Shown here: positions 1-36,207 of the stretch, in pieces | How the letters are laid out: each line of letters begins with the position of its first letter | How positions within the stretch are numbered: the stretch's first letter is position 1 | DNA from: Desulfobulbaceae bacterium | GTDB lineage: Bacteria > Desulfobacterota > Desulfobulbia > Desulfobulbales > DAOVSZ01 | Length of the DNA: 36,207 nt | Reading direction: 5' to 3' | Assembly: GCA_030627725.1 (NCBI GenBank) | Contig: DAOVSZ010000001.1 | Span: 1 to 36,207, forward strand | Notes under the pieces: model-generated | Databases searched by the model: none | The model's input: only the letters and a program-made list of their open reading frames with translations | What the model was told of the DNA's origin: nothing | Made by a program: the position numbers and the translations under genes

Positions 1-121
1 AAATGGTGAGAGCCCGATCAATAATATCCAGATGCCCCATGGTAATCGGGTCAAAGGTTCCTGGATAAACAGCTATCCTCTCATTCGTGTCCGGAGCGAC
101 AAACGGTTCATGGGAAGTCAC
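1..121 (-). CDS. coaD: phosphopantetheine adenylyltransferase, N-terminal fragment; the gene runs off the left edge
   Basis: The minus-strand translation reads ...[28 protein letters not shown], which is the CoaD nucleotidyltransferase (T/H)xGH signature. A candidate GTG start at 119-121 is preceded by GAGGAG 6 nt upstream. The position downstream of rsmD is the usual rsmD-coaD order. It is not in the ORF track because it is truncated. Confidence 0.75.
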
Positions 122-197
122 AACACTCTCCTCATTTTCTGGGTTCAAGAAACCATAGTACCACAGAGACCGCAGAGACCACAGAAAGATTTTTTGT

Positions 198-770
198 TTA
201 TACCTGAATCCTATAGAACCAGAAGCCGGTCTCGCCATATTTCCGTTTATCAAAGAGGCCGAGGGCGCCTGCTTGCTCCGGGAGCTTCTCTTCTGCATTC
301 TCTTCTGCGATAACAATGCAGTCCTGATGAAGGAAAGAGGAATTGCCGAGTTCGGAAAGGACCCGTGCCCCCATATTTTTCCCATAAGGAGGGTCAAGAA
401 AGACCAGGTCGAAACCATCCGACCTCGCCAGGTCCTCCAAAAAAAGAAGGCCTTTTGTCAGGTCCCGCCGCACAACAACGGATCCGTCCAAAAGGCCGCA
501 TATTTCAATATTCTTTTTAATAAGGGAAAGTGAGGTCTGAAGGTTATCGACAAAAACAGCAGATGCTGCTCCCCTGCTCAAGGACTCAAGCCCGAATGCG
601 CCGGTGCCGGCGAAAAGGTCAAGGACATGGGCCTCTTGAACAGAATGACCGATGATGTTGAAAAGGGCCTCCCTGGCACGGTCGGATGTCGGACGGATAG
701 GGTCTTTTCCAGGCATTGCCTTTGGTGTAATCAGCCTCCGCCCCCGTACTTTCCCGCCTATGATCCGCAA
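198..770 (-). CDS. rsmD: 16S rRNA (guanine966-N2)-methyltransferase RsmD
   Basis: 190 aa. The N-terminus [13 protein letters not shown], the SAM motif [19 protein letters not shown] and the catalytic DPPY (FLDPPYG) are present. It uses a TTG start. Confidence 0.85.
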
Positions 771-787
771 TGATTCAAGCCTATACC

Positions 788-815
788 TTCTTTCTTCTTT
801 CTTCTGCCTTCTGCC
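788..815. repeat. heptamer tandem array TTCTTTC x2 followed by TTCTGCC x2 in the asd-rsmD spacer
   Basis: Read directly from the sequence: ttctttc ttctttc ttctgcc ttctgcc. The TTCTGCC heptamer recurs in tandem at 13040-13060. Confidence 0.6.
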
Positions 816-822
816 TAAGGTA

Positions 823-1845
823 CTACAGATACTCGTGAATCAGAACCTCCGCGATCTGGACGGTATTCAAGGCGGCGCCTTTTAAGATATTATCCGACAC
901 CACCCACAGATTAATCCCGTTTTCAATCGACTCATCCTCGCGGATTCGTCCGACCAGGGTCTCAAATTTCCCGGCACAGTCAACGGCAAGCGGATATTGC
1001 AGGTTTTCCGGGTCATCTACGAGCTTCACTCCCGGCGCGTCTTGTAACAGATTTTTGACCTCTTCCGCCGTGATCTTTTTTCCGGTCTCAATATTCACCG
1101 ACTCCGAGTGGCCGTAAAAAACCGGCACCCTGACCGTGGTCGCGGTGACGCCAATGGAAGGATCTTCAAAAATTTTGCGGGTCTCATTCACCATCTTCAT
1201 CTCTTCCTTGGTGTATCCGTTCGGAAGGAAAGAATCGATATGCGGCAGACAGTTGAAGGCGATCTGATGCGGATAGACCTCATGCGACATGTCCCTGCCA
1301 TCGGCATACGCCATCACCTGGTCCTTCAGCTCCTCAATGGCCTTGGCCCCGGTACCGGAAACAGCCTGGTAGGTTGAGACCACAATCCGTTTGATGCCGA
1401 CCGCATCGACAATCGGCTTTAAGGCAACCAGCATCTGGATGGTGGAACAATTCGGATTGGCGATGATCCCGCGTTTCTTATACTGGGCAATTGCGTGCGG
1501 ATTGACCTCAGGCACAACAAGCGGTATCTCCGGATCCATTCTGTAGGCGCTTGAATTGTCAACCACCACAGCGCCGGCCTCGGCAGCCGCCGGGCCGAAT
1601 TCGAGCGACCGGGACGCGCCGGCGGAAAAAAGGGCCACATCAATGCCGTCAAAGGCGTCCTTACTCAACAGCTGGACAGCTATCTCTTCGCCTTTAAACT
1701 TTAACTTCTTCCCCACAGACCGTTCCGAGGCAAGAAGCCTCAGTTCCGCAATCGGAAAATCCCGCCTTTCAAGAACATCAAGCATGGCGCCGCCCACAGC
1801 GCCGGTCGCGCCCGCAACCGCGACATTATATTTTCGAATACTCAT
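823..1845 (-). CDS. asd: aspartate-semialdehyde dehydrogenase
   Basis: 340 aa. It has the N-terminal NAD(P) fold VAVAGATGAVGG, the active-site region IIANPNCSTIQM, and full-length Asd-like sequence. Confidence 0.95.
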   Translation of the reverse strand: MSIRKYNVAVAGATGAVGGAMLDVLERRDFPIAELRLLASERSVGKKLKFKGEEIAVQLLSKDAFDGIDVALFSAGASRSLEFGPAAAEAGAVVVDNSSAYRMDPEIPLVVPEVNPHAIAQYKKRGIIANPNCSTIQMLVALKPIVDAVGIKRIVVSTYQAVSGTGAKAIEELKDQVMAYADGRDMSHEVYPHQIAFNCLPHIDSFLPNGYTKEEMKMVNETRKIFEDPSIGVTATTVRVPVFYGHSESVNIETGKKITAEEVKNLLQDAPGVKLVDDPENLQYPLAVDCAGKFETLVGRIREDESIENGINLWVVSDNILKGAALNTVQIAEVLIHEYL

Positions 1846-1855
1846 AGTTGTCCCT

Positions 1856-2914
1856 CTACACAGCGCTGGCGACTAGATCGCCGACTTCCTTTGTCCCATA
1901 TCCCATCTTGCCGGCGGAAAGACTCGTCAACTTCTCGGCAACAACTCTCTTGATGGCATTTTCAATCCCGACAGCGGCCTCGGTTTCGCCCAGATAATCC
2001 ATCATCATCTGCGCTGACCCGATTGCGGCCAGAGGATTAATCACATTCAAGCCGGTATACTTGGGTGCGGAGCCGCCGATCGGTTCAAACATGCTGACCC
2101 CTTCCGGGTTGATATTTCCGCCCGCGGCAATACCCATACCACCCTGGATCATGGCGCCCAGGTCGGTGATGATATCACCGAACATATTGTCCGTCACAAT
2201 GACGTCAAACCATTCCGGATTCTTCACCATCCACATACAGGTCGCATCCACATGGGCGTAATCGGTCTTGATGTCCGGGTATTCCTCTGCTACCTCGTAA
2301 AAGGCCCTCTCCCAGAGATCAAAGGCAAAAGTGAGGACGTTTGTCTTTCCGCACAGGGTCACCTGCTTTCTCTTGTTCCGTTTCCGGGCATATTCGAACG
2401 CAAAACGGATACACCGCTCCACACCTTTCCTGGTATTGATGGAGTCCTGCACCGCCACTTCATCAGCTGTTCCTTTTTTCAACACGCCGCCTGCGCCGGC
2501 ATAGAGTCCTTCCGTATTTTCCCTGACCACGACAAAATCAATATCCTCAGGTGTCTTGTCCTTCAAGGGGGTCTCCACATTCGGATACAGGATGACCGGC
2601 CTCAGATTCACATACTGGTCCAGGGCAAACCGCAGGTGCAACAAGATTCCCTTTTCCAGGATACCCGGTTTCACATCAGGATGACCGATGGCGCCAAGAA
2701 AAATCGCATCATTCTTAGACAGTTCCTCGACAGCATTTTCCGGCAGGACCTCACCGGTCTTCAGATATCTGTCTCCACCATAATCAAAATGGGTGTACTC
2801 CAGTGAAAAATCAAATTTCTTTGCAGCAGCATCAAGGACCTTGACACCCTCATCAACAACTTCCGGACCGGTGCCGTCGCCCGGCATCAGGGCAATTTTA
2901 TACGTTTTTCCCAT
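1856..2914 (-). CDS. leuB: 3-isopropylmalate dehydrogenase (isocitrate/isopropylmalate dehydrogenase family)
   Basis: The family motifs IALMPGDGTGPEV, VRENTEGLY and NMFGDIITDL are present. I trimmed the start to MGKTYKIAL (ATG at 2912-2914), because the longer track ORF would overlap the leuA stop. Confidence 0.9.
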   Translation of the reverse strand: MGKTYKIALMPGDGTGPEVVDEGVKVLDAAAKKFDFSLEYTHFDYGGDRYLKTGEVLPENAVEELSKNDAIFLGAIGHPDVKPGILEKGILLHLRFALDQYVNLRPVILYPNVETPLKDKTPEDIDFVVVRENTEGLYAGAGGVLKKGTADEVAVQDSINTRKGVERCIRFAFEYARKRNKRKQVTLCGKTNVLTFAFDLWERAFYEVAEEYPDIKTDYAHVDATCMWMVKNPEWFDVIVTDNMFGDIITDLGAMIQGGMGIAAGGNINPEGVSMFEPIGGSAPKYTGLNVINPLAAIGSAQMMMDYLGETEAAVGIENAIKRVVAEKLTSLSAGKMGYGTKEVGDLVASAV

Positions 2915-2927
2915 AATTCTTCTAACC

Positions 2928-4448
2928 TCATTTAGATTCTTTATTAAGATACACAAGCCTGTTTAATCCATTCAGATAGGCCTTGGCAGCTGCGGTAATG
3001 ATATCCGGATCAGTTCCCTGCCCGACCACCACCTTTCCTTCGTCCTCGATTCGCACCAGCACATCCCCTTGCGCATCAGTGCCGCCGGTGATGGAATTGA
3101 CCGAAAAGTACAAGAGCTTGCTGCGGGTCTTGGTCAGCTGCGCTATCGCCCTGAAGGTAGCGTCAATAGGACCGACGCCAATGGCCGAGCCTTCCAGTTC
3201 CCGTCCGTCGATAATCATCTTGAGCGCGGCTGTCGGCAGTGTCTTGCTCCCACTCATAACCCCGAGGGACAACAGTTTATACGTTTCCGGGATGCGCAGG
3301 ACCTCATCCATCAAAATGGATTCCAGGTCCTCCTCGAACATCTCCTTCTTGACATCAGCCAGCTGCTTGAACCGCCCGAAAACCCGGTTGATCTCATCAT
3401 CGGTCAGGGTATATCCCATGGATTCAATCCGCTGTTTCAAGGCATGGCGGCCTGAATGCTTTCCAAGCACGATATTGCCTTCAGTCAGACCGATATCACG
3501 GGGATTCATTATCTCATAGGTTGTCCGCTCCTTTAAGACGCCGTCCTGGTGAATTCCCGCCTCATGGGCAAATGCATTGGCGCCGACAATGGCCTTATTC
3601 GGCTGCACATGGATACCTGTAATCGAAGTTACCAGGTTGCTGGATGCATGGATCTGCTCGGTAACGATATCCGTATGAACATGCATCCGGTCCGCCCTGG
3701 TCCGTACGGCCATCACCAGTTCTTCCATGGCGGTATTTCCTGCGCGCTCTCCAAGTCCGTTCACTGTACACTCTACCTGCCGGGCGCCGCTTTTGATTGC
3801 GGCCAGTGAGTTTGCCACTGCAAGTCCCAGATCATTGTGGCAATGGACACTCATCACCGCCTTGTCAATGCTGGGAATGTTTTCCATCAGGTACCGGACC
3901 TGCTCTCCGAACTCCTCCGGCAAGGCGTAGCCTGTGGTATCGGGATAATTAAGCGTTGTTGCCCCGGCCTTGATCACAGCCTCAAAGACCTCACAGACAA
4001 AATCCAGATCACTGCGCGAGGCATCTTCTGCTGAAAACTCGATGTTTGAAGTATATTTCGCCGCATGCCTGACCGACTCAACCGCAAGCTCAAGGACCTG
4101 CTCCCGGTTCATCTTGAGCTTGTGCTTCATGTGAATGTCCGAGGTGGCGAGAAAGGTATGGATCCTCGGGGCCTCGGCAAATTTAAGCGCCTCCCAGGCA
4201 GCATCAATGTCTTTCTTATTGGTTCGGGCAAGGCCTGCTACCTGAACGTCCTTGATGCGGTCTGCAATATTTTTCACACAGTCAAAATCTCCGGTCGATG
4301 CTACGGGAAACCCTGCCTCAATCACATCAACGTTGAGTTTCACCAACTGCTGGGCAAGACGGAATTTTTCCTGAATGTTCATGCTGGCGCCAGGCGATTG
4401 TTCACCGTCGCGTAATGTCGTATCAAAAATTATTATCTTGTCTGACAT
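2928..4448 (-). CDS. leuA: 2-isopropylmalate synthase
   Basis: 506 aa. It has FDTTLRDGEQSPG, HCHNDLGLAVANS, and a C-terminal LeuA dimerisation/regulatory region. Confidence 0.95.
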   Translation of the reverse strand: MSDKIIIFDTTLRDGEQSPGASMNIQEKFRLAQQLVKLNVDVIEAGFPVASTGDFDCVKNIADRIKDVQVAGLARTNKKDIDAAWEALKFAEAPRIHTFLATSDIHMKHKLKMNREQVLELAVESVRHAAKYTSNIEFSAEDASRSDLDFVCEVFEAVIKAGATTLNYPDTTGYALPEEFGEQVRYLMENIPSIDKAVMSVHCHNDLGLAVANSLAAIKSGARQVECTVNGLGERAGNTAMEELVMAVRTRADRMHVHTDIVTEQIHASSNLVTSITGIHVQPNKAIVGANAFAHEAGIHQDGVLKERTTYEIMNPRDIGLTEGNIVLGKHSGRHALKQRIESMGYTLTDDEINRVFGRFKQLADVKKEMFEEDLESILMDEVLRIPETYKLLSLGVMSGSKTLPTAALKMIIDGRELEGSAIGVGPIDATFRAIAQLTKTRSKLLYFSVNSITGGTDAQGDVLVRIEDEGKVVVGQGTDPDIITAAAKAYLNGLNRLVYLNKESK

Positions 4449-4491
4449 TGTCTTTCTCCGAAACTCTGTGCCTTTATGCCTTTAACCCTAT

Positions 4492-5157
4492 CTATTCTTC
4501 CTCATCCTCAGAACTTCCCAAATATCCCAGAACCGTCTCTCCAGCCTTGACAATCGCGCCTGGCGCAACCTCAATCTTTGCCTGCATCGGCAGATAGAGA
4601 TCAACCCGTGATCCAAACTGGATAATCCCGAACCGCCGGCCCCGTTCAAGCCGTTCGCCTTTTTCCGCCCGGCAGACAATACGGCGGGCGACAAGACCGG
4701 CTATCTGAACAACGGCAAAACGCTTTTCATTATCGCCGGTAAGCACCACCCCGCAGGATTCATTGTCCAGCCCGCCGCGCTCTGTATTGGCGGAATAGAA
4801 TTTTCCGGGTGAATAGACAATCTTATCCACTGTCCCACAGAGAGGCATCCGGTTGACATGTACATCAAAGATGTTCATGAAAATACTGACCTTCTGGACA
4901 TGATCGTTGAGATACCGTTCGTCAAAAGTTTTTTCTATCCGGAGGATCCTGCCGTCAGCCGGTGAAACAATCGCATCATCCCGGTCAGGACAAATCCGCT
5001 CCGGGTCTCTGAAAAAGTACGTCACAAAGGCGCAGAGAAAAAGTACAAGCAAGGCAAAAAAATCGTATTCAAGCAAGGCCATTATACCAGCAGCAAAGGC
5101 TGCAACCGCGATATAAGGATATCCTTCAAGGGCTATGGGGATTCTTGATTGTTTCAT
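4492..5157 (-). CDS. psd: phosphatidylserine decarboxylase proenzyme (short, archaeal-type)
   Basis: 221 aa with two N-terminal TM helices. It carries the self-cleavage motif FGSRV (IIQFGSRVDLYLP) that generates the pyruvoyl group. Confidence 0.9.
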   Translation of the reverse strand: MKQSRIPIALEGYPYIAVAAFAAGIMALLEYDFFALLVLFLCAFVTYFFRDPERICPDRDDAIVSPADGRILRIEKTFDERYLNDHVQKVSIFMNIFDVHVNRMPLCGTVDKIVYSPGKFYSANTERGGLDNESCGVVLTGDNEKRFAVVQIAGLVARRIVCRAEKGERLERGRRFGIIQFGSRVDLYLPMQAKIEVAPGAIVKAGETVLGYLGSSEDEEE

Positions 5158-5185
5158 TTTTCACCACGCATGTCTGAAGCTCGAT

Positions 5186-5249
5186 AAAAAAAGAACTGAT
5201 ACCCCACATACAGGCCTTATAAAAAGGCCCGTTCATAAGGTATCAGTTC
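5186..5249 (-). terminator. intrinsic terminator or attenuator hairpin between ilvN and psd
   Basis: Minus-strand RNA has an 11-bp stem, GAACUGAUACC (5249-5239) with GGUAUCAGUUC (5203-5193). It encloses an inner 6-bp GGCCUU/AAGGCC hairpin and is followed by U7 (5192-5186). The psd ATG lies about 30 nt further downstream. Confidence 0.55.
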
Positions 5250-5461
5250 AAATTAATTTTAAAAACGTAAAACGTGAACAGTCGGCTAAGGATTAAGGAT
5301 TAATGTTTGTAACCATTCACCGGGGGGCTACAGATTTACGGAGACCTCCGTCATGAAAGCGTTTACCAGTGCCTTAGATTTGTTCGTTTGGGCCTTTGAA
5401 CTATAGCCCCTCTATGTGAGAAGGGCAAAATGGACGAAGATGAGGTGCTGGTGAACGCTTA

Positions 5462-5944
5462 CTACTGTTTCTTTGCCCTGGACATGGCAATCAGGCCGGT
5501 CTTGATGATCTCCTGGATACCGATAGGCCGCAGGATATCAATGACCGCCCTGATCTTATCAGCCGTTCCGGTCACTTCAACAGCATAGCTCTTCGAACTG
5601 ACATCCACGACCTTTCCCCTGAAGATATCAATAACGCGGAGGACTTCGGCTCTCGTATTCGCCTCGGCCTTGACCCTGATGAGAACCATCTCGCGTTCAA
5701 CATATTCGGTTTCACTCATGTCCGTGACCTTGATCACATCGATGAGTTTGTGGAGTTGTTTGGTAATCTGCTCAACAATGGCGTCATCACCCGAGGTGAC
5801 CAGCGTCAGGCAGGAAATACCGGTCTCAAGTGTCTGCGCAACAGACAGACTCTCTATATTAAAACCCCTGCCACTGAACAGTCCGGTGACACGGGACAGA
5901 ACTCCCGGTTTATTCTGCAGTAATACTGAAATGGTGTGTTTCAT
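5462..5944 (-). CDS. ilvN: acetolactate synthase small (regulatory) subunit
   Basis: 160 aa. The ACT-domain N-terminus reads HTISVLLQNKPGVLSRVTGLFSGRGFNIESL. It sits directly downstream of the large subunit. Confidence 0.9.
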   Translation of the reverse strand: MKHTISVLLQNKPGVLSRVTGLFSGRGFNIESLSVAQTLETGISCLTLVTSGDDAIVEQITKQLHKLIDVIKVTDMSETEYVEREMVLIRVKAEANTRAEVLRVIDIFRGKVVDVSSKSYAVEVTGTADKIRAVIDILRPIGIQEIIKTGLIAMSRAKKQ

Positions 5945-6018
5945 GTGTATACCCTACGTTTTCTTCAATTGATATGTCTACAAAAGAGCGTTCACGAACT
6001 CTTGCAGTATCTAGGAGT

Positions 6019-7719
6019 TTAAACCAAAAGCATCTCGGTTGTAGCCTTGCCCGCGGGAACCATCGGGTAGACGCCCTCTTCTCTCGCTATGACAAAGTCC
6101 ATAATGACGATGTTATCTGTCGCGAGCGCCTCTTTAATCACAGGCTCAACCTCGCTCGGCTTGGTTGCCCGCAGCCCGACAGCGCCATAAGCCTCTGCCA
6201 GTTTTACAAAATCCGGGGCTGTCTCAAGTCCGGTATGGGCATATTTCTTGTCATAGAAAAGTTCCTGCCATTGCCTGACCATGCCGAGATAACCGTTGTT
6301 CAGGATAGCGATCTTGACCGGACACTTATACTGCCGGGCAGTGGCAAGCTCCTGAATATTCATCTGAATACTGCCATCACCGGCAATATCGATGACTGTT
6401 CTGTCCCGTGCCGCCATCTGAGCGCCGATCGCGGCAGGGAAACCATATCCCATAACGCCTAAACCGCCGGATGTCATAAAGGCCCGGGGGTGATTGAAAT
6501 GGTAAAACTGTGCCGCCCACATCTGATTCTGGCCGACCTCGGTGGTAATGATGGCATCACCCTTGGTCAACTCATGCAGTTTCTGGACAACAAACTGCGG
6601 CTTGATAACATCCGTCTCTTCAATATATCCGAGAGGATGCTCCCTTTTCCATTCCTTAATAGACTCGTGCCAGGCCTGGTGTGAGGCAACAACTGCATCG
6701 CGGTCGAAATCCTTTTTTCTTTTAAACCATGAGTTTATAAAATAAAGGGCATGCCTGCAATCAGCCACTATGGGGATATCAACGTCAACGTTTTTACTGA
6801 TGGAAGTCGGGTCAATATCAATATGAATGATCTTTGCATGAGGAGCAAAGGCATCTATTCTGCCGGTAACCCGGTCATCGAATCGTGCGCCGACGGCGAT
6901 CAGAAGATCTGAATTGGCAACCGCCATATTGGAGTAATAGGTCCCGTGCATGCCGAGCATCCCCATGGAAAGGGGATCTGTTCCAGGAAAACCGCCCAGG
7001 CCCATAAGGGTCATGGTCACAGGCATACCCAGATTTCTGGCCAGCTCGGTCAACTCTTCGTGGGCATTTGCGGCAATAACCCCGCCACCGGCATATATGA
7101 CCGGCTTTTTAGCCTTTAAAATGGCCTTGCAGGCCTTTTCAATCTGACCCGGGTGCGGCTCATAGGTAGGCCTGTATGTCCGCATCTTAATAGGCTTCGG
7201 CTCATCAAAATTCATTGTCGCCGCAACAACATCCTTTGGAAGATCAACAAGGACCGGGCCGGGCCTGCCTGTACGTGCAACATGGAAGGCCTCCCTGATG
7301 GTCGGGATCAGGTCTTCAGGGTTCTTGACCAGATAGTTATGCTTTGTGCAGGGCCTGGTAATACCTACAATGTCAACTTCCTGAAAGGCATCGTTGCCGA
7401 TAAGCGGAGTCGGCACCTGGCCGGTAAAAACAACTATCGGAATGGAATCACAGTAGGCCGAAGCAATACCGGTGACCGTATTGGTTGCTCCAGGGCCTGA
7501 TGTAACAAGCGCCACCCCCACTTCACCCTTTACCCTGGCGTATGCATCCGCGGCATGGACCGCAGCCTGCTCATGCCGGACAAGGACATGCGTGATATCT
7601 TCGTTTTTTAGCAGTTCATCGTAGATATCGATGACAGCGCCGCCTGGGAACCCGAAAACGACCTCGACATTCTGTTCCCGGATGCATTTCATTAAAGCCT
7701 GTGCACCTGTGACTTTCAT
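6019..7719 (-). CDS. ilvB: acetolactate synthase large (catalytic) subunit, ThDP-dependent
   Basis: 566 aa. It has FGFPGGAV, the ThDP motif [12 protein letters not shown]...NNGYLGMV, and a full-length AHAS architecture. Confidence 0.95.
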
Positions 7720-7752
7720 AGATCTATACCTTAGCGTTAATTTTTTAATATT

Positions 7753-7783
7753 GTCCGTCTCGCAAAAAAAGCGCGAGACGGAC
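7753..7783 (-). other. perfect 11-bp hairpin in the ilvB 5' leader, function unknown
   Basis: GTCCGTCTCGC (7753-7763) pairs with GCGAGACGGAC (7773-7783) across a 9-nt A/U-rich loop, about 33 nt upstream of the ilvB ATG. Neither strand has a U-tail after the hairpin. Confidence 0.5.
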
Positions 7784-7939
7784 GCGTTAACCGCCTCTAT
7801 CTTATTGAAATCATTGAAGACGAATTCAGCGATTTCGACTTTTTACGAGGTTATCAATATTGCGGAATTGTTCAACAAAGCGTTGCAAACTACGAAAGGC
7901 TTTGAGAGTCTCACGAAAAAGAAAAATATATAGTAATAA

Positions 7940-8806
7940 TTAAGATTTTGTCAACACGTTTTCACAACTTAGGGCAACCGGGAGTGAAGATCTGGGAAAA
8001 ACTCCGGCCTCTTCGCCTCTCTGGAGAAATTCGATAACAGCAGCGAACCCTTCCTGACCAAGGTCCTCGGAAAAAGAATTCACATAAAGACCGATATGAC
8101 TCCGGATTACATCATCTTCCATTTCCTGAGCATGTTTTTTTATGTATGACATGGCGAGATCAGGATGCGCAACGGCCCAGGTGACACTTTCTCTAATCGC
8201 GGCATCGATCCGGCAGAGGAGGTCCTTTCCCAGCGATCGTTTGGCGGCGATTCCTCCAAGAGGGACAGGAAAACCGGTATGGTCCTCCCACCAGGAACCG
8301 AGGTCACAAATGAGTTTCAACCCATATTGCTGATAGGTAAAACGGCTTTCATGAATAATGACGCCTGCGTCAACTTTTCCGCTCGAAACCGCCGGCATGA
8401 TCTCATCAAAGCGCATAATCTCAATATTCCTGCATTCAGGCGCATAGAGATTTAACAGCATTGCCGCAGTGGTATACTTTCCTGGAACGGCAATCTTCTT
8501 TTCAGAAAGATCGCCATCACTCTCTTTTGCCACCAGCAAAGGACCGCAGCCCCGGCCAAGGGCGCTGCCCGAGGTAAGCAGGGTGTAAGTGTCCCGGACA
8601 TGACCAAAGGCATGAAAAGAGAGCTTTGTAATATCGAGCCGGGCCTCAAACGCCCACAGATTCAGGGTCTCCACATCTTCGAGAACAGGATGATCAAACG
8701 CAAACCCTCCGTCTTTCAGCTTGCCGTGGAGCAGCGCATAAAAGATGAACGTATCATTAGGACACGGGGATATGCCTAAAGAGAGGTTTTTCTGGTTTTC
8801 CGACAT
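7940..8806 (-). CDS. mqnD: 1,4-dihydroxy-6-naphthoate synthase (futalosine pathway)
   Basis: 288 aa. The N-terminus LSLGISPCPNDTFIFYAL is typical of MqnD (VitK2_biosynth family). It is adjacent to an MqnB-like gene. Confidence 0.85.
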   Translation of the reverse strand: MSENQKNLSLGISPCPNDTFIFYALLHGKLKDGGFAFDHPVLEDVETLNLWAFEARLDITKLSFHAFGHVRDTYTLLTSGSALGRGCGPLLVAKESDGDLSEKKIAVPGKYTTAAMLLNLYAPECRNIEIMRFDEIMPAVSSGKVDAGVIIHESRFTYQQYGLKLICDLGSWWEDHTGFPVPLGGIAAKRSLGKDLLCRIDAAIRESVTWAVAHPDLAMSYIKKHAQEMEDDVIRSHIGLYVNSFSEDLGQEGFAAVIEFLQRGEEAGVFPRSSLPVALSCENVLTKS

Positions 8807-8847
8807 TGATAAATCCAGCAGTTAGCGCTTTACTCTGTGCCTGTCTT

Positions 8848-9522
8848 TTACTCCTTCTTCCATTCCGATACGATCTTTACAACAACCTCTGCACATCTCT
8901 CAATCGCTTCATTCAGTTTCCAGGCCGAGACGTCTCTGTCTTCAACCAGGTTGCTGACACAGCGGATCTCTAAAAATAGCAGCCCCACCTCTTTACAGAC
9001 CCGGGCCAGGGCGGCGCCCTCCATATTCTCACACATTGCCTGATGAGAGTCTCTGAGAAAGACGCCTCGAGCCGCAGTCCCGCTCACACTGTTTACGGTG
9101 ACAAAATTCCCATCATGATAGCTGATCAGATTCCGGTCTAAAATCGAGCGGGCATGGGCAAGGGTCTGGTTATCGAAAGGAAATTCAGTCTCAAACGGCA
9201 GGCCGGGAACGTCAAAAGAATCTACCCGGTCAGGAAAACAGATGCCGAGGTCCCCAAGGATTTCCTTTCCTGCAAGGCAGATATCGAGGACACTGACACC
9301 GGTCTCTAAAAAAGCCCCGGCAACCCCGAAGTTCACAACCGCTTCAATATCTTTTTTTTCAGCAGCAAGATTTTTTCTATCTCCTGCAAAAAAAGAACAG
9401 AACCTGACAGCCGCCTCCACCGGCCCCATGCCACAGACAAGAAATTCCACCCCAGCCTCCAACGGCAGTCTCTCGCGCAGGGCGGCCATCTCATCGTCTG
9501 TTGCAGCAACGAGAAGAAGCAT
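8848..9522 (-). CDS. mqnB: futalosine hydrolase (PNP/UDP-1 nucleosidase fold)
   Basis: 224 aa. It has a nucleosidase-like pattern (LVCGMGPVEAA, NFGVAGAF, ENMEGAALA), the size of MqnB, and lies next to mqnD. Confidence 0.75.
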   Translation of the reverse strand: MLLLVAATDDEMAALRERLPLEAGVEFLVCGMGPVEAAVRFCSFFAGDRKNLAAEKKDIEAVVNFGVAGAFLETGVSVLDICLAGKEILGDLGICFPDRVDSFDVPGLPFETEFPFDNQTLAHARSILDRNLISYHDGNFVTVNSVSGTAARGVFLRDSHQAMCENMEGAALARVCKEVGLLFLEIRCVSNLVEDRDVSAWKLNEAIERCAEVVVKIVSEWKKE

Positions 9523-9527
9523 CCGAC

Positions 9528-9890
9528 TCAGATCTCGCCTCGCATCTTGACCTTGTTGTCCTTGTCGAGGACGACAATATGCGGCTTGTAGTTTTTCAGC
9601 TCTTCCGGCGAATACATGGCATAGCTTGCAATGATAATCAGATCTCCGGCAAGGCCTTTTCTGGCGGCGGCGCCGTTTAAGCCGATAATGCCGGAGCCGG
9701 CCGGGCCCTCAATAACATACGTCTCAAAGCGCTCGCCATTATGTATATTATACACCTGGATATGCTCGAAGGGACTGAGGTCAACTTCGTCCATCAGGTC
9801 CTTGTCAACGGAGAGGCTTCCTTCGTAGTTGAGGTCGGACTCGGTAACGGTTGCCCGATGGATCTTCGACTTCAGCATGGATCGTAACAT
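9528..9890 (-). CDS. panD: aspartate 1-decarboxylase
   Basis: 120 aa. The sequence [25 protein letters not shown] contains the G-S self-processing site. Confidence 0.95.
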
Positions 9891-9917
9891 GGTAGTATCT
9901 CGGTTGGGAGTTCTTGG

Positions 9918-10766
9918 TTATTCTTCAAACAGCCTGCAATTATCTATCAGCCTTGTCTTTCCTACTTTTGCGGCTATTGCCAGCTGAGAATTCTCACTGA
10001 TTTTCTGCTGCGGCGACAGGTCTTCGCTGTTTATGATGCTTATATAATCGACCTGCACCTCATCGATTTCTGAAAAAAACCGTGTCGAAATTTCTGCAAT
10101 CAGCTCCTCTGCATCAAGACAACCCGCCTGCACCCTTCCTCGGGCAAAGGCGAGAGCAGAGCTTAAAGACAACGCCTTTTTTCTCTCTTCGGAAGAGAGA
10201 TACATATTCCTGGAACTCATCGCCAGGCCATCATGTTCTCTCACGATGGGATGGCCGACAATAGAGATATCCCAGTTGAGGTCTCCGACCATCCTCCTGA
10301 TCACGGCCAGCTGCTGAAAATCCTTCTCACCGAACACCGCAACATGGGGCTTGACGATATGAAAGAGCTTGGCAACAACCGTGGTCACCCCCTCAAAGTG
10401 CCTAGGCCGGTCACTCCCGCAGAGGGTCTCTGTGAGGCCACTCACAACAACCCGGGTAAGAGGACTCCGGTACATGGCTGAGGCATCCGGCGCAAAGAGG
10501 ACATCGCTCCCAACCTGTTCGACCTTTGCAGCATCACCCTCAAAGTCCCTCGGGTATTTATCAAGGTCCTCGTTCGGCCCGAACTGAATGGGGTTGACAA
10601 AAAGACTGACAACAAGAAGGTCGCATTCTTCCCTTGCTCTTTTCATGAGAGCGAGATGGCCGTCGTGAAAGTACCCCATGGTTGGGACAAGGGCAATCTT
10701 TCCGCCATCAACGATCATCCGGTTCGACCAGGATGTCATATCACTCGGCGATTGTATAATCTCCAT
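9918..10766 (-). CDS. panC: pantoate--beta-alanine ligase
   Basis: 282 aa. Motifs PTMGYFHDGHLAL, FVNPIQF and FGEKDFQQ are present. Confidence 0.95.
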   Translation of the reverse strand: MEIIQSPSDMTSWSNRMIVDGGKIALVPTMGYFHDGHLALMKRAREECDLLVVSLFVNPIQFGPNEDLDKYPRDFEGDAAKVEQVGSDVLFAPDASAMYRSPLTRVVVSGLTETLCGSDRPRHFEGVTTVVAKLFHIVKPHVAVFGEKDFQQLAVIRRMVGDLNWDISIVGHPIVREHDGLAMSSRNMYLSSEERKKALSLSSALAFARGRVQAGCLDAEELIAEISTRFFSEIDEVQVDYISIINSEDLSPQQKISENSQLAIAAKVGKTRLIDNCRLFEE

Positions 10767-10800
10767 AAGGACAGTGTACTGTTTACTGTTTACGGAAACA

Positions 10801-11499
10801 TCAATTTTTAATTTTTAATTTTTCACTTAAATCGGTGACTTTGCTGTCAACCCACCCCTTGACATTCACCGGAAACGCGTCATAGCTCCTGGCCTTTTCA
10901 TAGGAATCCTTTGCCTGCGCCCATTCCTGTTTCTTTTCATAGACCCTGCCCATGCCGAGATATCCGGCAGCGGCAAAACTTGCTGTCTTGGCCAGATCGG
11001 CATAGCTGGACAAGGCCTTGTCAAAATCCTTATTTTCCTCATAGGCATACGCCAGGTCGTACTGCACAAAAGGAGTGAGCGAGTCGGACGAAGACAATTT
11101 TTCAAGCGCCTTTGTGTAATTTTCAATCGCCTTCGGATAGTCCCCGGCCTCATAGGCGTCATGGCCAAGCTGGAGCATGGCCCACCGGGCTGCCGCAGTG
11201 TCTGAGTAATCTTTAAGAACATCTTCAAGCTTTAGCTGCCTCGTATCCGGAGTTTCTTCGACAAGGGCCGCGGCAAGAAGTGCGGTTGATTTTTCCTTTT
11301 TCACTTCGGCAAAGTGCTTATAAACAGAAGAACCGATAAGGGCGATTACAATGCAGGCAATCCCTATCTGCAGAATTTTACTGTTTTTTCTGAGAAATGA
11401 AATAACCTGTGGAGGCAGATTCATCTCCTCAAGCAGGTTCGTTTTTTCAGGTGCAAGTGTTTCGATTTTCTTTTTACTGAAAGCGCTTTGATCGGTCAT
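10801..11499 (-). CDS. membrane-anchored tetratricopeptide-repeat protein (YfgM-like)
   Basis: 232 aa with one TM helix (ILQIGIACIVIALIGSSVY). This is followed by TPR-like repeats (AYEAGDYPKAIENYTKAL, AYAYEENKDFDKALSSY, GRVYEKKQEWAQAKDSYEKA). Confidence 0.7.
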   Translation of the reverse strand: MTDQSAFSKKKIETLAPEKTNLLEEMNLPPQVISFLRKNSKILQIGIACIVIALIGSSVYKHFAEVKKEKSTALLAAALVEETPDTRQLKLEDVLKDYSDTAAARWAMLQLGHDAYEAGDYPKAIENYTKALEKLSSSDSLTPFVQYDLAYAYEENKDFDKALSSYADLAKTASFAAAGYLGMGRVYEKKQEWAQAKDSYEKARSYDAFPVNVKGWVDSKVTDLSEKLKIKN

Positions 11500-11524
11500 A
11501 AAGTTTTTCCTGAACCCGGCCCGG

Positions 11525-11562
11525 CCGGTTTTGTATTTGTAATCCGGTTTTGTATTTGTAAT
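11525..11562. repeat. exact 19-bp tandem duplication in the divergent TPR/xseA spacer
   Basis: CCGGTTTTGTATTTGTAAT occurs twice back to back, at 11525-11543 and 11544-11562. Confidence 0.8.
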
Positions 11563-11650
11563 CGTTGTGTCAGTTATTCTTATCTGTTGTCATAACAGAA
11601 CATGTGAGTATATTTACTGTACGTGGAAAAATCAAGGATGAAATCACACT

Positions 11651-12991
11651 ATGCAAAACCATTACGGACACAGAATCCAATCAGTGACGGAACTGACAAG
11701 TTCTATCAAAGGTCTGCTTGAGACATCCTTTCCCTTTGTCACTGTTGTTGGTGAAATATCTAATGTAAGGCGTCCCTTTTCTGGCCATATCTATTTCACC
11801 ATGAAGGACCACGTCTCTCAGATCCGGGCTGTACTTTTCAAGCCCCAGCAGCGTTATCTGGCCTGTACCCCTGAAGACGGCCTTGAGGTTATCTGCCGCG
11901 GCCGCATCTCGGTCTACGAACCGCGAGGCGAGTATCAGTTCATTGTTGATACGGTTGACTTCAAAGGGACCGGCGCCCTGCAGATCACCTTTGAAAAACT
12001 CAAAAAACGTCTTGCCGAAGAAGGTCTCTTTGATGAGGCATCTAAAAAGCCTCTTCCTTTTCTGCCTGAAAAAATCGCCCTTATAACCTCGCCCGGCAGC
12101 GCTGCAATATTTGATTTTTTGACCATGGCGGAGAACCGTTTTTCTTCCGTGCCTGTCGAGATACATCCGGTCCGGGTCCAGGGCGACGGCGCGGCAGATG
12201 AAATAGTCGACGCCATAGAGTGCGCCAACGACAGAAAGACATCAGACGTCATCGTCATCTGCCGAGGCGGCGGTTCGATAGAAGACTTATGGTCCTTTAA
12301 CGAAGAAAAGGTCGCCCGTGCCATCTCTCATTCAACAATCCCCGTGGTCTCTGCAGTCGGCCATGAGGTGGATTTTACCATTGCCGATTTTGTTGCCGAC
12401 CTTCGGGCGCCGACACCGACTGCTGCTGCAGAAGCCGTCCTCCCCTCTCGGCAAACACTCTCTCGACAACTCAACGAGACAACTATACGGCTTGCAACAG
12501 CGATCAAAAATAAGCTTATCCAGGCACGCTCGCAGACAAAAACAGCACGGCGTATGCTGGGGGACCCGACACGTCTTCTGGCCCATTATTATCAGGTCCT
12601 TGACCACTGCCAGTCTGCCATGGTCCAGTCGTTTACAAACCGTCTCTTAAACCGCAGGCTGTTGGTGACACAACTGACAGGAAGGCTCATAGAACACACC
12701 CCGGGGCACAGAATCGTGAAGAACCGTCAGCATCTGGATGAACTGATCAACACACTGAAGACCTCCACACAGATGCATCTTGAACGGAAACAGGCAAAAC
12801 TGCATACATCCGCCTCACTGCTCGAGGCAGTGAACCCGCGGGCAATACTCAAACGTGGATATTCCATTGTCAGGACTGGAGAAAAGGGTGAAATTGTCAC
12901 TTCCAGCGAACAGGTCGGCAAGGGAGACGGCCTGAATATCCTCCTCCACAAAGGCAAGATAGCGGCAACAGTAAATCGCTGTGAGGATTGA
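11651..12991 (+). CDS. xseA: exodeoxyribonuclease VII large subunit
   Basis: 446 aa. It has an N-terminal OB fold (VTVVGEISNVRRPFSGHIYFTMKD), the catalytic core (ITSPGSAAIFDF, RGGGSIEDLWSFN, VSAVGHEVDFTIADFVAD) and a long helical tail. Confidence 0.95.
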   Translation: MQNHYGHRIQSVTELTSSIKGLLETSFPFVTVVGEISNVRRPFSGHIYFTMKDHVSQIRAVLFKPQQRYLACTPEDGLEVICRGRISVYEPRGEYQFIVDTVDFKGTGALQITFEKLKKRLAEEGLFDEASKKPLPFLPEKIALITSPGSAAIFDFLTMAENRFSSVPVEIHPVRVQGDGAADEIVDAIECANDRKTSDVIVICRGGGSIEDLWSFNEEKVARAISHSTIPVVSAVGHEVDFTIADFVADLRAPTPTAAAEAVLPSRQTLSRQLNETTIRLATAIKNKLIQARSQTKTARRMLGDPTRLLAHYYQVLDHCQSAMVQSFTNRLLNRRLLVTQLTGRLIEHTPGHRIVKNRQHLDELINTLKTSTQMHLERKQAKLHTSASLLEAVNPRAILKRGYSIVRTGEKGEIVTSSEQVGKGDGLNILLHKGKIAATVNRCED

Positions 12992-12992
12992 A

Positions 12993-13060
12993 CCGTTTAA
13001 GCCGCTTGAACCGCTTGAAATGTTTGAACTGTTCCCTCTTTCTGCCTTCTCACTTCTGCC
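12993..13060. repeat. short tandem repeats downstream of xseA: a 9-mer array, then TTCTGCC-type heptamers
   Basis: The 9-mers are ccgtttaag ccgcttgaa ccgcttgaa atgtttgaa (12993-13028). The heptamers are ttctgcc ttctcac ttctgcc (13040-13060). Confidence 0.6.
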
Positions 13061-13081
13061 TTACCCGTTAACTCTTCTGAC

Positions 13082-13111
13082 TTGACAGACCTTCAACAAT
13101 TCATTTAAAAT
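13082..13111 (+). promoter_or_regulatory. sigma70-type promoter candidate for the binding-protein/kinase operon
   Basis: TTGACA (13082-13087), an 18-nt spacer, then TAAAAT (13106-13111), about 55 nt upstream of the 13165 ATG. Confidence 0.45.
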
Positions 13112-13164
13112 AAAATTTATGAAATAAAGTCAATACGTTCTCTACCGATCTGAGGTAATATGAG

Positions 13165-14295
13165 ATGAAAAAAAAACGTTTTTCCCCAGTTTTACTGAGC
13201 ATTATTCTCCTCCTTCTGACTGTCGGGTGCGGAAAACAAACTGACGAAAAGCTGCCTCTCCTGCGTGTCGGCCATGCACTGAACGACCATCACGCGCCGC
13301 TCTTTATTGCTGCCTTAAACCCTGATTATTTCAAAAAAAACGGCGGAATATATCTTCGAGAGGTCGAGTTCAGGAAAAAGTATGATCTCATCCATAACGA
13401 CCGTATCGTTGCCGAGGTCCGATTTGACTCGGGAAGGGGAGGCAGAAAGCTTGTCAGCAGACTCATTACCGGAGAGGCGGACATGGTCCTGGGCGGCATC
13501 CCGTCCGCTCTTCATTTTATTGATCAGGGAGGACCTCTGCGTATCCTGTCACCGGTGATGACGAACGGCACCTCGCTTATACTCAGAAACGATCTTGCGG
13601 CAGACACCTGGGACGAGTTCATCGCGTATGCGCGCACGACAAAGACCCCCCTTATCATCGGCTACAAGGCTGCCATCTCTACCCAGAACCTGATCTTTGA
13701 AACCGCACTCAAAAATGCAGGGATAGCGTACAGCAAGCAAATCGACAACCAGACTGTGCCGATCACCCTGGTCAATATGTTCGGCCCGCAGAACCTGGTC
13801 CCATCCATGAAAAACGAACTCATTGACGGCTTTGTCTGCAACCAGCCCTTTCCAGCCATGGCAGAAACGGACGGGATCGGCAAGACCATCGTCCAGCTCA
13901 GTGAACTCCCGCCCAAAGGACAGTGGCGCGGCATTCCCTGCTGCGGCCTCATTGCTACGGACTCCTTCACCAGGGCCCAGCAGGAAACATCCCGGCTTTT
14001 TGCAACCCTTCTTATGCGGGCGAACCTCTTTATTAACACAAACCAGCCGACAGCCATCTCACAGGTCTCAGGCTGGCTCAACCATCCGGCTGCAATAGAA
14101 GAACGCTCTCTTCCAACAATCAATTTTCTGATTGATTATGACGAGGCATGGACACGCGGGACCAACTTCTGGGTCAAATCAATGGTTGAACTCGGGAAAC
14201 TCAACAACAGGGTCAGCGCAGCCTATCAGGAGGGGACCTTGGAAAAACTTATCTACGACATGGACCTCTACAAACAGGCAAGGGACCAGATCTGA
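13165..14295 (+). CDS. periplasmic solute-binding lipoprotein, NMT1/SsuA-like (COG0715-type) fold, with no cognate permease or ATPase gene
   Basis: 376 aa. It has a signal peptide with lipobox LLLTVGC. The type-II binding-protein-like pattern includes LRVGH..HHAPLFIA and GEADMVLGGIPSAL. Its stop overlaps the kinase start (TGATG at 14293-14297). Confidence 0.85.
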   Translation: MKKKRFSPVLLSIILLLLTVGCGKQTDEKLPLLRVGHALNDHHAPLFIAALNPDYFKKNGGIYLREVEFRKKYDLIHNDRIVAEVRFDSGRGGRKLVSRLITGEADMVLGGIPSALHFIDQGGPLRILSPVMTNGTSLILRNDLAADTWDEFIAYARTTKTPLIIGYKAAISTQNLIFETALKNAGIAYSKQIDNQTVPITLVNMFGPQNLVPSMKNELIDGFVCNQPFPAMAETDGIGKTIVQLSELPPKGQWRGIPCCGLIATDSFTRAQQETSRLFATLLMRANLFINTNQPTAISQVSGWLNHPAAIEERSLPTINFLIDYDEAWTRGTNFWVKSMVELGKLNNRVSAAYQEGTLEKLIYDMDLYKQARDQI

Positions 14296-17200
14296 TGATA
14301 CTTTTAAAAGACAGCAGCATTAAAACCAAGATGCTGGTCGGGACCTCTGTCCTGACATTTTTCTTTCTCCTTGCCCTGGGTGTTTATCACATCACCGTGC
14401 AGATTGTAAATAAGGGTTTTCTCCATGTCATTCATCACGAGCAACAGATAATCAGGAAGGCAACGGAAATAAACACACATATCATTCTAAGCCGTCAGGC
14501 TGAAACGAATTTTATCCTGGACAACGACAGCAGACACCTTGCCCTGGTTGAAAAGCATATAGGAAACATCCTTCAAATCAACCAGACTCTCCAGCAAACC
14601 GCTACAGAAACACATGCACGGCAGGTCCTGGCCATAGCAGAAAGGATTCCGGCCCGCGCCAGGGAGTACTTCTCGACCTTCACAAAGGTTGTTGAGGCGC
14701 ACAAAGTCGTTGGTCATGACAACCGATCCGGGCTGAAAGGCGCTCTGGATGAAACAGCCCTTGTTCTGCTCGAAATAATCAGGACCTACGCACTGGAGGA
14801 CGCAATCGGCTCCATTCATATTCCTTCTTCACTTGCCCTTGCCCTTGAAATCAGAAGAAACGAAAAAGATTACCTCCTTTACCGCAAAAAAGAAGATGTC
14901 CGGAAGACCTATGAGACAATTGACACACTACTCGCCTCTCTTCTTACCGCAAAGCTGCCCCGTGAGCTTGTCGCTCCGATCAGGGCCCAGATCGATCTCT
15001 ACCGGCAGGCCTTTGACGAGCTTGTTGCCAAGGAAAAACAAATTGCTCTTCTCTCGTTTCAGTTAAAAGATGCGGCAGCAGAGATCGAAAACGACGCCAG
15101 CTATATCGTTGCCGCTGCCATCAAACTCGAGGACCAACAGATTCTGGCAACCCAGGAGCGTGCAAAGAAGATGACTCAGGCCGCACTTGCCTTCTGCGCC
15201 ATTGCTCTTTTTGCCGGACTTGTCCTGTTCCGCGGCATCACCAATGCCATAACCGGCCCTCTTCATGCCGTAATCGATAAGATAAAAGGGATCTCGGAAG
15301 GTGACTACGAAACCAGAGCGCCGGTTGATTCAAAAGACGAAATCGGCCAGCTGGCCGAGGCGTTCAACCAGATGGCCAAATCGCTGCTTGACGTAACAAA
15401 TATCTGTGAAGCCGTCTCCAGAGGCGAGTTCGAGCATTCCTTTCACATACGAGGGGAAAAAGACAGGCTTGGAAGCGCGGTCAACCGCATGGCGGAGAAT
15501 CTCACGACCGTCATCCGGCAGGCTGATTCGGTTGCCAAGGGTGATTATGAGGTGCAGATTACTCCATACTCGGACAAGGACGAACTCGGCGCCGCCTTAA
15601 AGGACATGATACTGCGGCTCAAAACCATGCATACGGCAAACCTGAATGCCCTGACGGAAGCACAACTTCTCGCCGACAACCTCGACAGCCTGCCCGTGCC
15701 GACCCATACGGTTGACCTCAACTTCCGAATTACCTATATCAATGCCGCCGGCGCGGCCATGGCCGGCCTGCCCCGTTCCGAATGCGAAGGCCGTTATTGC
15801 TACGAACTCTTCGGCAATGAACATTGCCGCACCGACAACTGTGCCGTTGCCCGGGCCAAGCTGGAAAACAGAGCGATCGTCTCGGAGACCGTGATCGAAA
15901 AGGGCGACACAAAAATCCCCATCCGCTATTTCGGCTCTCCCATGGTTGACGATTCCGGAAAAATCATCGGCGCCCAGGAGTGCATGCTCGACATTACGGA
16001 GATACGCCAGGCGCTCGATCAGACACTCTTTGAAAATCGCCTGCAGGAAGGCCATGCCGCGATCAACGAACGGTTGCGGGGCGAGCAGGACATAGAAGAA
16101 CTTGGCCACAGCATCCTCTCCGCCCTGTCCGAACAGCTCGATATTCAGACCGGCGCCGTGTACCTTGCTGACGAAGATCAACTGCTGCGACTGACCGCTT
16201 CCTATGCGACCGCAAAAGACCAGCCCCATAGAAAATCTTTTTCAATCGGGGAAGGCGTCTCCGGTCAGGCTGCACAGGAAGGAAAAAGGATCATGATCAA
16301 CGATATCCCGGACGATTGCATCCGTCTTGTCACCAGTACTGCCGAGGCTGTGCCGAAGAACATCGCTGCTCTGCCTCTCCGTTATGAAAACTCCCTCAAA
16401 GGGGTGTTGGAACTCGGGTCCTTTACGACATTTACCGAAAAGGACACGGCGCTCCTCGACCGGATAACCGATGACATCACAATTGCGATCCATACGGCCC
16501 AGTCCAGGTCCAGGATAAATCAACTTCTCGAAAAATCACAGGTCCAGTCTGAAGAACTCCAGACGCAGCAGGAGGAACTGAAAGCGACAAACGAAGAACT
16601 TGAAGAACAGACCCAGAACCTGCGTGAGAGCGAATCCCTTTTAAAAAACCAGCAGGAGCAGCTGCAGGCAATAAACGAGGAACTGGAAGACAAAACCGAC
16701 CGTCTTGAACACCAGAAGAGTGAGATCGAGCGAAAAAACGAAAACCTTCAAAAGGCACGAGGCGCACTTGAAAAGAAAGCGGAACAGGTTGCTCTGGCCA
16801 GCAGATACAAATCCGAGTTTCTGGCAAATATGTCGCATGAGCTCCGCACACCCTTGAACAGCCTGCTCCTGCTTGCCCGTAATCTCTCCCGTAACAGGGA
16901 CAACAACCTGACCGAGCAACAGGTGGAATCTGCACATATCATCTATAACAGCGGCAATGATCTCCTTCAGCTCATTAATGAAGTCCTCGACCTTTCCAAA
17001 ATCGAGGCCGGGCGGATGGACGTTGCCAGAAACAAAATTTCCCTGGCAGACCTGTCCCACTGGCTCAAGAGAAACTTCAAACACCTGCTTGACGAGAAGA
17101 GTCTTGATTTTTCCATCACAATTACGCATGAGGCTCCGCCTTCCATAATTTCCGACCGCTATCGGCTGGAACAGATCATCAGAAACCTGATGGCAAACGC

Positions 17201-18854
17201 CTTGAAGTTTACGCAAGAGGGAGGAGTTTTTGTTCGGATCGCGCCTGCTGACAAGAATGCAGATCTTACTGCTGTTGGGCTTACCCCGGAAAAAACACTG
17301 ACCATAAGTATCCGGGACACCGGCATCGGCATATCGCAAGAAAAGCATAAGGAAATATTTCAAGCATTCAGACAGGAAGACGGAAGCACCTCCAGAAAGT
17401 ACGGCGGCACCGGTCTTGGACTTTCCATCTCCAAAGAGCTTGCCGCCCTTCTTGGCGGTGAACTGCAGCTGACCAGTGCTCCTGAATCCGGCTCCACCTT
17501 CAGCATCTATCTGCCGTATACAATGCCTGAAAAGGTTGAAACCGAGGACACGGACACAGCCGAAACAGAGGATGACAGCGACAGAATTGACAGTGGAGAA
17601 TTTACCGTTCAGGATGATCTGCAGCCACCAATTTCCCTTGCCCCCCCTCTTCCGGATGACAGAGACAACCTGCTGGAAAATGACAAGGTCCTGCTGATTG
17701 TTGAGGATGATTTGAACTTTGCCAAAGTCCTCTTCCGTCAAGGCCATGAAACCGGGTTTAAATGTCTTGTTTCAGCAGACGGCAGGGATGGTCTCACCCT
17801 GGCAAGAAAATGTATTCCGAATGCGATCATCCTTGACATTAAACTTCCATCCATGGACGGATGGAAGGTGCTGGAATCGCTCAAGACCGACCAGCATACG
17901 AGGCATATCCCGGTCCACATGATGTCGGTTGAGGAACGGACCGTTGATGCCTATAAAAAAGGCGCGGTCGGCTTTTTGACCAAACCGGTCAAACAGGAGC
18001 AGCTCCAGGAAGCCTTTAACCGTTTTGACCATATTATCTCACGGGACTTAAGCGAACTTCTGCTGGTAGAGGACGATGAAATCCTATCGGCTGAAATTGC
18101 CAAACTGATCGGCAACAGTGATGTCCATATTACAACGGCAACATCTGGGAAAGAGGTGCTTGCGGCATTTAAGGAGAAAAAATTCGACTGCATGATCCTC
18201 GACCTGGGGCTCCCGGACATGACCGGCATAGAGTTGCTTGATATGCTTGAGAAAACAGCCGGCATCAAGATCCCGCCGGTTATAGTTTACACCGGCAGAG
18301 ACCTTACCAATGAGGAAGGTTTGATTTTAAACCGCTACACCGACTCGGTCATCATCAAGGGAGTCAAGTCGGAAGAGAGGCTCCTTGATGAAACCGCCCT
18401 TTTCCTCCACCGGATTGTTGACAACCTGCCGGACGAGAAGAAGATGATGATAGCAAACCTCTATGAACAGGACGAGATGTTCAAGGACAAAAAAATCCTT
18501 CTCGTTGACGATGACATGCGAAATTCTTTTGCCCTTTCAAAGATCATGGAAGAACGCGGCATGCACGTCATGATCGCAAATAACGGCCGGCACGCGCTTG
18601 ACATAATCGCACAGGAATCTGATTTTGATCTTGTACTCATGGATATCATGATGCCGATCATGGATGGATACGAAGCAATACGAAACCTGCGAAAAGACAC
18701 CCGGTTCAGGAATCTGCCGATCATAGCGCTCACCGCCAAGGCAATGCCCGAAGACAGAGAAAAATGCATGCATGCAGGCGCCAACGACTACCTTGCCAAA
18801 CCGGTGGAAGAGGGCAGACTCTTTTCCATGATGCGGGTGTGGCTGTATCGGTAA
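14295..18854 (+). CDS. hybrid sensor histidine kinase
   Basis: 1519 aa, with this domain order:
- TM helix, about 270-aa helical periplasmic domain, second TM helix
- two or three HAMP repeats (DEIGQLAEAFNQMA; DRLGSAVNRMAENL; DELGAALKDMILRL)
- a PAS domain containing a Cys4 motif, then a GAF domain (AVYLADEDQLLRL...GEGVSGQAAQEGKRIMI)
- a coiled coil
- an H-box (FLANMSHELRTPLNS) and G-boxes (DTGIGI, GGTGLGLSI)
- three REC domains, each with the DD pair and the phospho-acceptor Asp (ILDIKLPSMDG, ILDLGLPDMTG, LMDIMMPIMDG). Confidence 0.95.
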   Translation: MILLKDSSIKTKMLVGTSVLTFFFLLALGVYHITVQIVNKGFLHVIHHEQQIIRKATEINTHIILSRQAETNFILDNDSRHLALVEKHIGNILQINQTLQQTATETHARQVLAIAERIPARAREYFSTFTKVVEAHKVVGHDNRSGLKGALDETALVLLEIIRTYALEDAIGSIHIPSSLALALEIRRNEKDYLLYRKKEDVRKTYETIDTLLASLLTAKLPRELVAPIRAQIDLYRQAFDELVAKEKQIALLSFQLKDAAAEIENDASYIVAAAIKLEDQQILATQERAKKMTQAALAFCAIALFAGLVLFRGITNAITGPLHAVIDKIKGISEGDYETRAPVDSKDEIGQLAEAFNQMAKSLLDVTNICEAVSRGEFEHSFHIRGEKDRLGSAVNRMAENLTTVIRQADSVAKGDYEVQITPYSDKDELGAALKDMILRLKTMHTANLNALTEAQLLADNLDSLPVPTHTVDLNFRITYINAAGAAMAGLPRSECEGRYCYELFGNEHCRTDNCAVARAKLENRAIVSETVIEKGDTKIPIRYFGSPMVDDSGKIIGAQECMLDITEIRQALDQTLFENRLQEGHAAINERLRGEQDIEELGHSILSALSEQLDIQTGAVYLADEDQLLRLTASYATAKDQPHRKSFSIGEGVSGQAAQEGKRIMINDIPDDCIRLVTSTAEAVPKNIAALPLRYENSLKGVLELGSFTTFTEKDTALLDRITDDITIAIHTAQSRSRINQLLEKSQVQSEELQTQQEELKATNEELEEQTQNLRESESLLKNQQEQLQAINEELEDKTDRLEHQKSEIERKNENLQKARGALEKKAEQVALASRYKSEFLANMSHELRTPLNSLLLLARNLSRNRDNNLTEQQVESAHIIYNSGNDLLQLINEVLDLSKIEAGRMDVARNKISLADLSHWLKRNFKHLLDEKSLDFSITITHEAPPSIISDRYRLEQIIRNLMANALKFTQEGGVFVRIAPADKNADLTAVGLTPEKTLTISIRDTGIGISQEKHKEIFQAFRQEDGSTSRKYGGTGLGLSISKELAALLGGELQLTSAPESGSTFSIYLPYTMPEKVETEDTDTAETEDDSDRIDSGEFTVQDDLQPPISLAPPLPDDRDNLLENDKVLLIVEDDLNFAKVLFRQGHETGFKCLVSADGRDGLTLARKCIPNAIILDIKLPSMDGWKVLESLKTDQHTRHIPVHMMSVEERTVDAYKKGAVGFLTKPVKQEQLQEAFNRFDHIISRDLSELLLVEDDEILSAEIAKLIGNSDVHITTATSGKEVLAAFKEKKFDCMILDLGLPDMTGIELLDMLEKTAGIKIPPVIVYTGRDLTNEEGLILNRYTDSVIIKGVKSEERLLDETALFLHRIVDNLPDEKKMMIANLYEQDEMFKDKKILLVDDDMRNSFALSKIMEERGMHVMIANNGRHALDIIAQESDFDLVLMDIMMPIMDGYEAIRNLRKDTRFRNLPIIALTAKAMPEDREKCMHAGANDYLAKPVEEGRLFSMMRVWLYR

Positions 18855-18862
18855 ACCTTCTT

Positions 18863-19690
18863 ATGAACAAAAAAGAGATCGAAGATATTGAGATCCATCT
18901 CCTGCTGGAGGCGATCTCAAGACGATACGGATACGATTTCAGGAATTATGCCCAGGCCTCCATGAAACGGAGGATAAAACATGCCGTGGCTCATCTTGAG
19001 TGTGAGGGGATAACCGAACTCACAGGGAGACTCCTTTATGACGAGTCCTTTTTTCAGGATCTCGTGCAAAAATTCAGCATCCCGGTCACGGAGATGTTCC
19101 GGGACCCGGAGGTATATCGGGGCTTGCGGAAAGAGGTGGCCCCCTATCTTGCAACCTATCCCTTTCTCAAGGTCTGGCATGCCGGTTGCGCTACCGGCGA
19201 GGAGGCGTATTCCATCGCCATCCTTCTAAAGGAAGAAGGCCTGTACAACCGGACCACCATCTATGCCACGGATTTTAACGAAGCCGCCCTGAACACTGCC
19301 AAAAAGGGTATTTATCCGATTGACCGTTTCAAGGAGTATAACACCTCATATTTTGAATCAAGCGGAACCAGAAGCCTTTCGGAATACTACCAGGCCGAGT
19401 ACGACTCCGTGATCATGTCTCAGACGCTGAAAAATAACCTCACCTTTGCCAGACACAACCTGGTGACGGACGAGTCATTCGGTGAGATGCACCTCATACT
19501 GTGCCGTAATGTCCTTATCTATTTCAACCAGGAACTCCAAGACAGGGTCCTCAATCTCCTCAGCAAAAGCCTTATCAGGGGTGGCTTTCTCTGCCTCGGC
19601 GCCAAGGAGACTCTGCTGGGTTCTTCTGTTCAAGACCAGTTTGCCGGATTTAACAAGAAACTGAATATTTATAGAAAAAAAATCGAATGA
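18863..19690 (+). CDS. cheR: CheR-type protein-glutamate O-methyltransferase
   Basis: 275 aa counted from MNKKEIEDIE (ATG 18863, 8 nt after the kinase stop). Motifs VTEMFRDP, VWHAGCATGEEAYSIAILL and CRNVLIYF are present. The longer track ORF from 18764 would overlap the kinase. Confidence 0.9.
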   Translation: MNKKEIEDIEIHLLLEAISRRYGYDFRNYAQASMKRRIKHAVAHLECEGITELTGRLLYDESFFQDLVQKFSIPVTEMFRDPEVYRGLRKEVAPYLATYPFLKVWHAGCATGEEAYSIAILLKEEGLYNRTTIYATDFNEAALNTAKKGIYPIDRFKEYNTSYFESSGTRSLSEYYQAEYDSVIMSQTLKNNLTFARHNLVTDESFGEMHLILCRNVLIYFNQELQDRVLNLLSKSLIRGGFLCLGAKETLLGSSVQDQFAGFNKKLNIYRKKIE

Positions 19691-19759
19691 ACGCCGAAAT
19701 TGTGAAACTGTAATAACGGATGGAGAAGGCACTCGTTATTTAATAACTATATCAAAAGG

Positions 19760-19789
19760 TTGACAACTTCGATTATCAGCAAATATACT
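19760..19789 (+). promoter_or_regulatory. near-consensus sigma70 promoter for the REC-kinase-REC gene
   Basis: TTGACA (19760-19765), an 18-nt spacer, then TATACT (19784-19789). AAGGAG lies 6 nt before the ATG at 19835. Confidence 0.5.
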
Positions 19790-19834
19790 CATCTGTAGGA
19801 TTGACATTTATTGCATGATGGCAAGGAGAAAAAC

Positions 19835-21405
19835 ATGCCGAACACCAGGGCAAAAATACTCATAGTCGATGACCGCCTGGAAAACATCCGCGCCCTTGAG
19901 ATAACCCTCCAGCAACTGGACATCGATATCTACAGCGCCCTCTCCGGAAATGCGGCATTAACCCTGATGGTCACGCATGATTTCGCGGTGGTGCTCATGG
20001 ACGTCCAGATGCCCGGCATGGACGGCTTTGAAACCGCCTCATTGATGCAGCACAACAGGCAGACCAGAAATATTCCGATCATCTTCATTACAGCGATCAG
20101 CAAAGACGAACAGCATATCTTCAAAGGATACCAGTCAGGGGCTGTTGATTATCTCTTCAAACCGATCAACGCGGACATCCTCCTCTGCAAGGTAAATGTC
20201 TTTCTGAAACTCTATGAAACCAGGATTGAATGCGAAATGATGCAGGAGGAAGTAAACCGGTCGAAGAACCTTGAATCCTTAGGGATTCTTGCCGGCGGCA
20301 TTGCCCATGACTTCAACAACCTGCTCACCGCCATTTTCGGCAATATCGAACTTGCCAGAAAATTCAGTGTCCCGGGTGGCAAGGCGGAACTGCTGCTTCA
20401 GAATTCTTCAACCGCCATCGACCGGTCAAGGGAGTTGACCAAGCAGCTCTTGACCTTCTCAAAGGGAGGCACGCCTATTAAGCGTGCCACCTCCATCACC
20501 GCACTGATAACCAATGCCTGTTCCGCCTTTCAGGCCAGATCTTCCTCCAACGTCACCATTAACATCCCGCAAGATATCCGGTCGACCAAAATAGACACGG
20601 AGCAGATTTCTCAAGTCTTTCACAGTATGCTCGTGAATGCGGATGAGGCCATGCCGGAGGGGGGGAAATATCAATAACAGCAGAAAATGTAACTATCAAT
20701 CCAAACAGCGCGCTCCCTCTCAAACAGGGAAAATATCTCAAAATCACCATGTCGGACACCGGCCCCGGAATCCCGGAAGAGATTGTCGGCAAGATCTTCG
20801 ACCCGTATTTCTCAACCAAGCAACAGTGTTCCCAGAAAGGCCTGGGACTCGGCCTGGCAATCTGTCACTCGATTATAACAAGGCATGGAGGCTGTCTGCA
20901 GGCGGAATCGGAAAAAGGACGCGGGGCAGTGTTTTATATCTATCTCCCGGCGATAGAGATAGAACCCCTGGCGGGTTCTGAACAGGCGGCGCTAGACTCC
21001 ACACCATACGCACCATCGAAAAGAGGACCAAAACGCATACTTCTGATGGACGATGAGGAGTTCATTATCCAGGTCACCGGTGATATCCTGGAATCCCTTG
21101 GATACGACTACGAGTCCGCCCGCAATGGAGAAGAGGCGCTCAAGCTCTTTATTGAGGCCAAAAAAGAACGGAGACCCTTTGATGCCGTTATCCTTGACTT
21201 GAGTATCCGGAAGGGAATGGGCGGGACTGAAACGATTAAACGAATGCTGAAAATCGACAAATATGTCAGGGCAATCGTTGCGAGCGGATACAGCGAAGAC
21301 GATGTCATGAAAAATTTCCGCGATTACGGTTTTCTGGCAGCCATTGCCAAGCCATTTGACATCAACGGGCTGGAGGATGCGATTAAGCAAATTTTGGACA
21401 AATAA
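19835..21405 (+). pseudogene. REC-HisKA-HATPase-REC hybrid kinase interrupted by a frameshift in a G7 run
   Basis: Frame A (19835-20677) encodes REC (ILIVDD...VLMDVQMPGMDG) and the H-box (GIAHDFNNLLTAI), and ends ...NADEAMPEGGKYQ*. A second frame continues without stops from about 20656 as EISITAENVTI...MSDTGPGIPEE...GLGLGLAI (HATPase) plus a C-terminal REC (ILLMDDE...ILDLSIRKGMGG), ending at 21405. Adding one G to the G7 run at 20659-20665 restores a single ORF of about 523 aa. Confidence 0.85.
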
Positions 21406-21499
21406 CTACGTAAATAAAAAAATATAAATAAGTAATTACAGACCAGAGAGATAAACTCTCAGAATGGCGCGGCTAAGAATCTGATAAGGACCCCACATT

Positions 21500-21700
21500 A
21501 TGGATGAAAAGTCCGATCTGGACAAGTACAAAGACCTCTTTAAAAACTTTGGAGTGCGATACGACCTGTTTCATTATACCGACCAAAGATGGATCGTCAG
21601 GGTATCGGACGATTCTCCCGCTGTAACAGGCTCCCCGGGAACCGGATGGGACGCCGAATTCACCAAAGAAGGTAAATTCATCCAGATCCTGATACGCTAG
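21500..21700 (+). CDS. small hypothetical protein (66 aa)
   Basis: The ORF has a protein-like charged/aromatic composition, and AAGGA lies 9 nt upstream. The overlapping minus-strand 78-aa ORF looks less protein-like. I recognised no motif. Confidence 0.4.
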   Translation: MDEKSDLDKYKDLFKNFGVRYDLFHYTDQRWIVRVSDDSPAVTGSPGTGWDAEFTKEGKFIQILIR

Positions 21701-21796
21701 GTGGTTCATAGTTCAACGTTCAAAGTTGTCCCTAAAACCCGGAACCTGGAACCCGGATTTGCTGATGACAAATGATAAATCCCCAAGGAGAAAGCT

Positions 21797-22459
21797 ATGG
21801 ACGCTCTTGAATGTATCAAAACACGGATGAGTATCCGAAAATTCAAATCCGACCCAGTGCCGAAAAACATTCTGATGGAGGTTGTAGAGACGGCAAAATG
21901 GAGCCCGTCTTATAAAAATACGCAGCCCTGGGAGGTCATTATCCTTTCCGGCGCAGCCAAAGAGTCCCTTTCGAAAATGATGCTCGACCTGCTTGAAAAG
22001 GGCACGGAAAAATGCCCGGATATTCCGGAACCAGGCCCATGGCCCAAGGCCCAGCAGGAGAGAATCGCGGAACTGGTGCAAAGCAGAAAGGAAAAATTCG
22101 GCATCGATCTGGGTGACCCAAAGATCATCATCCAGGCCAAAAAGGTGAATTTCAACTTCTACGGCGCCCCGCATGCGATCTACCTCTATCAGGACGCCTC
22201 TCTTTCACAATGGTCGCTCTTTGACATCGGACTTTTTGCCCAGTCCCTGATGCTCGCGGCCCATGCATCAGGCCTTGGCACCGTGCCTCAGGCCTTTGTG
22301 ACTGACTATTCACGGGAGATAAAGCAGTTTTTGTCCCTGCCTGAGACAAAACGGATCGTCCTCGGATTATCAATCGGCTACCCGGACATGGAAGCCCCGG
22401 CAAACTCGATGCGGACCACACGGGTGAAAACAGAAGAAATCGCGGCCTGGGTTGAATAA
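21797..22459 (+). CDS. nitroreductase-family FMN oxidoreductase
   Basis: 220 aa. It has R.S.RKF (TRMSIRKFKSDPV) and SPSYKNTQPWEVII. AAGGAG lies upstream of the ATG. Confidence 0.9.
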   Translation: MDALECIKTRMSIRKFKSDPVPKNILMEVVETAKWSPSYKNTQPWEVIILSGAAKESLSKMMLDLLEKGTEKCPDIPEPGPWPKAQQERIAELVQSRKEKFGIDLGDPKIIIQAKKVNFNFYGAPHAIYLYQDASLSQWSLFDIGLFAQSLMLAAHASGLGTVPQAFVTDYSREIKQFLSLPETKRIVLGLSIGYPDMEAPANSMRTTRVKTEEIAAWVE

Positions 22460-22514
22460 CCCATTCTTCTTCCCTTGACTTTGCAGAACTGTCCATCATA
22501 CCATCAAAAGTATA

Positions 22515-25433
22515 ATGAACGGCGATCAAACCGTGGGAAATAAAGCAGGTTCAGCAGAACTATCAGCCGCAGACCGCTTGCTGGCAATTATCAGACAGCT
22601 TGTTGTCGAGCTGCAACCCCACTCCCACGACCTCCTTCTTATTACCCTTGACAGTTCACTGGACCGGGACCTGGGCCTTGACAGTCTGACCCGTGTGGAA
22701 CTTCTGGCCAGACTCGAAAATGCCTTTGATATCTCCCTGAGCGAACAAGTCTTGACCACAGCGGAAACACCCCGCGATTTCCTGCGGGCCGTGCTTGGGG
22801 CAGGCAGCAGAATCAGAGGGGCTGTTCCGGCTGAAGCAGACAAGGTGCAGCCGCTTGTTGCGGAAACCGTGCCGCACAATGCGGCAACCCTGGTTGAGGT
22901 ATTGAAATGGCACGTTGCGGCCCATCCGGACCGCCCCCATATCCGGCTGTACAACGATGAGGATGAAGGAGAGGTTATCACCTACGGAGACCTCTGGCAG
23001 GGCGCTGAACAGGTCGCATGCGGCCTGCAGCGCCATGGTGTTTCCTGCGGCGAATCCGTGCTCATCATGCTGCCCACCGGCCGGGATTATTTCATGAGCT
23101 TTTTCGGCATCCTGCTGGCAGGCGGGGTGCCGGTGCCGGTTTACCCGCCCGGTCGCATCAAGCAGATCGAAGAACATCTGCACCGGCATGCAGCCATTGC
23201 CGCCAACAGTCTGGCCCTCTTGATGATTACCATGCCTGAGGCGAAACAGTTTGCAAGGCTGATGCATCAGAAGGCGGCCGGCCTGAAGAAGATAGTAACC
23301 TTTGAAGAAGTGGCAATTGAAGCCGATTCGACGCAGACCGTAAGGCTCCCTGCCCTTGGCGGCGATGATACCGCCTTTCTTCAATACACTTCAGGCAGCA
23401 CCGGCATGCCCAAGGGCGTGGTCTTAAGCCATGCCAACCTGCTGGCCAATGTCCGGGCAATGGGCAGGGCGGTTGAGGTCACATCACGTGACGTTTTTAT
23501 CAGCTGGCTGCCGTTGTATCACGATATGGGACTGATCGGCGCCTGGTTCGGCAGCCTCTATTACGCCTGCCCCCTGATTGTCATGTCACCCCTTGCCTTT
23601 ATAGCCCGGCCGGCACGCTGGCTTAAGGCCATTCACCGTTATCGCGGCACCTTGTCCGCCGCCCCCAACTTTGCCTATGAACTCTGTCTGCGGCGGGTTG
23701 ATGACAAGGATATTGAAGGCCTGGACTTGAGTTCATGGCGGTGCGCCTTTAACGGCGCCGAGGCGGTAAGTCCTGCCATCATTCTCAAATTTTCCGAACG
23801 TTTTGCTCGTTTTGGTTTCCGCCCCGAAACCATGATGCCGGTTTATGGTCTTGCCGAATCATCGGTCGGTCTGGCCTTTCCGCCCCTGGGCCGGGGACCG
23901 ACAACAGACCGGATCAAGCGGCAGGAACTGATGGCCTCGGGCAAGGCAATAGTTGCTGCCGCCTCGGAGAACAAGGCGCTTACGCTCGCCGGATGCGGCC
24001 GGCCGCTGCCAGGTCATCAGATTCGCATTGTTGATGATGCAGACCGGGAACTTCCGGACAGGCAGGAGGGCCGGCTGCAGTTTAAAGGGCCCTCATCCAC
24101 CAGTGGTTATTTCAGGAACCCGGAGAAAACCGGCAGCCTCTTTCACGGCCAATGGCTCGATTCCGGTGATATGGCCTATATCGCTGACGGTGAAGTATAT
24201 ATCACCGGTCGCAGCAAGGATATTATCATCCGGGCAGGCCGTAATATTTATCCTGAAGAACTGGAAGAGGCGATCGGAAAAATCGAGGGAGTGCGCAAGG
24301 GCAACGTCGCAGCGTTCGGCAGCATCGATCCCGACTCTGCCACGGAACGCTTCATTGTGCTTGCTGAAACCAGAAAACGAAGCCCTGATTCCTTGCTGGA
24401 TTTACGGGTCGCCATCAATACGGTTGTTAATGATCTCACCGGCGCCCCTCCTGATGAAGTCGTGCTGGCGCCGCCCAATACCGTGCTCAAGACTTCGAGC
24501 GGCAAGATACGGCGTGCTGCCAGCCGAGAGCTTTATGAACGCGGCGAGATCGGCAGACCGCAACGGGCCGTGTGGCTGCAGGTGGCCCGTTTCTTCTTTA
24601 CTGCCGCCATGCCGCAGATACGGCAGTTTAAGCGACGCGTGGCAGCATCGGCTTATGCCGCATACAGCTGGCTCCTGTTCGGCCTTGCCGCCCCGTTGGT
24701 CTGGATCCTGACGGTTGCGCTTCCTGTAGAGTCCTGGCGCTGGAGCTCTTTGCGTGTGATTCTGCGGGCTGTCTTTCGTCTGGCAGGCGTAAGGATAAAG
24801 GGAGAAGGACTTGATAATTTACCAGGGCCTGCCACCCCTTGTGTCCTGGTGGCAAATCATGCCAGTTATCTTGACGGCATTGTCCTGTCAGCCCTGCTGC
24901 CCTGTTCTTTAAGTTTTGTCGCCAAAGCAGAGCTTCAAAAGTCTTTTTTTGTCCGCACCGGGTTACAGCGGTTAGGCACTGAGTTTGTCGAGCGTTTTGA
25001 GCAGCGGAAAGGGGTCGAGGATGCGAAGGCGCTTATGGAAAGAGGCCGGGCCGGCCGAACCCTTTTATTTTTTGCAGAAGGGACCTTTATGCGGATGCCC
25101 GGTCTGCTGCCGTTCCGGCTGGGCGCCTTTGAGACCGCGATCAAAGGGAATCTGCCGGTGGCGCCGATCGCCATAAGAGGCACACGTTCGATCTTGCGTG
25201 CAGAGTCCTGGTTTCCAAGGCACGGCTCAATCAACGTGCTTGTTGGGGAACCGGTGCAGCCGGAAGAATTTTTACGGAAGGCAAATAGCGATCATTTCAC
25301 CGCAGCCCTGATGTTGCGGGACGAGGTGCGGGCATGGATTTTACGCCATACCGGCGAGCCTGATCTCGCGCATGAACATCCGCCGCTGTCAACCGACGCT
25401 CATCCTCCTGATATAAAGGCAGGATCGACCTGA
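22515..25433 (+). CDS. tri-domain fusion: acyl carrier protein, fatty acyl-AMP/CoA ligase, TM segment, and PlsC-type lysophospholipid acyltransferase
   Basis: 972 aa. The domains are:
- an ACP phosphopantetheine site (DLGLDSLTRVELLARLE)
- an adenylation core (LQYTSGSTGMPKGVVLSH, YGLAESS, TGDMAYI, GRSKDIII, SSGKIRR)
- a hydrophobic segment (AYSWLLFGLAAPLVWILTVALPV)
- acyltransferase motifs (NHASYLDG, FFAEGTF, VAPIAIRGT). Confidence 0.9.
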   Translation: MNGDQTVGNKAGSAELSAADRLLAIIRQLVVELQPHSHDLLLITLDSSLDRDLGLDSLTRVELLARLENAFDISLSEQVLTTAETPRDFLRAVLGAGSRIRGAVPAEADKVQPLVAETVPHNAATLVEVLKWHVAAHPDRPHIRLYNDEDEGEVITYGDLWQGAEQVACGLQRHGVSCGESVLIMLPTGRDYFMSFFGILLAGGVPVPVYPPGRIKQIEEHLHRHAAIAANSLALLMITMPEAKQFARLMHQKAAGLKKIVTFEEVAIEADSTQTVRLPALGGDDTAFLQYTSGSTGMPKGVVLSHANLLANVRAMGRAVEVTSRDVFISWLPLYHDMGLIGAWFGSLYYACPLIVMSPLAFIARPARWLKAIHRYRGTLSAAPNFAYELCLRRVDDKDIEGLDLSSWRCAFNGAEAVSPAIILKFSERFARFGFRPETMMPVYGLAESSVGLAFPPLGRGPTTDRIKRQELMASGKAIVAAASENKALTLAGCGRPLPGHQIRIVDDADRELPDRQEGRLQFKGPSSTSGYFRNPEKTGSLFHGQWLDSGDMAYIADGEVYITGRSKDIIIRAGRNIYPEELEEAIGKIEGVRKGNVAAFGSIDPDSATERFIVLAETRKRSPDSLLDLRVAINTVVNDLTGAPPDEVVLAPPNTVLKTSSGKIRRAASRELYERGEIGRPQRAVWLQVARFFFTAAMPQIRQFKRRVAASAYAAYSWLLFGLAAPLVWILTVALPVESWRWSSLRVILRAVFRLAGVRIKGEGLDNLPGPATPCVLVANHASYLDGIVLSALLPCSLSFVAKAELQKSFFVRTGLQRLGTEFVERFEQRKGVEDAKALMERGRAGRTLLFFAEGTFMRMPGLLPFRLGAFETAIKGNLPVAPIAIRGTRSILRAESWFPRHGSINVLVGEPVQPEEFLRKANSDHFTAALMLRDEVRAWILRHTGEPDLAHEHPPLSTDAHPPDIKAGST

Positions 25434-26239
25434 AATGTATCAAACTGCACGAGGTTATTCGCGTTGATGACCATGTGCAGCTTCCGGATATACTCGTCAC
25501 CCTGTTCACTGTACTTTGTGAGATATCCGGAAAGTTGCCAAGGGTCTGTCAGTGAAACCCGGGCCTTGCGAAACTCTTTATACGGGCCTTTTGCAAGGGT
25601 AAGGAAATAATCGTCTACGGATTCTATGAGTGAGGCGTATTTTTTTACGTAAATCACTTTACCGTCCCGTGTTTCCCTGGCACGGACCCGTGCTTCGTCA
25701 TCCTGGAACGACCAGATCCCAAAGACATTATTGGCGTTTCTGAAAAACCGGGACGCTCCCCATCCGGTTTCAATCGCTGCCTGGGCCAGGACAATACTCG
25801 TGGGGTGGACCTGCATCTTCCGTAAGAGTTCGTCGTAATCCCCGGCCTTGAATCTTTTCATCTGCCGGTCAAGATATGACTTTTCAGCGTCCGTCAGATG
25901 GTCTTTCCGTAAAAACGCAAGCACCCTTTCACGCTGCCTCAAGAGTTTATGTTTACTTATCAGAACTGCCGGGAGCAGGAGATCAAAAAACTTCTTTTTC
26001 TTCTCTCCTACCTGAAGACCCTCAAAAGAAACAACATTGGTGTAGGCAATGGGAGGGACCCTGGTTCCGCTCAGAGACCGTATATCCTCCGGCGTGCTGA
26101 TAGACTGATAGAGGATTTGCAGACCCTCAACCCTTGAAATGACAGGTGGCCGATGCATGACCAGAAGAACCGACACCACAACGATAAGAATACATATCTC
26201 GCAAACCGCTATGATGTACGGTCGTCTTTTTTTATCCAT
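25400..26239 (-). CDS. Bax-like membrane-anchored N-acetylglucosaminidase-domain protein
   Basis: 279 aa with an N-terminal TM helix (YIIAVCEICILIVVVSVLLV). The glucosaminidase-type motif is LAQAAIETGWGASRFFRNANNVFG. Its 3' end overlaps the convergent fusion gene by 34 nt. Confidence 0.8.
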   Translation of the reverse strand: MDKKRRPYIIAVCEICILIVVVSVLLVMHRPPVISRVEGLQILYQSISTPEDIRSLSGTRVPPIAYTNVVSFEGLQVGEKKKKFFDLLLPAVLISKHKLLRQRERVLAFLRKDHLTDAEKSYLDRQMKRFKAGDYDELLRKMQVHPTSIVLAQAAIETGWGASRFFRNANNVFGIWSFQDDEARVRARETRDGKVIYVKKYASLIESVDDYFLTLAKGPYKEFRKARVSLTDPWQLSGYLTKYSEQGDEYIRKLHMVINANNLVQFDTFQVDPAFISGG

Positions 26240-26405
26240 GAATGAAAGGGGGATCCATTTTCGGCAGATCCAGGCTTATTGTTTGAGTATCAGCCTCGAT
26301 GTATGCAGAACGGAATTCCTTAATCAAAATCTTACGGGAAGCAAGATCAAGGCGGGAATAGATGGGGCTCAGTTTCAGGATTTCTATTGCTTCTTCTTCA
26401 GACAT
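26232..26405 (-). CDS. candidate 57-aa small protein overlapping the Bax-like start
   Basis: My own translation is MSEEEAIEILKLSPIYSRLDLASRKILIKEFRSAYIEADTQTISLDLPKMDPPFIHG*. A purine-rich tract (aagaagagaaagaa) lies directly upstream. The stop overlaps the downstream ATG (cATGGATAA). It falls below the 60-aa cutoff of the ORF track. Confidence 0.3.
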   Translation of the reverse strand: MSEEEAIEILKLSPIYSRLDLASRKILIKEFRSAYIEADTQTISLDLPKMDPPFIHG

Positions 26406-26625
26406 TTCTTTCTCTTCTTTTTGTTTAAAAAAAGCTTAACCAAATACATTATATTTTGCCAAGGATTTTCTGACATTGTTGTCTTAATTCTTCAAAAGAA
26501 TGCTCTTTTTTATCCCCACAGAGTTCATCGTTTCTGTGAGGAATTTTATGTCCTACTTTTTTTTGCAATTTCGATGCCGAAGCTACCAAAAAACCTATAT
26601 TCCGCTTGCATAAAGGAATACAGAG

Positions 26626-26641
26626 AGGCGCTGCCTTTGCA
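26626..26641 (+). promoter_or_regulatory. sigma54-type (-24/-12) promoter candidate
   Basis: AGGCGC-N5-TTGCA matches TGGCAC-N5-TTGCW in the GG and GC elements with exact spacing. It lies about 208 nt upstream of the PAS gene. No enhancer-binding protein gene is in the window. Confidence 0.2.
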
Positions 26642-26848
26642 TCTCAAATCTAACGCCGGAGAAACACATCAGTTTCTGGACACAACCTCACCAGAAAATG
26701 TCGGGACAAAGGCCTCAAATCCCAACCTGAATTGTCCATTATTAATAAGAATACACAAAATTCTGCGTGATACAGTTGCGATAAGCTTGAATCTTAGGGT
26801 ATCTTGTTATGTATTATTTTGTTATCGGTCGGAAAGGAACGCTGATCA

Positions 26849-27526
26849 ATGCCCCCTGAAAAACCTACCTATGAAGATCTTGAGTCGCGTGTAGAAAATC
26901 TGACAGCGGAACTCAGAGAGTATAAGCTGTCGGAAAAGACCCTACGTGAATCGTTGCTGGAGTATAAAAGCATATTTGACTATGCCGGCGATTCTGTTTT
27001 CATCATCGACCCTGAAACAGGTTCCTTTGTGAACTGTAATGCAAAGGCTGCCGAACGTCTCGGCTATGCTCGGGACGAACTGCTTCAACTGAAAGTCTAT
27101 GACATCAACAAGAGAGAGATCCGTCCGGATATCCGGCAACGGATCAAAAAACAGTTGGCCGGCGAGAGTATCCAGTTCGAAACAACGCATCGCCATAAGT
27201 CCGGCAGGGCCATTCCGGTTGAGATCACCAGCACCATGGTTCAGATCAACAACCGAAAAATACTGATGGCTTTTGCCAGGGATATCACGATACGGAAAAA
27301 CAAGGAAGTTGCCACCGAAGACCTGGTGCAGCACCTTCAACTGGCCTTAGACGAAATCACAACCCTGCAGGCCTTCATACCGATCTGCGCATCCTGCAAA
27401 AAGATACGAAACGACCAGGAGCTATGGGAAAATATCGAAGACTATTTCCAGGACCACCTGGAGGTCGAATTTACCCATTGCCTCTGCCCGGCATGCGCAA
27501 AAAAGCTGTATCCTGAGTATTACTAA
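26849..27526 (+). CDS. PAS-domain protein with a C-terminal Cys/His-rich module and no kinase or other known output domain
   Basis: 225 aa. It has an N-terminal coiled coil and a PAS core (IFDYAGDSVFIIDPETGSFVNCNAKAAERLGY...HRHKSGRAIPVEIT...AFARDIT). The tail is IPICASCKKIRNDQELWENIEDYFQDHLEVEFTHCLCPACAKKLY. Confidence 0.85.
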   Translation: MPPEKPTYEDLESRVENLTAELREYKLSEKTLRESLLEYKSIFDYAGDSVFIIDPETGSFVNCNAKAAERLGYARDELLQLKVYDINKREIRPDIRQRIKKQLAGESIQFETTHRHKSGRAIPVEITSTMVQINNRKILMAFARDITIRKNKEVATEDLVQHLQLALDEITTLQAFIPICASCKKIRNDQELWENIEDYFQDHLEVEFTHCLCPACAKKLYPEYY

Positions 27527-27537
27527 GGAGGTGTAAG

Positions 27538-27630
27538 ATGGACCCGCGAAGAAAAAGAAATTACCAACTCATCATTGTCTGCCTGATACTCATCTCGCTC
27601 TTCTTGTTTCTTGGAAGGCAAGGATTTTAA
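27538..27630 (+). CDS. candidate 30-aa single-TM micro-protein
   Basis: MDPRRKRNYQLIIVCLILISLFLFLGRQGF*. The consensus SD AAGGAGG lies 7 nt upstream, overlapping the PAS gene stop (tacTAAGGAGGtgtaagATG). The peptide has a basic N-terminus followed by a hydrophobic helix. Confidence 0.4.
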   Translation: MDPRRKRNYQLIIVCLILISLFLFLGRQGF

Positions 27631-27699
27631 AAACTTTAATATCCTCCCCTCCCCTTGCATTACGCAATATCCAGTACGGACTATCCGGCAACTTTCTGT

Positions 27700-28938
27700 T
27701 TATCTCCGCTCCTTCCTTAAAAAAAACGCCCCAATAACGCCTGCTGCCGTACAGGCCGATGCGACCAGAAAGCTGCCGGAAAAACTGCCTGAAGTCTCGG
27801 CAAGGTGTCCGGCCATGGCCGGTCCTGCAATCTGGCCGATGGCAAAGATGAAGGTAATAATCCCGAAAATCCGCGCGGTCTCATCCGGCCCGACCCTGTC
27901 TCCGATCAGGGCAGTCATGATCGAAGGGATACTCCAGGCCACTATCCCGTAACAGAATATTGAGAGATAGAGAGAGGTCTCGGTCAGATTGAGGGCAACC
28001 AGTAGATAGGCCACAGTCTGAAGCCCGAACACGGTCATCAGACCTGCCTTTCTGCCGAACCGGTCGGAAAACGCCCCGAACACAGGGCCTGAGACAAGGC
28101 TTAAGAGTCCGACCAACGACCATAACTGGCCCGCATAAACCTCTGAAAAGCCCCGCTCCTGGACCAGGGAGGTGACCAGAAACGTGGCATAAATGACATA
28201 CGAGAAGCCGAAAAGATAGTAGAGGGCGCCGACATGAAGAATTTCAGCCTTTCCAAGAGGTTCCGGACCGTCTTCCTGAACGGCCCTTACACGCTCCCGC
28301 TCAATCTTTTCGCTTCCGAGTGCGGTCAATCCGACCTCCTCCGGCGAATCCCGCAACACCAGCCGGCAGATAAAGGCAATAAAGAAGACAATCACCCCCA
28401 GGACCAGCCAACTTACCCGCCAGCCGTCAGTTAAAACCAAACTGTTCAAAAAAGGTATAAGCCACCCGGAAAGGAGAATGGCAACTCCGCTTCCCACAAC
28501 AATAAAACCTGCTGCCCTGCCCCGAAGACTGCTCTTAAACCAGGCAGGGACCAAGGCCATTATGGGAACATTTGACATACCTGTCCCGACCCCTGTCAGA
28601 GTATAAAGGACCAGGACCGTAAGAAAGTCTTTGACAAAAAAGACGAGGCCCATGGTGACGCCGACAAGGATCAAGGCAAAGAAAATAAGGTTCCGGAAAC
28701 CGAATCTTTTGACCAGTGGTCCGCAGGCAAGCACAGAGACAAGATAGCCGACAAAATTAAAGGTGCTGATATATCCCATCTGGGCATAGGACAGATCCAG
28801 GCCTGTTGCCATTGCAGGGAGCAGCATGCCAAGGGCAAACCTGCCTATGCCGATAGAGCCGAAATTGCAGAGCAGTCCGGCGGCAACAATGAACCAGCCG
28901 TAATGAACTGTTGCGAGCCATCCGGAATTCTTTTTCAT
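27700..28938 (-). CDS. MFS transporter (YbfB/YjiJ-like)
   Basis: 412 aa with about 12 predicted hydrophobic helices. The N-terminus has an MFS-like pattern (GIGRFALGMLLPAM...LSYAQMGYISTFNFVGYL). Confidence 0.9.
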   Translation of the reverse strand: MKKNSGWLATVHYGWFIVAAGLLCNFGSIGIGRFALGMLLPAMATGLDLSYAQMGYISTFNFVGYLVSVLACGPLVKRFGFRNLIFFALILVGVTMGLVFFVKDFLTVLVLYTLTGVGTGMSNVPIMALVPAWFKSSLRGRAAGFIVVGSGVAILLSGWLIPFLNSLVLTDGWRVSWLVLGVIVFFIAFICRLVLRDSPEEVGLTALGSEKIERERVRAVQEDGPEPLGKAEILHVGALYYLFGFSYVIYATFLVTSLVQERGFSEVYAGQLWSLVGLLSLVSGPVFGAFSDRFGRKAGLMTVFGLQTVAYLLVALNLTETSLYLSIFCYGIVAWSIPSIMTALIGDRVGPDETARIFGIITFIFAIGQIAGPAMAGHLAETSGSFSGSFLVASACTAAGVIGAFFLRKERR

Positions 28939-28960
28939 TTCAGGCTTCTTTTCTCTCTAT

Positions 28961-29232
28961 GAAACCGGGATCAATTGACTGTGCCGGGATCTGGTTTCCT
29001 TACCAAAACGTAACTATTCAGTAGCACCCCATCCGCTTCTCCATACGGAGTTGAGCTGCACACGATCAGGCTGGTTCACATAGGACAACTATCGGAGTCT
29101 TCGCTCCGCTCCGCTTACCTGTTCTCCAGCCTGCTGGAGTTTATGCCCGGATGGGTACACATCTGGGGCACTTCTGAACAGTTACAGGATGGTGTTTAGG
29201 CTAAGTTTTTGGCTCCACCTGAATAGTTACAG
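28961..29232 (-). other. long structured 5' leader of the MFS gene, with three copies of a 12-nt motif
   Basis: GTAACTATTCAG (29010-29021) is the exact reverse complement of CTGAATAGTTAC (29219-29230), and differs at one base from the complement of CTGAACAGTTAC (29174-29185). Between them lie an 8-bp long-range helix (CCCATCCG/CGGATGGG) and three local hairpins (CTCCAG-cagg-CTGGAG, CGGAG-N6-CTCCG, CTCC-N4-GGAG). A GAAACC/GGTTTC hairpin (28961-28998) sits 22 nt before the ATG. Confidence 0.35.
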
Positions 29233-29278
29233 CAAAACAAAAAGGCCGAAACCCTTTGCTATACGGATTTCGGCCTTT
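29233..29278 (-). terminator. intrinsic terminator downstream of tRNA-Pro
   Basis: Minus-strand RNA has the stem AAAGGCCGAAA (29278-29268) with UUUCGGCCUUU (29251-29241), followed by UUGUUUUG. Confidence 0.7.
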
Positions 29279-29286
29279 CATTTCAA

Positions 29287-29363
29287 TGGTCGGGACGAGA
29301 GGATTCGAACCTCCGACCCCAGCGTCCCGAACGCTGTGCTCTACCAGACTGAGCCACGTCCCG
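29287..29363 (-). tRNA. tRNA-Pro (anticodon CGG), CCA encoded
   Basis: A manual cloverleaf fits. The acceptor stem is CGGGACG/CGTCCCG and the D stem is GCTC/GAGC. The anticodon stem CAGCG/CGCTG carries the loop TTCGGGA. The T arm is GGAGG-TTCGAAT-CCTCT, followed by discriminator A and CCA. Total length is 77 nt. Confidence 0.95.
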
Positions 29364-29404
29364 ACCCGGAATCTATCACTATGTTGACAAGGTAGATATT
29401 GTTT

Positions 29405-29459
29405 GCGAAACAAAGAAGCCAGCATTCAGATTTTCTCAAAAAATCTGAATCCCGGCTTC
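29405..29459 (-). terminator. long hairpin with a U-rich tail downstream of the HU gene
   Basis: Minus-strand RNA reads GAAGCC-ggg-AUUCAGAUUUU-uuga-GAAAAUCUGAAU-gcu-GGCUUC, followed by UUUGUUU. It lies about 170 nt after the HU stop. Confidence 0.5.
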
Positions 29460-29627
29460 TGATGGTCACGTTATCCTGTATGCAGGACTTCACTCTGAGG
29501 CTGCAGTCATATTAACTTATCACCGTTAGTGAATGGGTGCGTCAATAACTATATTAATACGAATTCAAAATACGAATTCAGGAGATATGTATTCTCTTTT
29601 TTTTTGAGAATGCAGCAGTATGGTTGA

Positions 29628-29900
29628 TTATTTTACTGCATCGGCAAGCTTGCTGCCTGGTTTGAAACGGGCAACTTTCCTTGCGGCAATCTTGATTGCT
29701 GCGCCGGTCTGGGGGTTACGGCCTTGACGAGCTGCACGTTTAGAAACAGAAAATGTACCAAAACCTACCAGTGTAACTTTGTCGCCTTTGGACAAAGCAC
29801 CTGTAATGGTATCAAGCAGGGCAGTAAGCGCTTTCTCTGATGCAGCTTTACTGAGTCCAGCAGTTGTTGCCATACTATCAACCAATTCGCTCTTATTCAT
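29628..29900 (-). CDS. hup: DNA-binding protein HU
   Basis: 90 aa counted from MNKSELVDSMA. The HU signature GFGTFSVSKRAARQGRNPQTG is present. GGAGGG lies upstream of the ATG at 29898-29900. The N-terminal extension in the track ORF is not HU-like. Confidence 0.9.
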   Translation of the reverse strand: MNKSELVDSMATTAGLSKAASEKALTALLDTITGALSKGDKVTLVGFGTFSVSKRAARQGRNPQTGAAIKIAARKVARFKPGSKLADAVK

Positions 29901-30097
29901 ACCTTTCCCTCCCTCATGTATTTTTATTCTTGACTTGCACGTTCTTTGTGAAGCCTCTTCTGACAATGAAACTGTAGATTTAATCAAATGAATACTGCCG
30001 ATTTAATAAAATGCAGTGTGATTGTCAAACAAAAAAGGTGATGTTATTTTATTTTTTTCTTTATCTGTAGCAGAAAACAAAGCATTTCAGCTTTTCA

Positions 30098-30922
30098 TTA
30101 AACTCCAATCAGGTCGTTTTTCCGCCCGGAAAGATCAAGCAGAACTTTTCCAAATCCCTCCTCGGCAAAGAAACGATTGACCTCTAATCGCAATGCAGTG
30201 TTACAAAGTAGGACGACATCATCCTCGACCACCTCAAGCACAATTCCGTCCCTGTCCAGCCGTACCCGGCACCCATAAAAACCCAGGGAATGCATATGGC
30301 CTTCCAAGCGGGCGACGAGTGAAAGCTTGTCCCTGGTTATTAAAACCCCTTGCGGGATACGGGTTGCAAGGCAGGACGATGAAGGCCGGTTCCAGGTAGA
30401 AATCCCCTGCGACCTGCTGAGCTGCCGAATCTCCCTTTTTGTCAGCCCTGCCTCGGCAAGTGGTGTCTGTACCCCAAGTTCACGGATGGCGAAGAGGCCG
30501 GGCCGGTCTTCACTCAGATCGTCCAGGTTGGTGCCATCCATAAGGCATGAAATACCGAAACGCTGTATGGTGACGAAAAATTCTGAATATATCTTTTTTT
30601 TGCAGATATAACAGCGGTCAGGAGGGTTTTCGGCATACTCAGGCAGCAACAGGGGATCCACGTTGACAACAACCAGACGACAGCCGATTTCATCCTTGAC
30701 AAGTATCCGTACGTTCTCCGCTTCATCAGGCGGCTGCAGAGAATTTTCGGCATATACGGCAAGAACGTTTTCTCCCAGGACTTCATGGGCCGTCTTCAAG
30801 AGAAATGTGCTGTCAACACCACCGGAAAAGGCAACAGCAGCCTTGCCCGCCTCTTTTATGATGCCCTTAAGCCTTTCGTGTTTTTCAGACAGGGCAGTAA
30901 GGTTCGTGTTGTTTGGGCTCAC
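30098..30922 (-). CDS. LarE-like PP-loop ATP pyrophosphatase / sulfur transferase (TIGR00268-type)
   Basis: 274 aa with a GTG start. It has the PP-loop AFSGGVDSTF, a CxxC (DRCYICKKK) and the LarE-type Cys motif PSSSCLATRIP. Confidence 0.8.
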   Translation of the reverse strand: MSPNNTNLTALSEKHERLKGIIKEAGKAAVAFSGGVDSTFLLKTAHEVLGENVLAVYAENSLQPPDEAENVRILVKDEIGCRLVVVNVDPLLLPEYAENPPDRCYICKKKIYSEFFVTIQRFGISCLMDGTNLDDLSEDRPGLFAIRELGVQTPLAEAGLTKREIRQLSRSQGISTWNRPSSSCLATRIPQGVLITRDKLSLVARLEGHMHSLGFYGCRVRLDRDGIVLEVVEDDVVLLCNTALRLEVNRFFAEEGFGKVLLDLSGRKNDLIGV

Positions 30923-31017
30923 AGCTTTTAGCTTTTAGCAGTTAGCCGTTAGCTAAAAGAACCAAGAAGACCAAGCAGTTAAGCTAATCGCTAACCGCTT
31001 ACTGCTAACCGCACAGT
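30923..31017. repeat. two opposed heptamer arrays filling the DUF39-larE spacer
   Basis: The first array is agctttt agctttt agcagtt agccgtt agctaaa (30923-30957). The second is gctaatc gctaacc gcttact gctaacc gcacagt (30983-31017). GTTAGC in the first array is the complement of GCTAAC in the second. Confidence 0.6.
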
Positions 31018-31023
31018 AGAAAT

Positions 31024-32193
31024 TTATTTGGATGGCATCTGTGTAACAGGTTTTTCAAGGACAAACTTCTTATCGAGAATCCATTTCTTCAATGTCTCGG
31101 CAATCTCACGCGCCCTTACGACACTGGACAAAGGCGCAGTAGACACCTCTTTGCCGTTGACCTCGATCCGGCCGCTTTTCAGCTGCGCATAACTGACCTT
31201 TCCATAGTTTCTGGCAATGCCGTGGGGATAATCATACCCATAGTCAACAACCTGGGTAAAGATCTCCTCATCCGACACGCCTGTGTATGCGGCAATCTCT
31301 TCATTTAAAACCGGAATCGGGACCCCTATCCCCACAGTCAGCGTGTTTCCATACCCCTGCATACTGACCCCTTTCAGCCAGCGGGAAGACATCTGTTTCA
31401 GATCTCCCTGGACCATGAGGGTGCCGGCAGGTGTCAAGGGGGTCATATTGTCTGCTCGGGCAACATTCGGTTTGTGCTGGGTCCCATGCCAGGTCACATA
31501 ACCTATGCCGCCGCCAAGAAAGATCTTTGTTCCCAGGCCGATTGTCCTATAGAGAGGATCATTCATCAGGGGACTCAACTCTCCGGCGCTGCAGTAGGTC
31601 GCATTTTTCCCATTCGATTTCAAGGTCCCCATATAGGTATAGATTGTCCGGTCGGAAAGATTAATCGCACAGTTATAGTTCTGATAGGCGTTCCTGGGAT
31701 TGACCAGAAGGGCATATGGCAGTTCCTTTAAGGTGACGACCTTTTCATCCACCTTATTCGGATAACAATCCGTCCCATAGCCGACCGCACGGATATGGAC
31801 CTTTTTCCCTGCGACCAGGTCCTCAATAACATGACCGCCGCCGTAAAGGAACTCACCCGGAAAAACCTTGTTCAATGGATCGTCTTCACAGGCCTCGGTC
31901 GCGCCGATATAGATATCAACCGCCGCGAGGCCGCCATAGGCCGCCACATTGTTCAACCAGACCTTTGACGCCTTGATCGTTGGCGTGGAATGACCGATGT
32001 TGATAAAAGCGCCGGAAGAACACATCGGCGAGAAGGTCCCGGTGGTCACAACATCAACTTTTTTTGCCGCCTTTTCAGGCCCTTCCTTCTTGACGATCCC
32101 CACCATCTCTTCGGCAGTGACGACAACGGCCTCTCCAGCCCGAATCCTGGCATTTATCTCTTCGTATGTCTTTTCCACCTTGTGCTTACCCAT
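31024..32193 (-). CDS. DUF39 / COG1900 homocysteine-biosynthesis protein (putative aspartate-semialdehyde sulfurtransferase family)
   Basis: 389 aa. The N-terminus TYEEINARIRAGEAVVVTAEEM and the Cys motif TTGTFSPMCSSGAF, together with the overall length, match the DUF39 domain of methanogen proteins such as MA1821 and MJ0100. Confidence 0.85.
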   Translation of the reverse strand: MGKHKVEKTYEEINARIRAGEAVVVTAEEMVGIVKKEGPEKAAKKVDVVTTGTFSPMCSSGAFINIGHSTPTIKASKVWLNNVAAYGGLAAVDIYIGATEACEDDPLNKVFPGEFLYGGGHVIEDLVAGKKVHIRAVGYGTDCYPNKVDEKVVTLKELPYALLVNPRNAYQNYNCAINLSDRTIYTYMGTLKSNGKNATYCSAGELSPLMNDPLYRTIGLGTKIFLGGGIGYVTWHGTQHKPNVARADNMTPLTPAGTLMVQGDLKQMSSRWLKGVSMQGYGNTLTVGIGVPIPVLNEEIAAYTGVSDEEIFTQVVDYGYDYPHGIARNYGKVSYAQLKSGRIEVNGKEVSTAPLSSVVRAREIAETLKKWILDKKFVLEKPVTQMPSK

Positions 32194-32250
32194 CCTTTTC
32201 AGTCCCTTCCGGATATATCAAATATTTTATTGATCCAGTATAACAAAAAC

Positions 32251-32375
32251 ACCTCGGCTGATAGGTTTTCAATTTTACCAAAGATGCAAGGAAGAAGGCA
32301 ATCCGCTGTAGTTCGCTACGCGGGTTACCTGATGACGCAGCAGATTTGGAAAATTGGAAACCTATCAGCCGAGGT
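32251..32375 (-). terminator. 125-nt extended hairpin between the CBS-ACT gene and the DUF39 gene, with a U-rich tail on the minus strand
   Basis: 26-nt arms at 32251-32276 and 32350-32375 are complementary at 25 of 26 positions. Pairing continues inward (CCAAA/TTTGG) to an apical CCGC-t-GTAG/CTACGCGG hairpin. The minus-strand RNA is followed by GUUUUUGUU. The right arm abuts the CBS gene stop codon. Confidence 0.5.
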
Positions 32376-32974
32376 TAATCCATTACCGACACTACCTTAT
32401 AGCCTGCCTCTTCGAGCGCTTCCGCAACCGCTGTCAAATCGGTTTTCTCAAGCCTGAAATAATAGACCTTCTGCCGTGAGGAGTGACTCTCTGTTGCTAC
32501 ACTGATGATCTCACAGCCATACTCGTTGATGATCCTGGTTACATCTTCAACCCCGCCTTCTTTTCCAACAATCACATCCAGCCTGGAAGACTGTTTGAGA
32601 AGGCCCATTACCTCAATAAAGGCAGACAAAAGATCAGAGGCGGTAATCACACCGACCAGTTTTTTCTTTTCGAGAACAGGCAGACCACCTATTTTATAAT
32701 CATGGATCAATTTGGCAGCCGACTCGATACTGGCATTGGAGTTTATGGTTATCGGATTCAAGACCATCACCTGATGGACAGGAATCTCTTCAACCATGGA
32801 AGGAAACAAGAACTGCCGAAGATCACTCTCGGTGACAAAACCGACAAGCTGATCGTCTTCCATGACAGGAAGGTGCCGAATAGAATGTTTTTTCATCAAC
32901 TGCACTGCATCCTGCAGCAGGGCTGTCCGATTGATGGTAATGGGCTCGTTTTTTATCCAGTTTTTAACTTTCAT
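32375..32974 (-). CDS. CBS-pair plus ACT-like domain protein (AcuB-like)
   Basis: 199 aa. It has two CBS motifs (IRHLPVMEDDQLVGFVTESDL; IGGLPVLEKKKLVGVITASDL). The C-terminal ACT-like segment is RLDVIVGKEGGVEDVTRIINEYGCEIISV. Confidence 0.85.
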   Translation of the reverse strand: MKVKNWIKNEPITINRTALLQDAVQLMKKHSIRHLPVMEDDQLVGFVTESDLRQFLFPSMVEEIPVHQVMVLNPITINSNASIESAAKLIHDYKIGGLPVLEKKKLVGVITASDLLSAFIEVMGLLKQSSRLDVIVGKEGGVEDVTRIINEYGCEIISVATESHSSRQKVYYFRLEKTDLTAVAEALEEAGYKVVSVMD

Positions 32975-33156
32975 AACATCACGACCGAATTCATCTTTAA
33001 TTAGGATCCAGAACCGGAGCTGAATTGAGAACCCCGGCAGAGTAAATATGTCATGACACGGTAGAATATATTTGACAATATTTCAAGCATGAAAGATTGA
33101 TGGTCGGCTCTTTGCATAATAATCCTTTCCATTCAAAGAAATTTATTTTAGATTCT

Positions 33157-33207
33157 ACACGAAATTGCTGCGCGATTTCGTGTTAAATGCAGCTTTGCCG
33201 TTATAAT
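33157..33207 (+). promoter_or_regulatory. candidate pheA promoter with an overlapping 9-bp palindrome
   Basis: ACACGAAAT (33157-33165) and ATTTCGTGT (33175-33183) are separated by 9 nt. A consensus TATAAT lies at 33202-33207, 38 nt before the pheA ATG. The -35 element is weak (GTGTTA). Confidence 0.3.
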
Positions 33208-33244
33208 CCGACCTCAACAATATGAGAACCGTATCCAATTAATT

Positions 33245-34327
33245 ATGGCCCAGACACAAGAATCCCTCAAAGACATCCGCAATGAGATTGATGCGATTGA
33301 CACGCAGTTTCTCGCACTGTTGAAAGCACGGCTTGCATGCGCGAAAAAGGTCGGACAGATTAAAAACAGGAGCAAAAGGGCCAAGTGGGACCCTTTACGG
33401 GAAAGGCAGATCTTTGAAAGACTGCTTCAGGAAAATAACGGCGAATTTCCGGAGCAAACCCTTACCAGTATCTTCAGGGAAATCATCACCACCTGCCGAC
33501 TTTCCCAAAAGGAGGTGGATGTCGCCTATCTGGGGCCTGAGGCGACCTTTTCCCATCTCGCCGGCGTCAAATGTTTTGGTCGCTCAGCAACCTACCGGCC
33601 CGTAGAGACTATAGAAGACATCTTTCATGAGGTGGAAAGAGGCCGGGTCCAGTACGGCATTGTGCCGGTAGAGAACTCGATCGAAGGCTCAGTCACCTCC
33701 TCCCTGGACGGATTTATGCAGTGCCGCGTGAAGATCTGCGCCGAGGTCCAGCTCGAGATATCGCACAACCTTGTCAATCAGTCAGGTGAACTCACAGATA
33801 TAAAACTGGTCGCATCTCATGCCCAGCCTCTGGCGCAATGCAGACAATGGCTGAAAAAGAACCTGCCTGATGTCCCTCGACAGAACGTATTCAGTACGGG
33901 AGTGGCTGCCAAGATGGCGGCTGACGATCCGACTGTTGCGGCGATAGCAAGCTCACTTGCAATCAAGACCTACCACCTGCAGGTTGTTGTCAAGGGAGTT
34001 GAAGACTACAGAGGCAACACGACCCGCTTTCTGGTCCTTGGTCAACAATCTCCATCGGCAAGCGGCAAAGACAAGACATCCTTGCTCGTCGGCCTCCTGG
34101 ACCGGCCAGGCGCTCTGCACAATATGCTCACGATATTTGCCGAGCGCGGCATCAACCTGACCAGGATCGAATCCAGGCCGATCAAGAGTCAACCCGGCAA
34201 CTATCTGTTCTTCCTTGATATGCTCGGACATATGAATGATGAAACAATCACCGAGGCATGTCTCCTGCTCAAAGAAAGCTGTTCGTTTTACGAGTGGTTG
34301 GGCTCATACCCCCAAGCGGACAGCTGA
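33245..34327 (+). CDS. pheA: bifunctional chorismate mutase / prephenate dehydratase (P-protein)
   Basis: 360 aa. It has the CM domain (LKDIRNEIDAIDTQFLALLKARL), the PDT domain (VAYLGPEATFSH, VPVENSIEGSV, TRFLVLG) and a C-terminal ACT domain (ESRP motif: LTRIESRPIK). Confidence 0.95.
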   Translation: MAQTQESLKDIRNEIDAIDTQFLALLKARLACAKKVGQIKNRSKRAKWDPLRERQIFERLLQENNGEFPEQTLTSIFREIITTCRLSQKEVDVAYLGPEATFSHLAGVKCFGRSATYRPVETIEDIFHEVERGRVQYGIVPVENSIEGSVTSSLDGFMQCRVKICAEVQLEISHNLVNQSGELTDIKLVASHAQPLAQCRQWLKKNLPDVPRQNVFSTGVAAKMAADDPTVAAIASSLAIKTYHLQVVVKGVEDYRGNTTRFLVLGQQSPSASGKDKTSLLVGLLDRPGALHNMLTIFAERGINLTRIESRPIKSQPGNYLFFLDMLGHMNDETITEACLLLKESCSFYEWLGSYPQADS

Positions 34328-34374
34328 GAAGGAGCCCCATGCACCGAATCTGCGCGCGGTCAGGGCAAACAGCA

Positions 34375-34550
34375 TAGGACTACTATAGCTGATTGCCCTG
34401 AGCACACACATCTCCGGCACCTGTGACCACTTCTCAGCTGTCGGCTGCGCCGACATGCTCTTTAGGACTACTATAGCTGATTGCCCTGACCACACACATC
34501 TCCGGCGCCTGTGACACCTTCTCAGCTGTCTGCTGCGCAGACTTGCTCGA
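34375..34550. repeat. two tandem copies of an 88-nt non-coding unit
   Basis: Copy A is 34375-34462 and copy B is 34463-34550, both starting TAGGACTACTATAGCTGATTGCCCTGA. I count about 8 differences by eye. Two of them are a compensatory pair in an internal hairpin: GTCGGC-tgc-GCCGAC in A against GTCTGC-tgc-GCAGAC in B. Confidence 0.85.
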
Positions 34551-34593
34551 CTCCAGAGATACTACTTTAATAAGGAAGAGGGTATCCCCCAAA

Positions 34594-35607
34594 ATGCTCA
34601 TTTTAGGAATTGAAAGCTCCTGCGATGAGACCGCAGCCGCAGTCCTTGCCGATGGCCGCGACCTGCTCTCAAACGTCATTGACTCGCAGATCGATATACA
34701 TGGAAAATACGGTGGTGTAGTGCCGGAGATTGCCTCTCGAAAACACATCGAGAATATCTATCCGGTGGTGCAGGAGGCATTGACCCGGGCCAATGTCACT
34801 TTAGACGACCTTGACGGTCTGGCGGTCACGCAGGGGCCTGGTCTTGTCGGATCGCTCCTGGTCGGGCTTTCTTTTACCAAGGCCCTCTCTCTGGTCAAAA
34901 AGATACCATATGTGGGCGTGGACCATATGGCCGGGCATCTGCTTTCCGTGCTCCTGGATAATAAGCCGCCTGCTTTTCCCCCTACTTTTCCCTATATAGC
35001 GCTGGTAGCCTCCGGCGGACATTCCAGTCTCTTCTTTGTTGAGGATACGGTCACTTTTCGACTCCTGGGAAGGAGCCGTGACGATGCGGCAGGAGAAGCA
35101 TTTGACAAGGTGGCAAAACTTCTGAAACTTGGCTACCCTGGAGGTCCAATAATCAGCAGAACTGCCGATAATGGAGACCCTGAGGCCATCGCCTTTCCCC
35201 GGGCATGGCTCGGTCCCGAGAGTCTCGATTTCAGTTTCAGCGGCTTGAAGACTGCTGTTGCCAACCACGTCCATCGTGAGGAAAAACAAGGGAGAAGCCT
35301 CAATATCCCTGACATCTGTGCCTCATTTCAGGAGGCCGTGGTCGATGTTCTTACAGAAAAAACGATACGCGCCGGCAGACAGTCAAAGGTCAAAAACCTC
35401 GTCCTTGCCGGTGGTGTTGCTGCAAACCTGCGATTACGCGAACGGATGCAGCAGAGGGGCAAAGAGGAGGGATTTAACGTGTTAATGCCGCCTGTTCACT
35501 TCTGCACGGACAACGCTGCCATGATCGCCCTTGCAGGTTTTCACCATTTTGAAGCAGCTGCAACCACGACATACGATATGGATGTCTACTCCCGGTCACG
35601 GTTTTAA
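34594..35607 (+). CDS. tsaD: tRNA N6-adenosine threonylcarbamoyltransferase
   Basis: 337 aa counted from MLILGIESSCDETAAAV. Motifs GGVVPEIASRKH, VDHMAGH and GGVAAN are present. The upstream extension in the track ORF lies inside the repeat region. Confidence 0.95.
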   Translation: MLILGIESSCDETAAAVLADGRDLLSNVIDSQIDIHGKYGGVVPEIASRKHIENIYPVVQEALTRANVTLDDLDGLAVTQGPGLVGSLLVGLSFTKALSLVKKIPYVGVDHMAGHLLSVLLDNKPPAFPPTFPYIALVASGGHSSLFFVEDTVTFRLLGRSRDDAAGEAFDKVAKLLKLGYPGGPIISRTADNGDPEAIAFPRAWLGPESLDFSFSGLKTAVANHVHREEKQGRSLNIPDICASFQEAVVDVLTEKTIRAGRQSKVKNLVLAGGVAANLRLRERMQQRGKEEGFNVLMPPVHFCTDNAAMIALAGFHHFEAAATTTYDMDVYSRSRF

Positions 35608-35617
35608 TCACCATACA

Positions 35618-36207
35618 ATGCCTGACAGAAGAAAGACAAAAAAGATCCTCTACGACCGAAAACTTGCCCCGAAAAAAGGATTGGGTCAGAATTTTCTCGT
35701 GTATCGTGAAACTGCGGAACACATCGTGGAAAAGGCGGCGGTGCGGCTGGAAGATACTGTTATCGAACTCGGTGTCGGCCTTGGCAGCCTCACCCACCCC
35801 TTGGCACAGCGAGCAAGAAGGGTTATCGGTCTTGAAATTGACGCCGGCATTATCAGGTTTCAAGAGGAGGAAGGAACCCTTCCCGAGAACGTCACCCTGA
35901 TCCATCAGGACCTCCTCAAGGCTGATTTTCACCAGTTGGCGCACAAAGAGTGTGAAGGCGGCAGACTGAAAATTCTTGCCAACCTGCCATACTCCATCTC
36001 CAACCCGCTCCTTTTCAAACTGATAGAAAACCGCGATGTTGTCGAATGGGCGGTCCTCATGCTGCAGAAAGAGGTCGCACAAAGGCTCACTGCAAAGGTC
36101 GGCACCAAGGAGTATGGCATCCTGTCGGTCCTGCTTGGGGCCAATGCTTCGGTGGAAAAACTGATGCAGCTCGGCCCGGCCCAGTTTCATCCGCGGCCAA
36201 AGGTGGA
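35618..36207 (+). CDS. rsmA: 16S rRNA (adenine1518/1519-N6)-dimethyltransferase, 5' part; the gene runs off the right edge
   Basis: My own translation from the ATG at 35618 is MPDRRKTKKILYDRKLAPKKGLGQNFLV...IELGVGLGSLT...ANLPYSISNPLLFKL...FHPRPKV, which carries KsgA/RsmA motifs. It is absent from the ORF track because there is no stop in the window. The 238-aa minus-strand ORF is its shadow. Confidence 0.9.
   Translation, partial: MPDRRKTKKILYDRKLAPKKGLGQNFLVYRETAEHIVEKAAVRLEDTVIELGVGLGSLTHPLAQRARRVIGLEIDAGIIRFQEEEGTLPENVTLIHQDLLKADFHQLAHKECEGGRLKILANLPYSISNPLLFKLIENRDVVEWAVLMLQKEVAQRLTAKVGTKEYGILSVLLGANASVEKLMQLGPAQFHPRPKV

Follow-up and report, generated by a model that had tools for sequence, protein, structure and literature searches.

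The pairing of a transporterless periplasmic binding protein with a hybrid kinase, to whose periplasmic domain it reports the ligand, is exemplified by TorT/TorS and LuxP/LuxQ, in which the binding proteins display the type I ribose-binding-protein fold. In other systems, such as AioX/AioS/AioR and NasS/NasT, it is the class II fold that has been recruited from transport to signalling: aioX adjoins the kinase gene aioS and its product binds the ligand via a cysteine, while NasS is an NrtA-like sensor protein. In another direction, CheR/CheB pairs are found in numerous genomes and gene clusters without a chemotaxis function. One studied cluster with such a pair is cfcABCDE of Pseudomonas putida, in which cfcA codes for a CHASE3/GAF hybrid kinase and cfcB/cfcC for the CheR and CheB enzymes (PMC4951495); a chemotaxis role for this pair has been ruled out in P. 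putida, as that paper relates with reference to Garcia-Fontana 2013. The output of the system is the orphan REC-GGDEF-EAL regulator CfcR, which is encoded apart from the cluster (PMC4951495; bioRxiv 10.1101/2024.11.25.625174).

Here we consider a 36,207-nucleotide stretch of a Desulfobulbaceae bacterium of the sulfate-reducer type (contig DAOVSZ010000001.1; hereinafter the window) with a four-gene signalling cluster. The ORFs and Pfam matches define, in order and all on the plus strand, a lipoprotein, a hybrid kinase, a CheR and a second kinase. Judged by the gene neighborhoods of its homologs, the window brings together, in a rare fusion, two modules that are each conserved separately. The features of the cluster are as follows:

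13082..13111, plus strand: promoter-like site TTGACA-18-TAAAAT upstream of the binding-protein gene, with 11/12 positions of the sigma-70 consensus (a consensus match only)
13165..14295, plus strand: orphan lipoprotein solute-binding protein of 376 aa, NMT1_2 family (Pfam NMT1_2, 8.8e-24)
14295..18854, plus strand: hybrid sensor histidine kinase of 1519 aa (ORF and Pfam)
14400..15182, plus strand: periplasmic sensor domain of the kinase, ~260 aa, residues ~36-296, between TM1 (~13-35) and TM2 (~297-319) as placed by hydropathy
15237..16493, plus strand: cytoplasmic input region (Pfam HAMP at residues 315-365, PAS at 463-571, GAF at 597-733)
16548..16799, plus strand: leucine-zipper linker, residues 752-835, with 12 uninterrupted heptads when laid out in heptad register
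16809..17522, plus strand: kinase core (Pfam HisKA at residues 839-906, HATPase_c at 954-1076)
17685..18851, plus strand: three receiver domains at residues 1131-1248, 1253-1375 and 1399-1519 (Pfam Response_reg, 4.5e-63)
18863..19690, plus strand: CheR-type glutamate methyltransferase of 275 aa (Pfam CheR_N and CheR SAM domain)
19760..19789, plus strand: promoter-like site TTGACA-18-TATACT upstream of the second kinase gene, with 11/12 positions of the sigma-70 consensus (a consensus match only)
19835..21405, plus strand: second kinase, REC-HisKA-HATPase-REC, 523 aa when intact and split here (Pfam on both fragments)
20659..20665, plus strand: G7 homopolymer causing the frameshift, which is G8 in the near-identical assembly L167

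The cluster comprises two kinase cores and five receiver domains, all five of which retain the acceptor Asp. A Pfam scan of 35 window ORFs, i.e., the five cluster products and 30 others (all remaining ORFs that reach 150 aa and do not lie within a larger one, plus the HU gene), recovered no match to HPt, CheA, CheW, CheB or MCPsignal, and none to an ABC permease, an ABC ATPase or an output response regulator. An earlier, sequence-only reading of this DNA had given the same count of domains, together with a window devoid of these phosphorelay, output and chemotaxis components and a lipoprotein without a nearby ABC permease or ATPase, and the Pfam scan and residue check agree with it. It was equally accurate in recognizing a lipoprotein of solute-binding fold whose TGA stop codon overlaps the start of the kinase gene within the sequence TGATG (14293-14297), a long all-helical periplasmic domain between two TM helices (as supported by hydropathy and a low-confidence, single-sequence AF2 model), and a CheR gene starting 8 nt past the TAA stop of the kinase, a spacing that suggests one transcript. 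Its near-consensus promoter for the second kinase gene corresponds to the 11/12 site, which, like that ahead of the binding-protein gene, lies on the correct strand; promoter-like matches are no commoner across the region than in shuffled sequences (10 vs 8.1).

The first module centers on the lipoprotein, which has a signal peptide with the lipobox LLTVGC. Its AF2 model (pLDDT 92.7) retrieves 3un6, CmpA, NrtA, SsuA and TauA in Foldseek searches, and by this modeled structure its fold is class II and NrtA/SsuA/TauA-like. The residues D41-H42-H43 and C259-C260 are invariant in the binding-protein comparison. The close family is small, with 25 matches in 5.8 billion sequences in a word-indexed search. 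A membrane sensor gene directly follows the binding-protein gene in 39 of 40 ortholog loci (33-48% identity) from Desulfobulbales, Desulfobacter, Desulfovibrionaceae, Chromatiales, Deferribacterales and Malonomonas, the 40th being cut by a contig end, and in nearly all of them the gap between the two genes is -4 to +7 nt. The paired sensors include 28 histidine kinases, 3 GGDEF-EAL proteins and 7 that are cut or unclassified, and the constant part of the loci is the binding protein and a ~240-aa periplasmic domain. The presence of the sensor gene directly downstream in every evaluable locus supports a co-sensor role for the binding protein. A 5-6-TM permease adjoins only the more distant homologs (<=32% identity).

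The periplasmic domain of the window kinase, for its part, belongs to a family that, by sequence comparison, is found mostly in chemoreceptors: among its 635 relatives at E<1e-3, MCPsignal is present in 55 of the best 60. Its tie to the usual binding-protein-linked sensor domain is distant (hhalign probability 92.7%), and among the sensors with a binding-protein partner phmmer links it only to that of L023, a locus in which the binding protein is likewise coupled to a sensor domain of the window type. The window-type domain also occurs next to no binding-protein gene, viz., in the chemoreceptor L169 and the kinase L168. A further copy of the window kinase itself, ~100% identical (P0026), is present in an independent assembly.

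One could picture the lipoprotein as a subunit of an ABC importer whose membrane components are encoded elsewhere, with the kinase sensing alone via its chemoreceptor-type domain. Such a picture would accommodate the fold and family of the lipoprotein, which are those of NitT/TauT transport binding proteins, the identity of the candidate ligand-site residues (DHH and CC) in transporter-linked homologs, and the unaccompanied sensor domains of L168 and L169. We nevertheless consider it very unlikely: no permease or ATPase was recovered among the ORFs scanned in the 36-kb window, the gene after the binding-protein gene is in all 39 evaluable ortholog loci a sensor, not a permease, and overlaps or nearly touches it, and the pairing survives a swap of the output between kinase and GGDEF-EAL. 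The lipoprotein probably functions as a periplasmic binding protein that feeds the giant sensor kinase.

The second module is built around the cytoplasmic part of that kinase. Along the protein, successive TM, helical periplasmic and TM segments lead into HAMP, PAS, GAF, coiled-coil, HisKA, HATPase and three REC elements; two further HAMP-like repeats in the input region are suggested by our reading of the sequence. The phospho-acceptor is H848, in the H-box FLANMSHELRTP, and the acceptor residues of the receivers are D1181, D1303 and D1450. Related kinases, 35-56% identical over GAF-to-REC, were sampled from several phyla, including Bacteroidota, and display a variety of sensors (NIT, CHASE3, 4HB_MCP and poly-HAMP). 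They define a cassette recurring across phyla that combines a GAF/zipper/HisKA-HATPase/receiver hybrid kinase with a private CheR, often a CheB, and a REC-kinase(-REC) protein. Of 52 evaluable loci, 32 have a CheR, usually with CheB, after the related kinase, and of 61 loci, 47 have a REC-kinase gene downstream of it; seven related loci have, like the window, CheR without CheB, and CheR adjoins the kinase also in L081, L084, L087 and others. The window CheR is 44-62% identical to nearly all the CheRs adjoining related kinases, reaches only 71 bits with the enterobacterial CheR model (cut-off 435), and by these sequence relationships is a member of a kinase-linked CheR group.

These observations bear on another account of the gene, namely that it codes for an ordinary chemotaxis adaptation enzyme serving chemoreceptors encoded elsewhere, with its adjacency to the kinase being incidental. 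Desulfobulbaceae genomes commonly encode chemoreceptors, the domains of the enzyme are the canonical CheR_N and SAM domains, and the sensor domain of the kinase is itself of the chemoreceptor type. However, incidental adjacency is hard to reconcile with the recurrence of CheR, often with CheB, beside this kinase type across several phyla, with the kinship of the linked CheRs, with the 8-nt spacing, and with the P. putida counterpart, to which the paper on that system, citing Garcia-Fontana 2013, denies a chemotaxis role (PMC4951495); we therefore rate this account as quite unlikely. Rather, the hybrid kinase may be the target of CheR in place of a chemotaxis receptor. The proposal of the sequence-only reading that the pathway is tuned by methylation is, on these comparisons, reasonable, CheR being a conserved partner of the window-type kinase core.

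In contrast, that reading had tied its proposal to the conservation of binding protein, kinase and CheR as a triad, and among relatives the three genes are not syntenic. Across the 80 loci recovered with the binding protein, no CheR lies within 10 kb, and the 86 recovered with the kinase core include no binding protein of the window type.

A candidate substrate for the CheR is offered by the zipper linker. In its heptads, position 4 is Leu/Ile/Val, and Glx-Glx pairs occupy positions 2-3 in a fixed register along the long coiled coil (residues 752-835), the pairs being E753/E754, E760/E761, E767/E768, E788/Q789 and E795/E796, and the repeat QQEEL...NEELEE is conserved in kinase homologs. The segment EELKAT fits Glu-Glu-x-x-Ala-Ser/Thr, the classical methylation consensus. 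The motif EEL...N[EQ]EL is present in 25 of 32 kinases linked to CheR/CheB as against 3 of 20 unlinked ones (Fisher p=1e-5). This association holds after clustering at 80% identity (p=0.018) and weakens with stricter correction for redundancy (p=0.05 at 70% clusters, not significant at 60%); within the largest clade the motif is seen in 4 of 6 linked kinases versus 1 of 16 (p=0.009). Exceptions occur in both directions, with three motif-bearing kinases without CheR/CheB within 8 kb and seven CheR/CheB-linked kinases without the strict motif. We hypothesize, from this sequence pattern, that the Glu-Glu pairs, spaced by seven residues, are the substrate of the adjoining CheR.

The methyl groups might alternatively be placed on the receiver domains, or on the response regulator of the pathway, rather than on the zipper. 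There is a precedent in Salmonella, whose CheR methylates consecutive acidic residues of the response regulator PhoP (PMC8546571); the cluster has five receivers, each with acidic pockets, and the seven linked kinases deviating from the strict motif would be readily accommodated. Yet receiver methylation leaves unexplained why the Glu-Glu heptad is kept beside CheR/CheB and degraded elsewhere, as it does the fixed register of the pairs and the continuity of their helix with the phospho-accepting helix. Accordingly, we regard it as rather unlikely and retain the zipper as the proposed site.

The last gene of the cluster was correctly described in the sequence-only reading with respect to its domains, REC-HisKA-HATPase-REC, but it is not a single ORF in the window. 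It is broken in its HATPase domain by a frameshift, with the fragments 19811/19835-20677 and 20749-21405 lying in different frames. Over 15,931 nt the window shares 99.81% identity with L167, an independent ENA assembly; the G8 of L167 at the G-run is the sole gap between the two, and the second kinase of L167 is an intact protein of 523 aa with the complete set of domains. As L167 has the G8 and the window is a metagenome-assembled contig, a homopolymer error is the likeliest cause of the frameshift, the alternative being a slip of very recent date. Taken literally, the disrupted HATPase domain could signify a true pseudogene in a decaying cluster with a dead pathway, of which the missing CheB, HPt and output regulator in the window would be further symptoms. 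This is highly improbable in light of the intact gene in L167, where the length of one G-run is all that differs by a gap in 15.9 kb, the other three genes, which are intact with their catalytic motifs kept, and the frequency of homopolymer errors in metagenome-assembled contigs.

Bringing these threads together, we lean modestly towards a mechanism in which two joined modules constitute a binding-protein-fed kinase with a CheR-methylated zipper and a receiver relay to a regulator outside the window. The lipoprotein would bind a small ligand at a site including the invariant Asp-His-His and Cys-Cys, and the loaded form would dock on the product of the downstream gene, at the helical periplasmic domain of the kinase, as in TorT/TorS, LuxP/LuxQ and AioX/AioS. 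The signal would then pass through the HAMP array, PAS, GAF and the 12-heptad zipper to the phospho-accepting helix with H848. Methylation of the zipper Glu-Glu pairs by CheR is predicted to set the gain of the kinase, providing adaptation or memory; with CheB not encoded in the window, the reset would come from elsewhere or via protein turnover. Phosphoryl groups would be passed to the three receivers of the hybrid kinase itself and to the receiver at the N-terminus of the second kinase, with a response regulator encoded outside the window as the presumed final target. By analogy with CfcA/CfcR, and with locus L168, where the gene for a REC-GGDEF-EAL regulator is followed by that for a kinase bearing the window-type sensor and then by a CheR gene, a REC-GGDEF-EAL c-di-GMP regulator is a possible output; GGDEF/EAL genes adjoin just 3 of about 88 related loci.

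More tentatively still, and at somewhat less than even odds in our estimation, these proteins could be seen as "methyl-accepting histidine kinases", in which the zipper is an adaptation module that the private CheR writes and, in most relatives, a private CheB erases, and which is wired here to a binding protein sensing via Asp-His-His/Cys-Cys. This analysis proposes a concrete CheR substrate, viz., the Glu-Glu pairs at heptad spacing along the signalling helix of the kinase itself. If the proposal is true, receptor-style adaptation extends to ordinary two-component systems, and a chemotaxis-style memory can operate in such a pathway without CheA, CheW or a chemoreceptor. Separately, the NrtA/SsuA-fold lipoprotein clade defined here, from about 40 genomes of mostly sulfur-cycling bacteria, is coupled, at all evaluable loci, to sensors rather than transporters and brings a further family to the few binding-protein co-sensors, with its invariant Asp-His-His and Cys-Cys being a handle for the search for the ligand.

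Set against the known systems, the proposed pair resembles TorT/TorS and LuxP/LuxQ in its logic, and the TorS sensor is all-helical, as is predicted for that of the window. The TorT/TorS-like co-sensor of the sequence-only reading therefore survives as a role, backed by the synteny in 39 of 40 loci, but not as homology, given the differences in fold, sensor domain and HPt. We rejected TorT homology of the binding protein on the Pfam NMT1_2 match and the class II Foldseek matches (NrtA, CmpA, SsuA and TauA), and TorS homology of the kinase as Pfam finds in it neither the TorS sensor domain (PF21689) nor HPt (PF01627); the NCBIfam TorS model matches only the kinase core (334 bits vs a cut-off of 676). 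The tandem-PAS periplasmic fold of LuxQ likewise does not apply: Pfam detects no periplasmic PAS in the kinase, the NCBIfam LuxQ model matches the core only and far below its cut-off, the relatives of the window domain are helical chemoreceptor sensors, and the domain itself is modeled, at low confidence, as all-helical.

AioX/AioS/AioR and NasS/NasT share with the window a class II fold turned to signalling, and the ligand cysteine of AioX recalls the invariant Cys-Cys. However, AioX is of the phosphonate-binding family and has as partners a sigma-54 regulator and a plain kinase, NasS resides in the cytoplasm and is paired with an RNA-binding antiterminator, and both systems lack a CheR and a second kinase. 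Leptospira LvrA/LvrB parallels the window in combining a hybrid kinase with a 'hybrid response regulator' that is a REC-kinase, without a binding protein or CheR; the second kinase aligns over nearly the full LvrB model, at 117 vs a cut-off of 500, and the LvrA model score (223 vs 1200) is also far below threshold (NCBIfam). Chemoreceptors (MCPs), in turn, have in common with the window kinase the periplasmic sensor family, HAMP, a dedicated CheR and a long coiled coil along which Glx-Glx pairs recur every seven residues. The kinase differs from them in lacking MCPsignal and the C-terminal pentapeptide, in having neither CheA nor CheW among the 35 scanned ORFs, and in that its coiled coil continues into the helix of a histidine kinase, where chemoreceptors have a CheA-binding hairpin tip.

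The only studied candidate relative of the cassette, which the sequence-only reading did not name, is P. putida cfcABCDE, matched at the level of architecture only, with CHASE3 in related kinases (P0036 and P0051) pointing the same way. It departs from the window in possessing a CheB (cfcC), which is not found among the 35 ORFs, and CfcA has a CHASE3 sensor without a binding-protein partner in contrast to the chemoreceptor-type helical domain of the window kinase. In both, the output regulator is encoded elsewhere (none being present among the 35 scanned ORFs of the window), and both have a membrane hybrid kinase with GAF, HisKA, HATPase and receivers (by Pfam for the window), a CheR gene adjoining it (18863-19690), a downstream receiver-containing gene (19835-21405, cfcD-like) and the common H-box ANMSHEL, which for CfcA we read from a mutagenesis primer in the paper.

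Four co-oriented genes lie within 13082-21405, with xseA (11651-12991) on one side, a nitroreductase gene (21797-22459) on the other, and the wider surroundings made up of housekeeping genes, e.g., ilv/leu, asd and panC.

Features of the signalling cluster
13082-13111: promoter-like site, 11 of 12 consensus positions (consensus match only)
13165-14295: gene 1, lipoprotein binding protein, 376 aa, with a signal peptide and the lipobox LLTVGC; Pfam NMT1_2, 8.8e-24
14295-18854: gene 2, hybrid kinase, 1519 aa
18863-19690: gene 3, complete CheR, beginning 8 nt past the kinase stop
19760-19789: promoter-like site, 11 of 12 consensus positions (consensus match only)
19835 (ATG, equivalent to the start in L167, an independent near-identical ENA assembly): gene 4, REC-HisKA-HATPase-REC

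The sequence bears out both gene junctions described in the sequence-only reading, namely the TGATG in which the TGA of gene 1 overlaps the ATG of gene 2, and the 8-nt spacing of CheR from the kinase. The kinase runs from TM1 (~13-35) through a helical periplasmic domain of ~260 residues to TM2 (~297-319), HAMP, PAS and GAF domains, a long coiled coil, HisKA (phospho-acceptor H848), HATPase and three receivers, whose acceptor Asp residues are at 1181, 1303 and 1450; two extra HAMP-like repeats were discerned by reading of the sequence. A Pfam scan of 35 window ORFs (five cluster products and 30 others) found no HPt, CheA, CheW, CheB, MCPsignal, ABC permease, ATPase or output regulator, as that reading had held, and none of the four cluster proteins matched an NCBIfam model above its cut-off. 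Further downstream, we observed the following features:

22515-25433 (+): 972-aa PP-binding/AMP-binding/acyltransferase fusion directly downstream of the nitroreductase gene, an Aas-like acyl-ACP synthetase/acyltransferase
26139-26894 (+): 251-aa ORF overlapping the end of a glucosaminidase gene, with no Pfam match and not called as a gene in L167; probably not a real gene
26849-27526 (+): 225-aa PAS-only protein with no output domain, ~5.4 kb downstream of the cluster
29290-29363 (-): tRNA gene, scoring 65.5 bits in Rfam, within a stretch that is otherwise poor in genes
29628-29987 (-): gene for an HU-type DNA-binding protein in the same stretch

While the four genes and their domains are real, the second kinase, previously taken as one gene, occupies two frames in the window, with the break at a G7 run (20659-20665). 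L167 is 99.81% identical to window positions 12924-28853 with one gap, a G8 at this very run, and encodes an intact gene 4 product of 523 aa. As the window is a contig of 36,207 nt from a Desulfobulbaceae metagenome-assembled genome, a homopolymer error in the contig is the likeliest cause of the frameshift; alternatively, this could be a slippage-prone G-run that varies in length within a signalling gene.

The binding protein belongs to a sparsely populated family: a word-indexed search of 5.8 billion sequences recovered only 25 close homologs, and an exact look-up of its sequence returned no match. A neighborhood scan with one genome per species yielded 80 binding-protein loci, 40 of which (L001-L039 and L058) carry orthologs with 33-48% identity, in hosts including Desulfobulbales, Desulfobacter, Desulfovibrionaceae, Chromatiales, Deferribacterales and Malonomonas. 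In 39 of these 40 a TM-helix-initiated gene lies directly downstream (the remaining locus ends at the contig end), nearly always at a spacing of -4 to +7 nt, and its product has a second TM near residue 250 wherever the sequence suffices. Of these downstream sensors, 28 are histidine kinases, most of them hybrid and two carrying an HPt domain, three are GGDEF-EAL proteins and seven are cut or unclassified ORFs. Since their periplasmic domains are mutually homologous across the output types (phmmer E down to 1e-37), what is conserved is the pairing of binding protein and periplasmic domain. In three Chromatiales loci (L004, L034 and L036), the partner of the ortholog is a TM-periplasmic-TM-PAS-GGDEF-EAL protein in place of a kinase, a reuse of the input module in c-di-GMP signalling. 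After homologs with at most 32% identity, which come from WOR-3, Planctomycetota and methanogens, the next gene encodes a permease of 250-285 aa with 5-6 TM helices. The window lipoprotein does not group with such transporter-linked proteins, the outcome that the earlier reading had named against itself: its ortholog clade adjoins sensors, and permeases are found only beside the distant homologs.

The AF2 model of the binding protein (pLDDT 92.7) predicts a class II fold, matching 3un6, CmpA, NrtA, SsuA, TauA, Thi5 and PqqT at 11-18% identity; a PDB sequence search gave no match, and the ligand cannot be deduced from the structural matches. D41-H42-H43 (13285-13293) and C259-C260 (13939-13944) show no variation across the 39 sensor-linked homologs or the 24 others, methanogens and WOR-3 included. 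These residues are a candidate ligand site, and their invariance suggests a ligand common to both groups, possibly thiophilic or a metal. Ligand chemistry in the sensing clade is probably inherited from transporter ancestors.

The periplasmic domain of the window kinase has other relatives. Using phmmer, it is tied solely to the sensor of L023 from Desulfocapsa (4e-33), where binding protein and kinase are arranged as in the window, and the idea that it is the usual partner domain of this binding-protein family was rejected on that count; hhalign against the other 33 sensors gives a probability of 92.7%, with the TM helices falling within the alignment. An exhaustive representative search recovered 635 relatives, of which 55 of the 60 best are chemoreceptors, a few with weak 4HB_MCP_1, CHASE3 or TarH matches. 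The chemoreceptor L169 and the related kinase of L168 have the same type of sensor domain with no binding protein adjacent. A PDB sequence search with this domain gave no match, and a single-sequence AlphaFold model of kinase residues 1-370 (pLDDT 48.9) was too poor for a fold search. A word-indexed homolog search with residues 1-330 (14295-15284) returned zero matches, missing even P0026, an identical kinase copy in that database; its negatives are unreliable for short, divergent helical domains. Since the domain differs from the usual partner, docking of the lipoprotein on the window kinase is an inference drawn from the 1-nt gene overlap, the behavior of the ortholog clade and the L023 precedent.

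For the kinase as a whole, a full-length search identified a distinct kinase group (E<1e-187; 35-56% identity from GAF to receivers) from Thermodesulfobacteriota, Bacteroidota (Niastella) and Xanthomonadales, with sensors that vary between NIT, CHASE3, 4HB_MCP and poly-HAMP. Their gene orders are exemplified by three loci:

L081: kinase, CheR, REC-kinase-REC, exactly as in the window
L082: CheR, CheB, kinase, REC-kinase-REC
L084 (Niastella): kinase, CheR, CheB, REC-PAS-kinase

A metagenome scan added 80 further loci. A REC-kinase lies downstream in 47 of the 61 loci with at least 2.5 kb of downstream sequence, and CheR and/or CheB adjoins the kinase in 32 of 52 evaluable loci (both in 24; CheR alone in 7, as in the window). 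Thus, the kinase core together with CheR and a second kinase makes up a widespread cassette. Nearly all cassette-linked CheRs are 44-62% identical to the window CheR, which scores 71 bits against the enterobacterial CheR model (cut-off 435). In L085 and a clade of ~2100-aa poly-HAMP kinases (e.g., L140, L153 and L156), CheR/CheB are not adjacent and the downstream REC-kinase-REC is kept. As NMT1_2 binding proteins occur in 0/86 family-kinase loci and CheR in 0/80 binding-protein loci, the binding protein-kinase-CheR triad is not syntenic; a conserved triad is rejected, and two modules that rarely occur together meet in the window.

A potential target for CheR is a leucine-zipper linker between GAF and HisKA (residues 752-835), whose 12 uninterrupted heptads, with Leu/Ile/Val at position 4, continue without a break into the H-box. 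Heptads 1-7 read SEELQTQ, QEELKAT, NEELEEQ, TQNLRES, ESLLKNQ, QEQLQAI and NEELEDK; five of them have Glx pairs, and as these are fixed at heptad positions 2-3, pairs in neighboring heptads lie seven residues apart, an arrangement shared with chemoreceptor methylation helices. EELKAT also agrees with the methylation consensus Glu-Glu-x-x-Ala-Ser/Thr. Family kinases retain between one and three copies of the repeat QQEEL...NEELEE, and the motif tracks adjacent CheR/CheB to a degree that depends on how relatives are clustered.

Presence of the motif in kinases with and without adjacent CheR/CheB
All evaluable loci: with 25/32; without 3/20; p=1e-5
80%-identity clusters: with 23/30; without 3/10; p=0.018
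70%-identity clusters: with 19/26; without 3/9; p=0.05
60%-identity clusters (17 clusters): with 9/13; without 2/4; not significant
Within the largest clade: with 4/6; without 1/16; p=0.009

Most kinases without CheR/CheB have QQKELQQTNEQLAQKA at the motif site, and since the zipper of the L085/poly-HAMP clade reads QQKELQQTNEQLAQKA, its Glu-Glu pairs are lost. As evidence for zipper methylation, this association of sequences is suggestive, not conclusive. A literature search found no paper proposing histidine-kinase methylation, and a receiver domain is a rival substrate, because Salmonella CheR methylates PhoP (PMC8546571).

Overall, a co-sensor feeding a methylation-tuned kinase, as first proposed, is broadly right in function, but neither the kinship with TorT/TorS nor the conserved triad stands. 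The main value of the cluster lies in two testable ideas: a clade of binding proteins used solely as sensors, and a kinase that may be a methylation substrate in its own right.

The closest studied system is cfcABCDE of P. putida, in which cfcA is a CHASE3/GAF hybrid kinase, cfcB/cfcC a CheR/CheB pair with no chemotaxis role, cfcD encodes a receiver-containing protein, and CfcR, an orphan REC-GGDEF-EAL regulator, provides the output (PMC4951495). Our literature search found no paper assigning a substrate to the Cfc CheR. In L168 (428-8271), a REC-GGDEF-EAL regulator gene is immediately followed by the gene for a 1483-aa kinase and then by CheR; this kinase combines the window-type sensor domain with EEL repeats, and the locus looks like CfcR and CfcA encoded side by side. 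GGDEF/EAL genes adjoin only 3 of ~88 related loci, and a c-di-GMP output generally encoded beside the cassette is rejected on that count; for the window pathway, such an output is only a lead. Compared with its P. putida counterpart, the window cluster is a Cfc-type cassette that lacks CheB and carries a chemoreceptor-type sensor, with a binding protein as dedicated partner.

Follow-up and report, generated by a model that had tools for sequence, protein, structure and literature searches.

A candidate methyl-accepting hybrid histidine kinase encoded beside a CheR-type methyltransferase in a Desulfobulbaceae genome

Introduction

That a sensor histidine kinase can itself be the methyl acceptor of a chemotaxis-type methyltransferase is a known idea, with precedents in the RsbK/RsbM pair, in the MAC2 class and in the cfcABCDE cluster. 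Chemotaxis-type enzymes that covalently tune ordinary two-component kinases are widespread, with dozens of phyla and more than 1000 homologues recovered in one search, and the biochemistry of kinase methylation comes essentially from one protein, RsbK. In Bacillus cereus, RsbM methylates the signalling helix (S-helix) of RsbK in vitro with 14C-SAM and has no cognate esterase; its authors term it an orphan methyltransferase (PMC4574943). Methylation represses the output of RsbK and promotes inhibitory binding of the C-terminal receiver (REC) domain, and demethylation is considered unlikely to control the system (PMC4574943). Output is variable among RsbK-like kinases (Chen et al.).

As described in the papers that cite it, the MAC2 class (Wuichet and Zhulin 2010; MiST 3) combines a methylatable coiled-coil kinase with separate CheR/CheB-related genes. 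In the Pseudomonas putida cfcABCDE cluster, CfcA (PP_3761) is a CHASE3/GAF hybrid kinase, CfcB and CfcC are CheR3 and CheB3, and the known output is the diguanylate cyclase CfcR. CheR3 and CheB3 were reported to play no part in chemotaxis (PMC4951495). Here we describe a locus that provides a clear example from an anaerobic sulfur-cycle lineage and name candidate residues.

Results

The window analysed here is a stretch of 36,207 nucleotides on contig C46 of a 78%-complete metagenome-assembled genome of a Desulfobulbaceae bacterium. At its centre of interest are four genes:

13165..14295, + strand: periplasmic solute-binding lipoprotein, NMT1-like (Pfam NMT1_2, E = 8.8e-24; lipoprotein-type N-terminus)
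14295..18854, + strand: hybrid sensor histidine kinase, putatively of the RsbK/MAC2 type, 1519 aa (translation, Pfam, 35% identity over 661 aa to an RsbK orthologue)
18863..19690, + strand: CheR-type SAM-dependent protein-glutamate methyltransferase of the kinase-linked (RsbM/CfcB) subtype (Pfam CheR_N and CheR)
19811..21405, + strand: REC-HisKA-HATPase-REC kinase, the CfcD-like second kinase of the cassette (Pfam, three-frame reading, orthologue alignment)

According to Pfam and the translation, the large kinase consists of two transmembrane segments, HAMP, PAS, GAF, the signalling helix, HisKA, HATPase and three REC domains; its extra PAS domain is rich in cysteine. The stop of the NMT1-like gene overlaps the kinase start, and the lipoprotein may act as a co-sensor of the kinase. 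No homologue of it was found beside related kinases in about 170 loci, and as a kinase partner it is apparently restricted to the lineage of the window. The cheR gene starts with an ATG at 18863, 8 nt past the kinase stop, and is followed by genes for the REC-kinase, a nitroreductase and an acyl-AMP ligase (Pfam). A frameshift within seven consecutive G at 20659-20665 splits the REC-kinase into two open reading frames (19811..20677 and about 20680..21405); intact orthologues of 522-526 aa with 57-61% identity are present in loci L102, L104 and L105. Neither CheB nor CheD is encoded in the kinase operon, and profile searches of contig C46 gave no match for MCPsignal, CheB or CheW. The first-pass annotation, which had described a translationally adjacent CheR in a window devoid of methyl-accepting chemotaxis proteins (MCPs), was thus correct on both points. 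The window contains no GGDEF gene, and the genes downstream provide no output route through RsbY (REC-PP2C) to RsbV/RsbW/SigB.

The stretch that may accept methyl groups lies between the GAF (residues 597-733) and HisKA (839-906) domains in the Pfam limits, where a coiled-coil segment of roughly 14 heptads connects GAF to the DHp domain:

16515..16802, + strand: signalling helix, residues ~741-836 (consensus of 167 distinct homologous helices, register assignment)
16551..16598, + strand: unit 1, candidate methyl-accepting pairs E753-E754, E760-E761 and E767-E768 (aligned with the EEL heptads of an RsbK orthologue)
16656..16682, + strand: unit 2, E788-Q789 and E795-E796 (positions counted from H848, family consensus)
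16836..16838, + strand: codon of the phospho-accepting His848 in the H-box SHELRTPLN (HisKA Pfam match 839-906)

Positions 16548-16691, read in frame 1, encode SEELQTQQEELKATNEELEEQTQNLRESESLLKNQQEQLQAINEELED, which corresponds to kinase residues 752-799. EEL triplets begin at residues 753, 760 and 767, with a spacing of exactly seven, and again at 795, 28 residues later, just as the initial reading of EEL units seven residues apart plus a later one had it. In the helix register, Leu forms an unbroken heptad stripe at position d; position a is taken by N/Q, and the exposed positions b and c hold the EE pairs. Relative to H848, the pairs of unit 1 lie at -95/-94, -88/-87 and -81/-80, and those of unit 2 at -60/-59 (E788-Q789) and -53/-52 (E795-E796). 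The pair at -60/-59 is the best conserved across the family, with EE as consensus; the window kinase encodes Gln as its second residue (Q789). When the helix was shuffled 200,000 times with its composition preserved, an in-phase run of at least three EEL triplets arose only twice, and the EEL heptad pattern exceeds chance.

The methylation consensus of MCPs is said to read [ASTG][ASTG]xx[EQ][EQ]xx[ASTG][ASTG], a pattern ascribed to Alexander and Zhulin in 2007 and to Perez and colleagues in 2006. The segment TQQEELKAT had been proposed to lie one position off a chemoreceptor pattern, and the sole mismatch is indeed a K in place of [ASTG]. The residues E760-E761-L-K-A-T fit E-E-x-x-A-[ST], the C-terminal half of the MCP consensus, with flanks that vary in the family: the A-T following E760-E761 is peculiar to the window kinase, and small MCP-type residues ([ASTG]) on both sides are not kept in the family consensus. 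Classification of the kinase as an MCP was rejected, since Pfam found no PF00015 match in it, and so was a MAC1 fusion, the kinase containing neither a CheR nor a CheB domain and CheR being a separate open reading frame.

The CheR_N and CheR domains of the methyltransferase scored 138 and 37 bits, respectively, both above the cut-offs. Aligned to B. subtilis CheR (5FTW), the protein keeps the SAM-binding motifs GCATGEE, ATD and CRNVLIYF along with the basic MKRR helix of the N-domain. It shares 54% identity with kinase-linked paralogues on contigs C106 and C245 and 26-35% with the five chemotaxis CheRs also encoded in this genome; pairwise CheR identities are cleanly bimodal. By this measure the window CheR belongs to a paralogue group distinct from the chemotaxis CheRs, and the idea that it serves the MCPs of the genome was rejected on the same grounds. 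The label "orphan" needs qualification: it applies within the window, but at least six MCPs, eight to nine CheRs, six CheBs and several CheA/CheW loci are encoded elsewhere in the genome. A cognate MCP/CheB locus had been named as an observation that would account for the window CheR otherwise; the MCPs of this genome, however, have CheR paralogues of their own, which are different. Candidate methylatable kinases paralogous to each other are encoded on contigs C46, C106 and C124, kinase-type CheRs on C46, C106 and C245, and the single receiver-less CheB of the genome beside the paralogous kinase on C106. The C106 cluster ends in a 379-aa open reading frame which, from its sequence, resembles a diguanylate cyclase.

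For comparison with the biochemically studied pair, 401 Bacillales genomes were scanned and 899-aa frames were picked. The RsbK orthologue obtained is an 896-aa kinase with H505 and D827, resides in a sigB cluster (RsbV-RsbW-SigB, RsbY; locus L191) and has an adjoining CheR gene. Its helix reads TEELQVQSEELQTQAEELQMQAEELRTTNEQLE. The residues methylated in RsbK, determined by Chen and co-workers in 2012, are reportedly E439 and E446. The window kinase aligns with the orthologue from GAF to REC (35% identity over 661 aa, E = 4e-119), and its last REC domain is 48% identical to the REC domain there. BLASTP places the window EEL on the EEL of the orthologue, with a register that is ambiguous by one heptad. 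The window CheR and the RsbM orthologue align without gaps at 44% identity.

A search with just the helix as query returned 1345 proteins, and all 120 matches listed were (HAMP)-GAF-helix-HisKA-HATPase hybrids. The helix motif keeps a constant spacing to the phospho-accepting His in 167 distinct homologues, which come from many phyla, and the consensus of these helices was built without gaps, anchored on that residue. Among 59 assessable loci with a motif kinase, 51 had CheR within 1.5 kb, and 27 of these 51 had CheB too; the cassette CheBs of the family are receiver-less, and CheB is also present in the relatives L101-L104. A search for loci by CheR only yielded nine loci, and in all eight picked solely via CheR (L101-L108) a motif kinase lies just upstream. 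A second, less biased set of loci was picked mainly by catalytic-domain peptides, for the most part with no regard to the helix. Here, a kinase-type CheR adjoins 30 of 44 kinases with two or more canonical EE pairs and one of 14 with none or one (Fisher p = 9e-5, a statistic that ignores phylogeny). The co-variation of EEL heptads and CheR that had been put forward as a check is thus present. In each of five genomes in which the motif kinase lacks an adjacent CheR, exactly one kinase-type CheR is encoded elsewhere (52-56% identity). Homologues without adjacent CheR can carry EE pairs too, above all the pair at -60/-59 (17/26), and genome G008 (locus L139) has kept an EEL-bearing kinase while a kinase-type CheR is absent; the motif is therefore retained in part for structure. 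In the CheB-CheR-fused kinase of locus L125, NEEL heptads follow immediately after the CheR domain. Taken as sequence evidence, the helix motif, its distance from the His and the dedicated CheR paralogue are conserved jointly across many phyla.

Discussion

The locus probably represents a module of the RsbK/RsbM type (MAC2 type), in which CheR, whose gene begins 8 nt beyond that of the kinase, takes the signalling helix of the kinase as its substrate. The kinase is a likely target because its helix carries Glu-pair repeats and a dedicated CheR gene adjoins it, and the earlier proposal that the kinase itself accepts methyl groups agrees with all the comparative tests made here and gains support from the biochemical precedent of RsbK/RsbM. 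The checks that had been named as able to refute it turned out mostly in its favour. CheR would methylate the second Glu in some of the pairs E753/754, E760/761, E767/768 and E795/796. Neutralization of charge would alter the packing of the coiled coil and shift the on/off equilibrium of H848 autophosphorylation, and this shift would in turn alter the phosphorelay that runs via the three REC domains and the REC-kinase encoded further downstream.

It could be argued that the EEL heptads merely form a structural signalling helix that is never modified, and that CheR is co-transcribed for regulation and methylates another protein. S-helices are general in kinases with linked GAF or HAMP domains, the EE pair at -60/-59 is common among homologues without a neighbouring CheR, G008 retains its kinase without the enzyme, and the MCPs of the genome could in principle accept methyl groups. 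Against this stand the CheR paralogue group, which travels with such kinases across many phyla and is far from the chemotaxis CheRs, the co-variation of EE-pair number with CheR adjacency and the recurrence of the same heptads in CheB/CheR-fused kinases. Furthermore, the orthologous B. cereus pair are enzyme and substrate in vitro (PMC4574943), and CheR3 from the like cluster of P. putida reportedly has no role in chemotaxis (PMC4951495). We therefore regard a purely structural helix as unlikely. Proximity alone does not identify the substrate, because the second kinase (19811..21405) is just as close to CheR: it is equally conserved, is also found in the relatives L101-L105, and for 34 kinases that lack the motif a CheR is encoded no more than 1.5 kb away. 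That this protein is methylated instead of the large hybrid kinase is nevertheless very improbable. Its REC-to-HisKA linker is short and free of Glu-pair heptads, neither the Ureibacillus locus L110 nor the B. cereus rsbK-rsbM operon, where the large kinase becomes methylated, contains it, and in the window it is broken by a frameshift while CheR is intact.

Whether the helix methylation favoured here would serve adaptation is a separate matter. The first-pass annotation had proposed adaptation wired directly into a two-component kinase; the candidate-methylatable kinase stands, but reversibility, which adaptation implies, is the weaker part, because the operon is devoid of an esterase. A true adaptation loop, with CheR balanced by demethylation and an output that adapts to persistent stimuli, might draw, in trans, on the receiver-less CheB encoded in the paralogous cluster of C106. 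Such an enzyme is encoded in the same genome, and receiver-less CheBs belong to the cassette in 27 of 51 loci of the first set and in L101-L104. However, the window operon contains neither CheB nor CheD, the B. cereus authors deem control by demethylation unlikely, and with no receiver domain in the cassette CheBs, it is not obvious how kinase activity would feed back on the esterase. We judge this loop to be rather doubtful. Less probable still is a cross-wired network in which the three kinases (C46, C106, C124), the three CheRs and the single CheB on C106 are shared, so that the window kinase would be demethylated in trans; if true, it would constitute genuine sensory adaptation inside a two-component phosphorelay. 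That methylation fixes a set-point or gain, or acts as an inhibitory lock, is at least as likely as true adaptation and more likely than fast adaptation in the manner of chemotaxis. This is favoured because the operon has no esterase and Q789 is already encoded as Gln.

The comparison adds numbers from across phyla, with the count of Glu pairs tracking the presence of a dedicated CheR. It sharpens rather than opens the question of how methylation affects kinase output and whether the versions without CheB are reversible.

Comparison with known systems

Among the closest described systems is the sigma-B stress module RsbK/RsbM (Chen et al. 2012 and 2015; de Been et al. 2010 and 2011). RsbK and the window kinase share the arrangement HAMP-GAF-S-helix with EEL heptads-HisKA-HATPase-REC, and the genes for RsbM and the window CheR both lie directly 3' of the kinase gene with no paired esterase. 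The window kinase differs from RsbK in its unassigned extracytoplasmic region, which gave no CHASE3 match, in its extra PAS domain and in the number of REC domains, three against one in RsbK. Four further heptads extend its S-helix, which contains a second QQE(E/Q)L...NEELE unit. An NMT1-like binding protein is coupled upstream, unlike in RsbK, and unlike in the RsbK operon, RsbY, RsbV, RsbW and SigB are not encoded nearby; the REC-kinase follows instead.

Judged by the class description as relayed in citing papers, the locus would correspond to MAC2, with CheR as a separate protein and no MCP, CheA or CheW in the cluster; it departs from a typical MAC2 locus in lacking CheB. MAC2 is described as having no Pfam model. 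In MAC1/CheB-CheR fusion kinases (KEGG K13924 type), N-E-E-[LI] heptads likewise lie beside the CheR domain, as in L125, but the enzymes are fused and the coil precedes PAS domains, whereas the window CheR is a separate protein. The cfcABCDE cluster resembles the window cassette in gene order, i.e., a large hybrid GAF kinase, CheR, (CheB) and a REC-containing second kinase, although the P. putida cluster includes CheB. With the MCPs Tar and Tsr, the window helix has in common Glu-Glu/Glu-Gln pairs spaced by seven residues on an exposed face of a dimeric coiled coil, and one of its consensus sites is encoded as Gln, as also occurs in MCPs. Unlike MCPs, the window kinase has no MCPsignal domain, no hairpin and no coupling to CheA/CheW; its helix runs directly into the DHp domain.

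A hybrid kinase with EEL heptads adjoins CheR

The in-frame translation of window positions 16548-16691, SEELQTQQEELKATNEELEEQTQNLRESESLLKNQQEQLQAINEELED, represents residues 752-799 of a 1519-aa open reading frame and is part of the helix linking GAF to HisKA. EEL triplets begin at residues 753, 760, 767 and 795, and an in-phase run of at least three arose in 2 of 200,000 composition-preserving shuffles of this helix. The first-pass annotation had described EEL heptads between the two domains and a CheR gene adjoining the kinase, and translation, Pfam domains and the 8-nt intergenic gap prove it correct. Pfam detects no MCP signalling domain in the kinase.

Features of the kinase operon (domains according to Pfam)
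13165..14295, NMT1-like periplasmic binding lipoprotein gene, upstream, overlapping the kinase start and translationally coupled
14295..18854, hybrid kinase gene
Kinase residues 315-365, HAMP
Kinase residues 463-571, PAS
Kinase residues 597-733, GAF
Kinase residues 839-906, HisKA, phospho-accepting histidine H848
Kinase residues 954-1076, HATPase
Kinase, three REC domains
16659..16661, codon of Q789, second residue of the pair at -60/-59 relative to H848
18863, start of the CheR gene (CheR_N and CheR domains), 8 nt past the kinase stop
19811..21405, REC-HisKA-HATPase-REC kinase gene, two ORFs, downstream of CheR

No homologue of the NMT1-like lipoprotein gene lies beside the kinase in about 170 related kinase loci, so the protein looks like a lineage-specific co-sensor. 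A frameshift in a seven-G run (20659-20665) within the HATPase N-box region splits the REC-HisKA-HATPase-REC gene into two ORFs. Its orthologues in loci L102, L104 and L105 are intact (522-526 aa), and the frameshift may reflect an error in assembling the MAG, a pseudogene or a slippage-prone tract. The PAS domain of the hybrid kinase carries a four-cysteine motif, C497-x4-C502-x8-C511-x4-C516 (SECEGRYCYELFGNEHCRTDNCAV, residues 497-516, window ~15783..15842), which may coordinate a metal or an Fe-S cluster.

The window's contig encodes no CheB, MCP or CheW. The earlier description of CheR as an orphan thus fits the locus but not the genome, a 2.58-Mb, 78%-complete MAG that elsewhere carries at least six MCPs, 8-9 CheRs, six CheBs and several CheA/CheW loci. 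In the closest relatives (L101-L104) the gene order is kinase, CheR, REC-kinase and receiver-less CheB. This CheB is absent from both L105 and the window, and esterase loss thus seems recurrent within one lineage.

The helix is conserved across phyla

A query with the helix alone (residues 738-836) retrieved 1345 proteins, and all 120 matches listed share a (HAMP)-GAF-helix-HisKA-HATPase(-REC) core; those named include Bacillota, Cyanobacteria, Desulfobacterota, Bacteroidota, Cloacimonadota and others. The 167 distinct helices of the fetched loci align without gaps up to the histidine, with the consensus eELQ.QqeEL...NeeLe.Q...L..see.L..QqEELqq.NeELeeka followed by about 50 residues to SKYKSEFLANMSH. 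Leucine recurs with a seven-residue period, and Asn or Gln stands four residues past each leucine. From this pattern we read L as position d, N as a and the Glu pairs as b,c, which would leave the pairs exposed on one side of a dimeric coiled coil.

In the window kinase the pairs lie at -95/-94, -88/-87, -81/-80, -60/-59 and -53/-52 relative to H848. The -60/-59 pair is E-Q, where the family has E-E, its best-conserved Glu pair; the kinase of locus L035 shares the E-Q.

Kinase-type CheR tends to accompany the Glu pairs

The window CheR is 54% identical to CheRs on two further contigs of the genome, C106 and C245, and 26-35% identical, in partial alignments, to the genome's five chemotaxis-type CheRs, which by sequence makes it a distinct paralogue. 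It also looks intact, as its SAM-binding motifs and basic N-domain helix align to B. subtilis CheR 5FTW. C106 bears a full paralogous cassette, whose kinase has two EEL units and is accompanied by CheR, a 197-aa receiver-less CheB and a 379-aa ORF whose sequence looks like that of a diguanylate cyclase. Contig C124 carries a third motif kinase without a neighbouring CheR, and no kinase adjoins the CheR of C245, suggesting action in trans. In total, the genome holds three motif kinases, three kinase-type CheRs and only one receiver-less CheB, that of C106.

Linkage was scored in 80 loci fetched with a piece of the window kinase, by tblastn with CheR and CheB proteins of the window's own genome. 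Of 59 motif kinases flanked on each side by 2 kb or more, 51 had CheR within 1.5 kb, and 27 of these 51 a receiver-less CheB as well. Since this set had partly been picked through an EEL peptide, independent samples were sought. Eight loci found by CheR alone (L101-L108, mostly Desulfobulbaceae, at most 64% identity) all had a motif kinase directly upstream.

Another 80 loci (L111-L190), found mainly via catalytic-domain peptides, vary in helix length and content and contained 58 assessable family kinases. The first-pass annotation had asked whether the heptads co-vary with CheR, and they do: an adjacent kinase-type CheR (at least 220 bits) was found for 30 of 44 kinases with two or more canonical EE pairs and for 1 of 14 with none or one (Fisher p = 9e-5, a value that overstates the independence of the data because shared ancestry is uncorrected). 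Five genomes whose motif kinase lacks an adjoining CheR each encode exactly one kinase-type CheR elsewhere (52-56% identity, >300 bits). In a further five, two (loci L116 and L121) carry such a CheR elsewhere, two with short helices (L158, L187) have none, and G008 (L139) has none despite its EEL-bearing kinase and is a real exception.

Proposed mode of action

The proposal that the kinase itself is the methyl acceptor of the adjoining CheR is supported at the sequence level, and it came through most of the tests put forward with it. Our basis is anatomy, conservation, synteny, co-variation and homology, the enzyme-substrate relation and the inhibitory effect having been shown in B. cereus by others. 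CheR would methylate the second Glu of some of the pairs E753/754, E760/761, E767/768 and E795/796. Charge neutralisation would alter packing of the coiled coil and could thereby shift H848 autophosphorylation and relay through the REC domains.

In chemoreceptors, Gln at such sites mimics methylated Glu until it is deamidated by CheB or CheD; the window operon encodes neither enzyme to deamidate Q789. An esterase is missing from the operon, and Gln is encoded at one of the sites; we therefore consider a set-point or lock function more likely than fast adaptation. It is possible that the CheB from C106 acts on the window kinase in trans.

Comparison with known systems

RsbK of B. cereus (CHASE3-HAMP-GAF-S-helix-HK-CA-REC) is methylated in vitro, with 14C-SAM, by purified RsbM, a methyltransferase from the same operon (PMC4574943). 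The modification lies on the S-helix, is required to hold sigma-B off and tightens binding of the inhibitory REC domain. RsbM has no cognate esterase, and the same study counted 127 RsbK-like kinases across 10 phyla (PMC4574943). The genomic association of RsbK with CheR was restated in a 2026 paper. The cfcABCDE genes of P. putida encode the CHASE3/GAF hybrid kinase CfcA, the enzymes CheR3/CheB3 (CfcB/C), which have no chemotaxis role, and CfcD, which contains REC (PMC4951495). The MAC proteins of Wuichet and Zhulin are included in MiST3 and are described in a 2022 preprint as lacking experimental characterisation.

Heptads of the same type also exist fused to enzymes, as ANEEILSSNEELQSTNEELETAKEEIQATNEELNTINDELQ directly follows the CheR domain of a 1424-aa protein in L125 that joins CheB and CheR to PAS and kinase domains. 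In Nostoc loci, such CheB-CheR-fused kinases (MAC1 type, NEEL heptads) are encoded at L125 10101-14372 (-) and L126 10433-14686 (-). A few kb from the Nostoc fusion lies a large HAMP-GAF kinase with partial EE pairs only and no CheR of its own.

When a helix-plus-kinase query was run against 401 Bacillales genomes, eight of them (5.0-5.6 Mb) each yielded an 899-aa frame. In two fetched regions this frame yields an 896-aa protein with His 505 and Asp 827, matching published RsbK numbering, and with CHASE3, HAMP, GAF, HisKA, HATPase and REC domains. Its gene is followed by one for CheR and has genes for STAS, anti-sigma kinase, sigma-70 and REC-PP2C proteins as neighbours. The window kinase is 35% identical to this orthologue over 661 aa, from GAF to the last REC (E = 4e-119), and the window CheR is 44% identical to the RsbM orthologue over 272 residues without gaps. 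EEL aligns on EEL, in a register ambiguous by one heptad because the heptads repeat; the RsbK helix is four heptads shorter and lacks the second unit of the window kinase. The mapped RsbK sites are reportedly E439 and E446 (Chen et al. 2012); in the fetched orthologue these numbers fall on the second Glu in each of two successive EEL triplets, a position that fits. Interest in the window locus is modest, its value lying in named candidate residues and cross-phylum co-variation numbers; its arrangement is of a known kind, biochemically demonstrated in one case.

Follow-up and report, generated by a model that had tools for sequence, protein, structure and literature searches.

Near the far end of the analysed window, a 36,207-nt stretch from a Desulfobulbaceae MAG (2.58 Mb in 332 contigs, 78% complete, 50% GC), the genes pheA and tsaD lie in the same orientation on either side of a 266-nt spacer rich in repeated and palindromic sequence (Table 1). 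The terminal 12-mer of this repeat element takes in the pheA stop codon TGA (34325-34327). TRF returned an 88-nt period at 34375-34548 with 2.0 copies, 91% matches, no indels and a score of 299. The two copies, A and B, are unlike at 9 of 88 positions, which bears out the original prediction of an 88-nt head-to-tail duplication of about 91% identity. None of the three ORFs over the repeat (two on the minus strand and one on the plus strand) had a match in a Pfam search.

Table 1. Genes, repeat features and full family copies in the analysed window.
Feature	Position	Strand	Description	Evidence
pheA	33245-34327	+	bifunctional chorismate mutase / prephenate dehydratase	NCBIfam NF008865, 289 bits
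Left terminal 12-mer	34321-34332	+	CAGCTGAGAAGG; inverted partner of 34429-34440 and 34517-34528	
Long-hairpin core	34327-34434	+	108 nt, probable decayed MITE copy	nhmmer E = 3e-18, aligned with 23 representative copies; nhmmer match 34322-34432
Tandem copy A	34375-34462	+	apical loop, right arm and internal terminus, then 28 nt of flanking sequence	TRF
Small hairpin A	34439-34455	+	TGTCGGC-tgc-GCCGACA then TGCTCTTT	terminator-like scan
Tandem copy B	34463-34550	+	second loop, right arm, terminus and adjacent sequence	TRF
Small hairpin B	34528-34542	+	GTCTGC-tgc-GCAGAC; no T-run	one compensated pair relative to A
tsaD	34594-35607	+		TIGR03723, 433 bits
Canonical copy, expanded	29010-29230	+	core 29010-29185 (with inserts) and 45-nt module	nhmmer 29008-29188
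Canonical copy, GTAAGCG subfamily	5309-5462	-	core 5355-5462 and 46-nt module	nhmmer 5354-5464

The terminal pairings that had been proposed for this spacer are present. The 12-mer CCTTCTCAGCTG (34517-34528, copy B) is the exact reverse complement of the left terminal CAGCTGAGAAGG (12/12), and ACTTCTCAGCTG (34429-34440, copy A) complements it at 11 of 12 positions. A further pairing, between TCAGGGCAA and TTGCCCTGA (34393-34401), was also recovered, but its left partner lies at 34360-34368 and not at 34349-34357 as first given. Of the two tandem copies, B is the better partner for the left arm and the one to which it pairs in the MFE fold.

Each tandem copy also carries a small hairpin, with the sequences and positions originally described. 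The inner stem of hairpin A, GTCGGC-tgc-GCCGAC, occupies 34440-34454, and a single two-sided change, G-C to T-A, separates it from hairpin B. Hairpin A with its downstream TGCTCTTT passes a simple terminator-like scan, which hairpin B fails. The small-hairpin sequence occurs only twice in the genome, both times at pheA-tsaD, and we therefore regard it as local DNA lying outside the MITE family described below. If nine substitutions fall at random over 88 nt, a compensated pair in an otherwise intact 6-bp stem is expected with P ~0.008, a nominal value for a single post-hoc event. Templated mutation in quasi-palindromes yields compensated pairs without selection. The two-sided change stands, and its reading as a signature of selection is weakened, since templated mutation could also produce a single post-hoc event of this kind. 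The small hairpin may be a weak pheA terminator under maintenance. As a separate observation, the compensated pair hints at upkeep of this hairpin and counts against the explanation favoured below.

A search of the 88-nt unit against its own genome recovered an inverted copy directly upstream together with dozens of partial matches, placing the unit in a repeat family. With the whole spacer as query, BLAST showed the repeated entity to be palindromic, about 92-110 nt long and with its centre near 34383, and iterated nhmmer searches extended the family to 241 distinct loci in the MAG, 186 of them full length. These loci are dispersed, non-coding and about 110-180 nt long; 220 of 228 lie outside long ORFs in a genome of which ORFs make up about 87%. 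At fifty-four loci a contig ends no more than 200 nt away, indicating that the family breaks the assembly. The suggestion of a genome-specific structured repeat family was accordingly right as to the repeat family and wrong as to genome specificity, since the element is spread across the order (see below).

In its canonical form the element measures about 153 nt: a 108-nt imperfect hairpin is followed by a second module of about 45 nt, which is made up of some 33 nt of spacer and a third copy of the terminus. The hairpin ends are GTAA(C/G)...TTAC, with GTAACTGTTCAGCAGCACCCCATCTGCACACGATCAGGCTGGTTCACATAGGACAACTATAGTTCTCCAGCCTGCTTGTGCACATCTGGGGCACTGCTGAACAGTTAC as the consensus of the main subfamily; cores start with GTAAC at 107 of 175 loci and with GTAAG at 33 of 175. 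The second module, for example AGGATGGTGTTTAGGCCAAGTATTCAGCACCAC, contains a short internal hairpin and closes with the third terminus, CTGAATAGTTAC. Alternative pairing among the three termini is a general trait of the family. Three full copies were found in the window by nhmmer (Table 1), of which the one at 29010-29230 is bounded by the target-site duplication ACCAAAAC / AGCAAAAC and the one at 5309-5462 by AAACAGTA / AAACATTA.

Such duplications are widespread in the family. The 8-mer immediately left of the element recurs right after the third terminus: among 175 full-length loci, a match of at least 7/8 was found at offsets 44-46 past the hairpin in 80, against 0.2-0.6 per offset for shuffled pairings. 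Smaller peaks were seen at offsets 50-51 and 18, and offset 0 gave no peak. Over offsets 10-59, 118 of the 175 loci have a duplication of at least 7/8, with about 0.3 expected per offset, and at 83 loci it is exact. At 69% A+T, the duplicated 8-mers are richer in A and T than the genome, which is 50% GC. Because the 8-bp repeats flank the whole element, the mobile unit comprises the hairpin and the second module together. Duplications of 8 bp are the footprint of a DDE transposon.

They also bear on whether the family might instead be a REP/REPIN-type palindrome moved by a RAYT (a Y1 HUH transposase). The long imperfect hairpin, conserved mismatches and strand asymmetry would fit such an origin, as would one PF01797 (Y1_Tnp) gene at C199:7029-7256, and the family resembles REP/REPIN-RAYT systems in copy number, intergenic location, conserved mismatches and defined orientation. 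REPINs, however, insert without duplicating their target and depend on a RAYT gene that they flank. Here, the 8-bp duplications are present, the Y1 gene is unflanked, with the sole family match on C199 at 2-81, and the element has the same termini as IS66-family insertion sequences (IS). To our knowledge, HUH Y1 transposases (IS200/IS605, RAYT) make no 8-bp target-site duplications. In view of the target duplications and of a Y1_Tnp gene without flanking copies, a REP/REPIN-RAYT identity was rejected; we consider it extremely unlikely.

We also looked for candidate partner elements. No IS66 transposase was found in the 78%-complete MAG itself, either by PF03050 search or by tblastn with a transposase from the same order. 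Among 151 genomes sampled from Desulfobulbales, 44 had PF03050 matches. Four of them (G037, G121, G047 and G127) contain elements of 1726-1730 bp with inverted ends GTAACTAT(T/C)CAGC, which are identical to those of the MITE for 13 nt. Exact 8-bp duplications, GAATATTT and GATTTTAT, flank two of these elements. The 1.73-kb IS belong to the weaker-scoring, single-ORF class of PF03050 matches, their one ORF of about 470 aa matching NF033517 'IS66 family transposase' at 295 bits (cut-off 180). G047 and G127 contain many MITE copies in addition to the IS. Past the 13-14 nt of the ends, the MITE and the 1.73-kb IS have nothing in common, so that the MITE body did not arise from these IS by internal deletion.

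These features point to the ISBst12 group of the IS66 family. ISDge4, an experimentally active member, has the end GTAACTGCTCAGCA, encodes one transposase and is flanked by a direct repeat of 8 bp (PMC12898284). The exact ISDge4 end, GTAACTGCTCAGCA, is present on some MITE copies here, and the ends GTAACT(G/A)(T/C)TCAGC and 8-bp duplication of the ISBst12-group IS (ISBst12, ISDge4) are common to the family. The family likewise matches ISBst12-group MITEs in being non-coding, and the putative partner IS in other genomes of the order have a single-ORF IS66-family transposase. Unlike a deletion-derived MITE, it has as its body a strand-asymmetric hairpin of 108 nt, whose boxes are conserved throughout the order and which is followed by the third terminus.

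In order to follow the family beyond its own genome, we used a covariance model (R1, alignment A1) built from 24 diverse copies and counted full-length matches above 100 bits. Matches were found in 123 of the 151 sampled Desulfobulbales genomes, covering 15 of 17 families and usually with many copies each. Elsewhere in the order, too, the copies show these boxes and this second module, and their 8-bp duplications are clean. Carriers recovered by an exact-pattern scan included Desulfobulbaceae, Desulfobulbus, Desulfurivibrionaceae, Desulfobia and Desulfobulbia MAGs. A search of Rfam 15 with the window spacer and four canonical copies, a check that the original prediction had proposed for its RNA reading, returned no family; the best matches reached at most 28 bits against thresholds of 50-100 and were miRNA and snoRNA look-alikes. 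In the open literature, we found no paper tying MITEs to Desulfobulbales taxa. MITE-like palindromes about 100-160 nt long and abundant between genes are known elsewhere, namely Correia/NEMIS in Neisseria and ERIC in enterobacteria, which are co-transcribed with neighbouring genes, form long hairpins and occur as length variants with inserts. The family described here resembles them in abundance, intergenic palindromic nature, long hairpins and insert variants, and differs in termini, duplication length and transposase family.

We then compared the spacer with that of relatives. The adjacency of pheA and tsaD is conserved across the order, yet in order-level relatives the two genes are separated by only 2-110 nt or by an extra gene, compared with 266 nt here. 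No matches to the MITE family were found in the pheA-tsaD spacers of these relatives, the comparison being at order level with a best PheA identity of 76% among genomes and 74% among metagenome contigs. Since these short spacers have no family match, the element between pheA and tsaD most likely represents an insertion. The C-terminal tails of PheA after WLGSYP are variable among relatives. On one distant metagenome contig (L167), an independent family member is found just after pheA in the opposite orientation.

The original prediction had offered two locus-specific readings: a pair of sibling small RNAs, one from each tandem copy, or a 3'UTR/5'UTR switch in the spacer that couples pheA and tsaD. 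The left 12-mer can indeed pair with either right-hand 12-mer, hairpin A is terminator-like and one small-hairpin pair is compensated. However, the three-terminus alternative pairing is general to the MITE, and the identical architecture stands beside unrelated genes at hundreds of loci (241 in this genome). Relatives with adjacent pheA and tsaD have no element in their spacers, no promoter-like site was found in the spacer by scan, and no Rfam family matches. Neither the switch nor the sibling small RNAs are supported by these findings, and we regard both as very unlikely. The complementarity of the stems would instead reflect the foldback nature of the element and not an RNA specific to pheA or tsaD.

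The copy at pheA-tsaD is atypical of its family. It retains the family boxes GCACCGAATCTG, GTCAGG, CATAG..CTATAG, CCTGAG and CACATCTCCGGCAC, while its ends, AGAAG...CTTCT, depart from the GTAAx...xTTAC of the family. Its identity to other members by BLAST is 65-82%, the best match being 82% over 97 nt. The palindrome runs on through CAGCTG on both sides, and no 8-bp duplication is recognisable around the copy, its flanks sharing only this palindromic hexamer. With neither GTAA ends nor an 8-bp duplication, the transposon origin of this copy rests on family homology. Compared with an ISBst12-type MITE, it has lost the GTAA ends and gained the 88-nt internal tandem duplication. Judged from these sequence features, the copy is probably old, decayed and immobile.

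The tandem itself most likely represents a neutral local duplication of half of this decayed copy. Copies A and B are 91% alike and family members far more diverged, and the simplest reading is thus that the 88-nt duplication is secondary, local and later than the insertion; we infer that it has no function. A half-copy nhmmer match at 34463-34515 corresponds to tandem copy B. Two other loci, C57:9015-9227 and C93:1242-1465, have the same arrangement of a full hairpin and, after it, a second right half, and palindrome-associated duplication therefore seems recurrent in the subfamily. The difference between 91% (A versus B) and 65-82% (family) is in keeping with a recent local duplication, but would also allow concerted evolution of an inherited two-copy layout. 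The converse derivation, with the tandem as the ancestral state and the canonical 45-nt module as a deleted loop plus right arm, was considered and dropped: leaving aside the shared 12-nt terminus, the module aligned with the right half at the level of shuffled sequence (mean score 10.5 versus 10.4). A search for long-form elements, in which target duplications would enclose a second half of about 85 nt and so show the tandem to be transposed as a unit, gave no convincing case.

An assembly artefact might be suspected in a repeat-rich, fragmented MAG of 332 contigs in which so many family loci (54) lie within 200 nt of contig ends. Against this, the two copies are unlike at 9 positions and meet at a novel junction between GCTCTT and TAGGAC, a sequence that assembly software would not make up. 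The small-hairpin sequence is moreover found only at pheA-tsaD, and two further loci have an equal layout. We therefore consider that the tandem is highly improbable as an artefact.

Taken together, we think it likely that 34321-34550 is a decayed MITE of IS66 type (ISBst12-type) with a later tandem duplication of its right half. In the sequence of events that we propose, the family would be moved in trans by single-ORF IS66-family (ISBst12-type) transposases, and one copy would have inserted exactly at the end of pheA, duplicating 8 bp of an A/T-rich target. Its termini would subsequently have drifted to AGAAG/CTTCT, with loss of the clean target duplication. Finally, the segment 34375-34462, including about 28 nt of adjacent DNA with the terminator-like hairpin, would have been duplicated in tandem, most likely by slippage at the palindrome.

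The hairpin body of the family has properties of its own. RNAalifold gave 28 consensus pairs, 25 of which show two-sided compensatory changes, a count that overstates the number of independent events because the copies are related by descent. On the plus strand of the model, which corresponds to the pheA sense strand at this locus, A·C mismatches outnumber G·T by 554 to 117, and tandem T·C/C·T mismatches occur at conserved positions in the CATCTG boxes. On the opposite strand, the same mismatches become G·U wobbles and tandem G·A pairs. In 98 of 98 standard copies, folding is more stable on the minus strand, with -64.5 versus -47.3 kcal/mol under RNA parameters and -31.1 versus -24.0 under DNA parameters, and in the window copy the values are -77.0 (minus) versus -54.2 kcal/mol (plus). 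The same bias is seen in copy-specific changes at consensus Watson-Crick pairs, whether counted as cells (45 versus 8), as distinct events (20 versus 5, P = 0.004) or as singletons (13 versus 3, P = 0.02). The loci are also biased in orientation: at 68 of the 103 that lie between co-directional genes (68 versus 35), the strand that folds less well has the sense orientation. Divergent gene pairs (36 loci) are favoured over convergent ones (21 loci), which argues against a terminator role.

These observations suggest a strand-specific constraint on a single-stranded form, be it ssDNA during transposition or replication, or RNA. In its stronger form, the 108-nt hairpin would function as a single strand, antisense to pheA at this locus, either as a folded ssDNA substrate or as a structured RNA, and the MITE would be the vehicle for a selected structure. 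This possibility, which we put forward tentatively, would account for the compensated pairs, the strand preference in mismatches and stability, the copy-specific bias and the orientation of the loci, and for internal boxes that are conserved order-wide and absent from the IS. On the other hand, Rfam holds no such family, kinship by descent inflates the pair counts, and a master copy or strand-biased mutation could produce the asymmetry. A strand-specific constraint is compatible with the MITE origin of the family and does not compete with it. As a side observation, the strand-asymmetric fold suggests that the hairpin body is more than junk, and it counts against the simple form of the best explanation.

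Recognition of the family has direct consequences for annotation. Three 'structured non-coding' features of the window, namely the pheA-tsaD spacer, a 'structured leader' at 28961-29232 and 5309-5462, belong to one MITE family, are to be masked as such and are not locus-specific riboregulators. The family takes up well over 1% of the genome. The class of element is already known, and the strand-asymmetric, order-wide conserved hairpin body is the sole feature worth following up. It is conceivable, if rather doubtful, that this hairpin is kept under strand-specific selection throughout Desulfobulbales, as an ssDNA substrate of the transposase or as a structured RNA spread by the MITE. If true, right-half duplications of the pheA-tsaD type would create alternative partners for the left arm. 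With its conserved, asymmetric and IS-unrelated body, the family provides a natural substrate for studying the poorly understood recognition and movement of elements by ISBst12-type transposases, and it allows one to ask whether formation of a hairpin by one strand belongs to the mechanism of transposition.

The segment at 28961-29232, upstream of the MFS transporter gene, was originally read as a "structured leader" whose 12-nt helices exclude one another. It is a canonical copy of the MITE family also present between pheA and tsaD: all three termini are in place, the duplication reads ACCAAAAC/AGCAAAAC, and inserts lengthen its hairpin to 176 nt. Hairpin length variants of 122-177 nt occur in the same genome and derive from discrete inserts of ~17-25 nt. 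Inserts occupy fixed positions: the apical loop, or a site inside or adjoining the conserved CATCTG boxes, where as a rule just one of the two hairpin arms carries them. At least six sequence types recur (e.g. GGAGTTTATGCCCGGATGG, CGAAGTCTGCGCTTATCTG, CGCTTCTCCATGCGGAGTTGAGC and CGGAGTCTCGC..GCTCGCTTAC), some inserts carrying a GTAAGCG-like end. Identical inserts were found across differing subfamily backgrounds, which implies either recombination among MITE copies or tiny site-specific insertions.

Coordinates of MITE-related features and of the Y1_Tnp gene
Feature	Location	Context
Canonical MITE copy	29010-29230	window
Hairpin length variant	29010-29185	window
Hairpin length variants, examples	C84:3896-4025; C59:20267-20395; C175:2696-2830; C144:6013-6149; C325:3946-4074	contigs of own genome
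Degenerate, independent hairpin-family member	L167 2600-2710	metagenome contig PJEL010003365.1, directly 3' of pheA
Y1_Tnp (PF01797) gene, 283 aa	C199:7029-7256 (L031 976-1827, minus strand)	own genome

The hairpin family may repeatedly target the 3' flank of pheA: a metagenome contig from a distant relative (71% PheA identity) carries its own member there, oriented opposite to the pheA-tsaD copy of the window. The window's own genome encodes a single Y1_Tnp protein with an HTH-like C-terminal tail, and no copies of the family flank its gene.

Across the family in its own genome, orientation between co-directional genes is non-random (68 vs 35), and loci are more common between divergent (36) than convergent (21) gene pairs. 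These biases are consistent with A/T-rich, promoter-side targets and with counter-selection of the strongly folding MITE strand in mRNAs.
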